64,000 nt of DNA, from the NCBI GenBank assembly GCA_973895155.1, contig OZ316896.1, positions 17,534,754-17,598,753 on the forward strand, given 5' to 3'. Shown here one piece after another: positions 1 to 64,000 of this stretch. Position numbers and translations under genes: made by a program. The notes under the pieces are model-generated. The model had not been told where the DNA came from, did no database searches, and saw only the letters and a program-made list of their open reading frames with translations. Numbering within the stretch: the first letter of the stretch is position 1; each line of letters begins with the position of its first letter. The DNA is from Marsupella aquatica (lineage: Eukaryota; Plantae; Marchantiophyta).

Positions 1-306
1 CGGGGAATTGCAGGTCTACACACCAGTCAATGCTTAGTCTTGCACTGCTACATGGAAAGATGATTTCTCTCTTTTTCCCTCCCCTTTTTAATCTTTAGTT
101 CCCTCCCCAGTTCCCTCCCCACACTTTTTGGCACCCTTGCCCAACCTTTGATGTCACCACCCTCTTCTCTTGCTCACCACATGCTTGATTGGGCCTCAAG
201 GAGGGCACTTCAAGGAGGGAGGAGGCACAGATGTGAGCCAATGCGTGCAAGGTATTGTTGTAACCATATATGGTATTACAGCAAAAAATGTAATTTTGGG
301 CGCCAC

Positions 307-337
307 CACTAGTGGAAAATAGTGTCCTTAATGACTA
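307..337 (+). repeat. Left terminal inverted repeat of the CACTA element
   Basis: cactagtggaaaatagtgtccttaatgacta matches the reverse complement of 17636-17666 at 25 of 31 positions. Confidence 0.9.
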
Positions 338-660
338 GAATGAGGACTGAAAAACGAGTCATATGTACCAATATATGACTAGAGTTTTTCTGTCATACCT
401 GCCTCGTCTTTTAGGACAGTCAATTATATAAGACAAATGACTAAAACTCTCACCAGTCATTTATGGTAGTCCTAAATGACATAATATTTCTGAAATGACA
501 TGTTGTCCTAAATGACTGAATGAACGGCCGTCAGTCATTTAGGCATGTCTTTAATGACACATATTTAAACAAATCATATTACAACATGTGGCAACTACGC
601 ACGGTTGTCATTATATGTCATTTCAGACATGTCATAAATGACACAATAATAAATCATTTA

Positions 661-930
661 AGGTGTCATTTAGTGTGTCATTGAAGGTGTCGTACATGGT
701 GTCATTAAAAATGTCATACAAGGTGTCATACAAGGTGTCATTGAAGGTGTCATACAGGGTGTCATTGAGGATGTCATACATAGTGTCATACATGGTATCA
801 TTGAGGGTGTCATTGAGGGTGTCATACATGGTGTCATTGAGGGTGTCATATATGGTGTCATTGAGGGTATCATACATGGTGTCATTGAGGGTATCATACA
901 TGGTGTCATTGAGGATATCATACAGGGTGT
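661..930. repeat. 12-bp subterminal tandem repeat (GGTGTCATTGAG / GGTGTCATACAT variants)
   Basis: About 20 head-to-tail 12-mers sharing GTGTCAT. They explain the low-complexity ORFs at 632-1072, 663-974 and 670-921. Confidence 0.9.
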
Positions 931-1039
931 TTTTAAGTAATGTCATTTGGGATGTATCTAAGAAGAGCTCATAGTTATATTCAAAATCACATACAATGAA
1001 TCCACTTAAAACCCTAAACAAAGACATCACTTTGTGCAT

Positions 1040-1184
1040 CATCATTGTATTCAGAAATTCACACTCCAACATTCACAAGCTCTAATATAGAATAATTGAA
1101 AAAATAGAAGTCATCATTGTATTCAGAAATTCACATTCCAACATTCACAAGCTCTAGTATAGAATAATTGAAAAAACAGAAGTC
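1040..1184. repeat. ~72-bp direct duplication downstream of the TnpA-like gene
   Basis: catcattgtattcagaaattcaca...aattgaaaaaa(t/c)agaagtc occurs twice in tandem. Confidence 0.85.
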
Positions 1185-1271
1185 TTTATGATGAAGTGAT
1201 AGAAAGTAGATAGAAACAATGGTAACCAAAATATTCAAAAATTCTCTGTTCTACATGATCAGAGAAAATGT

Positions 1272-4260
1272 TCAACACTTCCGAAGAAACCTAGCATTCC
1301 ACAATGTATTCATTCCTAACACATTCCGTAAGTAGAGTTGTTTCTCTTCTTTGTTGGGCATTGGCAATGCTGCATCACCACAATACACTGCCTTAACTAA
1401 TACTCGTACCCAAGGACTCTCAATCATGACACAATGAAATTTATCCTCTCCTGGTAACCTTGTCACTTCACCTCTAGCAAGAACTGTAGAGTGATCCACA
1501 ACACTTTGTACTTCTACAGCATCTCCTTTTGAAAACTGCCACACAAAATTGTTAGGACAAATACTGTCTTGTAGTACTGATTTGGGCATATCATCAATTT
1601 AAGAACATAAGCCAACTGAAAACAAATTCACCTTTGCTGCTGGATTTGGGGAGAGAACTGGTCCTCGTTCACTAGGTGAGATAGTGATAGGGGTTGATTT
1701 CTTGAATCTCTTTGAAGGCCTAGGTGGTGTAGACTCTTGTTCCTGAATTGCATTTGACACTATCTGTTCATCTATGACAGCAATCTCATCACTATCACCA
1801 TTACCAATGCTGCTTTGTACAACGTAAGGTTCCTGCAGTGCTCCCAAATTTGCTTCTCCCATACTTGGCTTTGGCTTCTGCCTTGTTAAAGTATCTGATT
1901 TCTCTCGCTGTGATACAGGATTCTTCCCTGAAGAAGCTACCACAAAACCAAACAATGAATGCTTAGAAAACTTCATTCTAAATTGAAAAATAAACTATTG
2001 CATATGTAACATGTTTAGAGTATAAGTTTGTATGTTCTTACCATCACCATCACCTGAGAAAGTAAGAGAACGTTTCTTGCTACTACCTTTAGGCTGAACC
2101 ACCACCTTAGTAGCAATTGCATTTGATAATTGCATATGGAACTAATTCTGTTGATTTTGTGCAATGAAAGAAGTCATCATAGATGTCAAATTGTCCACTT
2201 TGAATTCAAGCTTGGTTAAATTCTCCACAGACTGTTCAAGCTTGAGTAATCGAGCTGGTTCCTCAATTGTAGTTTCCCTGGACAGTGGAGTCTACATACA
2301 CAAACACACCATACAATGTCAATCATCAATGATAATTTGAACATCATGGATAACTGATAATCAAAATTAAATATATACACAGGTTTTCATTACATACCGC
2401 TGATCCATGTGCAGATCCAATTCCAACAAAACTACTGCCTTGATGTTCACCACTGGCCATAGATGGACTGATCTGCACTGGGGGGGACTGGACTACTAGA
2501 CACAAGTTTTGATATAACAGGGCTCGTCATTCCTTTTGCTTTCTGGAAACACATAATCACATTCAAAGCAATTGGAATATTAATGAAAACTCATCATGTC
2601 ATTGTTTATTCCTATACTAGATAAACACTTCAATTCAAATGACAGTCTAGACCTGCAATGAGATGGACCATCTGAAGATTCTTACCAATATTTTTTCTGC
2701 TCCAGCAGCCCCTCCTCTTCCAAAATGTTCTTTGTTCACCACTTCTGCCCTCCTTGCTTTCATCACAACACTCCTTGCAAGCAAAGCAGGACTATCAAAA
2801 TGATCCACCAGTCGTGCCCATTTCAATGGGTCAACATATTGAGGTCCTGGTTTGGAGCGATCACGGTTTACATACATCCTTCCAATAAGTATTTAGTTTG
2901 TGACGTTCTCTTTTCAATAACGTCCGACAGTGACTAATAAATTTCTTGTCAGACATTGACTGCTTATCTGGATACTCCCAATCTGCCTTCATCAATTTCT
3001 GCACATCCTCAATTATGTTTGGATCTTGTTTGTTCCAATCAGGTTCTGATACATCAAAAAGCCTCAAGACATTGGCACGTAGCTCCTCCATCCAATATGG
3101 TTTATTAGGATGAGAATCATCAATATCATTGTCATGAATCTGAAAAACACACCACAAATGATAGTCATCAACATTGGGAATGAAACAAACACCCAATTGC
3201 TTCTGAGTACACAAACTGTAGGCCACAAATGTGAAATGTGCAATGAAAATTTTACCATTATCAATTTTCCCTTCTTATTGTCAGCCCTTCTTGCACTACC
3301 GGTTCTCTGGAATTGTTTTTTGGCTTGCCTAGATTCCCTACGTTGCTCTGTTGCAGTCTTTCTTCCCTCTACATACACAATGAGCATCCAATATTGATCA
3401 TCCACAATTGCAAAATGAGGGACAAGAAATATTACAATATAATAGGAGGACGCTATATTGAATTTGACTTACCTGAACCCTGACTGGATGTCACTACTGT
3501 AGAGTGTCCAGATTTCCCAATCGATGTTGATGGAACCACCACTATACACATGCAAACCACTGGAGTTATAAATCCGACATTCATATAGATCAACATTGAA
3601 AAATACATTGAAAATTTCTGAAATTACTTACATTCAAATAGCTGGCCAGTCACAGGGTCTTTGTAACATTGCACTATGCCACTCATGGAAGGTCCAACCT
3701 TTGTAGGGGTTTCTTTTGCATCTGCCAAGCTCTTAGATGGAGGTTGTAGATGTTCCTGTCCAGATCAAGTTAAAACGAATGTTATTAAACATAATCATTA
3801 CCAATGTCTATAGTTTCCTCATAATGTTGGTGAAATGTAATAGGAATCTCACCTTGGATGAATTTTCTGGTTTCTCATCTTCACTATACTCAGCATCAGT
3901 GTCATAATCTGATTCAGAGCCCTCATCACCAGACTCTGCCATACTCACTGAGGCAATTCTTGATAGTCTGGAACTCTGTCTTCTCTGTGTGGTAACCTCA
4001 CTTCTAGGAGTTTGACGTGCACTTGTTTCCTTCTTGTGCCCTATGGTCTGTGTTGCACCCAGTCTACATGAGAGAATATCAATGAATGAATGACAAGTAT
4101 CAAAAACCAACTCATATTGTTGATGAGCAATATTAACACATCTTTGCACATTCAAAACAACATGCAAGATTATACTCACATGAAATTGAAATTTTCTCGA
4201 AATATCTCCCTGAATTTTCTATTGTTGTCTGCTACCTTCTTATTTCGTTCCTCTTCATAT
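1272..4260 (-). pseudogene. TnpA-like (Ptta / Tnp1-En/Spm-type) multi-exon gene of the CACTA element, disrupted
   Basis: Segments at 2647-3138 (WMEELRANVLRLFD...PQYVDPLKWARLVDHFDSP...ARRAEVVNKEHFGRGG) resemble Ptta/Transposase_24. The terminal segment 1272-1589 (VLARGEV...FHCVMIESPWVRVLVKAVYCGDAALPMPN...NTLWN) resembles the C-terminal Tnp1/En/Spm domain. There is a frameshift near 2865 and an in-frame TAA at 1599. The 5' boundary is approximate. Confidence 0.7.
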
Positions 4261-4361
4261 GGAGGTATTCGTTGCATTCACTGCTAGACTATGGCATGCC
4301 ATGTTAGTATGATCCCACTCCCAACTAAATGAAACCGGACTGTACAGTATCTTCAAACCAT

Positions 4362-7300
4362 TCATTTCCTTTTATACTTTCTTTTTCCTTTGTCTGTAGT
4401 ACTTGGTCCAGGCTCCTGTCTAGTTATACAGGCTTCTGCCAACTCTATGTGAAACTTAGCATTGTCATCCATAGTATCATGGAAATCAACTTCCATGTAA
4501 TCACCCAGCACTCTCGTAGACCTGGATTCCTTGTAGAGGATTGTCCTCCATGCAATCCCTTTATCATTTGGGTAAAAAAACACATGTTCTATCTGTCGTG
4601 GCAATACATAGTCCATTTTCTTGGAAGCACCCAGCTCCTTCTGAAAATTTACTTGCCACAATCCAGACGCATCATATCTCATACTTGCAATGGCTTTGGG
4701 AGTCCAAGATGGGTTTGCCCACCTTCCTTTGAAAAGGACCACTTCCTTTATTAGAGGCCCATAGTTCAACACTAAGATGTCTGTCAACACCCACACATAT
4801 TGTACAGATTCATCTACTGTTGCCCCTGACCTAATGACCCGCTTCTCAGTGAATGTCCAAGCCATCCCAGAATCAAAAGTCTTGAACCCAGATGAGTCAC
4901 AATCAATCAAGGAACCTAGTGATGGAATGGTCCTCCAATGGTGCCCATAGGCTCTGCAGGCCCTATACCGCAGTGCCTTCAGACTAGGTGGTACACTATA
5001 TGCTGCCAACACCATTCGTTCAAACTCATTCTCAAAATTATGCCTTCTAATTGTCACTTCAAACCATTCTCTAAAAGAAGGCAACTCATCCAAATCAGAG
5101 GGATAAGGCACAGGATTCCTCCGATTTCCTGGATTCTTCATCCATTCTTTCCAGAAATCTGCTCTGTGCTTGGTAACTGCCTCCTTTTGATCATCATAAA
5201 CCCTGCATGGCAAGAAGGACAGTCACCTCCTAGGCCCACACAATTTCTGCTCAAAACTCAATTTTGTTTAATAATAAACAACAGAGAACTTAACAATATA
5301 AACCATGCTCATACCTATACCATGGTTCCACTAGCTCTTCATTCTCCAGTATGTAATGATGCATAGCTATCATATCATTCCACTCCAAGGTGATTTGTTT
5401 TCCAGCTCCTTCCAAGACAATGCCTGCAACACCAGGATTCTCCTCCAAGTCCCATGTTCTCATTCCTGTCCCCTTAACATCGACATGTATTCAGAAAGGA
5501 ATCCTAAAGATTCATCCAGAAGGTAGCCTTCAGCCATAGAAGCCTCTGGACGTGCCTTGTTTCGAACATAACCCTTCAAGGTCTTTAGATATCTTTCTAT
5601 TGGGTACATCCATCTAATGTTCACTGGACCACAGATGTCTAGTTCCTGAACCAGATGAATCAGCAGATGGGTCATGACATCAAAGAAGCTTGGTGGAAAA
5701 TGAATTTCCATAAGGCAAAGTGTGAATGCATTATCCATCATCATAGAGTCATACTGTGAGGGATCCCAAACCTTGGCACAGATGGTACGCCACACATTGC
5801 TTACTCTAGCTATGGCCAACCGAACACCTTCATCAAGTAATCCCATTGTTGCCAATGGAAGGATTTGTTGCATGAGGTGGTGGAAATTGTGAGATTTCAG
5901 CCCTAATAACTTCTTCTTAACTGTGACACATTTAGCCAGAGAACAGTGGGCCCTTTAAAGGTCAACAATACCTCTAAGAACTTAGTCTTCTCTGTCTTAT
6001 TGAGGCAATATGGGGCTGGAAGCATGATCTTTGAATCCTTTTTTGGATCTGGATTTGGAACCAGCCACAGGTGTTCCCGCACGTCCATGACTTTCATGTC
6101 TTCTCGAACAGAAGGAGTATCCTTTGTCCCCAAAATAGTGTGCACAATGTTGTGTGCAAGATTCTTCTCACAGTGCATGGGATCCAAACAATGGTTGATG
6201 AGAAGTTTCTACATTGGAAGCACAGTTCAGTACAAACTAAGTTAGAATAAGAAATGCTACTCTTTGCTACTTAACATTACACACTGAGGGATTCAGTATG
6301 GGGAACCAGATACTTACACTCCACTACGGTAGCTTGTATAATCCAGTAACCCTCTTCACTCCATTCGCCTTTACTGGAGAATTTTCATCATCCAGTGCAT
6401 TCCCTGGTTTCTCCTCCACATATTCAGTGGCCTCCTCTCCCCAACGTTTCCTATCAGAGCTGGATATTCTACACGGTACGTGCAGCTCGTGCCTCTACCT
6501 CACCATTAAAGTATTTTGCCACTTCCTCTTTGCGGAAATAGTGCTTCTGTGGTAACTAGCAACGATGGCCAGCAAATCGTAACTTGCCCAACTGTTTGAA
6601 CCATGTGCCACACAATTTGGCCCACAAACCACACATCCTTTGTACCCTGCATGTTGTTGGCCAGAGACTAATCCATATGCAGGATAATCATTGATTGTCC
6701 ACAATACTGAAGCCCTTAGCTTGAACTGTTGCTGCAATCCTGGCCTTGGTAGAACATCAAAACAATCTACTCCTTCTGACCATAATGTCTCAAGATCATC
6801 CACAAGTGGAGCCATGTATACATCAAATTGTTCCTCGCTTACAGACACAGGACCTGGAATTAGAAGAGCTAGCATGACAAAGAACTTTTTTGTGGAAAGC
6901 CAAGGAGTGATATTATAATTCAACAGCAAGATTGGCCATGTAGACCAGGCAGTAGAATTATTCCCAAATGGATTTACCCCATCAAGTGCCAATCCCATTC
7001 ACACATTCCTTGGCTCAGCAGCAAAAGCAGGGTCAATCTCTGTGTCCACATGTTTTCATGCCTTTGAATCTACTGGATGTCGAACCATGTTGTCATTGCT
7101 CTTGTTCTCATGATGCCAAGTCATTAGCTTAGATGTACCCTTAGTGGCATACAATCTCTTCAATCGAGGGATTATAGGGAAATATCTCAAGACCTTCACA
7201 GGCTGTAACGAATTCCCTACTAACTTCATCTTTGGCTGATTACACTTGGAATAGTTGTCCAACTCTGTAGTCTCATTTCTAAATAACATACATCCATTCT

Positions 7301-8132
7301 CACAGACTGGGATTCTCTCATAGTCTAAACCCAATTTTCTCAGTAATTATTTTACAGCATATAGGTTCTTAGGGAGAGTGTGCTCTGTTGGCATTCCATG
7401 CTCAATCAATAAAGACAACATGGCATTCACTCCCGTGTTTGAGAACCTATTGTTGTGATAGATGTTTAAAAACAACAACATGAAGGAAACTACATCTGTC
7501 TTACTGCCTGGAAATAAGGGTCTCATGGCTTCTTCTAAAGACCCTTGCAGAGGGATAGGATTCATAGGATGCCTTGCTGTAGGTGTGTCCTCATGACTGG
7601 TCTCAGCAGAGGGTGGATCTGCCACATTCTCATCATTTTGAAACATTGAATCTATATCAAAAGGAGGATCATTGTCCACATATTCGTCAGACTCTTCAGA
7701 AGCTCTTGCCAATGTCTCCTGAAGTAAAACTCGTACTTGCTCTTCAACATCTATTGATGGTTGGCCTGAGTGGATTGCCTCTCAAGACATTCCTGCCCTC
7801 AGTGCCTCTGGACCAGATTTACGGATGTAATTGGATCTCCACTCCTCATCAGAAGAGTCTTCACCCTCTCCTACCCACACTCGACAGGCAGGGTAGCGGC
7901 CATATTTAAGAAGATGTTGTCGACTGGTCTTTCGAGTAGTCTTAACAATCCCTTTGCATTTCATGCAAGAGCAATACATTCTATGATCAGCACTACCAGA
8001 GCAAGCTGTCTGTTCCCGAGCCCATAAGTTATCATCACGTTGTTGTATTTGACATGGATGAGGTAAACTTCTCAGGTTGTCTGCCTCTGTTGTATGTGCA
8101 GTGTTATGTGACCCAGCCTGGCTAGAAGCCAT
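4362..8132 (-). pseudogene. TnpD/Tnp2 CACTA transposase pseudogene (transposase-associated Cys domain, Transposase_21, DUF4218, DUF4216)
   Basis: Collinear fragments: MYCSCMKCKG; GLDYERIPVCENGCMLF...VLRYFPIIPRLKRLY...WH...HPVDSKA; GLALDGVNPF...STWPILLLNYN...LWTINDYPAYG; DPMHCEKN; HFPPSFFDVMTHLLIHL...GPVNIRWMYPIERYLKTLKGYVRNKARPEASMAEGY; and a C-terminal DUF4216-like part. They are joined across in-frame stops (7782, 7347, 7056, ~6999), a frameshift near 6595 and a GT-AG intron at about 6209-6317. Confidence 0.93.
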
Positions 8133-9137
8133 GATTGCAGCGCTACCTAATCAAAAATACAGTTGCACATCTTTCTTCTGTGACATCTTGCAGAGCTCTA
8201 GACAACTCCAAAACCCTTCCATACCATCTTCTAGAGCGTCATGTGAAGCAAATGTGTGCACAAGTGAAGAATAGACATACATTTGAGGTACAGTACTCCA
8301 ACTGAGGTAAAGGCAGCTCCCACTTTGGCCTTCATTGCCAATAGAATAGTACATGCATGCCAACAACAAGTAAACAGATGACATTTTAGCAACTTGATCA
8401 GAAATTATTTACTTGGATACATTACCTAATCTCATTTCATATTGTAAGTGGCAATGGGTATTTGAAGGAGACCTGAATTGTTAAAATCAAAATGACAAAA
8501 GTTTACAAGACCAAATAAAGGCCTACCTCAACCAGATTTAAGGCAAGGGTGTGGGCAGTAGTCAGCAATCTTAGACCCTTCAAAACAGTGAGTACAATAA
8601 CAAACATTAATCATAATGTCCAACAATCCCCTCCTTCATTCTGTGACTTTTGAATTCATTTGTTGAAATGATCCTCTTCATCAAGGCAGTTGGTTTTGGG
8701 CAGGTACTAGAATAGATTCCAGATCACAACATTTCATCATCCCCACACAAACCAGGATACATATGGACAAGGGCCTGAAAGGGTTTCATGTAATGTACAT
8801 AATTAAACATATAGTGTTTTTGTGCAGTAGTAAGAATGAAATACACACTCAGTCTTCAAAATCATCAAAAATGAGAAAGTTCAGAGACCCGGGTTGAAGG
8901 AATTCTTAAGGCTGTGGGTTTAGAAAGGCAGTCTATACTACAAAACATGAGAGACATTAAGTGAAGTTTGCCTTCTTATGGCCAGATCCCTCAACGGGGA
9001 CAACAAAAATTTTAAGACCTTGGGTGGATTTTAGGTCTTGCTCAGGTCAGTGTGATGTTTCTTAGTTTTTTTGTTATGGATCTCCATTCAAGCTCTTCAC
9101 ATGTTTGCCACTGACACTCTTAACAGTCATCATACAA

Positions 9138-9587
9138 TTAGAATTGATATAACTGGTCTTTCTCCACTAAGTGCTGCTCTACTCCAGGGCAAACAGTCTC
9201 AACCCCTGGTCCCAAGACTGGCTCATCATGGTGGAACATTATACAGGCACACCTCCTCTGCAGCCTACTGTGTCCATCCCACTTATATATATCCCCTGGG
9301 CGCACTCGACATTTTGGGCAAAAATCCTCACAACTGTGGATACAGACAGAGTAGCATATATGCTCTGGTTGTACCACTCCATTATCAACTGCCACAATAC
9401 AAAAACCTATGGGCAAGGGTGGAGCATCTAGAGTAATGTGCCGACTGTACGTGTCTCTATGTACAGGCAAAAACTCCCATTGCACAGTAGAACTGGCAAG
9501 GACCAACCTCATTCCACTTAGCTTCACGCGTAGCCTCTCAGCTCTGCCTTCAAGGTCAGCTCCCAAGCTGCTGCGTGTCCTTGGCAT
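9138..9587 (-). CDS. Unknown Cys/His-rich ORF (149 aa from ATG 9587) inside the CACTA element
   Basis: Uninterrupted ORF on the transposase strand, MPRTRSS...EHICYSVCIHSCEDFCPKC...RRCACIMFHH. No family recognised. Confidence 0.35.
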   Translation of the reverse strand: MPRTRSSLGADLEGRAERLRVKLSGMRLVLASSTVQWEFLPVHRDTYSRHITLDAPPLPIGFCIVAVDNGVVQPEHICYSVCIHSCEDFCPKCRVRPGDIYKWDGHSRLQRRCACIMFHHDEPVLGPGVETVCPGVEQHLVEKDQLYQF

Positions 9588-9983
9588 TATTGTGACAAAT
9601 ACAAGAAGCAATAGTTTATCCAACCCAACACTTCAATGAATTTCATGCAACAATTTAACATTTAACTATTTCATACAATCAGATACTTTAGTCCATTAGA
9701 CAGTGTAGTCCAGTTCATACAATCAAACAATTTAGCCCACTTCATACAATCAGACATTTTAGTCCATTTCATACAATCATCCTACTTTAGTCCATTTCAG
9801 TTTAGTCCATTGAATCCAACTTGACACTTCACTCCATTTTCATCCAACCAAAAACTCAGGTGCTCCACTGTACCCCTCTAGTTCATTTTGATGTCCAGTA
9901 TACTTCCATAAGTCCTTAGCCTATTTTAAGTTCAGTATACTTTGTACTATGCAGTACTTTCTATACAACTGAAGGCTTATGAT

Positions 9984-10721
9984 CTATTTGAAATCATGAG
10001 GTGGCACATCAGAACCCTCTAGAATGACATGGCAATTGCAGTACACCATATGCCATGGACCAATATCCCATGGTTCTCTACCCTTCACCCCTCTCTTCAA
10101 GTGTTTGTCTGCCTCTGGTCCCTCATCCCTGCACCACGCACGAGGGCACCTACGACACTAGATAAATTCCCAGATGCCATCCGCATACTCCTTACACACA
10201 TCACAATAATGCCTTGGGCATATCAGAGCAGCAGGATGTGCATCTGAGTTCTCTGCGTACCCCATGAGAGGCAACTCGTTGGCCCTCAGTATGGTCCGCA
10301 GACATCCCACATGATAAAAAGAAAAGCAGTCATCCTGTGCACACTGGACCAGAAGGGGCTCATCTGTAGTGGGCTTTAGGGTTCGGCCAAGTAGTCCACA
10401 AGCAAAGCAACGACCTCGTTTCTGTTGACAGAGGTCACAGAGCCACTCCTTGGCCCAATCATGCCCTCTAGAAATGGCAACGGGTGTGCACTCAGGCCCA
10501 TGGCCATCAGGCTCCTTAGAATCCTGCCCATCAACTAAGTAATGGAAATGACGACTGCAAGGCCCATTGCAGAACAAAACAGTACCTCCCTCATCACATT
10601 CAAAACAACAAGGGGGGTCCATGCGGAGGTGCTCTTTATGGGCAAACTTTGGATCCAGCCAGGCAGCAGCAGTCCATGCCATGCCTGATGTCATGTGTGG
10701 ATCTGCAGAATTACCTTCCAT
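9984..10721 (-). pseudogene. EDM2-like tandem PHD-finger module carried by the CACTA element (one in-frame TAG at 10158-10160)
   Basis: CFECDEGGTVLFCNGPCSRHFH...WLCDLCQQKRGRCFACGLLG...VQCAQDDCFSFYHVGC...ICPRHYCDVC...FI*CRRCPRAW...PWD...MVYCNCH. By recall this follows the Cys/His order and spacing of the Arabidopsis EDM2 PHD cluster, and the similarity continues in frame past the stop. Confidence 0.78.
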
Positions 10722-12513
10722 ATTACAAAGGTGTACTTACATAAGAGATTTGAGTGCAAATGAGGAGATGTCCTGCCCACCTCAGTCTCACGGAGTACAA
10801 GCAATGTCCAAAATAACTTGGCTCTGGTTTATGTGTGCTCTGCACAGACAGCAAAATGTTAAACGCAATCAGTCAAGCAGACTGGGATAAAGTGTTCAGA
10901 GTGAAAGAGAAGTTTATTCAAAAAGGCAAGACTGAGAATATTCAAAGCAGGCTGCAGTCTATTCTACTGCTCAGGACACAAAGGGTAGTTCTAATGCACG
11001 GCGTCCCTTATCGCAGCTCCAATCCACTGATGCGGCTCACTGAATCCCGAACTCCAACTGACGCTTTGCAAAGGGGAAGAAAAGCAAAGGGGAAGCAGCC
11101 GCAAACGCAATAAGCTAAGACAACAATCTCATAGGAGAGAAAACAGGATTGGGAGAGAGGCAGAGCAAACAAGACTCTGTAAAAACTACTTGGTCCTTGG
11201 TGAACCTAGCATTACATGCTGCTCTACAGATTGGTACTGTCTTAAGAAGCTCAAACAATAATGCACAGCACTGTACTCAGAGCAGAGACAAGAACCAAAC
11301 TTCCAAGAAGGGAAAAATGGCCAAGGCATGACAAGACGCAGCTCAGTTAATCGAACTAGCAGCTTGCTTGTACATTAGTTGCTCTATCCTTCTGAACTCA
11401 ACTGAAAAAAAACGCTTCCCGTCCCTGCTAGTGTGGAGCGCAGCTCTACCTTAGTTGCAGCTCTGTCCTTCACTAAAGCTGAAATCCGGTTGATAGCTGA
11501 CTGTGCAATCCGGTTGATAGCTACTGCTGGTACTCGCCAGACAGGCCCTTCACTGAAACTGAAAACAAAATTTGAGACCATCTGGTAGTGTAAGTGAAAA
11601 TGAAAGCATTAAAAAGCAACTGAGTAGTCTCAGGGATTGAGGTGAGGTTTCAGTTTGCTTTGGCGCAGAAAAAAGGAGCAAATGCTGGGCCTAGTCATGG
11701 GGTAAAAAATGTCGTTGCGTATGGCATTTGGAAAGCTAGAAAAACAGACAGAGGGGTCCAAAAGCATTCATGAGCTAAACGAGAGCTCTACACACAATAG
11801 TAGCAACAAATCAATCAAGAAGAACACATTACAACACACATAAGTAATTACAAGTAGTAGGATTTAGCATTGACAAAATACCTGGTATTGACCACTCGCA
11901 GGACAATGTAGTCTCAACCACCAAGCAGGAATAAAATGAAGGCCGCAAAGAAGCAAACTATATGGCAAAAGGAGAAGCCTTACGGCCTCAGTCCAACTCC
12001 TCTGTAGCAAGCTTGCTTGCCTCCTGATGAGCACTACCCAAATCCAAGGTCGCCCTAAACCTCAATTGACTGAGAAAAATGCACATCCACCTTGATCATA
12101 GCTTCAATCCGCTGATGCAGATCACTACAACCCGAACTCCAACTGACACCTTGCGAAGGGGAAGAAAAGCAAAGTGGAAACAAAAGCATAAGCAAAAGGA
12201 AAAGGAAAACAAAAATGGGGATGCAAAGAAAATGGCTAAGACATGACAGAAGAAAAGCAAACGGCCAAGGCATGTTAGGACGCAGCTCAAAGCGAGAACA
12301 CAAGAGGCAAGCAATTGAGAGCAAAGTCAAGAAGGACCAAAAATGATGTAGCTATACACACCAACAACCGGAAACTCACTTTAAGCTGCAGGAACACTCA
12401 CTGCTGTTTGTTGATTGTTGCTGCTGCTATTGCTTCGCGCCCACCCGCTAGTTCGCCCAGGCCTGCAGCGCACCTCAGGAGCAGGAAGTCTCTTCAGAAT
12501 TGCAGGTCCGGGC

Positions 12514-12680
12514 TCGAGCTCAAGTGTCAACAACAGTGGAAAGGGAGCGAGCGAGCAACTCCCTTTAGGGCCCTAATGTGCAACTTGCGAAGCCTCGAGC
12601 TCAAGTGTCAACAACCGTGGAAAGGGAGCGAGCGAGCAACTCCCTTTAGGGCCCTAAACAATGCGCAACTTGCGAAGCCC
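12514..12680. repeat. ~80-bp direct duplication inside the CACTA 5' region
   Basis: ctcgagctcaagtgtcaacaac(a/c)gtggaaagggagcgagcgagcaactccctttagggccctaa occurs twice. Confidence 0.85.
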
Positions 12681-13847
12681 ACCTCGCTGCTTCACAGAAG
12701 GTTCGAGCAGTTAGCACTCCTCTTTGCTGGTCGCTGCTGCACTGATTGCTCACAGGTAGACTTCCCTTTCACCACAGAAAATCCCACCAGAACTTCAATC
12801 AGCTACCGATGGTGGCAGTAGGCAGCAGTAAGGAGTTCCCCCGAGAGTAAACAAGTTTGCGATTGATGGCAAACTTAGGAGGTCAGTCCTAGGGCAGCTT
12901 CCAATTGCCCACAATACAATGCGCGGCCCTCCTCCACCCTAAAATGTAGTCCCAAGTCTAAGCTGAAATCCACAGAGAAAACCCCAAGGGCCAACTAAAC
13001 GCCCGATGCTACTTGTGCGGATGTGTGTGCGACTGCGCTGTGCCTCTTTTTGCCTTGAAAACCTCCACATTCGATATGCTCTTCCCGATGTTATTTGGGA
13101 AAATGGAATCCAATGAGCCAGGAGTGCTTGGGGAGGTTCCCGCCCGTGACAAAGACCAGGGCCGGGGGATTGAGGGGATTACATGTGCTCAACGTGTGGA
13201 TGGTGGAGATTGCATCCAAACGGGACTATGAACGGGAACAACTCAGACCATCCAGATGAAGGGAGACTAGGGCCTTATTCCCCCAATTAAGGACTTAAGA
13301 AGGCGTTGTTAATAGGGGTGGGGAAAACTTTGCACCACCCAGTACTATTTTCTCACCCCCAAAAGTGCACATATTACTAAGACGCCCTGTAGAGGAATTC
13401 AAATTCTGATAAGCCCCCTTCAATTGCAAAGCAATCCATCAGCCGTAAGCAGGAGAAATCATTATTTATGTTTGCCTTAGTTAAAGTCAAGGTAGCGGCC
13501 TAAATAAAATTGTTTCAGAGGTAATTTAAAGAAGTTAGTAAGCTTAAAAAAATACGAATTATAAACCGGCCCACTACAATAAATGATAAAAATTGAGAAC
13601 TTCAGCACATCTGGACTCTAATGGAATATTAATTTTCTTGTCTCATAATCAATCACACACCTGACAGATCGACCACACCAGAACACGAGTCATTATGTAT
13701 GGCAGACATGACTATCGCATTGACATCTCTAATGACTGTTTTGCATGTCATTTAGGGTTTTTGACGGCTATTGGCACTCCACAAATAACCACAAACTTTA
13801 ATTGCAACCCTAAACCCCACACCATGTGGGGCGGGTAGCATCCTTAT

Positions 13848-14175
13848 CTCGGGGGGGTCACTATATGGAGGGTCATACATCGCGTGCGACGTTTTAGGGT
13901 TTGACCCCCCTAACTTTAAAGTGAAAAATATTTTTTTGCAAAGCCCTTTCTTTCTTAAAAATTTGTCATTTTTTATTAAAAAACCCCTAAAAACTTTATA
14001 GAAAGTATTTTTTGCAATTAAATAGGCCTATGTGTTCTTTAAAGTCGACCAATCAATAAAACATGCCCTATGTGTTCTTCCACCAAACTTTGGAAGTCTT
14101 CCGCCACACCCATTTAAATGGGCCTATACTTCGTCGCACGTGATGTGTCACTTCCGTGGAAGTGACCCCCCCGAG
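13848..14175. mobile_element. 328-bp MITE nested in the CACTA subterminal array
   Basis: Perfect 15-bp TIR CTCGGGGGGGTCACT / AGTGACCCCCCCGAG, extending imperfectly to about 44 bp. The 8-bp TSD ATCCTTAT lies at 13840-13847 and 14176-14183. The interior is AT-rich and non-coding. Confidence 0.9.
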
Positions 14176-14199
14176 ATCCTTATTAGTGGCCCCTATCAC

Positions 14200-16790
14200 C
14201 AGGCAAGATAGCCGATCAGCACCCTGAGGCTCCAAAGAGGCATATTGTCCATGGCATGCATGACTCCCGCATTGACATGAACAATGACTAGTTTCTAAGT
14301 CATTGGCATAAATGACATGTCAACGCACTACACAAATGACGACTGAGAAATTTCAGTCACCTAGGGAAAAAACTGAAAATTCCTTGGGAATGACAAAACG
14401 GGAGGGAATTGGACCCCTTTGGACAAATCATTCCAAAGTAGTAAAAGTTGGGAGTGTTTTTCCCGAGGTTTGGTGATGCCCTTGCTTGATGTAAAAAGTT
14501 GGCTACAAAAACCCTTTAGGAGACAAAGTGGCATGACTAGTGGCCCAGGGTTCATGAGTACCCTATCCCGCACCATGTGGAGTGGATATCATCCCCAATG
14601 GCCGGCTACAATCACAAATATTGTCAATCAGCCCCCGATGGCCCGAATGAGTCATATTGTCCATGGCATGCATGACTGCAACATTGACATCATGAATGAC
14701 GGGATTTTGTGTCATTAGCACCAATGACGTCTCCCGGCACTCCATAAATGACAAAAACTTTTAGTCACGTGCACAAATGACTCCAAATCCCTTGCAAATG
14801 ACCAAATGGGGGTTATTTTCATCCCTTTGGACAAATGAGTCCAAAGTCATACAACTTGGGAGTGTTTTGCCCAAAGTTGGGTGATGCTCTTCCAAGGTGC
14901 AAAATGTGTGTTTTAAAAAGCTTTGTGGAGGCCAAGTGGTAAAACTAGTGGCCCAGGGTTGTTGAGTACCCTATCCCACACCATGTGGAGTGGGTAGCAT
15001 CCCTAATGGTGGGCTACGATCATGGATATGGCCAGTCGACCCCCGGAGGCCCCAAAGAGTCATATTGTCCATGGCATGCATGACTGCAATAGTGACATCA
15101 TGAATGACCTATTTTTGTGTCATTTACATGAATGACGTCTCCCAGCACTCCCTAAATGACACAAACCCTTAGTCACGTGCACAAATGACTCTAGATCCCT
15201 TGCCAATGACTCACAATAGTGGTTTGCACCCCTTCAAGCAAATGACTCCAAAGTCATACAACTTGGGAGTGTTTTGCCCAAAGTTGGGTGATGCCCTTCC
15301 AAGATGTAAAATGTGTGCTTTAAAAAGTGTTGTGGAGGCCAAGTGGCATAACTAGTGGCTCAGGGTGTACAAGTACCCCATCTCGCACCATGTGGAGTGG
15401 GTAGCATCCCTAATGGCCGGCTACGATCACGTATATTGCGAATAAGCCCCCAAAGGCCCCAAGGAGTCATATTGTCCATGGCATGCTTGACTGCCGCATT
15501 GACATCATCAATGACTCATATTTGTGTCATTTGCTTAAATGACACCCCTTGGCACTCCACAAATGACAAAAACCTTTAGTCACACGCACAAATGACTCAA
15601 GATCCCTTGCAAATGACCAAATTAGAATGATTTGCACCCTTTTGGGCAAATGACTCCAAAGTCATACAACTTGGGAGTGTTTTGCCCAAAGTTGGGTGAT
15701 GCCCTTCCATGATGCAAAATGTGTGTTTTAAAAAGTGTTGTGGAGGCCAAGTGGCATAACTAGTGGCTCAGGGTGTACAAGTACCCCATCCCGCACCATG
15801 TGGAGTGGGTAGCATCCCTAATGGCCGGCTACGATCACGTATATTGCGAATAAGCCCCCAAAGGCCCCAAGGAGTCATATTGTCCATGGCATGCTTGACT
15901 GCCGCCTTGACATCATCAATGACTCATATTTGTGTCATTTGCTTAAATGACACCCCTCGGCACTCCACAAATGACAAAAACCTTTAGTCAAGCGCACAAA
16001 TGACTCTATATCCCTTGCAAATGACAAAATGCGAGTGGTTTGCACCCCTTTGGGCAAATGACTCCAAAGTCATACAACTTGGGAGTGTTTTGCCCAAAGT
16101 TGGGCCATGCCCTTCGAAGGTGAAAAAGTTGGGTCATAAAAATTATTGCGAGGCCAAATTGAGATAACTAGTGGCCCAGAGTTTAGGTGTACCCTACCCC
16201 GCACCATGTGGAGTGGGTAGCATCCCTAATGGTGGGCTACAATCATGGATATGGCCAATCTACCCCCGGAGGCCCCAAGGAGTCATATTGTCCATGGCAT
16301 GTATGACTGCAACAGTGACATCATGAATGACATATTTTTGTGTCATTCGCATGAATGACGTCTCCCAGCACTCCCTAAATGACACAAACCCTTAGTCACA
16401 TGCACAAATGACTCTAGATCCCTTGCCAATGACTCACAATAGTGGTTTGCACCCCTTCAAGCAAATGACTCCAAAGTCATACAACTTGGGAGTGTTTTGC
16501 CCAAAGTTGGGTGATGCCCTTCCATGATGCAAAATGTGTATTTTAAAAAGTGTTGTGGAGGCCAAATGGCATAACGAGTGGCCCAGGGTTGTCAAGTACC
16601 CTATCCCGCACCATGTGAAGTGGGTATCATCCTTAATGGCCGGCCCCTACCACCAATGGGGTCAATCAGCCACCAAAGGCTCTTAAGAGTCATATTCTGC
16701 ATGGCATACATGACCACAACATTGACATCCCAAATGACATTTGCATAAATGACATCTAGCAGCACTTGTCAAATGACTAGAAAGTTGAGT
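14200..16790. repeat. Tandem array of ~408-bp units (about 6 copies) in the CACTA right subterminal region
   Basis: The anchor catattgtccatggcatg recurs near 14240, 14650, 15060, 15465, 15875, 16280 and 16690. The near-identical ORFs at 15355 and 15763 are exactly 408 bp apart. Each unit carries many ATGAC/GTCAT motifs. Confidence 0.93.
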
Positions 16791-17635
16791 GAGAGCAAAA
16801 ATGATTGGGAATCCTTTGCAAATAACATGAATAATATATTGAAAAAAATGACATGAGCAAATATAGGCATGTAGTACCTAAATTCTAAACCTTAAACCCT
16901 AGACCTATGCCCGAGAGTGTTATTTGGCAACCTTGCATGCCCCCATATATACTCCAACATGTGAAATGTGAATACAGCTTAAGGAATGTAAACACTTCAG
17001 GAGTCCTTGGCATATATACGAAAGATGTAATAAATGGGTGCAAGTATATATAAATGTACATACTTATTAGAGATTATCAAGCCTTTAAGTTGTACATCAA
17101 TTTAATGATGAGACTCACAACAAAAGATGGCTTGTTAGGTCTCTAAATGTATTTCAAATCTAATATGTGAGTGCCACTAGTCGTTATATATACTACCATA
17201 CATTTTGGATGACTAATCATACCCTAAACCCTAAAACATATACTAAACCATAAACTTAAAAATAGTCATATGTTGTTTATCATGTCATTTATCACTTTTG
17301 GTTTAAATGACTACTAACATTTTAAAACACTGATATTTGCATATTTGATTTATTAGTCATTAGTCATCGTTGTCTGAAATGACTTCCCATATGTGAAACA
17401 CTGATATGATAGAGTTTTTGTTAATTGTGTCATTCACAAAGACTGTCCAAAATGACTACAACTCATGATTGTTGTCATTATAGCAGTCAAAGTCATTTGG
17501 CTCATTGGTTTAAATGACACTATTGCAAGTATTAGTCATTTTTTGCACCCCGTCATTTTGGACAGTCATTTCAATGTCATTAATGTTATGTCATTTACAT
17601 ATTTTATCATTTGAGCACATAAGTCATATGTGTCA

Positions 17636-17666
17636 TAGTCATAAAAGGCCCCATTTTCTACTAGTG
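17636..17666 (-). repeat. Right terminal inverted repeat of the CACTA element
   Basis: Reverse complement reads cactagtagaaaatggggccttttatgacta and is followed by the TSD CAC. Confidence 0.9.
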
Positions 17667-18409
17667 CACAATTCCATTGCGGAAGTCTTGGTGGATGTGT
17701 TCTCATCGACGGGCCAGGATGTTGTGATGGAAGTGTTGTTATTTGGGCCAGGTTGTTCTTGAAGAATTATTGAAGTACATTTTGCAAAAGTGTTGAGATT
17801 TCATGCAGCTAAGTTGTGGTGTGCCCTGAACATTGTGAGGCCAGGTACTTAGCCAGACTGCTATAATTGCAGAAGGAATGAATGTTTTTAATAAATGGGG
17901 ATGAACAATAAGACTGGGATGACAACTGAAGGGTAGACAAAGAAAAACATTTGCAAGAAACAAAGCCAAACTATGGCAAGATTGGGAGCCAAATAAAGTC
18001 CAAATATGGGGAAAGATCTAGATTCAAAAGGGTGCCCACTCCACACACAGGGCAAGCGATCAAATAAAGAGCCCAGCAAAACTTGACAGTATTTATGTAC
18101 ATCGCCGAATGTGCTCAACATATGTCTAAGAGCGAATGTTTGTCTTCGAGATCCCTAACCGATTCTGCACGACTGCACAAGAGTGCATGTTGAACACAAT
18201 AATAATGGATAAGCGATCGACTAACTGCAGCTACATAATGGAACACGATTCCATATTGTACTAATAGATCATGAATACCCTCCTAAAGTATGCAGTACAA
18301 TCTTACATAGAGCCACAAGTGAACAAATCTCCTTAGCGCGGGATCTAGAGTTTCAAAGCAAATGGGCGGCCGGCCCGAAAACAAAAGTGGAGTTTTACTG
18401 TAGTGTAGC

Positions 18410-19495
18410 TCAAAGCTGAATGGGGCACATCACAAAAGTACTGTGCCGAGGAAGGAAAGAAGTAGGGTGTGGTACTCTCTCCCACACAATCTCTCGGCTC
18501 GCAGATCCAAACCCTCTACTTTGTATCATGCAGTAACCATCCTTGAGTGCGTCGTCTTTCCAACGTGCAATTGCTATGAGCTCGTTGTTCAGTTTAAGGA
18601 GATACAACGGTTCAACGACAATGGGTTTGCTGATAGTTCCTGCTGCACGTTTGATTCTCCTTGAGATGGCATCGGGGATGGCATGACATATTGTAGAAGT
18701 GTTTGTACTATAATCGTAGTATAACACATGCTGATAGTTGGCACGGGTTAAGATTCTGTAGTAGCCTTTTGAGTTACCCGAAAACCGTCTCTGGGGAATT
18801 TTGTCCACTTCAAGCTGATTATGTGATTGTACCAGTACCCATCTCATTCGATTTCCGATTTTAGAATATTTGTACCAAGAAGACAGGAACCAGCATGCGC
18901 TTCCCCTCCGCACGAACGTTTCAGCTCCCCTTCTAGAACCACACAGAAAGTCAATTTCTTCCTCACTACTTGGTTGAAGTTCTAGAAAACTGCGGCCTGT
19001 CTGGACTTCCCAGTGTCCGTGCCCAGCCAGATCCAACACAAGAGTCTGAATGGCATCCCCGTAGCTGCAGGTGCATGGGCCGCTGGGACGTCGCGGTTCA
19101 ATGTGCAAGTTAGTGCATGCAGAACAATCGCAGTCACAACCAGCCTTCGAGAGGTATAGTTTTCCCTTTGATGTGAGAAATTGGGAGAACCAAGAGATTC
19201 CACCAAGACTAGGGGGAATTGGAGGAAGCCGATAGAAAGTTTTCTCTCTCATGCAATAGAGAGAAGCCACGAGCTTGTAGGAACCATGATCACGGTGTTT
19301 GATAACGACTAGCGTTTCTGTTGTTTTGGAGCGAATTCTTTCATCATAGACCTCCCGGCTTTGGATTGCTTTTTGCCAAGTTCGGCTCACTGACGCTAGC
19401 ACGTGAAAAGCTCTCCATGACAACTTTGGGACAATGTGGGTCAACGTCACGTCGTCAACTATCCCTGGAAGAAGCTCTTCCTTAAGATCAGTCAT
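18410..19495 (-). CDS. F-box protein, F-box/kelch-like, divergent C-terminus, single exon, 361 aa
   Basis: The N-terminus LLPGIVDDVTLTHIVPKLSWRAFHVLASVSRTWQKAIQS is a plant F-box(kelch)-type motif followed by an LPPIP motif. The ATG-to-TGA ORF is intact. Confidence 0.75.
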   Translation of the reverse strand: MTDLKEELLPGIVDDVTLTHIVPKLSWRAFHVLASVSRTWQKAIQSREVYDERIRSKTTETLVVIKHRDHGSYKLVASLYCMREKTFYRLPPIPPSLGGISWFSQFLTSKGKLYLSKAGCDCDCSACTNLHIEPRRPSGPCTCSYGDAIQTLVLDLAGHGHWEVQTGRSFLELQPSSEEEIDFLCGSRRGAETFVRRGSACWFLSSWYKYSKIGNRMRWVLVQSHNQLEVDKIPQRRFSGNSKGYYRILTRANYQHVLYYDYSTNTSTICHAIPDAISRRIKRAAGTISKPIVVEPLYLLKLNNELIAIARWKDDALKDGYCMIQSRGFGSASREIVWERVPHPTSFLPRHSTFVMCPIQL

Positions 19496-19653
19496 TTTGT
19501 TCTTGCAGTCTATCTTGCGAAACCTGCAGATCTAGGCGGTCTACTCAACAAGGTAATTGGATTAGAATTTTGGCTGTATTTAGTTTGATCATAAACGTCA
19601 AACAAATATATATGTCCCGGGCCTCTACTTAATTAATTATATATGAGAGAGCT

Positions 19654-20846
19654 ACTTAAAGTGGAGATGCATGGAATATGGAAGTAACCTAGCTTGAAAA
19701 TTGAATGAAGGTTTGGAGGGATGGAAGATCCGCGATCTAGGTCGAGATCTAGGTCAAACAGAAGGATGGAAAAGGAGATGAAGGATCAAGCAAATGATAT
19801 TGGACAACACAATTCGAGACAAATGATAATTAAGGTGGACGTGAAAAGGGCCTGAGCGTTAGCGCAGCATTAACGAGTACGAAAGAAAAATCATAAATAA
19901 ATGTACAGAGCAGATGCCCCCAGGACGGTGTTGACAGAGTGAAAGAACATTCCGAACTGTCTAACGATCGAAGACGACACATGATTGATTTCGAAGGATT
20001 GATGCTCTGGAAGGAAGACACTTCAAGAACATGAAGATTATAGGGACGTACGTAGATTCAGGAAATCTTCTCGAACGAAGGCAAATTTAGAGACAGCACA
20101 GTCTGAGCAAGGCGTTGTAAGATCCTAACGTGGATCAGACTAAAACGTTCTCGATATATTGTTTGCAGCTTCAACTCAACACATCTTGCAGGTCCACAAT
20201 GTCTCCAGCCTTTCCATCTATGTCAGATCCAGCTAGAGCTGAGCACGTACAAGCAGGCACTCAAGAGCTGTGTCAGTACAGCAAGATGCTGAATGCTCAA
20301 ACTTGCAGAACTGAGATACGGTGTGCTCAAAGAAGAGATGAGCTCCTAATGAGGACGAATCTAGCCAGGACTTCCTTATATATAAATTGAGAGCAAAACT
20401 GATCAATGAATGGTTTCTTCACTTTACTTGGTATACGTAATATTCCCCTCACCATAGTAGTTGGTATTCCTCTGACCATATATAGTAGCCTAAGAGTTTC
20501 TTATTGTCCCTTGGTATTCATGTATAAGGGTTTCTTACTAATGTCCCTTGGTCTTTTGTATGGTAGGTAGTTGAAGGAAACTAAGTCCAGATGGACCTCC
20601 ACTTTGTTTATGAAGCCCAGATGGACTGACAAAGCTTGGATGGACTTGCTCAGAACATTTAACTGACTCGGATAATATTGTTACACTTTTGGCTGAAATG
20701 TTATCTGTAAATCATGGTCTCCTTACTGTTTGCAGCCTGTTTTAATTACATTATAGAGTCTCCTTGCTGTTTGCAGCCTGTTTTAATTAGTCTCCTTATT
20801 GTTTGCAGCCGGTAACTTCCATATTCCATGCATCTCCTGTTTAAGT
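19654..20846. mobile_element. Putative non-autonomous TIR element (~1.2 kb)
   Basis: 36-bp inverted repeat acttaaagtggagatgcatggaatatggaagtaacc versus the reverse complement of 20811-20846 (3 mismatches). TTAA occurs at both outer ends. No coding sequence recognised. Confidence 0.5.
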
Positions 20847-23479
20847 CATCCACTACTCCAGCCTCTATGGTTCCCTATACGAGGCCCAATACAAGGGTAC
20901 CCAGGGCATGCGTGACCCTAAACCCTGAACCCCACCTAAACCCTAAGGCCTATTACATAGACTTGACATGTGGACCAATATATCAAATTTAGTGACACCT
21001 GTTGGCTGGAGATTGACACAAAGATGAATTAAGATTGAAGGAAGCATCCGACAAGAACAAAGAAAAAAATGGACAAACTAAAGTGTATTGGAATCATTTA
21101 TACAATGAGACTAGGCCTGTGGTGTAGACTCTTAGTTTGGGGGCTAGCTCCTCAGTGTCACTTACTTATAGTAGGGCGTCTCAAGTATTTGAAAAAAAAC
21201 CAAAGGTCTTGGCAAATTAAGAGAGGAATAAAGAGGAGTACAATGGACATTTTCAATATGGTGCAGAGGGTGACTAAGAAAAGGAATTGCAAGCTATTCA
21301 GGGCAATGAATTAAGCGAGTGGACTTTTGAAAGAGCAAAAAGAAGAGGGTAAAGAAGCATTTGCAGTTTTCTCATCACTTTAAATGGTCTCTCAGAAGCG
21401 TCGCCCCACAGTAGTTGAGTGTAGGAGTGTTGTGTCCGGTGTCATGCCAGGAGTTGAAAAGGACTGAGTGTAGCGGTCCGGTGGAACTCCTCTTACAAGT
21501 GAGAATAGTACATTGTGTTGGTAATTGAGGCACATTGATTGGGGCCTGGTGCCATTACAAAAATTATGGTTAACAAATGGATTTGCTGTATGTAACATAA
21601 TTATGTGGACACGCATGAAACATTTGTCATTAGTCTAAAATCAAATACAATGGCCATAGGCCTCCGCAGCTCATAATTTTCCAGATAACTTTGTCAAATC
21701 TGCCAGGAATGGAAAAAAAAACTGCCTTCTTCAAAATTTGACTAAACTATCTTTCTAGAAACTAACCTAAGGTGGGTTGCCAGAAGTTAGATCATTGCAC
21801 ATGTATATATCTACATGGAAGGTTTGATTATAAGGTGCCACTTACATTGTCTGAGTATTATTTTGTAGTCAAATTACGTACATTGGAAATGTCTCCATTT
21901 CGACTTGCATTAGTCCAATGAATACTGGTGCATTCTACAGTTGCAAGTGGTTTGGGGCTCTGTGTTGTTGCAAATGGAAGTGTTGTTGCTTTGGTAGTAA
22001 CGGACCCTCATGGGAAGTTCCTCCCAAAAAGCATGTGTAGCCACATCAGCACTATTAGTCCCAAACAAGAAATGTTCGTCATGCAAGAAGAACAAAACAT
22101 GAATATTTGTGTTTGAGAGAAGTAAAAGAAAACAGTTTTAAAAAGGGAAGAAGAAAAACCCTATAATAAAATTTAAAGAACAATAGAAAACTGAAAAGTA
22201 ACCACTCAAATGAACAAAGAAAGAGGTAAAAATGGATAAAAGGAAATAACCTTGCCTTTGGATAGGTTTATTTATTTATTTATAAGAACCTTTGGATAGG
22301 TTGTCATGGATACATCAATGTTTTATAGTAAATTGTATGAATTTTCTATTCAATTGCCAAAATTTTGAAATAAATATGGGTAGAAAGAAACTCTAGAATT
22401 ACTATGCTATTTACCAAGGTAAAGTAAGAAACACTTTTGGCTACTATGGACCGAGCAATACCAAGGCACCATATGATACCCTTGAACTCCAATGGACAGT
22501 GGGATACCAAGAAAACGTAAGAAACCCTTTCAATTGGTTACTATAACACTTGCATGGACAATCATATAAAGGAGTATCAAGGGAGTGTTCTCCACGTACG
22601 TACTGTTACAATGAATAATCTCCTCTCTTTTTTCTCTCATCTCCATATTCAAACATATTTCAATATACAAGTCTTCATTGACTCTAACTTGTTGATCAAA
22701 TTAATTTACATATCCAAGGGGTCCTCAGCTAGTTGTGTTGTCATGGTGGCTGCGTTGTCATATTGGCGAGGTTATCATTGTGGCCAAGTTCTTGTTGCAA
22801 AATTGTTGTTATTTTTGCTGGTATGTTGCTGTACTTCCCCATGCAAGCATTAAGGAAAGTATGCCATTACAAAAAAAGGTATTTGCAAATATATTGTCAT
22901 TGCATGAAATCTTTATTCATCAAACGTTACAGAAGTTGAAGCAGCAGTAGTAGAGGATGGAAGGTGCACATGGGTTGGAAGAGATCAGGCGAGACTCAAG
23001 GCAAGAGCTTTTGGCCAGAATTTTGGAGACTTTAGCCAGAATTTTGGTGTTGGTGAATCATGAAGGGCGCCAAACAAATTGCGCCCAGCAAGGTTTTGGT
23101 TGATGCACTGACCGCCCGAGTTAGTGACGGTCAAGCTTTGCAGGAACCACAGATTTTTAGTCCCATGACCCAGCCAACATTATTCCCATCATGGGAAATA
23201 CCCGGGCAACAACAACTCGATTGAGACTCCCTAATAACCAAATTGGCAAAAAAGGGGAAAAGAGAAACCTTAAAGCTTAATAAGTTGAAGGTGGGCCATC
23301 TACCTCCCTCAGGATTCAATGAATAGACAACGCTAGCTTTCTTATACACATTGATTAATTTGGCGAGCCCTATGCCTACGCCACCTGAGGGGTGCTGCCC
23401 CCACCGATCGCCTGATCAGCTGAATCAACACCATCAGCGCGGCCCCATCAGCTGCCTCGAGAAATGCCTGACTTCGCTG

Positions 23480-23700
23480 CTTTTTGGACACACGCTTCAC
23501 AGCCATGTCTAAGCAGGCCCGCCATGATTTTGGCCTGCCTCTTGGCTGACAGGTCACAGGAGCAAGCACATTTGCTTTCGCATACTAAAAGTTAGTACAG
23601 AACACGATATGTCCACGAGGTATCTTGCCCATCCAATGATCCATGGCGGCAGCCCGAGGACCAACTCTGTGGGGCCGGGACGATGTTCGTTTCCCCATAG
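23480..23700 (-). pseudogene. Possible degenerate MuDR/MULE transposase C-terminal fragment
   Basis: Mixed-frame remnants LGLP/CRH...YLVDISCSVLTF...LAPVTCQPRGRPKSWR resemble the SWIM-to-RGRPK tail of MuDRA-type proteins. Heavily decayed. Confidence 0.3.
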
Positions 23701-25634
23701 GTCGGTCGCCACTGGTGAAGCTCAAATCATGGTGCTGGTGAGAGAGCTTCTGCCTGTCACTACAGTAGTAGTAGTAGAGACGCTCCAAGCCCAAATGTAC
23801 AAGCGTCTAAAATTCTGAACGGGGGTTTCGCATGCATATTATAGGGGGGCCTTACAAAAACGTCTTTGCTTTTCTTTATTCACTCGAAAATTGACTGGCT
23901 TTCTAAGACATGGGCCCATTGCTTTTTTTAAATAGAAAGAAGCGATGCGCCCCTTTCACTCATTACACCCTCCGAGATTTAATTGATTTAATCCCCTAAA
24001 TAAAAGAAATGAAATCAATTAAATCTGGAGGATGAAATGAGTGAACTGGGCCCATTGGGTCTTTTTATTCTTTTTATCTTTTTTGCTTGAAAGGAACATT
24101 TTACTCATAAGAAAAGTAAATCACAATAAAACCTGAAGTAACAGGCCAGACCCAAACAAGGCCCCAGGCCAACATCTACTCCGAGACTGAACACATTCAG
24201 CCAAGAGGGAAAAGGCAAAGAAAGGTTTATACTAAGAATTAACCCAGAGCATTTAATGAGCATATAGGATGCACTTGGCTTTCCCAAAATTCAGGTGTGG
24301 TGTTTAGGGACCCTACATGGCAAACTATGGGCCTAAGGACATGCAGTTGACTAAACAAGAACTTGGGCCCATTCGGGTATGGCATCTACAAGGACCCGGG
24401 CCCATCAAGGTATGGCGTCTACCAGACAAAGCAGTGGGCCCAGGGAATTTCACTTGGCTTTACAAGAACTTGAGTCTCATTAGGAGCCAATTAAAAGTAT
24501 AGTATCTTCCTATCTACAAAACAAGAAGAAGGGAACCTATGGGTTCAAGTAAATTCAGTGAGGCTTACAAGAACTGGGGCAATGGTGTTTACCCGATGCT
24601 ACAAAGGAGTGGGCCCAAAGAAAGGCAGGTACCTCTTGAGACCATTCAAGTCGTTTATATATCCAGATCCTACCTGGCAAGTAGTGTGCCCAAGAAAATG
24701 CTGATGTGCAGTCCATCTTGAGAACTTTAGGTGTACTTCCATGAGAGGTGGACTTCCATGAGAACAAGAATTAGGGTCCTCCAGTTTGTTTTGGTGCAAA
24801 AAAGTCAAAAGTGCCCGACAGTTTTTGTAAAGTTATACACATAAATCCCAAACGTGTTAGGTATCATGGTACAATCCCAAATGATGGGGGTCCAAAGACC
24901 GGTCTGTAGTGAATAAGGTTTCACATGGGGGTCAAGATAATTAATTCTTGAATCATAGCACAATCCCAAATGAGGGTGACCCCGAGACCGGTCTCTAGTG
25001 AATAGGGTCGGATATGGCGGTCAGGATATTTAATTCTTGGGCAAGAGGGCAGAGATCGGTCTCTAGCTGAACATGGCGGTCACGGATAATTGAATCTACC
25101 TGACTAGATTCATAAGAATCCAATCTTGACTTGCAGACCGATTTTTAGAGTTACGAACCTGTCTACACAAAATTCTAGAACTCCCTATGGCAGCATACGT
25201 AAGAACACAACCAATCTACGTGCTTTACTCGAAGACTTGGAACAGATAAGAGCTTCAATTTCATCCCCAAAAATGTTCAACTGGCTGTTTTTGCCAAATG
25301 TCTTCCTGTCGTCGATTTCCCAAGAGGAGACGGTATGTTGCCCTCTCTAAATTGACCTAATCAGGCAATATGTATATACACGTACCGCCTAAACCTGGAC
25401 ACGAGTCCCGTGGCAGTGGGAAAGATCCCTCCAACTACTTGCAACTAAGTGAAGCTGTCGTTGATCCACATCAACTCGAGGAGCAAGCGAAAGAAATGAC
25501 CCATGTGATGGTAAAGGGACGAAATTCTCATAATCTGCACATTTCAGTTGTCCATCTATGTCGCACTCTCTAACCTGTCTGATAATGTCAAAAACGGAAG
25601 TAAGCTGGAGCACTTTGCCTCCTCTAAAATCATG

Positions 25635-28523
25635 CTATACAGTGTACGACTGCTGAATGTGTTCCATATCCAAACCTTTCATCTTCACCACAGATTCTAC
25701 ATGGCCCTTGAGAGTGTGAAGCTCTCTCAACTTCGCAATTTCAGCGCGTCTCTTTGCCAACTGGGCGATCTCGGGAACATCGGTGTTCGTAGGCTGGAAG
25801 GATGGCGACGAGCCTGCCGCTTCTCCGCCGCCGTCCTGCAGACCGTGAAGAGTTCGCTGTGCGTGTGCCCATTGAGCCTCCCGGTTCTCTTTTCCGAAAT
25901 TCTTCTCCGTACTAAATGCAGTCTTCCTCTGGAGCAGGAGATCCCAAGCACGTCCGCTCAAAACGTAGAAGATGGCGAACTTGATGAAATCGAGAGGAAT
26001 GTATGTGACGATGCTGAACAACCAGATGACCCCGGCCCAACCCCATCCCACTCCTCTGATGGTAGCAAATCCCCAAACGGCATAGACGGCCAAAAAGGTG
26101 GCCACCAGTTGGGCAAGGCAGAAGGCAAGCAGAAGGAGCATGCCCGGGCGTTCCAAGTAGGAGAAGCCTCGCGACCGAGTGACGAAGATCAAAGCTTGGC
26201 TGATGATACTCACTTGCAGATACACAGCGGCAGTGAGCTGGCTCCTGCTACCTCTGATTGACCTCACGCCGAAGCTCTTCGAGAAAAAGTCAGTCTTATC
26301 GGCTGCCCAGAAGAAAAGGACCGTCATCAACGCCAAGTAGGTGCCAATCACTACCCCAGTGGCGAAAATCTCCTTCAGCTTCCAACTGTCAGGGAGAGGA
26401 GACGGAATGACTCTGTCCTTGGAGATGGTCATGATCGTACCATCGTTCAATATGGCAATGACCAGAACCATAAATGGAGAGAAGTCAAACTTCCAAATCA
26501 AAGCGAGCAGGAGGAAGCCCAGGACGATACGGACGGTGATAGAAACCGCGTAGATCGTATAGTTCTTCATCCTCTGGAAGATGGCTCGACTAGTAAGCAC
26601 AGCGTGGATGATGACGCTGAGACCAGGCTCTGTCAGCACGATATCTGAAGCACCACGAGCTGCATCAGTTGCATCAGAAACAGCAATGCCAATGTCTGCT
26701 TTCTTCAACGCTGGTGCATCATTCACACCATCTCCCGTCATCCCACAGATGTGGTTCTGCCCTTGAAGTCGCTTCACAATTTCATACTTGTGCTCCGGAA
26801 ACACTCCTGCGAACCCGTCGGCCTTGAAAATCAGCTCGTCAATGTCGAGCCCTTCAATGGATGCATCCTTGCTCTTTCCAAGCAAGCTCGCAGACGGATA
26901 CATGTTCGAACCCATTCCAAGCCTCCGGCCCGTTTCTTTGGCAATGGCGAGCTGATCACCTGTGATCATCTTCACATTGACTCCCAGCTTGAGAGCCTCA
27001 CGAATGGTTTCGGCACTATCGTGGCGCGGAGGGTCGAAGAGCGGCAACAATCCGAGAAACTCCCAAGGACCACCTGCACCCTCCTTGTTTTTCTCTGGCA
27101 CTTGCTGCCTGGCCACGGCGAGAGATCGGAGCCCACGCTCAGCGAATTTATCAATCACGGAGTGCACTCTGGCAGCAATTTCGGCCTTGTTGTGGGCCAA
27201 GTGAAGAATCTCCTCCGGAGCGCCCTTGGTAGCTCTGTGCCAGATGCCCTCTTCATCGACGAAGGTAATGGCCGTGCGCTTGTCGACAGGATTAAAAGGC
27301 AGGAAGTGAATTTCCTGGATGCCTGCGCGAGCTTCTTTAGGATCCCCCAACATGCCTACGATGGCGGTGTCAATGGCGTCCTGATTCTCCATCCTCGCTG
27401 CTCTAGCTGCAGAGAGCACCACGAAATCTCTATCCACACCTTTCGTGAACACTTCTACGAGATTCTTGTCTACGGTCAATTTGTTCAGGGTCAAAGTACC
27501 GGTCTTGTCGCTGCAAAGCACATCCATACCTGCCATCTCCTCGATAGCAGTCATTCGCTTCGTGATTGCACCCTGTTGAGACAACTTGTGGGAACCGATG
27601 GCCATGGTAACAGAGAGCACAGTGGGCATAGCAATAGGTATGCCACCAATAAGCAGAACCAAAAGATTGTTGATTCCATCACGATACTTCCGTTTCTGAA
27701 TGGGGTACATGACGATAATCTCCACAATAATACCTAGCGCAATCGTGCAAATACAGAAACTTCCGATAGCTGTGAGAACTTTTTGGAAATGCCCCACCGA
27801 CTTGGTGCTGTCTACGAGATATGCAGCCTTGCCGAAGAAGGTGTGCACCCCTGTGGCAATGACCACGGCCTCGATTTCTCCTTGCTTGCAGGTCGATCCC
27901 GAGAACACCTCATCGCCTGGTTTCTTGGTGACGGGAAGCGATTCTCCCGTGAGAGAGGACTGGTCAATTTTTAAAGGATCGCCTTCGAGGAGACGAGCAT
28001 CAGCTGGGACAATGTCTCCCAACTTGATGCTGATGATATCTCCTGGCACTAGAATAGAAGCGTCCTGCTCTCCCCACTTCCCGTCTCGCAACACCTTTGT
28101 CTTCGGCGCCAGGCGAGCCATCAAGGCTGCAGCAGCATTACCTGCGTTGTTCTCCTCGATGAAACTGATAGTTGAATTGATGACAAGCAGCGTGATGATA
28201 CCGATGAAATCTTGCCAATCGGGAGGCCTTCCCTGGCCGTTTGCAAGAGCAATGGCCATGATTGCGGCAGCCTCCATGACCCATGACAACGGATTCCACA
28301 TGAACCCCAGGAACTTCAAAATTTTGCTCTCCGAAAATTCCTGGAGCTTGTTGGGGCCGAAGACGAGCAACCGAGCCTCCCCTTCTTCCATAGACAGTCC
28401 TTCCTTCGTGCATCGGAGCTGTGTGAAGACTTCTTCGACCGGGATGTGCTCCAGGTCGACGGTCTCATTTTGCAAGTCCTCGAAATTCATCAGGCCCGGC
28501 TTGGTCGCCCCGGCCTCCGCCAT
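25635..28523 (-). CDS. AHA: Plasma-membrane P3A-type H+-ATPase, intronless, 962 aa from ATG 28523
   Basis: Contains TGES, the DKTGTLT phosphorylation site, KGAPE, DPPR, MITGD and [16 protein letters not shown]. The C-terminal regulatory domain ends HIQQSYTV (penultimate Thr, 14-3-3 site). The ORF-track start at 28592 is a non-ATG codon. Confidence 0.97.
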
Positions 28524-30436
28524 GGCTTCACCTCTCAGAACTACAACGAGCCCAATTAGTGGAGCTTCTGTGGCGCCTCTCAAAACTACCACAAGCCCAG
28601 GTACTCGACTTCCTTCGATGCTAGAGCACGATCAATACCGCACCCTTCGTGCTGACTGACAGCATCGCAACCACACCACAGCACCTCTTCGTCTCTTCCC
28701 TGAACTCCAGCCTTGGTGTGCGGGCAGAGGAATCAGAGCTGATATGAAGGATTGAAGGAGCTGCAGCGCGGAGTTGACTATTTAAAATCTTTAGCTAACT
28801 CCTCAAAACGCCCTGTGACCTTTCGCCCTTGGCCTTTCACAGGACATTGAAAAACCTCGTGCGACTTCACAGTTGTCAAGACAGTAGGCGGAAGAGCTTT
28901 TCTCGCCGTGCGAGGGAGCAGGTGCTATGGAAATATGGAATGGACTACTTGCCCCCTCCCGGCAAATCTCCCGGCTGCGAGCTTTTATTTGGTTTAGTTC
29001 CGATTCATGAGGACTTGATAGGCTGGCTGGAGCATTGCCCCGCCGCAGGGAGTGATGTGGGTCCCTTCATTTGATACTCCCCGGCTCGTGACCATCCTGA
29101 TAGGTTGCACTGCGGCAGGATGGGCCTGCAAGCGTCAGGAAGTCGGGTGTCCTTTGTAGGGTCAGGACACGCCTATGATGACGCCTTTACTGCCTTTGGC
29201 TTTAGCACTATGCACTGCCAAGAATTACGGAAGGGGGAGAGACAGTAATCTGTAGAGACTCCATAGCCGAGTGACCGAGAAAATACCTTTGACTCCTTTT
29301 CGTTCCATAGTCCATTCGGCTTTGCGATAGCTCCGTGACCACTAGCGGACCTAGAGAGAGGGATGCAACAGACTTCCTTTTAGTTGCCGTTGAGAAGCCC
29401 TAATAATGACCAGGACGAAGAATTCTCCGTGACGACGGGTTCGATTGGTCAATTCAACGGGAGTCTCTGGGAAGTAGTTTTTGAGCCATCGCTGTTGGGA
29501 TAGACCGCACGCATTCCACATGCGGTAGCATCAGTCCAGGGAGGTTGGACCTTGAATTCGGTAGGACCTTGAGTTCGGTAGGACCTCAGGTGGGTCCTTG
29601 GATAAAACAACTATTATTTTCTTGATAGGTTGAATTGCATTGCTGCCAGATGGGTCCAGACTGAACCCGGGGGCAGGAACTAGTAGTGGACTAGTGTACC
29701 GCAATCTCGTGGGAAGGTGGAAGCAGGCCGCTGATGATGCCTCCACTTCAGACTTCTGTAGGTTCGTCCCTAAACTCCCGGGTTTCCAGGGCGGATGCCT
29801 GTTTCAGGTGGACACGGGACTGACAAGCAAATCTCACCTCTCCAGTTCGGCGTTGCCCCTCGATCCAGGGGCATTCCACGGCTCCCTGTCCGCTTCTCTC
29901 TTCGAGACTTTCCTCGCACCGCGATCAACATCTCATGATGGCAGATAGCGGTAGCCCTGCACCACCACAATCCAGTGCCACTCCGGGGCTCCACCTCTTT
30001 CTCGTTCTTGCTCTCCAATTTCCCGACGTGCGAACGTTCTTTTCTTGCTAAAGGAAAATCCACAGCTCTCGCGTCGTCGATCAGATTTTATTTGCAGCAC
30101 ACGGATCGCCGCAGCCTGCCCCAAGTCCAAGCTTCCACCACCCCGCCACCCCGGAGCTTCTTCACCTTCCTCTCACCCCGACCCCAGGAGCGCAGCTGCT
30201 GCTGCTGCGGAAGTGCCGATCCGTTGCAGCCGGTCGACCGGGCGATTTCTCGCCTCTCGAGAAGAGTCGAGGCCCTGCCCGCACCCCGGCGATGCGGCGA
30301 CTCATCATCGTCACTTTCGTCAGCCAAACAGATCGGAAGAATTGCTCTCGTCTTGCGGTCACCACAGTCACACCACTGCTGCCATAGCTCTCCCTCCAGA
30401 GTTCTGCAGAATTTCATCGCTGCATCCGACTAAACA

Positions 30437-30680
30437 GTACTATTTTCTCATACCACTTATTTCTGGAACCATTTCCTGTTACCGATGTCTCAAACGACTA
30501 TTTCTGTTGCTATTTTTACACTACTATTTTCTCAAACCACTATTTCTGGAAGCATTTCCTGTTACCGATCTCTCAAACGACTATTTCTGTTCCTATTTTT
30601 ACACTACTATTTTGTCAAACCACTATTTCTGGACCCATTTCCTGTTACCGGTTTCTCAAACCACTATTTCTGCTAATATT
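30437..30680. repeat. Short-unit degenerate tandem repeat (…ctcaaaccactatttctg…)
   Basis: Recurrent ctatttctg / ctcaaac(c/g)acta blocks with a ~72-bp higher-order period. Confidence 0.8.
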
Positions 30681-31269
30681 TTTTGTGACTAGAACATTGA
30701 AGGACGAGTAGTGGAGTAAGAATCTGTGGTTTTCACAAAATGTGACCATCATGGCAGGGTAATTAACAAGGTGTCTCAAATCTCTTTCCATCACAGTCTA
30801 AGACAAATTCCCAAAATAAAAGTGGCAGTCACTGAAATGTGTGTCCACTCACTCCTGCCTTGGGTAATTAACAAGGTGTCTCAAATCTCTTTCTGTCATA
30901 GTCTAGGCCAAATTCCCAAAAAAAAAGTGGCAGACACTGAAATGTGTGTCTGCTTATTTCTGACCCGTGACCAAAACTGATAGTTTCAGGTCAAATTTTT
31001 CTCCTGCAAACTTCCAAGTTTGAGATGCCCTAATATATAATATACTAATATACTGGCCTGGGTACCAAAAAGTGTTCCACAGAAATTTGTTGGCACCTTC
31101 TAGAATAATTGTTGTCCATTGAAAAATCAATAATGTTGATTTGACCTGCTCATCATGTTGTGACCTGTCTCAAACTGAAAACTCGGATTTCCACTCTCCC
31201 GCGGTGAGTAGGGGGGAAGAATATGAGTTCCATTACAATTGTTCACCAGGGAGTTTGACACAGGTGAAA

Positions 31270-32080
31270 TCATTGGTAAGATTACTGAAAATCCTTTACC
31301 TATGGCATTTTTGTGCTGGTAAAGCAGGGAAGAATACGAGTACTACAAAAATCCTTTCCCAAGTTTCCAAGGAAAAAACCTTTCCTAAGGGGCCTTGGGC
31401 ACAGAAAAAGAGTAATAAAAAGTCTTTTCCACGGACATTCGGTGCGGGTGGATTAGGGAAAAGAATGAGAGTACTACAAAATTCTTTCCCGATGGCATTT
31501 GGTGCGGGGGAAATAGGGAAAGAAAGAGAGTACTAAAAATAACTTTCCCAGGGGCATTTGGCACAGGTGAGTTGGGAGAAAGCATAAGATTACTTACAAA
31601 CCTTTCCCAAGGAATTTGGTGACTTTGAAGTGGGGGAAAGAATGAGTGCACTAGAAAATTCTTTTCTACGGGCATTTGGGTGAATTAGGGGAAACACTGA
31701 GAGTACTAAAAACATCCTTCCCAGGAGCATTTGGTGCTGGTGCAGGAGAAGAAACAACAAGAGTACTAAAACATTCTTTACCACGGGCATTTAGTGCCGG
31801 GTGACTTAGGGGAAAAAATGAGAGTACTAGAAAATTTGGTGCGGTGAATAGGAGAGAGAATCAGAGTATTAAAATATTGTTTCCATAGGGGATGTGGTGC
31901 CGTTGAATTATGGAATATGAGTACCATTAAAAATTATTTCCCATGTACTTCAGATCAGGTCACGACGGCAGGTGAACTTGATTTGTTGTCCCCTGTACTG
32001 TTGAATTGAATTAGGGAACAGAATAGGAGTACTGAAAATTTCCCATTTGTATTTTGTTCTTCTGAATTAGGGGAAAAGTG
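31270..32080. repeat. Degenerate ~58-bp tandem array
   Basis: The unit gagtactaaaaat..tttcccaggggcatttggtgcgggtgaattaggggaaagaat is repeated more than ten times. Stray copies lie near 31205, 32310 and 33525. Confidence 0.85.
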
Positions 32081-32636
32081 TAGGGGTAACCCATGGCCTA
32101 TTGGCCCATTGTCCCCAATAGGTAATAGGCCATGGGCTTAGCAAAGATAAACCCTGAAATTATTTTCACATAAAATTTTGACATTTGGAGACTTGGCTAG
32201 GGTCACTGGGTATTACTAGATTCGGAATCCCTTCACCAGGCTGTTGAGGGGGGTAACCGCTGGGACTCCCCTCCCCTTTACTACAAAGAGAAAAATAGAA
32301 CAAGGGGCTTTAAATATGAGTACCACTAAAAATCCTCTGGTAGACAATAGCTATTGGGGCGCATGCTAAGGGGTTTTGGAGTGATTGGTGGGTTGTTCAG
32401 TCTGGAGGATTACTTGATCCTGGTGGACTTCAGTCCTTTGTGGGTATTCTGTCTGCCTTGAGATTGTTTGGTTTCTGACATTTGGTTTCACCTAGGATCC
32501 AGATGTGGTAGGGGTAGGTGCAGAATCCTCTTTTTTGGATTTGCGCTAATGGGTACTGTAGATGTTCAGAAATTGTAGATGTTCAGAAATTTTTGAAGCT
32601 GCTATATGGTGAATGCACATTTCAGATTTTGTCTTA

Positions 32637-32839
32637 TTCAGATTTTTGTGTCATCTATTTTCATTTCAATCTGCTTTATCAAGGGGCAGCCTTTGTATTC
32701 TATACATTTTTAATTAATTTTTAGACCCCTTTAGTTTCAGATTTTTGTGTCATCTATTTTCATTTCAATCTGCTTTATCAAGGGGCAGCCTTTGTATTCT
32801 ATACATTTTTAATTAATTTTTAGACCCCTTTAGTTTCAG
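32637..32839. repeat. Exact 99-bp tandem duplication
   Basis: ttcagatttttgtgtcatctattttc...tagacccctttagt is repeated at 32637 and 32736. A diverged single copy lies near 38440-38560. Confidence 0.9.
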
Positions 32840-35800
32840 GTATTCTAGAGTGTTTTGAACTTATTTGGCAGCCCCCTTTCACTGTACGTGTTTTCTTAGA
32901 GATGAAACCAAAGGCTCCACCACCACGAGTGAGAGAAATGATGCTGAAGAACATGAATGCATAGCCTCTTAAGTTCTTCTCATGTTTTTCTTTCCTAGAT
33001 TTATGGTTTTTATTGAAAGGAGTGTCATTCATAAGGCACCCTGAGTTAAGTGCACACATCGTAGCATCGTTTGACTGTACCTTTTCGTGGTCACTGTGTT
33101 TTTCTTGGCAGACACTTTACTTATATAATAGCACTTCTATGCTCTCATATTTTATTTATTTTCAGATCATTACAAGACAAAAAATAAAGCATGTTCCAGG
33201 ATGAGCATGCTATATGGTTTTGGCTTTGCTCTCTTGCTGCTCTTTAGTTTGAATGAGTATTTTCTGCTTGTGCTAGATTATGTAATTTTCATTGTTTTAT
33301 GTTTTTGCCTTTGTCCACTCGACTGAATGTGTTTGGTCAGATCGAGGCTGTTGGTTTTGGCCATTTTTGGTGTGACGGGTTACTCCTTGTCTGTATTGGG
33401 TTTTCCTTGAAATATAAGTAAAGTGCTCTGTTCAAGAATGGAAAATATATATTTCCCCAGATAGGTCAGGTCAGGCAGGCCAGGCCAGGAGGTGGACTCA
33501 ATTGTTGTCCTCTGCACCAATGATTTGGGGGAAAGAATAGGAGTACTACAAGTATTCTCAAACGTCTCAAGTTCAATCCCCGTGTCCCACTAGGTGTGCG
33601 GGAGAATTGGAGTGTCTTTGGGGTGGGCCAAGTGCAATTTGCATCTATTGCTGATTGAAAATGTAGTCCCATAACCCAAAAAAAGGTTCTTGGCATTGGG
33701 CGCATCTTGCCCTGGCACCTTGGGTTATGTGTTCCTTCACTCCTTGGGTCAGGCTGATGTTTGTTTGGTTGGTTTCATGTAATACATTCAGCGCTTTGAC
33801 TACATTATTTCTAAAAATGGACACTGGGCCCACTGAAATGTGTGAGGAGGGATTGGCCAGACTGAGTGACTATTGTCCCCTTTCACCAGGGTCCAGGGAG
33901 GAGAAGGTGGCAAATATTTATTATGAAAATCTCCTGTATTAAATTGTAAGATCAGATCTCCCTATATCTATGGATGAGCCCCGCGCCCATCCACCACCAC
34001 CCCCCCCCAACAAATAGGGTAGACAGTTCTACCTCAATCTTAAAAAAGAACCCCATAAATGTAGGGAAATCTGAGAACCGCCCTTCTTGGCTAATAATAA
34101 GAGATCTTGGCCCACACGGACCGCGTTTTGTTTGTAAATCTTAGCCATAATTGTATGGTGAAGACTTTTTCTGGAGGTGCACATATTCACTAAAGAAAAC
34201 ACTGATTGGGCATCCTCGTCCTCGGGCTTGGATGATTATGACCTGGGAAAATATAATGACGTGATTATCCCCATCATAATCACCGGGAAAGACCGTTTAG
34301 GATGGTAAAGTTTCTTTGCTTTTTTTATTCAATCATTTCCCATGAGTTGATGGTGAAAGGAGACTGAGTCCAGAATGCAGAATGAAGGAGGGTATTTTTG
34401 GGGAAATTTTGTTCTCTTACGCAAGTAAAGAAACAAGCCAATTGGATTTATTCGCTCCTGCTCACAATCAAAACATTAAAGGACTATTACCTTCATTTTT
34501 GCCCATTTAACATGTTTGCACTTATTCTGATGGCAGTACCGCATACAACACTTGAATGGAGCACGAAAGTACAGTACCAAAGGCTAGTGCGAGTTTCTGA
34601 GCCCATCATCCAAGTGAGCTCGTCAAAAACATGATAAACGAATTAATGAAGGAAAAAAAACGGAAATGAGACATAACTGACAGAAAGGAAATATCATAAG
34701 CTCAGCTGGGATATTCTTGCAAGCCCCTTTAAATGCGGGTTAGATTTGTCTGTTGTGTGACTCTAGAGTAAATACTTATTTTTATAGATTTCATGCAAGC
34801 TTGGAAATCCTATTCATCCAAAAGGTTTGGGATGTGGATCCCATCTCAACCTCCAGCTCAGGAAACATATGTCCTCGAAGGCACAGATACGAGAAGAATC
34901 AACAAAATAATCTGGTTTATTGCTAGAAGATAGGAATGTTTACACTATTTGTCCATGATTTTGACTTTTCCAGCGGGATTTCCAGACAGGACCAGTTTGG
35001 CTGTTCATTACCTTTTAGCATTTCAATCACTCGTGATGCAAATTGACTCTAAAGTTTGCAACTCCTTTTCATTCCCTTCCATGTTTTAATCTTTATCATC
35101 GACACTGGCTCTTGTAGTATAACTCAATCTCAATGGTTCAATATCTGATCACACAGACTGACTTTGGTAACTTTGTTGACATTTCTGATATGATTAGGAT
35201 GGCTTTAGCTGAGAAAGATTTGTAGGGTCTCCCTGTAAGTGCACATTAGAGTGGAGCCATACTACTGAGGAAGCTACTTAGGCCAGGATTTTGTCCTTAC
35301 TCTGCCATGCTTTGATTCTCATTTTTGAGCACTTTATATAATGCTATGGCTCTGTGCCATTATTGGCAAAGGTCTGTAAGGTGTAACTTTTTGAACTTCC
35401 AACTTCATCCATATTAAGGGGAGAAAATAAGCTCCAGTTCCAGACTATGGTGGAAAATGAGAGGGGAAGGCAGGCAGAGTCTCTCACTTATTTCTTTGTT
35501 CACATTTAAAGAAAGCCAATGAGAGAATAATGCAGGGTGATTCCATTCCAAAATCATGGAAATGAGACAAAAGGGTAGGAGGTCCAATTGGACTCAAGAT
35601 TAGAAGAGCACCAGCAAGGGGCTATACTATCTGGTTTTCACTACACATTTTCTTTGCAATACTTTTCAGGGGTTCTTTTGAGAGAAGAAATGTAATCGAT
35701 GTTTTGGAAGGTGCCCTGTCTTTGATGTCATTATAGGGGCTGTTCTGTATAGGTTTTAGTACAAGCAATGACCTCTTCTTTGTAAAGTACAATACTTCTC

Positions 35801-38800
35801 AAGGGCACTTTTGAGAGATGGAGTGTATTTCCTCAGGAAAGATGCACTGACTTGGATGGCAATGTAGGGGCTGTACTATCTGGTTTTCACTACAAGCAAT
35901 TCATGGTTTGAGCTATCAAGTGCAATTGATGATCTCAAAGATGCCGTGTCTTTGAATGCAATGAATTCGGTGTATATTCACACTTACGGTAGTGACTTTC
36001 AGGTCCTATTTATATTCACACTTACGGTAGTGGTGTTCAGGTCCGTGCAGTTATTTGACTGTAGGTTCAGGTTCGTGGAGCAAGTGCATGGAAAGTTTAT
36101 ATCATTTGTTTCCAGATTATAGCCCAAATGATGCGAAGAATGTAAAAGTTAATTGGAATGGAGTAGCTGGTTGGTTGTGAAGCCCGGACAGCAGTGGTAA
36201 AGCTGGGATGGACTTTGGCAAAAATGTCCATAAGACGTAGATAAACCTTTTATAATTTTCACTGAAATGTGATGAGTAAATGGTCTCCTGACCGTCAGAA
36301 TTAGTTTACACAATGTTAAGTCATGGCTCATGCCCAAACTACTCCGGGTGTCTGCTACAAAATGAAAGTGTTTATTTTCAGTCAATTCATAATATTTGAC
36401 CAACTTTATGTTCATCTAAAATGTAGCAAATGATCTCAGAAAAGTCTCAAACTCTGTCAGGTTATAGATTTTACATCAGTGAACATATTAGCAAGATTTG
36501 AGCTTAAGCATAGATTAAAAAATTCCCAATATACAAACAAGTATGCAAAACAGCAGCAGTTTAGAGTTGGTCGGGGAACCTAGAACAACTACTTGGAGTG
36601 TCCTTCAGGAAACAGTGAAGTGTCCTCCAGAAAGCAACCGGTTTTTTCTTCTTTCTGGTGTAAACAAGCTTTACACATTCCACGGATGAGAGACAATGTT
36701 TTAGGGCTTTGATTTCCAAAAGTCAGGGCTTCAGTTCCCCAAAAAGAAATTCTATAGGTATAGTCTTCTACCTTAAACATTAACGTGCACACCAACATGC
36801 CCGTGTTTATATCAAACTGGACATTGATCCATCAACAGGGAGCAAAGCAAGCCAAATACAATACAACAGGTGAAGCTTAGCAACAAGCCATACATGCCAG
36901 GCAAAAGGGCATGGTTAGAAGACCACATAAGTGTGGCAAGAAGTAAGTAGAACATTCAGGATTCACTTGGAATCCAAACTAGACCAAAAGAAGCCAAATC
37001 AGAATATGAAGGATTCAGAGAGGGCAGATTCAGAGAGGGCAGATGGCATGAAATAAATAGAGAAAGTAATAGAATAAATTCTATTCATTGAAAGAGTGTA
37101 GGATACCCAAAATGGATGAGGGCCCCTCTCTTGGCCCTGAAAATTGTCCAGCATAATAAAAATTACACAATACTCCAGGGGTTAACTTAGTGTATTTGTA
37201 AGATACACCAATCTTGGGGAGGTTTGGGGGCTTGGGGGCCAGCACACATGGAATACACCGGTAAGAGCTGTCTTGCATGTGTAGCAACCCTCTGAATTTC
37301 GGCCTTACACTTTTACATGGCAGAAAGATTAGGAAAGAGACTTTGAGGCATAACAGGAACTACCATTTTTCTTGCCCGCCTGATATACAGGGAGGCAAAA
37401 TTTCTGTGCCTACCCAGCTAAGGCCTTCCAGAACCAGGTGAGACAACACAGGGAAGAGTAGAATTGGCTGGAGACACTCGGTCCACCTTCAGTTTTTCCA
37501 GCCGCTAAACTTTTGGGCCCTTTTGCAGAGGGCTGCTGCACATGCAATTCAGCCCTACTAGCCACATTTCATGTGAGCCAAGCCCAAAATACTGACTCCA
37601 CTATCACTGGAGAATATATGTGCTGTCAAAAGTGTAGTCTCCCTCCAAAGTCTGGTTTCTTGGGATGGCCCACCTCACATCACTATTTCTGGGGTGAGGG
37701 GAGCACACTCCAAGCCAGTGAGGGCTCTAGAGGAATAATATTTCATTTCTTTTTGTCTGTCTAATTCTCCACATATACAAATATCAGGTGACCCAGGAAA
37801 ACAGAGGGTGCCTTGGTTAATGTTATAATATTTAGTTTTGTATTGCAAAGGCAAATGTCCATGTTTGACAACATGTCATGTGTGACGAGGCATATGTTTG
37901 GATGTGAGGGTTATCCCATAGCACATGCGACAAAGATAAACTTCAAAATACACAGACTAGGATCCCCTTTTCACGTACTTTGCCAAGTGTAATATTCTAG
38001 AATAAGCCTCGAACTCTCGAAGAGCATCTCCACTAGTTTGGTGGCAAACAACAATCATAAATAAAAGTATGATAATGGGCATTGAGATGAGGATGTTGTT
38101 ATTGAGAGAATCCAAAAGTCACCAAAAGATCCCAAATCTTACTAATAAATTCCAATGACAAACTAAAATTTGGGACTAGGATTCTAGAGTGAAGTGTCTA
38201 GACCGTGACTCTAGGGCCCCACCAAAATTTATATGGATGAAGCATGGGATGTTATTTATGTGAAAATGATGATCATGCATGATGATAATTTATGTGGATG
38301 AAAAAAACCATGAGATGTTATGTATGTCAAAATGGTAATCATGCATGATGATTTTTGTCATATTTCTATTAATATTCAAAGAATGTGTATTCATGCAAAT
38401 TTTGAAGGTGCTATATGGTAAATCCAACTTTCACATTTTGTCTTATTCAGACTTTGTGTTAAGTATTTTGATTTTAATGTGTCTTAACAAGATGAATCAT
38501 TTGTATTAATTTAATTTTGAATTAACCTTTGGACCCCTTTTAATTTTAGTGAACTTATAGTATTTTGAATATATTTTGCTCCCCTCTTAAAGGTTTAATA
38601 TTTCAATCACTCTTTAGTGAATTCTTTTTTGTCTAATGAAAGGGAGAGAAATGAGTTTGAACAATGTACACATCTGGTATACTAAGTTCACCTAGTGATC
38701 TCCTTTACAAATTTTATGGTTGAAGTGAGTTGACTATCATTACTTAGAAGCAAGTGAAAATCTAAAATCTGTACTCTATATGCACAATTATTTAATAACT

Positions 38801-39249
38801 TTGTACTTTCTTGATCATAATGTATTTTCTTTGCATGTGTATTTATGGTTTTGTTTGTTACGGACCCCCATTAGGGGTCTCTTGCAAATTCTCTGCCATG
38901 AGGTTGCGCCACATCACCACAACCAGCCACAAACAGGAATGATCCTACTTTTAACAATAACAAACGTGCACATTCCTGTTTGTGGCAAAAGCAATGTAAT
39001 TTTTGGGGCGCCATGCCGTAAATATCAAACGTAAAAAAATCCAAAATACAAAGGAAGAGATGTCATTTAGTAAAATAAAGTTACCATTTTGATGTTTGTC
39101 AAAGATTTATATATATATATATATATGTGTGTTTTATATCAAAATGTTTGTAAAATAATTGTCATTCAGTAAAATAATTGTTTGCAAGTTTGAAAAAACA
39201 AATCGATAGAAATGTACATAGTTAAAAACACTTTGGCTTCACATTGTAA

Positions 39250-39745
39250 AACTAAATAATAAATCTTCTTAGTACTTGATAAAATTTGTCAATGTTGATT
39301 CATTGGAAAACTCAAGATCAAGATTTAGAAACTCGTGAACTCTTTAGTATTGTCTTGATAAAATCTCTTAATGTCAGTCATTGGAAAGTTAGAGTAAAAT
39401 TAAAAACTCATCATCTCCTTGGTACTGGACAAAATCTATCAATGTTAGGTTGACTTCATTGGAAAACTAGAGAAATTCAAATTGTCATGATCTCTTTAAT
39501 TCTTGATGAATAATCTCAATGTCACACATTAGAAAGTTAGAGAGATTGAAAATCTCATGATGTCTTTAGTACTGTGACAAAATCCGACATGAAATTTGTC
39601 AATGTTGGACTCAATGTTGGAAAGCTAAAAGAATTCATGACTCGTGATCAAAAAAATTATTCTCACTCATTGGAAAGGCAAAGAAATTCAAAAGCTCATT
39701 TGGAACTTGACAAAATTTGTCAATCTGAGGCTCATTGGAAACTCT
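39250..39745. repeat. Degenerate ~60-70-bp tandem array
   Basis: Recurring ttagtacttgataaaat(t/c)tgtcaatgtt...cattggaaa blocks. Confidence 0.7.
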
Positions 39746-41016
39746 TTCTCGATTAAGAGATATCACAATCTCGTCACCGTCACAAACTTAGTCGTTGCAA
39801 ATTGAGTTTTTTTGATTACGTCGCCATCGCCTGTCCACAATGTTTGCTTCTTGGCTTGAATTGTTCGCATTCCTCTAGTCCTCAACTTAAGCTCATTCTG
39901 AACACAGGTTGATGTCAAATGCAACCTCTATGTCAAAGAAACAATTGTTTGTCTCTTCCTTGCACCATAGCTTTCTTAACTAAAAAAAACTACAAATCCT
40001 TCATGTAAAGTGATGGCTTGTTTGTTTTGTGTGTTCTTTCCACCGAATCGACAAGCACTCTTTTGCCAACAACTGAGTGTTGTCCTCCAGTTTGTCTTGT
40101 GGCGGTAATGCTCAATGTAACTCACAAACAATCAATCAGGAATGGTAGAAACACAATTTCTCTAATGTGTAAGCAAAAACCGTCAAAAAACTCAATTCCT
40201 CCACATTCAACTTTCGTTTGATAAATCTCTTCTATCTTTTGAGCAATTTCTTTTGTATGAGCACACACCAAGACCATCGGGAGACTCATCACTCATCATT
40301 GATTTCACTTCATCACACACACATTCCTTGGATGAACATGGGGGTCCACGGATTCATTATGGCACTCACTCTTAATTTCTTTGCATAATCTTTATATGTA
40401 CCTAGTTACCTACATATCATTCCAAGGGAAACAAAAATGTTCCAAGATGAACATGCTATGATCATGCACGATGATTTTTGTCATATTTTTATTAATGTTC
40501 AAAGGAGGGCATTCATGCTTATTTAGTATAAAAATGTATTGGATGTGTAGTTTTTGCAGCTCATGAAAATAGAGGTCTCAATAGCGGCCTTCTTGCTAAC
40601 ACTAGCAGTCAACGGTGTGGATCTGGGAATTTGATATTGGTGGGGAAGACACTCATGACATTTTTTTTAACCATCTGGCTCATTTGTTTAGTGGGTGGAA
40701 AGGAACACCCGGGAGACATTCTACCCACAATTTTCTTTCCCACTTGGCAAGTTAGAGGGTGAAAAGGAGCACCTCTGGAGATGCTCTAACCATAATTTTC
40801 TTAAACCCTAAACCCTTTTCTTTTCCACTTGGCAGTTTGGAGGGTGAAAAGGACCATCTCTCCAGATGCTCTAACCGCAGTTAAATTCCGCCCCCACACC
40901 AAACTCGTGGTCAACCGTGGTCCATCGACAGAACGACGGTGGAGAAGAAAAGAAAGCGAAGTGAGAAGTAAAGAAGTGAGCTCGAGTGAGGAAGGAAAGA
41001 ACAGGAAGGTCGAGCT

Positions 41017-42855
41017 ATGGCGACAGTGGCAGCAATTCGAGCAGCGGCGTCCTCGTCCTCGTCCGTGCTGCATTCATTCCGCGCACCCACTTCGACTCTC
41101 CGCTCCCCTCACTCAGATTGCAGAAATGGCCCTCAAATCTCTGTCGCAACAGCCTCCGCAGCGTCAGCTGCTCGACCATCCGGAGCTCTAACAACAGCGG
41201 CAACAGCAACCTCTCCGACTTCCTCCTCTGCTGCACTTTCATCTTCCTGTAGCTATGTCCCTTCCCTGTCCAGCTCCAAGCAATTGAAAGATGTCAGCAG
41301 GCGACGACGGGATGCAGCACGGCGAGCATCCGGGGCTTCTACTTCTCCTCGCTGCGAGAGCGAGAGCAGTAACGGTGACGAGGGCAAGGTTGGAATTGTT
41401 TCTCAGTCGTTTGCTCACTGGTTCTCTCGATGAATCTGTGCATTTGAAATTAAAGCATGTGCCTAATTTACACTATGACGGCTGAAATTGAAAATTTTAT
41501 TATCCTGGTTGCCGGCAATTTAGGGTCTGGGACAATTCCTTGGGTTTCTAGTAATTCCGTTAAGTCGATCAGTCCCTTATTTCGTTTCAGCAGTCATTTT
41601 TCAACAACTTTGGACGTCATAGGTAGAGCCATCCACAGATCTATTTTCCATTCTGGAGTTGTCGAGAAGGTCATTGTCCAGGAATGGCAGATCTTGTGAT
41701 TCTCAGCTGAATGATATGGATTTTTAGTCTGCTGAAGGTTTGTATTTTGTGCAGACTCCGTTTGGCTACACGAGGAAGGATGTGATACTCATTGGAGTTG
41801 GCCTTCTCGGTTTTGGATTTGCACTCAAGTTTGGCTTAGAGGTACAGATGTGTTACACCCTTGATCGACATGCTTGTGACATTCTTCTCATCTTCTGCAT
41901 GAAATGTTGCTGTAGGCCTCTTCCACGGACTAGTGAAGGATCGGAAAACTTTCTCACTCATGTTTTGGCAAAGACGAGGAAGATCCACGTAGCTCACCCC
42001 TTGAGAATTAGAGAGCGGATTTCCTGATCCCGTCTCTAACTCTAGTAGACCTGAATTGTGGAAATTGCAAATGCTTTTCCCATCTTAACAAAAATTCTTG
42101 AGTTCATTCCCTTATGAATGAACAGTTGGTGTCCAGAGCTCGAACACATTTGTTGGAACTATAGACTCTCATGTGTAGGAGAGCTAGGTTTTTCAGATTT
42201 GGGTATCTAGAGCCGCAAAGTACTTACATCTCGCCAACTTCAATGCAGTATTCACGAGTCTCGTTTGGGCAAGTTTGTAATAGTAGATGACCATTTTTTC
42301 TTGCCGGCCCTTGCTCGCATGTTTTCGACGGATGCTTTTTACGGAAGTGAGGCGCCTGTGCTAATTTTCGGGGTTGGTGATTGTGTGGCAGCTTTTCGGA
42401 GTGGATTCCATTAGGGCAGGAAATGCTGTCCAGTTGATTATGGTTCTTGGCCTCACAGTTGGGTGGATTTCAACCTATGTCTTTAGGGTTTCTTCTAAAG
42501 AAATGACATATGCCAAGCAACTGAAAGATTATGAGAACAAAGTTATGGAGGTAAGGAACACCCTATGCTTCTTCTTACCTTGTTTCCTTTGCATCACTGC
42601 TTTGAAGAAGAATTTCTTCTCAGGTAATCAGTGTTTTAGTCTTTTGATGGGATATGGCTCCCTAGGTCGTTAGGTCAGGTACTCTGTACATTAAAATGGT
42701 CGGCTGAACTGCTGGTTTGCATACCCTCTGACACTGTGAAATTGTCTCATCAGAAACGCCTGGAGGAGATGCCTGAGGCAGAGCTAGAGTCGATGCTCGC
42801 CCAAATTGAGGAAGACAAACGAATTCTCAGAGAAAGTCGGGACAGAATTCTTTGA
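41017..42855 (+). CDS. DUF3007-family (cyanobacterial-type) plastid membrane protein, 4 exons, 239 aa
   Basis: Exons 41017-41388, 41755-41841, 42392-42550 and 42754-42855 splice GT-AG in frame. They give a Ser/Ala-rich transit peptide plus TPFGYTRKDVILIGVG...GVDSIRAGNAVQLIMVLGLTVGWISTYVFRV..KEMTYAKQLKDYENKVMEKRLEEM. Confidence 0.88.
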
Positions 42856-44753
42856 ACGTTTTGTGGATGAAACCTATTATAGATATATTCTTTCGTCCAT
42901 GGACTGATTGTGTGTTCTGCCAAGTAGTCCGCATAGTAGGACAAGTAGCATGGTTTCAACTCGGAATGTTTGTGCACTGCGTCTCCTTTTCTGCTTTCAT
43001 TAGACCCAGCAAGGGGGAATGAACTCCATGCCGATTGTAAGCATCTCGATGTTGAAATCATGTTGTACATTAAAGAATCTCCAGTGGTTTTCTACTATAG
43101 ACGCAACTGTGGGAGGAGACCTTGAAAGTTGAGGAAGTGTACAGATTTATCCCTTGATTGTACAGTCCTCTGAGATGATATGGAGCTGCCACAAGGGATC
43201 GGACAATATACCACGCAGAGATCATTTGTACAGCAATAATTGAATGTAGTCGATCCTTGTCCTTCCCTAGCCTACCAAAGCCGGAAGAGTCGGGGAGTAC
43301 GATCAACGCTAAACATGCACCGCCTGGAGAACCACTATAGAATGTAGCACCGATTTGTAAAATGAGAACAAAATAATTAGTAGTTAGTTGCATTCCCTCT
43401 GATCCAAAGGAGAACCTCTACAGACTAGGGAAGTCGGAACATGAGACTCACGAATGACAGACGTTCTTTGCGTCTGGCAGAAAGCATTAATGGCTAAAAT
43501 GCGCCATGGTTTGGAAGGGATTCAACATCAAGTATACCTAGGTGAATGAGAGCTCCTAATCGTAAAAAGGATGTTTCCAGGGACATTCATCTCTTTGTTT
43601 GCGACGTTCTGATAATTTGACAAAGCACAAGAACACAAAGCCAGCTGGAGGAAATGTCAAGATAGAGTTCATCTCAATAATTGATGGTTGCAGAAATGAA
43701 ATTCTAGGACTGGTGACTGCCTATTCGATGGTTGGTCTGATCAGTCTACGAATCACCAGTCCCATCAATCTAATTTCTTGGGTGAAAGCATAATTCTATG
43801 GTGGTTTGCCCCCATCAGACGACAACAATTGCGATCCATCATGGGCCATTTACTTCCCTGCGCGGATTTCAAAGTCCACGGAAACCAAATGTTTAAGGAC
43901 AGGTTGCCCCGTGCTGTCACAATGAGAACGGAGCACATGTTCCTCGCAGTGTCAGACGGCATAACTATGAATCAAGAAATTCTAAGAAACAGATCACTGA
44001 TCAATTCCGAAACCAAAGAAAGGGAAGCGCAGGGTGGGTAGCAGAATAAAAGCTCCTCAATTGAATTCACAGCTACAAGACTCAGGTAGAGGTTAGACAG
44101 TTTCCGAATTAGTGTCCGAGCTACTCACACTTGATTTTCCAACCAGCTTGAAATTAAAAGCAAACATTAATGCCGAAGGCAGTAGCCATACCGTAGTGTA
44201 CAGACACAGGTTTCATTCCAATTAGGGCAAATCACCAAAAGAACAAGCTGTCAAACGACGAGCCACCCGCTCTTAATTTTCCAAACAGCTTGCAATCAAA
44301 ACCAAATAAGCTTCTGCGCTAAATGTGGAAAATGGTAGCCATTACGCAGAGACACAGAATTCGTCCTAATTAGGGTAGATCACAGAAAGACTAAGCTGTC
44401 AAACGAGCCAAGCCACAGCGACGTCCGAATGCTAAGAACAGAGTAACGCAACGTGATAAAAGTTACTAGTAGCGATACACAGAACTAATTAGCACTCTCT
44501 GTCATGGTGCTTGGAATGAATTCTCCTTTGTCGCCTCATCGGAGGAAGGGGATTTCTCCACCCAACTTTTGAAGGCGGGTGAAAAGGTGAAGGGGGAAGA
44601 GAGACTGGCGACCACACGCCCAGAAAGGCACGAGGAGCACGCTGACATCAGAGTACTCATCAGGATCGTAAGACTTTTGGAGCCACCCTCAAATATATGA
44701 GAATTGCGGTTACGTAGTTCAGTGAACAGGCACAGCTCAGGCCCGCCCCGAAG

Positions 44754-47700
44754 ATGAAGACGATGATGAGGAGGAGCTCCTGGTGCTTACAGCAATTTCG
44801 CCGGATCACCACCTCGCAACCGTAAGCTTTCAGTTTTCGTACCTCTTTCTACATAAGGATTCAATTGTTGTCCTTCTGCCCTCGGCTAGTGAGCAAAGAG
44901 TCCGCTTTTTTCTACGAATTGGGCTGTCATGAATTTCCTTAAAGCGATTCAGATGCCAGAGTAGCGGCGGTGGGCTGTCTTGTTTAGAACCAGAACGAAT
45001 CCTGGCAGGAAATTAGCTGCTAAGCCAGCCACACTACCGGAGGATTCAAATTGGAAATTGTCGTTCCTGATTTTTGAATTGTGTCATTTCGATTCAAAAC
45101 AACTGCAACCAACGAAGATAGACCATTTGCGCCCTTCTTATCGATCATTCATAGGCTTTCTATTTGATAGCCCATTCCAAATTCTTGGCATTGTAATGAT
45201 TGCGTTCAGAACAACGCTATCCATTTTTGGGTTGTACTGTCCGGGGGACGAGGTTGTGGAGCTTCAAAGATTCGCAGAAGGGGCAGGTAATAGAAACTTG
45301 AAAAAGGTATAGAAGTAGGAGTAGACATCAATTGGTTCTTACCAATAGGAAAGCATAGGCATCGGTAACATTGACCGGAAAGCATGGACTGCTTTGGTTG
45401 AGCTCCTTAAGTGCGTGTCCTCAGGAATTTGGAAATACAGTCTTCATCCATTGGTTATCAACCTGTTGCAGAACTTTGGTAATGCATCTCTTGTAAGGAG
45501 GAATCGTAGCACTCTTCGTCTCACCCATCCATCTCAATAAAACCCACCGCCCACCTTCTCTTCGATCGCGAAGACTCGCTTTACACTTTTGAGTGTGAGA
45601 GTAAGGTCCCTCGAATCTCATTTCTTGATCTCAAGTAAAGACGCTCCCGCGTATCCTCGCAACTTGAATTTTGACCTCGGAGTTGGTTCAAGTTGCCAAG
45701 ACTGTCTTAGCCGGAGATGTGGCAATGTTGGTGGGCCCGGTCGTCTGTGTATGTTAGGTTCTCGGCCTTGGAAGGACCATACGAGCTAATGTCCCAGGTT
45801 CTGACTCTGTGTTGTGTCTCAACCTCCAAAGCAAAATTCTCGTTATTGGGGATCCCAAATTACGATACTGTCAGGGACAATTTAGAAAATTGCATACTCT
45901 TCCCTTCACCAATTGCAAGAGCATATTCATGCTAGAGCTTCCTCAATTCTCTGGACAGAGGGAGCTTGTGCAATGCCTTTCAGTCACCGGCCTGGTCACT
46001 GTCTTGCACTCTCACATCAGCAAGATGAACAGCTAGTAGGTTTGGAGGCCTCCGGTCCTGGCTTTTCACTATCTGTTGGGCCGTAGCACCACACTCATTT
46101 AGTTTGTCTGTCTTTGTCTTGATGTATTCCAGAGTGTCAAGAGTGTCGTGTACGAGGCCGGGTTCCACAAAGATATCGTCTAACCCGTAGGATTGTGACG
46201 AGGTTAATGAGACAGTCATTGAATTTCTCTCCTTTGTATTGCAGAACTGTGTTTGAGGTTGTGAATCCAGCTACAGGAAGTGCATTTGCAGAGGTTCCAG
46301 ATGACTCACCACAAGATGTGAGTTCTACTGAACCGTACTCTGTATTGTCTGGAGAAACATAGTTAAGAGCTTGCAAATCTACAAAGAGATTCAAGATGGA
46401 ATGCATATTGCCACACAAGTTTTGGACATGAGATTGCGCCTGTAATACAATCGACAACTCTAACTATGATGTAAAGTAGGGATCTATCTATGATCAATGT
46501 ACCCTATAGCAAGTAACCTAGAAAATAGTTAGATTTGCATAATTTTCTTTTGCTGGTAACGAGTTCTGCAGTTCTCTTTAGGGACTATCTTTACTTTGGC
46601 GGATAAGGAAGCTTCTGTCATTGTTGCTCCAGGTTGCAGAAAAATTCGAAAGACTGTCTGCAGGCCAAAAAATGTGGGACGCAGTGCCAGTCTATGAGCG
46701 CCGGGTATACATCTATGGTCTCCGTTGCTTCTAAAGTTTTTGATATGAAGGTGTGGTTGATGACATTCCAAAGTTCAGCCAAGATAAGGAGATAGGCTCC
46801 ATGCACATGTCGATATTGATGAAAAGATTCTGTAATGTTTATGACAGGAAGCTTTGGAGAGGTTCAATGAACTGCTAAGGGAGAACATGGTATGTATAAG
46901 ACATCATGGACTGGTTCAGTTCAACTTCTCCCATTGAATTGTTTCTTTTTCGATCTAGCATCTGGACCGAGGTTCTATTTTGTGTTGATGGTGTCGCTCA
47001 TCGTGGGGTTCTATTTGTTGGATGGAACAGAACAACTTATCTCAAATATTGACTTCAGAGATGGGAAAACCCATAAAACAGTCAAAGAATGAAATCAGGG
47101 CTACCGTGGATCGCATCAAGTTCTATGTCAATAACTATGAGAAGGTGACAACCTCTCCGAATCGTAATCTAACAGGGGCTTTGAAACTTTTATCAATATT
47201 TTATTGGTCTTTTGTTTAAATTTTGCACCTCCGGGCATTGCTGATAGCGTGCGGCTTTAGAAGGGTCAATAATCATTATAATCACATCGACTAATTTCCA
47301 GTGACATGCTCAGGTTTTGCAAGAGCGAACAGTCTTAGAGACGACGAGACTGAGGGAGAAAGTAGTCTATGAGCCATTAGGAGTGGTAAGCAGATTTTTC
47401 AGTACTGATTCCTATTTGTCTGTCGTCGATTCATCTTACTTTCGCAGACAGAATGACTCTCAAGTCTTTCAAACTGAGAGTTTCAATTGCTAATAAGCGT
47501 TTTGGTGGGGCAAGACTCGCAGATTGCCAACATTTCGGCTTGGAACTACCCCTACTTTGTGTCGGCAAATGTATTTGCTGCAGCGCTATTGACTGGGAAC
47601 ACAGTTTTGTACAAACCAAGCGAATATGCTTCACTTTCTGGCCTGGAAATCACGCGTCTCCTCCACCAGGTACACTTCTAACCAATGTTTCTGTAAAAGG

Positions 47701-50700
47701 ACATGCAATTTTGCGCAGTTCACCAATTTTGGGTGATAGAGGAGGCATATTTTTGGATTCTTGTTACGCTGTCGACGAGGAACCTGCTTTTCTACTATCC
47801 CAAGATATTTTGTTTTTTCTCATGTTTCTACGCATTAATTGGAGACTTTAGATGGACATGCAATAGAGGAACTGTAGTTAATAAACCCTAATGCAGTTCT
47901 CTGCTCTGGCATATTTGAAGATTTTTATTCCTTTTTTCTGATAATGATATACAAACCTGAGTGCGATTGTGAATTGAATATCATAGTTGTACTTGTATAT
48001 GGTTGCAGGCAGGTATTCCGGCTGATGCGTTCCAAGTCACAACAGGAAAAGGTAGAACGGGAGCAGCAGTGGCTTCTTTAGAGGGTCTGGGTGGCGTATT
48101 TTTTACTGGCTCATTCAAAACTGGCCTACAGATAGCAAAACAAGCAGCGTCCAACTTGGTCAAGGTCTGTACGTCCTATTCTATATCAAATGACGTCAGA
48201 GGAAATTTCATATCAGGATATTGTTAACCAACGATCATTCCTTGGTCGAGCACATATCCTTTTCTACAAAGTACAGACAACAAATGAAAAATGGATTTCC
48301 CGTCCATGGCAGGTGCAATTGGAGCTGGGAGGGAAAGATGCTGCTTATGTGCGGCAGGATGTGCCCAATGTAGCCAGTGCTGCCGCTTCCATTGCTGACG
48401 GAGCTTTTTATAACAACGGCCAGGTAGGCATTTTAAAAGTCGTCATAGGTTGCGAATTCCTGCTTGATGGTAGAGGTCTGAAGTATGCCTCAAGCCACTC
48501 GAGTAGGAATTGTGGCTGAGTGACCTTACAGTATTAATGTTCTCAGCACATGATCTAGCTACAACCAGCTTACCGAATTTATATCGTGAAGGTGAAACTC
48601 TAAGTGCATACCACATTTCAACCAGAAAACACTATCAGCTTTTCTCCATGTTTGTTCGCATTCCTGAACTTTAGCTGCGGTGCTCACGGCTCATTGGTGC
48701 AGAGTTGCTGCTCGGTGGAGAGAATCTATGTTGACAAGAGGATTTTCCCAGAATTTGTGGGAAATTTTATAAAGACTGTGAAGTCATTCAAGGTCAGTTT
48801 TAGGTGATTCTTTATGGATGCTGCTCATCGCCATCTCCTAAAAATGTCCTTTGATTAAATGTTCCAGTACATTATCTGAATTGTGGCCCATGCAATATTA
48901 CATAGCACGTCATGTTGGGGCACTTGATGTACCTTGTTATGTAACAAGTTCGAGTGTCTAGCACTTCTTGAATTATTAGTTTTGGAGCTCAGGTCGGAGA
49001 TCCCTTGAATGAGGATACATACATTGGACCGCTTGCTAGACAACCGCAAGTTCCATTTCTGGCATCACAAGTAAGTTGAATCTCAAAGAAAAAGCTGCAA
49101 AAACCTTCTGCAGTTTTCGTAGTAGTGTTGAATTCATTGATTTTTGTCGTGAGGTTGCTTGACTTCTATGTTCCCGCCGTGCTTCTATACTAATTCTGTG
49201 CATCACCACTGACTAGGTTACAGATGCACTTGAGAAAGGAGCAAATGCAGTAGTAGGTGGTAACCTTGACTTTAATGAACCTTCAAGCGGTGGATTCTGG
49301 TTCCCTCCCACCGTATGTGATTCAAGCTTCTACCTATGTAAAATTGTCTAATCACCTCACCTCATTTAGCAACGCAGATTCTAACTAAGGTCATGCTAAG
49401 ACCCTCCGCACAAGACTTGCAGAGAGTTACCTTTGACACAGGAGTACTGAAACTATCACAGCGTAGTCGTCGATAAGGAAATTACGAATACTATGAGGGA
49501 AATTGTTTTTTGTTAGGTCAACTTTGCACTTCTTCCTTAGTTTACTTGGATATTGGTGCCAAGAAGGTTTTGATTTAGAGGATTCACTTTGAATGTCAAC
49601 CTCCCCTTTATGCATTAATCATATTCGTGTACTGCATTCTAAGTTCATCATTGTAATGTCTGTCTGGAATTTGTTTGGATTTGGATGTAGCTTTTGTGAA
49701 ACTATTGTGTCAAGAAAACATTAGCACCAGGATATTTCACTTTGGATTTCTTATCTGTTCCGTGGTCAAACCTAAACAATCGGACCTATGTTCCACTGGA
49801 TCCTGAGAGTGTAGATTACGGTAGTGATTAATGGTTTAATCCTTGAGGAGCCTTTGATGTGAGTTCGGTTGTAATTTCTGAATTCTTCGAATATTCTACT
49901 CAGCTTCTTTACTCCGTGACGACTTAAGGCTAAATTGATAATGAAGCTTCTCTCATCTTGGAGCTGTTGAACAGGTTTTGATAGACGTAAATCACACGAT
50001 GAATGTGATGCGTGAGGAGTCATTCGGGCCCGTCATAGGCATTCAGGTGAGTGGCGTTTTAAATAGATTGGAATGTACTTTCTCCGATTGCAGCCATCTT
50101 TGAAGGGGTAGGAATTCTCGCTTCTATTGGTCATCTCCCTTAGCGAAACTTTTCTGGCTTTGTGACCTAAGAGAAGGGAATGCAATTTTGTACTATCTGA
50201 ATGGTGTTTTACCATCTGAAAGAAATAGAATCTTTGATAGCAGACTGCAGCGAGGCCCAATTAACAGTAGTACGAATACCTAATCTAATGGATTGCCATT
50301 AGCATCGATTCAAGCAAGAGACTTTCATGTCAGAAATCTTGACGAGAAACTCAGACGCATAACCTTCGCACACATGTAGGCTGTAGATGGTGACGAAGAG
50401 GCTTCACAGTTGATGAAAGATACTGCCTATGGGCTGACGGCAAGTGTTTTTTGCAAGTCCAGCAAAGATGCTGAGACCATTCTCCGAGGTGAAATTCTCA
50501 TGGGGTTATCTGCTGATTTCATCTGTAATGTTCGTGCCATTTCAACTTCAAGACAAATTTGAGTCCTGGTAGTTTATCCTCTCAGAGCAAACTCCCCATC
50601 TGTTATTCTGCCTGACCGTTCTGACATGGTAAAGAGAAAGGTTCTCACATATCACTGTGAACTGTGACTCAGGGCTAGAAGTTGGCACAGGCTACTGGAA

Positions 50701-51080
50701 TTGTTGCGACCGAGTGTCGCCACGGCTTCCCTGGTAGGAGTTTGTCAAGTGATTGTTATCTTCAAAAGCCAGTTGAATAGTGGATGGTTGGAATAGTCGA
50801 GATATACATTGTGTTGCTTGGTCTGTTTTCGTTTGTTAAATCCTGATATGTCTAGCACTACTGTGATTTGCACTACATTAGATGGAGATGAAAATTTAGG
50901 CAAGGCAACAGCGGCTCTAAATGTTATTGTTTCATATCTGTGTGTATTCTAGAAGTAATAAGTGTATGCTTGAATCGATACAGGTCAGGGAGAAAGGCAT
51001 CTGGCCTTGGTTCCACTCTGGGTCTGGATGGTCTGAGATCATTCGTTCAACCGAAGGGGTTCTTTTTCCAGACTCCCTGA
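44754..51080 (+). CDS. ALDH: NAD(P)-dependent aldehyde dehydrogenase, 16 exons, 485 aa, putative N-terminal targeting peptide
   Basis: Exons 44754-44821, 46245-46317, 46633-46704, 46848-46889, 47031-47144, 47314-47385, 47523-47669, 48009-48164, 48313-48423, 48703-48792, 48993-49070, 49217-49312, 49975-50046, 50380-50488, 50673-50733 and 50984-51080 are all GT-AG and total 1458 nt in frame. Motifs include VVNPATG, AWNYP, KPSE, FTGS, LELGGKD (catalytic Glu), NGQSCC (catalytic Cys), EESFGP and YGLTASV. Confidence 0.92.
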
Positions 51081-52629
51081 TGCTGAGCAAATCATTCACC
51101 AGGTTCAGGATTGTAAACTACAGGCGATCGGTATACCGATCATTATTTCAAGGCAATACCTTCCGTGATCTTACAAATTGCAGAAAAAGTGAAGAATTCG
51201 AATGTCCAGTCCGAGATCCGAAATACTTTTATATTAAATCCTCTTTTGCAATTTGACGAGCTTCAACACGTTGTCATTTCATTCAGCCAAAGTCTTCCCT
51301 TAATTATCTGTACCAATTCTGGAGAGATTGGAGTGAACCGAATCATTATTGTAATACAAGAAACTCCTCTTTTCCGGCCGTTTGCCGGTTTGACTACCAC
51401 AGGGCAACACATGCAGTACTACCACTACCTCATGCTGACTGTCCCAGAACTTGAAACTGAAAACACATGAAAGAAGCGGTAGAGAAGGGATTGATTATGG
51501 TGTGGATGATTCATTTCTTTGCCTTTATGGACGGTAGAGCAGGTAGACATTGCACGGAATCTAGGTCTCCATCTTGCCTTTGTAATGAGTCAGGAACGGT
51601 ACCATCTCATGAGACCGTAACAACGGTCGATGGGAAGTCGTCGTGCTCTGGTGGTAGTATATCAAGGACCTCCCCATCACGTCTTGGCTATCAATCCACG
51701 ACGTATGAGAGGTTTTTAGGTCCACTGTTGTGTGAGTTGAACTCGAGTTCGCTGACCCATAAATTTAAACTCCAACCGGTTATACCCAATGGAAAGGACC
51801 GTTTCAGATATCCCTCTCCCGGAGTTTGAGGTAGTCTATTATTTTTAAGAAATTGCATCTAAGATTCACGGAATTACCTTTCAAATTCTTCATTTGAAAG
51901 CTCATCTCCTTTGAAGGTCTCACACGCTGGATTGTAATCACCATCCGAGTACCTTCTCTGGAAGCTCCAGATTGAATTATTCTGGCTTCTCAGCATTGTA
52001 AGTATGGCGTTGGGCGGAGGATTTTTCAAATTCGAAATGTACTACTCGAGAGCTCCCTCTTGGTAGTGGTTTCTCAATGTTGAGATTTCCAGTCCTGTAC
52101 TGAGAATTTGTCGTAACATTTGGACACCAGACATACACACTAAACCGGCCCACTTATCCGAAGCCAAAATGATAGATAGCAACCCAGACTAATGTGGGTA
52201 CCCACTTTCAAACGTACCCACTAGCAATGTTTTCTTGTTCACACATTAGAATTGCTTTATTTTGTCGATTGAGTATGATAATGTGTCATACTTCGGACAA
52301 AACGAGAAGCGAAGAGCTGAGTACAGTGTGAAGACAGCCTCCGGTCTACACCTAGATCCCCATGAACAACCTGAGGCAAATGTTGAAATTCATGTAAAAG
52401 AATGCTGTACTTATCCGAAAAGAACAATGCCCACGATCATTCCAGGAAGGATTTCTGTAGCAACTTATCAGATTCAGAATGGGGAAAACATGCTTGCGCA
52501 CAAACATCCCCACATGTGACCATAAGTTTGATGTCCAAGACAACTTACAAACTAATGCTTAATATGAACTGAAATTCCCCGCAGAAAGTAGAATGGAATG
52601 CTGAACGACATTGAGAATGATTTTACTTT

Positions 52630-53805
52630 CTAAAGTAGGTTGGTCGCATTTTGCTGCCACAAATTGATGATGTCTGTGGCTTGGTTCAGGAGAATGATGG
52701 TAGTCTTGCGGGAGATCCACTTCTTGCTATCCAATTTCGCCTTCAGTTCTTCCCACGCATCCTTTCTGGGCCAGAAGAAGTAGGGGCTGAGAGGTATTAT
52801 TCCATGCCCAGGAACCACCTGATCCAGAGAAATGCCGATGTTCTTCTCCAACCATAAAAACCTTAGCACAACCCTTTGCTTCTTTCCTGACTTCACAGAC
52901 ACCTTGGACTTCTGCAAAGATAAATCTCCCCAGAAACCAGAGTCAATTCCATCGTCTCCAAACTATGAACAACGGATAGCTAGCAAACGAAGCACATCGC
53001 TTACGCAAACGAATATTTTTTGTCCTCAAATACACCCTAGTCTACAAAGAGACATTTTAGAGTAAATATGACAATGATAGCTATTTCAGTAGTCTGAACA
53101 CGGGTTATAATTTCAAACTATGCCCCACGTCCCAAAAGGAGGGCCGATAAACTTAGCAATTGATTCATTCAAGCGTCTTGATTCATCCATTCCACTCATT
53201 CACCCTCTGTGACAAACACGGTATGAGTTTCAAATTGTGCCCCACGTCCCAAAAGGAAGTCGGTGAACTCAGCAATTGATCCATTCAGGAGTCGTGATTT
53301 TCTCATTCCATTCATTCACCCTCTGTGTGACAACGAGAACTTATGAAGAACAGTCATTCCCTGGACGCATTCTCTGACCCTGAGACACTCTGCTCGACTT
53401 AAAGCCACAAACCCCTCACATCTCATCTCAAAATCGTTCAGCCAGCTCAAGAAAAGGGGTAAGTCAAGTGCAAATCCCACACACCTTCTTTGGTGCCGGT
53501 GTAGGAGGAGGAGAGGGAGGCGACTCCAGCTCGACTTCGCCAGCTTCCGCAGCCTCTGCTCGGATCGCCAAGCGCTTGAAGCTCTTCTCCAAACCCACAC
53601 TCCGTCGTCCAGAGGACGCACGGAGGCCGTTGAGCGCAGGCCTCCTGTGGAGAGAGAACGAGACGATGGAAGAAGAGGAGGGACGAATGCACGCTGCTGA
53701 AGCTGAAGCTGAAGCTCCCGGCGCGAGCCCTGCTGATGCTGCTGCTGCTGCTCTCGAGGTCGACATTGAGGTGCCGCTGAGGCACAGGCTGGTCGACGAC
53801 GCCAT
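52630..53805 (-). CDS. PSRP3: Plastid-specific 30S ribosomal protein 3 (PSRP3/Ycf65), 2 exons, 200 aa
   Basis: Exon 1 at 53805-53485 encodes a Ser/Ala-rich transit peptide. After a GT-AG intron, exon 2 at 52911-52630 encodes [17 protein letters not shown]...[23 protein letters not shown]...[13 protein letters not shown]. Confidence 0.95.
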
Positions 53806-53912
53806 CGCTGCTGCTGATCTGCTTCTGCTCTGCTGCTATGGCGTCCACAACAGTGAGTGTACACCCGCGAGAGTTTATCCTTGTGAACTCTCTTTCCGTG
53901 TATTCTTGCAAT

Positions 53913-54885
53913 CCGTGGTTAAGTGTAACCCAGTCACCGTGTATAAGTGCATTCCGTGGTTAAGTTTAGCCCAGTCACCCTGTATGAGTGCATTCCGTGG
54001 TTAAGTGTACCCAAATCATAGTGTATAATTGTACTCCGTGGTTAAGTGTAACCCAGTCACTGTGTATAAGTGTATTCCGTGGTTAAGTGTACCCAAATTA
54101 TTGCACATAATTGTACTCCGTGGTTAAGTGCAGTCCAGTCACCATGTATAAGTGCATTTTGTGGTTAAGTGTCACCGTGTGTAATTGCATTCTGTGGTTA
54201 AGTGCTGCTCAGTCACTGGGTATAAGTGCATTCCTTGGTGTTAAGTGTAGCCCAGTTACTGTGTATTATAGCACTCCATGGGTAAGTAGCCCAGTCAAGG
54301 TGTAAGTGCATTCTGTGGTTAAGTGTACTCAAGTCACTGTGCATAATTGTACTCCATGGTTAAGTGCAGTCCAGTCACCAGGTATAAGTGCATTCCATGG
54401 TTAAGCATAGAAGTCACCATATGTAATTGCATTCTGTGGTTAAGTGCAGCTCAGTCACCGTGTATAAGTGCATTCCTTGGTGTTAAGTGTAGCCCAGTTA
54501 CTACGTTATTATTGCACTCAGTGGTTAAGTGCAGCTCAGTCGTGGAGTATAAGCGCATTCCGTGGTTAAGTGCAGGTGTATAATTGCACTCCGTGGTTAA
54601 GTGCAGCTCAGTCACCATGTATAAGTGCATTTGGTGGTTAAAGTGTAGCCCAGTCAGGGTGTATAAGTGCATTTCCATGGTTAAGTGTAGCGCAGTCACC
54701 ATGTTTAAGTGCATTCCATGGTAAGTGTAGCCCAGTCACTGTGTATAAGTGTTTTTGTGATTATGTGTAGCCCTGTCAGTGTTTACAAGTGCTTCCTATG
54801 GTTGACTGCAGCCCTGTCACCTGTATAAGTGCATTCAATGGTTAACTGCAGCCCACTTGTGTAGTGCAGCTCGGTTAGTGTAGTC
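53913..54885. repeat. 41-bp minisatellite (roughly 24 units)
   Basis: The unit ccgtggttaagtgtagcccagtcaccgtgtataagtgcatt starts at 53913, 53954, 53995, 54036 and so on, degenerating towards 54885. Confidence 0.93.
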
Positions 54886-55184
54886 CCTTGAATTTAGAGG
54901 GCTTTTTTTTGAAAATGCACCAAGATATGAAGTAGTCTACCTTGCATTAGTGCACCATATATAAAGTACATTGCAAGATTAGCTGCAGCCAGGTCCTGTA
55001 GTCCCCTTATATTACAGGGCTTTCCTTTTAAAAATGTATGACTCCCCAATAATACAAGCCCTTTGACCACTCCCCCTGGTCTGCAAACCAAGCAACCAGG
55101 AGAGCTGACCACACAGGTTTTTGCTATGGGAGGGCCAAACAGAGCCAATGGAAGAGTTTACGGCAGGGCAACTGCCGTGTGAGT

Positions 55185-55203
55185 TTTAGGGTTTAGGGTT
55201 TAG
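55185..55203. promoter_or_regulatory. Telo-box-like interstitial telomeric motif (TTTAGGG x2.7) between the divergent PSRP3 and RH10 genes
   Basis: tttagggtttagggtttag. Telo-boxes are established elements of plant translation and ribosome-biogenesis promoters; function here is inferred. Confidence 0.35.
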
Positions 55204-56911
55204 CATACAGAGTTTGTTCTTGAGGCAAGACCTGACCCGGAAGCCGGCACGCATTCTCACTTCATTAAAATTTCAAACTGTGGGGTGGTTTGGCGTCTAC
55301 TCATGGGAATGTTCTTAAACCGCCACTGTCCCCAAAGCAAAACCTTGTGGATCAGGTTACTAAAATTAGTCAATAACTACTTCAGAAAGTAAAAGGAAGA
55401 GCTATTTTTTGTCCTATCAATGGACACTGGTTGTTTAAGCCATGACCAAAAAGTTCTTCTGAAGAAAAATATATATTCAATTTTTGGGTACGGCTTATTT
55501 TCAGTTCAGTTGGTGGGTTTTAGGGTTTTAGTGACCATCTAGCTAGTACAATACCCTTCGTAGGTTGGAAACTCCACAAAACTACGGGACCACAAACCCA
55601 TTTGGTGGCAGGAAAGTGGGAAAAGTACCATTAGGTTTTTTTGTCCCTGCTTTATTTTAGCATAAATTAGAGACTTAATGTGCTCTTTCAATAAGAACTT
55701 TATCAAAATAATCACCCCAGAAATGATTTTTAAGTCACTATTTTACAGAGTTAGGAATCAGAAGGGAGGCGTGACCAGCGGGGAGTTCAGGGTTTAGGCA
55801 CACCATGTCTCTAGAGAGTGAGAGGGCACCTAAGCCAAAACAGACAAAGTGAGTACACAACTAGGGAAAGACTTAACCAGGTCCCTCTAGCATTTGTGAA
55901 CTTGATAGAACACAAAGATGACTTCAGGACTCAATGGGGCCTTTTAAATGGTAGGCCGTCAAATGTTCAAAAAATATAGTATCTCCACAATACTCGTAGT
56001 GGGGTCTACCTTGGGTACATGGCACCTGACTCAGGGTGTCACAAAACATTTTTTAAAAAATAAATTGATAAACCCAACATTTCATTGGATGATTAAATGA
56101 TTTTTGTTTTTTTAGGCAAAAATTGTTTGGTGTGATTTTAACATTTAAGTTGCATTTCTGACTGTCAGATCTCCCTAGATTTAAGGATGACCATCAGATT
56201 ATGGCTATTGAGACCCAGAAAAAGTAGAGAAATCTCGCCAAAATTAGCCAAAGCATTTTGGGGAAGTGTAATTTGGCGAATTTTCGCAAATATAAAAAAC
56301 GCTGGAAGCAAGACTAAAACCCACACACAGGCTGAAATCAAACTCCAAGGCCGAGACACCACTCTGCACGAAGCATTTACCACATAGTGAAATCAATCAA
56401 ATCCAAGGCCGAAACACCACTCTGCACGAAGCATTTACCACAGAGGGCCGACAGCGAACACCAAAAGAGCACTGAGGTCTGAGCACTGGACTGAATGAGG
56501 GAGAGAGCTCCGAGGTCTGAGCCGTGAGCGAGCACCGAGGTCCAAAGCACACGAGAGCAAAAATGTCCTGCTCTCCCCAATGTGCACCGCCCTAATTGGG
56601 CCGCACTGCCTCAACGGCACCCTAACTTGGCCTCCACTCCAACTGCGCGTGGTGCCACCCTCTGCTACAAAATGTGTGCAGACGAAAATTTAACTGACGT
56701 CGCAGGATGAGCCGGATGTCCAGTGGAAGGCTACTTGTGAATTGTGGTGGACTTTGAACTTTCAGGAGGTATTTGCTTGATGGATCCCCAAAATGAAAAG
56801 TATTATTTGATGGGATCCTTTGAGTTTGTGGCTATGTTGATTTAAGTTCTATTCATTCTGCGAAGTATTTGTTGTCCTCCGAAGCTCGTCAGTCTTCGAG
56901 CAGGAGCAGAG

Positions 56912-58303
56912 ATGGTGGCCATCAAGGAAAGCAAAGCAGGAAACGATTCCGCGAAACTGATGGAGAACGAAGATGACAGGAAGGCAAAGAGCTTCGCTGA
57001 GCTCGGAGTCTGCGAGCAGCTAGCCGATGCCTGCAATGCGCTGGGATGGAAGGCGCCCACTCCGATTCAAATCAACGCCATTCCTCTGGCGCTGGCAGGC
57101 CGCGACATGATCGGCTTGGCGCAAACGGGGTCCGGGAAAACGGCAGCCTTCGCCATCCCCATCCTGCAGGCGCTGCTGGAGAAGTCTCAGAGCCTCTTCG
57201 CTTGTGTGATCTCTCCTACGAGGGAGCTGGCGATTCAAATCGGGGAGCAGTTCGAAGCGCTGGGATCCGGAATCGGAGTGAAATGTGCTGTTGTTGTCGG
57301 TGGAGTCGATATGATGGCACAGGCCATCGCACTGGCAAAGCGTCCTCACATCGTCGTCGGGACACCAGGGCGTCTAGTGGATCACCTGTCGAACACCAAA
57401 GGGTTTAGTCTTCGTGCCTTGAAGTACCTTGTGTTGGATGAGGCGGACAGGCTCCTGAATCTTGACTTTGAAACAGAGATTAATGAGATCCTAAAGGTTA
57501 TACCTAAAGAGAGGAGGACATATCTGTTCTCCGCAACTATGACAACCAAGGTTCAAAAGCTGCAGCGAGCTTGTCTTCGAAACCCAGCCAAGGTTGAGGT
57601 TTCTTCAAAGTACTCAACTGTTGATACATTGAAGCAAGAGTATATCTTCTGTCCAGCGAAATTCAAGGATTGCTATCTTGTCCACATGTTGACCGAAATG
57701 GCAGGAAACACAATCATGGTGTTTACGAGAACTTGTGAAGCAACACGAAAGGTCGCATTGACTCTGCGGAATTTAGGGCTCGATGCCATTACAATCAGTG
57801 GACAAATGAGCCAGCCCAAGAGATTGGGTGCTCTGAATAAGTTCAAAGCAGGGGAGCGGAACATCTTGATATGTACTGATGTTGCCAGTAGGGGCCTCGA
57901 CATTCCATCCGTTGATGTCGTGATAAATTATGATATTCCTGCCAATTCCAAGGATTATATTCACAGGGTTGGGAGAACTGCTCGTGCAGGCAGGTCAGGG
58001 CGGGCAGTTTCCATGGTGACACAGTATGATGTTGAGCTTTATCAACGGATTGAGCAACTGATTGACAAAAAGTTGCCAACCTTTCCCACTGTTCAGGAAG
58101 ACGTCTTGCAGCTGGCAGAGCGAGTAAGTGAAGCACAAAGACTTGCATCGATGCATATGCGGGAGCATGACGGTGGTTCCAAACACAAGAAAAGACGAGG
58201 TGGCGATGATGGTGACAACGAAAACCCTGGAAGGTCATTTGGAGGCAAAAATAAAGACAGATCGTATGACGGCATCAAGAAGAAAAGTAAAAAACCCAGA
58301 TGA
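56912..58303 (+). CDS. RH10: DEAD-box RNA helicase RH10 / RRP3 / DDX47 (18S rRNA processing), intronless, 463 aa
   Basis: Contains the Q motif (GWKAPTPIQ), [30 protein letters not shown] and [16 protein letters not shown]3-type signatures [12 protein letters not shown] and [10 protein letters not shown] are present, with a basic C-terminal tail. Confidence 0.95.
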
Positions 58304-59376
58304 GTTGCCTCTTGAGAAAGCACAATTTATTTGGAAGAGATCAAAATTCGAGTCTCGGCAAAGGCCGGGTGAAAAGGGACCCTCGTTTGTTAGTGGGATC
58401 CTCCAGAGAAGTTCAGGGCACAGGTGGAGCACGAGGCCGGGTCTTAGGAAGCTTTGGTTCAAGCTTGAGGGTTTTCGCCTCAGTGTTGCTGCTTCTTCTG
58501 CTCTTCGATATTCTCTACGGCTGTGCATAGCTTCCAGTACAATTACCGGATTTTTTAAGCTTCCGGGCATGGAGGACCTCAACGATGCCGGAGAGGATGA
58601 GTTCTTACTGGCAGCCAAGGACTTGCAGTGGGATAAGGAGAAGATTTCGTTGCATGAGACCAAAACCAAATCGAAATTTACTCTTCAAATCCCTGCAGGT
58701 TTTACAACTTAAAGCAAGCGGGTAACATGGAGAAACACGTTGCTGTAATGAAATTACAAGCATGCGAGGCTGCCACATAGCTGAAGTTGTCGGAAGATAT
58801 CAGAACGAATCTGCAGGAATAGTTGAAAAAACCTCAAGAAGCGAATTATTTCAGGAGTGCAGAGGGATTTAGAATGAAAAGTAGAGCGTTCTCGTAGAGT
58901 CTGGTCTGCCGTATTTGTGCATCGCAAGGCTGCTAGTCTGCTGCCTAGCAGATTCATTTCAAGTCTGTCGGACTTTACATTCAAATCACTTAAGAATTTT
59001 AGACACTGCCTTGCTCAAGATTTCTATTACTGGAACGCAATGTCTGAATTATTGTACACTATCACGGTTTTAAGGTGTCAATGCTCACGATGTTTACTCT
59101 GTCCAATCTAGAAAGACAAAGCCGTTTTTTATCAAACATACGTCATGAACCCTAAAGCAGCCTCCGTTGGCTCATGAGGGCAGCAGATCTATGCTTCTCG
59201 AGCATCTCCACATGGAATGCTGTTAGTAGTATGTGATAACAATTTTCTCTCGGTTTTTGCAGGATCGAGTCGCAGTGTTCAAGTTAGAGCAGCAGATGTC
59301 ACAACCATGATTAAGAAATAATTCCAAACAATCTAGAATGGATCCACTCTATTCACCTGAGGCAGGGAACTTGTCT

Positions 59377-59700
59377 GTGAACGAGTCTACTCCCCTGCTG
59401 GTAATCACACATCAAAATGTGAACGAGTCTACTCCCCTGCTGGTAATCACACATCAAAATGTGGCTGCATTCATTGATTGAAAGGAAAAAGTAATCACAC
59501 ATCAAAATGTGGCTGCATTCATTGATTGAAAGGAAAAAATAATCACACATCAAAATGTAATCACACATCAAAATGTGGCTGCATTCATTGATTGAAAGGA
59601 AAAAGTAATCACACATCAAAATGTGGCTCCATTCATTGATTGAAAGTAAAAAGTAATCACACATCAAAATGTGGCTGCATTCATTGATTGAAAGGAAAAA
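59377..59700. repeat. Compound tandem repeat (42-bp then 48-bp units sharing gtaatcacacatcaaaatgtg)
   Basis: Directly visible. It explains the repetitive ORF at 59353-59748. Confidence 0.9.
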
Positions 59701-60009
59701 ACTACTATTATCACTGTATGCAGGGGTGTCGCACATAGTGTATGTCATATTTTGATGTGCAGTTAAGCAGGGGTGTCATACATAGTATATGTCATATTTT
59801 GATGTGCAGTTACCGAGACGCAGTCTACTCCATGTAGACTACCCTTAATTGACGCATGCTTGTGATTTTTTGGGCGTGAACTTGTATAATTGCTGCAATG
59901 ACGAAAGCTGGGCAGATGCCTCATCTTTTTAACATGTTTTTTGGGTGTGTAGGATAGAGTTCCCAACCATGCATTTGGTAATTGCGAGGTGATACACAAC
60001 ACAGTTAAA

Positions 60010-61418
60010 GGTTAAATAAACATCACATTAAGGCTCCCTAGTCTTCTTGGGGCCCAGTACCCTGCCAGTCATGTTACCCACTTGACCTTCAATCATCGTT
60101 CTGGCATACTCTAAACATATTAGCCCCCGATTTGTCGACATTTTAAAAAAAAATGTCCTTTTAAAATTTGATGCCCTTTAGGGCATTGGACACACCTGGC
60201 CTCGAATCTCACGTTTTCCTCTGTTTTTGTCCTTTGTTGTCAATCTCAATTTTTGCCATTGTCAGGTCACGCTGCTGGAAATCCTCTATGTGCAAGACAT
60301 AGCATTTTGTTGTCATCACATTTTCATATGCGCGAATGTTATGCACGAAGTTATGCACACACGAGCTCTTGTTTCTTGTTCCCCCACGCTATCGCATGCG
60401 ATTCTGTCTTTTCAGTTAAGAACCATTGGGATTGTGTCCTTTCATTGTGCATATCTCTTTTACTTTTTTTTCAGCACGTATTTGTGTCATCATTGTCTTT
60501 CGTATTAGGTTCTAACTTATTTTACTAAGCACATCAATAGTGTTGAGCGTTAATTACTTGGTGGCTCTGTCCCAAGCAAGACAAGATCAGGTTACTTGTG
60601 ATGTTGCAATGCACTTTTTGCCCATGTAGACCCTATCAATATTGAGGAGCATTGATTGTGGGACACACTTTGCGTCCGTCATCTCTTTCCATGTAAAACG
60701 TGTTAGAACAATGGTGTTTGTGTAGTCATTCTACCAATCCCACACACTTATAGGATGTGACCCTAGTTGCAATGGATATGAAAGGATGTATGATTCAGGA
60801 CAAAAGTGCACTGCAACGTTGCGAGTAACTTGATCTTGTCTTGCTTGGGGCAGAGGCACCAAGTAATTATCACTCAACACCACTGATGTGCTTAGTAAAA
60901 TATGTTAGAACCTAATACGAAAGACAATGTTGACACAAATTTGTCTTGAAGGAAAAGTAAAAACAGATATGCACAGTGGAAGGACACAATCCCAATGATT
61001 TTTAACTGAAAAGACATAATTGCATGCACCTGGGAGGACAAGAGCTCCTATGCACATAAACTTCGGGCATAATGCTTGCCCATATGAAAATTTGATGACA
61101 ATAGAAAGCTATGTCTTGCACATCAAGGATTTCCAACAGCTTGACCTGACAATGACAAAAACTGAGAATGACAACGAGGGACAAATACAGAGGGAGAGGT
61201 GAGCATTCTAGGTGTGTCCCACGCCCTAAAGGGGGTCAAATTTGAAAAGGATGGAACTTTTCCGTTCGTCGACAGATGGGGGGCTGATACGTTTAGAGTC
61301 CGCCAGAATGGTGATTGATGGTCAAGTGGGCTTGCCGGCAGCAGCTTTGGGATTTGTGACGGGCAGGGTACGGGGCCCCAAGAAGGCTGGGGAGTCTTAA
61401 TGCGGTGTTGATTTAACC
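60010..61418. repeat. Long inverted repeat / foldback element (~610-bp arms, ~180-bp spacer)
   Basis: 60010-60620 is a diverged reverse complement of 60801-61418. Examples: ggttaaataaacatcacattaaggctcc vs ggagtcttaatgcggtgttgatttaacc, and gtctttcgtattaggttctaac vs gttagaacctaatacgaaagac. Confidence 0.9.
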
Positions 61419-62481
61419 CAATGTGATACACGTCTAACACAAAAGATAGCGACAACATTTGTTTTTTGTTTTGTCAAGCTGGATTTCTGAAGTATCGAGC
61501 TTGGCCATGCTGTTAACTCTAAGTACCTAGAGTACATATCACTGAATGCTACACTTTGCAAACTAGTCTTCACCATCGTAGGTTGGGGCATTTAATCTGT
61601 ATTGATCTTTAATACTATCCATCGCCATACAGAAAGAGAGAGAGAAAGATGGCCATCAAAGGCTGCAAAATCTACAAAAACAAACATGGAGACACAATTA
61701 TCAAAGCACCACCAACAATATAATGAAAGGAATCTTGGGAGGGAGATAATTGAATTAAATCTTGAATGAAAGAAATGTGAGAACAGGGGGAAAACGAGGT
61801 TCACTAGAATATCATGAGGGGAGTGAAGTGATTATTGTAATGGATTTCACCAAATTTGTGTTCTTCATCACAATTTTGGCAAAGTTGGTGTAGAGTAAAG
61901 AAAGGGTAAACCAAGTTTACTAGAACATCAAATGAAGGGAGCAAAGTGAAAACTATCATTGATTTATGCAAATTTGAGTTCCTTGACCCATCACAATTTT
62001 GGCAAAGGTGGTGTAGACAGTAAATATGGCTGAGAACATGCTAATGCTTAGTACTCGCAAGCACTTTCTCCACAAATTAAGTTTAAGCAACTACTTGAAT
62101 TCTACTAGGCTAGGTGGTTTCTGAAGCAAACAGTGTGGCAATTTAGAAGCCTGGTCCCCCTAATGACTATTCAGACTGAGCTCCCCCTCTGAAAGTTATA
62201 TATTGTTGCCCACTGGGTCTTGGCATTCCATGTTGCCTAATATCTCGTGTGCTGCCCATCTCTCACAGAAAGTGAAGACTAGAGGATGTATGTCTTCATA
62301 TTTCCAAATGCTACCTATGGTGTGTGGATCCACATTAGTGATAGCAGTCCCAGCAAGCCTAGCCCAACAATGACAATCTGCATTGGGGCAAGTGAGGTTT
62401 GTACGTCAAGTTTCATACGTCAACCAATCCGGATCCCAAAGTGGGGTTCACCAAAGTCCTTTTCACACAAAAAACTTGACA

Positions 62482-62674
62482 TGTAAGAAAATTTGGAGGT
62501 CACTGGCTTGTCACCTCAATGCAGTTGGGCAGGCCACAACATCTCAGAATGAGACCCAAGGGGTTGTAATATATGAGTGTAAGAAAATTTGGAGGTCACT
62601 GGCTTGTCACCTCAATGGAGTCGGGCAGGCCACAACATCTCAGAAGGAGACCCAAGGGGTTATAATATATGAGT
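62482..62674. repeat. 96-bp tandem duplication
   Basis: tgtaagaaaatttggaggtcactggcttgtcacctcaatg... at 62482 and 62578. Confidence 0.9.
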
Positions 62675-62791
62675 TTTCTAGGAATGATTGACCTGAATGA
62701 TATATCAGGCAGACTGTCAATAGCTGATACCAAGGTTAAGAGCACACCAAACTGACCTAAGATTTAACCTAGCCACCTTAGGGGCAAGGAA

Positions 62792-63077
62792 CTTGGGGGG
62801 TTGACTATCAACAATCTTAGGAACCACGTGCAATCCAAAATATATATTTTTCATATAAATTAGCTAAATTTTTAAAAAGTGTAGGAAGCAAAAGAAGGTA
62901 TTATAAACCTATATTTGTAGAATATTCTCTAATATATACCTTTTATAAAGTAAAATAGGCCATAGTATTGAAAATAGAGAATATTTTTAGAATATTCCCA
63001 TTATAAAATAAGTGTGTTTATATTAGCCTAGGATCGCACGTGGTACCCCAAAATATACACTAAGTTAACCCCCCGAG
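62792..63077. mobile_element. 286-bp MITE with CT(T/C)GGGGGG termini and 8-bp TSD
   Basis: Ends are CTTGGGGGGTTGAC...GTTAACCCCCCGAG, with an inner inverted motif CCACGTGC(A/G)ATCC. The TSD GCAAGGAA lies at 62784-62791 and 63078-63085. The core is AT-rich. Confidence 0.85.
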
Positions 63078-64000
63078 GCAAGGAAAGGAAAGATGGGACC
63101 CAGGTGACCTGAGGGTGGGAAGTTAGAGGCAAGCTGGGGTATAAAACCTATGCAAAAGAAATGAGTTTTGTTTGGGGTTGAGTTCCACCACTGAGATGAA
63201 GGATATGAGATTGAGGATGGGGTCTCACTAAGGGAAAGCATTTGGATCAAGGGCACCTTTGGAGGGTGGCTGATGTTAAAGAATTTTCTAGTGAATGATG
63301 TGAAGGAGCTTGAGACTACAGAATTTGATGCAGGCCCAAGTTTCATGGGGATGGATTGAAAAATTATCCAAAATCTTTATCACCAGCAAAGTTTTAGAGT
63401 GGAAGAGCCTCCAGAGGAAGAGAAGGTGTCATGGGGTAGGGGAGGTGAAGCCCAGTAGTTTCTCACTAGGGGTGAGAGAGGAGAAGAACTGTGAGTGTTG
63501 TGTTCGGTGATGAATATGGTCATTCTTATTAGAAAGAACTTGGGGGCATTTGAAGTTTGATTTCATGGAATTGCAACAAGGGGAGACAATTGGGTGGTTA
63601 AAACTCTGGATGTGGATGCCAATAATGACATTATGTGTGTGCAGTTTCTAGATTATCTCTCTACTTATTTAGTCCATTATATGATTGTGAACATACTTGA
63701 AGAGGCGTGGTCACTGTAGGTCAGCCTGAAGGTTTCATCCCAATTTAGGCTGTCTTGCATGTGCAAGGTTCCTAAGAAAGCAAGCCTTACCAGCCTACAA
63801 ATGTCTTTAAAAAGTGACGACATGTGTAAAGATAATTTTTGTTCTATATGAGATTCAAAAGTTAGGAATGCAAGGGCCGCAAACTTTTCAGCCCTTGCCC
63901 TTGAAAGTCCTCAACTATTGCCGTGAGAACTGCCTGACAAGGCGAATGAGGCTCGGGATGAGGCAGGAAAGACTCGCACAGTGCAAAGATGCCACCTGTA

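Follow-up and report, generated by a model that had tools for sequence, protein, structure and literature searches.

Chromovirus chromodomains are fused targeting readers that steer integration. The recruitment of PHD readers by transposons has also been described, in the form of PHD and chromodomain fusions (available text of 10.1101/2021.11.30.470311; Chlamydomonas Gypsy-7a, part of PMC9940879). In Arabidopsis, the PHD fingers of EDM2 bind H3K9me2 and the AAE complex favours distal polyadenylation through heterochromatin, according to the available portions of PMC7472560 and PMC7529245. The known plant anti-silencing factors, VANC and TnpA, find their elements by DNA sequence, and the accessible part of PMC13547354 proposes that VANC derives from a captured host chromatin protein of the MAIN-like type; it also describes NDX-B as chromatin cargo in EnSpm. 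Arabidopsis Spm elements activated by TnpA are described as retaining H3K9 methylation (available text of 10.64898/2026.08.24.746577), so that a CACTA element is transcribed through that mark.

Here, we analysed a window of 64,000 nt from the liverwort Marsupella aquatica and found a complete CACTA element that carries an EDM2-type triple-PHD gene. Chromatin cargo in transposons is already known. An earlier note on this DNA knew of no description of such a gene for CACTA elements; our literature search, among largely openly accessible papers and the main texts of preprints, likewise found no published description of an EDM2 or PHD gene in a plant CACTA. The main text of 10.64898/2026.08.24.746577, whose supplement holds 962 Spm structures, contains no mention of PHD.

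The CACTA element in the window

Our search of the window delimited an element of 17,360 bp (307-17666), bounded by terminal inverted repeats and a CAC target duplication (Table 1). The two inverted repeats agree in 13 of 14 letters, the next best place in the window reaching 11 of 14, and clusters of the ATGAC/GTCAT core occupy both ends of the element (1-1000 and 13500-17650). Pfam matches to TnpD were above the cut-off for Transpos_assoc (E 3e-6), Transposase_21 (E 1.5e-42) and DUF4218 (E 5.4e-36), with a weak match for DUF4216 (E 0.006). The element is therefore a CACTA/EnSpm transposon by the four features tested, that is, inverted repeats, 3-bp duplication, subterminal repeats and TnpD domains. 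Since the TnpD domains lie in separate pieces, the transposase of the window copy is broken.

Table 1. Features of the CACTA element, in window positions
Feature	Positions	Strand	Remark
Target-site duplication CAC, left	304..306		identical triplet at 17667-17669
Terminal inverted repeat starting CACTA; element 3' end by gene orientation	307..320	+	
Subterminal repeats with ATGAC/GTCAT core; among them a tandem array of 12-bp units at 654-930	330..950		
TnpA-like region, fragmented, probably spliced; inferred from position only	1400..4250	-	ORF fragments
TnpD transposase, in pieces: Transpos_assoc, Transposase_21, DUF4218, weak DUF4216	4362..8150	-	
Frame full of stops, possibly what is left of a third accessory gene; looks BRCT-like	8531..9043	-	
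ORF2, intact 149-aa ORF with Cys/His; likely second accessory gene	9138..9587	-	
27-bp tandem repeat, 3.4 copies, between PHD gene and ORF2	9706..9799		
Accessory gene for three PHD fingers; 232 codons if it starts, as is likely, with Met at 10682	9984..10682	-	upstream in-frame Met at 10721
PHD finger 1, C4HC3, full ligand set	10428..10607	-	alignments
PHD finger 2, PHD_NSD, C4HC2H	10209..10409	-	Pfam
PHD finger 3, variant: Cys197 in place of host His, sixth Cys lost	10029..10205	-	
Upstream non-coding region, differs among subfamilies; a putative splice acceptor lies near 10703	10722..13700	-	
408-bp tandem array, 6.2 copies, rich in ATGAC/GTCAT core	14211..16729		
5' subterminal repeats	16730..17652		
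Terminal inverted repeat; element 5' end by gene orientation	17653..17666	-	
Target-site duplication CAC, right	17667..17669		

A Pfam search of the putative TnpA region found no match. For the heavily decayed frame that looked BRCT-like, Pfam gave nothing and the PDB nothing relevant. ORF2, between the PHD gene and TnpD, had no Pfam or PDB match either, its Atlas matches were unnamed or of low share, and its predicted fold (pLDDT 32) was unusable. The one relative of ORF2 that was found, P0269, is identical to it at 80 of 145 residues (55%) with no gaps and with conserved Cys/His. ORF2 is probably another accessory gene of the element. We considered a TATA-like word at 9291 as a TnpD promoter and dropped it, as it falls inside ORF2. 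The 408-bp array could serve as a dense TnpA-binding platform; separately, its summed depth was very high in the four public sequencing runs described below.

CpG observed/expected ratios were 0.14-0.49 across the element against 0.71-0.81 in three flanking genes, which matches the expectation for methylated DNA, and CHG was depleted over 13700-17666 (observed/expected 0.41). The window contains genes, and three intronless ones were noted outside the element: an RRP3 helicase (56846-58303, +), 94% identical to a Calypogeia fissa protein and 83% to that of Marchantia, which points to a leafy liverwort as the likely host, and two that we take, from their translations by eye, to be H+-ATPase-like (25635-28631, -) and F-box-like (18410-19531, -). 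The F-box-like gene is intact and lies about 740 bp from the element end. A 630-bp inverted repeat pair (79% alike, within 60010-61418) and a stretch in which a 41-bp unit recurs in tandem about 24 times (53896-54855) probably belong to other repeats.

The triple-PHD gene and its kin

The minus strand from 10721 to 9984 holds an intronless, Cys/His-rich frame of 245 codons with a single internal stop, a TAG at 10158-10160. The gene shares its strand with the transposase, and the broken TnpD follows 1.8 kb downstream. Pfam PHD_NSD (PF22908) matches it with 34.2 bits (cut-off 23.9; E 3.3e-8), and there are weak matches of PHD-1st_NSD to finger 1 (E 0.004) and of PHDvar_NSD to finger 3 (E 0.07). 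The earlier note had proposed a CACTA element with an intronless EDM2-type triple-PHD module in just this position, and the profile match, the inverted repeats and the CAC duplication bear it out; the outcome that the note named as refuting, a lack of any significant match to EDM2 or NSD PHD fingers, did not occur.

A search of 5.8 billion clusters returned two relatives among 68 candidates, P0001 (247 aa, 66%) and P0002 (226 aa, 55%). Both carry Gln at the window TAG, share with the window protein a part that opens with MA at window position 10682, and have their C-terminus only a few residues away from its stop. Because all three aligned proteins have MA at that place and because homology further upstream changes frame, Met14 at 10682 is the likely start. 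In both runs examined, X1 and X4, an A>G change at 10160, giving CAG on the coding strand, accounts for the whole contig depth, and since these runs read only CAG and the relatives have Gln, the TAG is private to the window copy. Reading through it as a former CAG, as had been suggested, is thereby justified.

The set of eight ligands is complete in finger 1 and in finger 2. Finger 1 retains the pattern C-x2-C-D-E-G-G-x-hydrophobic-x2-C-D, common to the AIRE, TRIM24 and CHD4 PHD fingers among the profile matches; its Asp is family-wide and Asn52 is private to the window copy. Those three fingers bind H3, and the H3-binding residues of AIRE and CHD4 are known. In finger 3, all three aligned proteins have Cys in place of the host His, the sixth Cys is gone and an invariant Asp is adjacent. 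The statement that VYCNCH completes a third finger holds in so far as finger 3 is present, but the finger is atypical, and the second C of the motif is private to the window copy, 95-100% of the contig depth encoding Arg. The AlphaFold model of P0001 (alignment of 70 sequences) reached pLDDT 75.5. Structurally it came closest to the PHDvC5HCH tandem of NSD2, with 78 residues aligned at rmsd 2.7 and a Z of 6.6, a middling score when taken alone. Foldseek with the predicted fold gave no match at E <= 0.001, its top rows being all PHD modules, a single-sequence PDB search with the PHD ORF returned no match, and a profile of the transposon proteins alone gave none of significance in the PDB (best E 0.16).

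The domains that flank the module in EDM2 and NSD proteins were also sought. No RFD domain turned up in the PHD ORF or in the six frames upstream, where a further exon may nevertheless lie, and the relatives are only 226-247 aa long; the motif of the C-terminal methyltransferase-like (ELP) domain is absent, the PHD ORF and its relatives ending just past finger 3; and SET and PWWP domains had no Pfam match in the PHD ORF or flanking frames. Judged from its sequence, the product stands outside both EDM2 and NSD, whose flanking domains it does not have, and is homologous to them in the reader part. These results agree with the proposal that only the reader module is present and that it is well diverged from EDM2.

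The best host matches were EDM2-like paralogues of Marchantia, Riccia and Calypogeia (E 1e-28 to 1e-22, 28-33% identity), and identity to any named host protein, Calypogeia included, was at most 33% in a comparison set without the host's own genome. Of the 226 matches that a profile search obtained among 1.84 billion representatives, only two were below 1e-30, both of them short, and no fused form of the transposon PHD lineage was seen among the 226; most of the 150 matches listed have EDM2 architecture or, where looked up, EDM2-like names. Trees of 55, 30 and 28 rows were built from subsets of 118 profile-covering modules, to which a few sequences chosen by hand were joined. In them, one clade inside the liverwort paralogue group holds the three transposon-type proteins; its stem is 3-5 changes per site long, and its support was 96 in a quick tree and 100/100 in a careful one, while a further tree gave a 95/99 split, to be read with a long-branch warning. 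Constraining the clade to join liverwort EDM2 of full length lowered the fit by 8.2 log units (p-AU 0.061), so that EDM2 proper is not rejected. Our results favour, short of proof, a liverwort EDM2-like paralogue lacking the methyltransferase-like domain as the donor, the capture having likely taken place long ago. The kinship with EDM2 claimed at the outset is thus upheld for the type of module, while the nearest proteins are the liverwort paralogues, with EDM2 proper still at the p-AU given above.

Further short, stand-alone EDM2-type PHD proteins came from Logan/JGI contigs (P0128, P0131, P0136, P0142, P0262, P0263, P0036, P0027/P0234 and P0133), and they are possibly cargo of other transposons. 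Among these additional modules, P0036 and P0234, as well as P0128, P0136, P0142 and P0263, fall on the paralogue side of the 95/99 split on long branches. The stand-alone modules of that side thus make up two or more long-branch clades, as repeated capture would predict. Grasses also have short PHD-only EDM2-like host genes, and the stand-alone form alone is therefore no proof of a transposon home. Five liverwort EDM2 or EDM2-like proteins (P0006, P0007, P0010, P0014 and P0016) start with MART or MARV, which resembles the N-terminus of histone H3.

Copies and selection

Six public runs contain part of the stretch, none of them recorded as RNA, and four, chosen for containing it, were used for contig placement. 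At 80% likeness, their contigs covered 30 of 30 bins of the element in each run. Summed depth over 10179-10765 was 776, 31832, 5507 and 3875 in the four runs, compared with 395-1081, 56276-107715, 3496-9103 and 6889-12774 over the TnpD bins and 66-168, 743-2217, 98-571 and 243-595 over the upstream spacer; the depth of the PHD ORF is of the same order as that of TnpD and well above that of the spacer, these sums not being copy numbers. The 781-bp PHD ORF region drew 84 and 98 contigs in X1 and X4, spread across 80-100% likeness. The PHD gene is multi-copy, with many diverged copies. Loose contig ends lie at 10684-10728, just 5' of the gene.

No indel at 8% share was listed within 9990-10740, the listed ones lying at 9976, beyond the stop, and at 9989, in the last codons. 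One X1 contig has 11 gap letters over 10612-10740, and one X1 joint skips 10445-10528, the letters between not being known. In X4, a contig joint from 8122 to 11170 bridges the 3-kb cassette at a depth of 1944, again with the letters between not known. The subfamily behind it may lack the cassette, in which case it would offer a natural control, or may carry a diverged version.

Selection was assessed on 38 of 85 variants (the best-supported 40, minus two upstream of Met14), using single-base classes and contig depths, with the same base changes at random ORF places as the expectation. Among the segregating variants, 10 of 18 were synonymous (5.0 expected, P 0.010) and 13 of 18 were at third positions (5.5 expected, P 0.0003), with a crude omega of 0.31. 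For the changes private to the window copy, 6 of 20 were synonymous against 5.5 expected (omega 0.89), and the contrast between the two classes was stable at all seven thresholds. This pattern is that of a gene which selection apparently maintains while a lineage is active and which decays once a copy has inserted. The stand-alone relatives, about 55-67% identical to the window protein, keep all ligands and the gene length. We are therefore confident, short of certainty, that the PHD gene is a selected accessory gene of the element, whatever its role, and not a fresh capture. The earlier note had suggested that the gene may be old and family-maintained and no recent passive capture, and had named as its opposite a single, neutrally evolving copy nearly identical to host EDM2; the multiple diverged copies with their synonymous excess speak for the former.

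The contigs and the proteins of the relatives are too short to connect the PHD gene with TnpD. A metagenome scan with the PHD alignment gave 223 pattern matches and no relatives, and a scan with a piece of Transposase_21 gave 13 loci, 41-49% identical, none of the 13 with a PHD module; these loci are distant, and 10 of the 13 are under 4 kb.

Possible roles and relation to known systems

The reading that we put forward, tentatively and at somewhat less than even odds, is that the PHD gene helps full-length transposase transcripts to arise in silenced chromatin by reading H3K9 methylation. By homology to EDM2 only, the PHD protein is predicted to bind H3K9-methylated nucleosomes on copies of the element, and the bound protein would allow full-length transposase transcripts to be made inside silenced chromatin. 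Because it has no DNA-binding or catalytic domain, it would have to act as an adaptor or competitor, with TnpA on the ATGAC repeats, or ORF2, supplying element specificity and host RNA-processing factors, putatively of the ASI1/AIPP1 type, bringing about the effect. A long, intron-rich CACTA element transcribed through H3K9 methylation would profit from a read-through factor of its own. Counting against this reading are the missing canonical zinc ligand of finger 3, the missing EDM2 regions beyond the PHD fingers and the X4 joint, with its possible cassette-less subfamily; and at about 30% identity and with a stem of 3-5 changes per site, the ligand of the module may have changed.

The anatomy of the element and the evidence of selection would also fit with the main rival, integration targeting, in which the transpososome would be anchored through the PHD protein to chromatin in a chosen state and insertions steered to tolerated sites. 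The lack of effector domains in the reader is what one would expect of a tether, and the available text of 10.1101/2021.11.30.470311 discusses transposon reader domains in that capacity. However, the known targeting readers it describes are mostly fused to integrase or transposase, whereas the PHD gene is separate and has its own stop, and the window copy sits close to the intact F-box-like gene in gene-containing DNA, although this is one insertion only; we consider targeting unlikely. Loss of about 450-500 N-terminal residues from a protein of a host chromatin family could also have produced a decoy, an effector-less module competing with host EDM2-like paralogues for a mark or partner and weakening silencing in trans. 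Accelerated evolution fits such an arms race, and for VANC, repurposing of a MAIN-like protein of the host has been proposed (available part of PMC13547354). Trans action would benefit its own element little, though, making long purifying selection harder to explain, and about 30% identity may not preserve partner surfaces, so that we regard a decoy as quite unlikely; our literature search found no studies of the liverwort EDM2-like paralogues.

The rewired finger 3, the lack of a significant PDB match for the transposon-only profile (best E 0.16), the NSD2 PHDvC5HCH tandem as best structural match and the fact that no aromatic cage was identified would all suit a module that has lost histone reading and serves as an interaction scaffold for ORF2, TnpA or repair factors. 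The AIRE/TRIM24/CHD4-type pattern kept in finger 1, with its family-wide Asp, argues against this and makes it improbable. The least probable explanation, to which we give very little credence, is a functionless host fragment amplified passively with the element, as in Pack-CACTA elements. The window copy is indeed broken and its private changes are neutral, a closer donor may exist in the host's own genome, outside the comparison set, and grasses show that short PHD-only EDM2-like host genes occur. But passive amplification would not account for the synonymous and third-position excess among copies, for the lack of any indel listed at 8% share over 9990-10740, or for full-length relatives that keep all ligands and gene length at 55-67% identity; moreover, the Calypogeia paralogues are only 28-33% identical, although the RRP3 of Calypogeia fissa is 94% identical to that of the window.

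Anti-silencing read-through thus remains our preferred, if tentative, interpretation of the gene. The wider proposal, that liverwort DNA transposons turned an EDM2-like reader module into a free, exchangeable anti-silencing gene that hijacks heterochromatin read-through and 3' processing, is one that we hold as doubtful. The small protein (about 230 aa, with intact relatives) is testable and, with Marchantia as a tractable host, offers a model for the transcription or targeting of DNA transposons in heterochromatin, and it draws attention to the unstudied liverwort EDM2-like family, the likely donor.

Arabidopsis EDM2, in the AAE complex, has a homologous atypical triple (2.5) PHD module, as described in the available parts of PMC7529245 and PMC7472560; compared with it, the transposon gene is a reader only, without RFD or methyltransferase-like domain, at about 30% identity and with changed ligands in finger 3. 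The liverwort paralogues MPTK1_1g03210, MPTK1_4g03050, R1sor_003797, CAM6087769 and CAM6107985 share with it the motifs DPPxC and VQCRRCP[KR]AW, carry the module at the C-terminus and have no methyltransferase motif, but they are mostly host proteins of 619-768 aa (one has 280 aa), whose N-terminal part the transposon gene lacks. The red-algal Plavaka elements, as far as the available text of 10.1101/2025.02.11.637652 describes them, belong to the EnSpm superfamily, are 17-19 kb long and carry the accessory cassettes PAG1-3, made up of separate chromatin-related genes that move between transposon families; their cargo, in another host lineage, consists of SET/N6A-methylase and 2OG-oxygenase enzymes, and no EDM2-type reader appears there. 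The PHD and chromodomain fusions, in the accessible parts of 10.1101/2021.11.30.470311 and PMC9940879, are found largely in retrotransposons, whereas here three fingers form a free-standing gene in a plant CACTA element. VANC of VANDAL (Mutator) elements and TnpA of Spm are encoded, as here, by separate accessory genes, yet in the available text of PMC13547354 and 10.64898/2026.08.24.746577 they are targeted to specific DNA sequences, while the PHD module is a predicted histone reader for which we found no homology to either. A selected, transposon-borne EDM2-type reader points to another route, with the repressive histone mark itself as the cue, and, if true, this hijacking of heterochromatin read-through would be distinct from the DNA-targeted VANC and TnpA systems.
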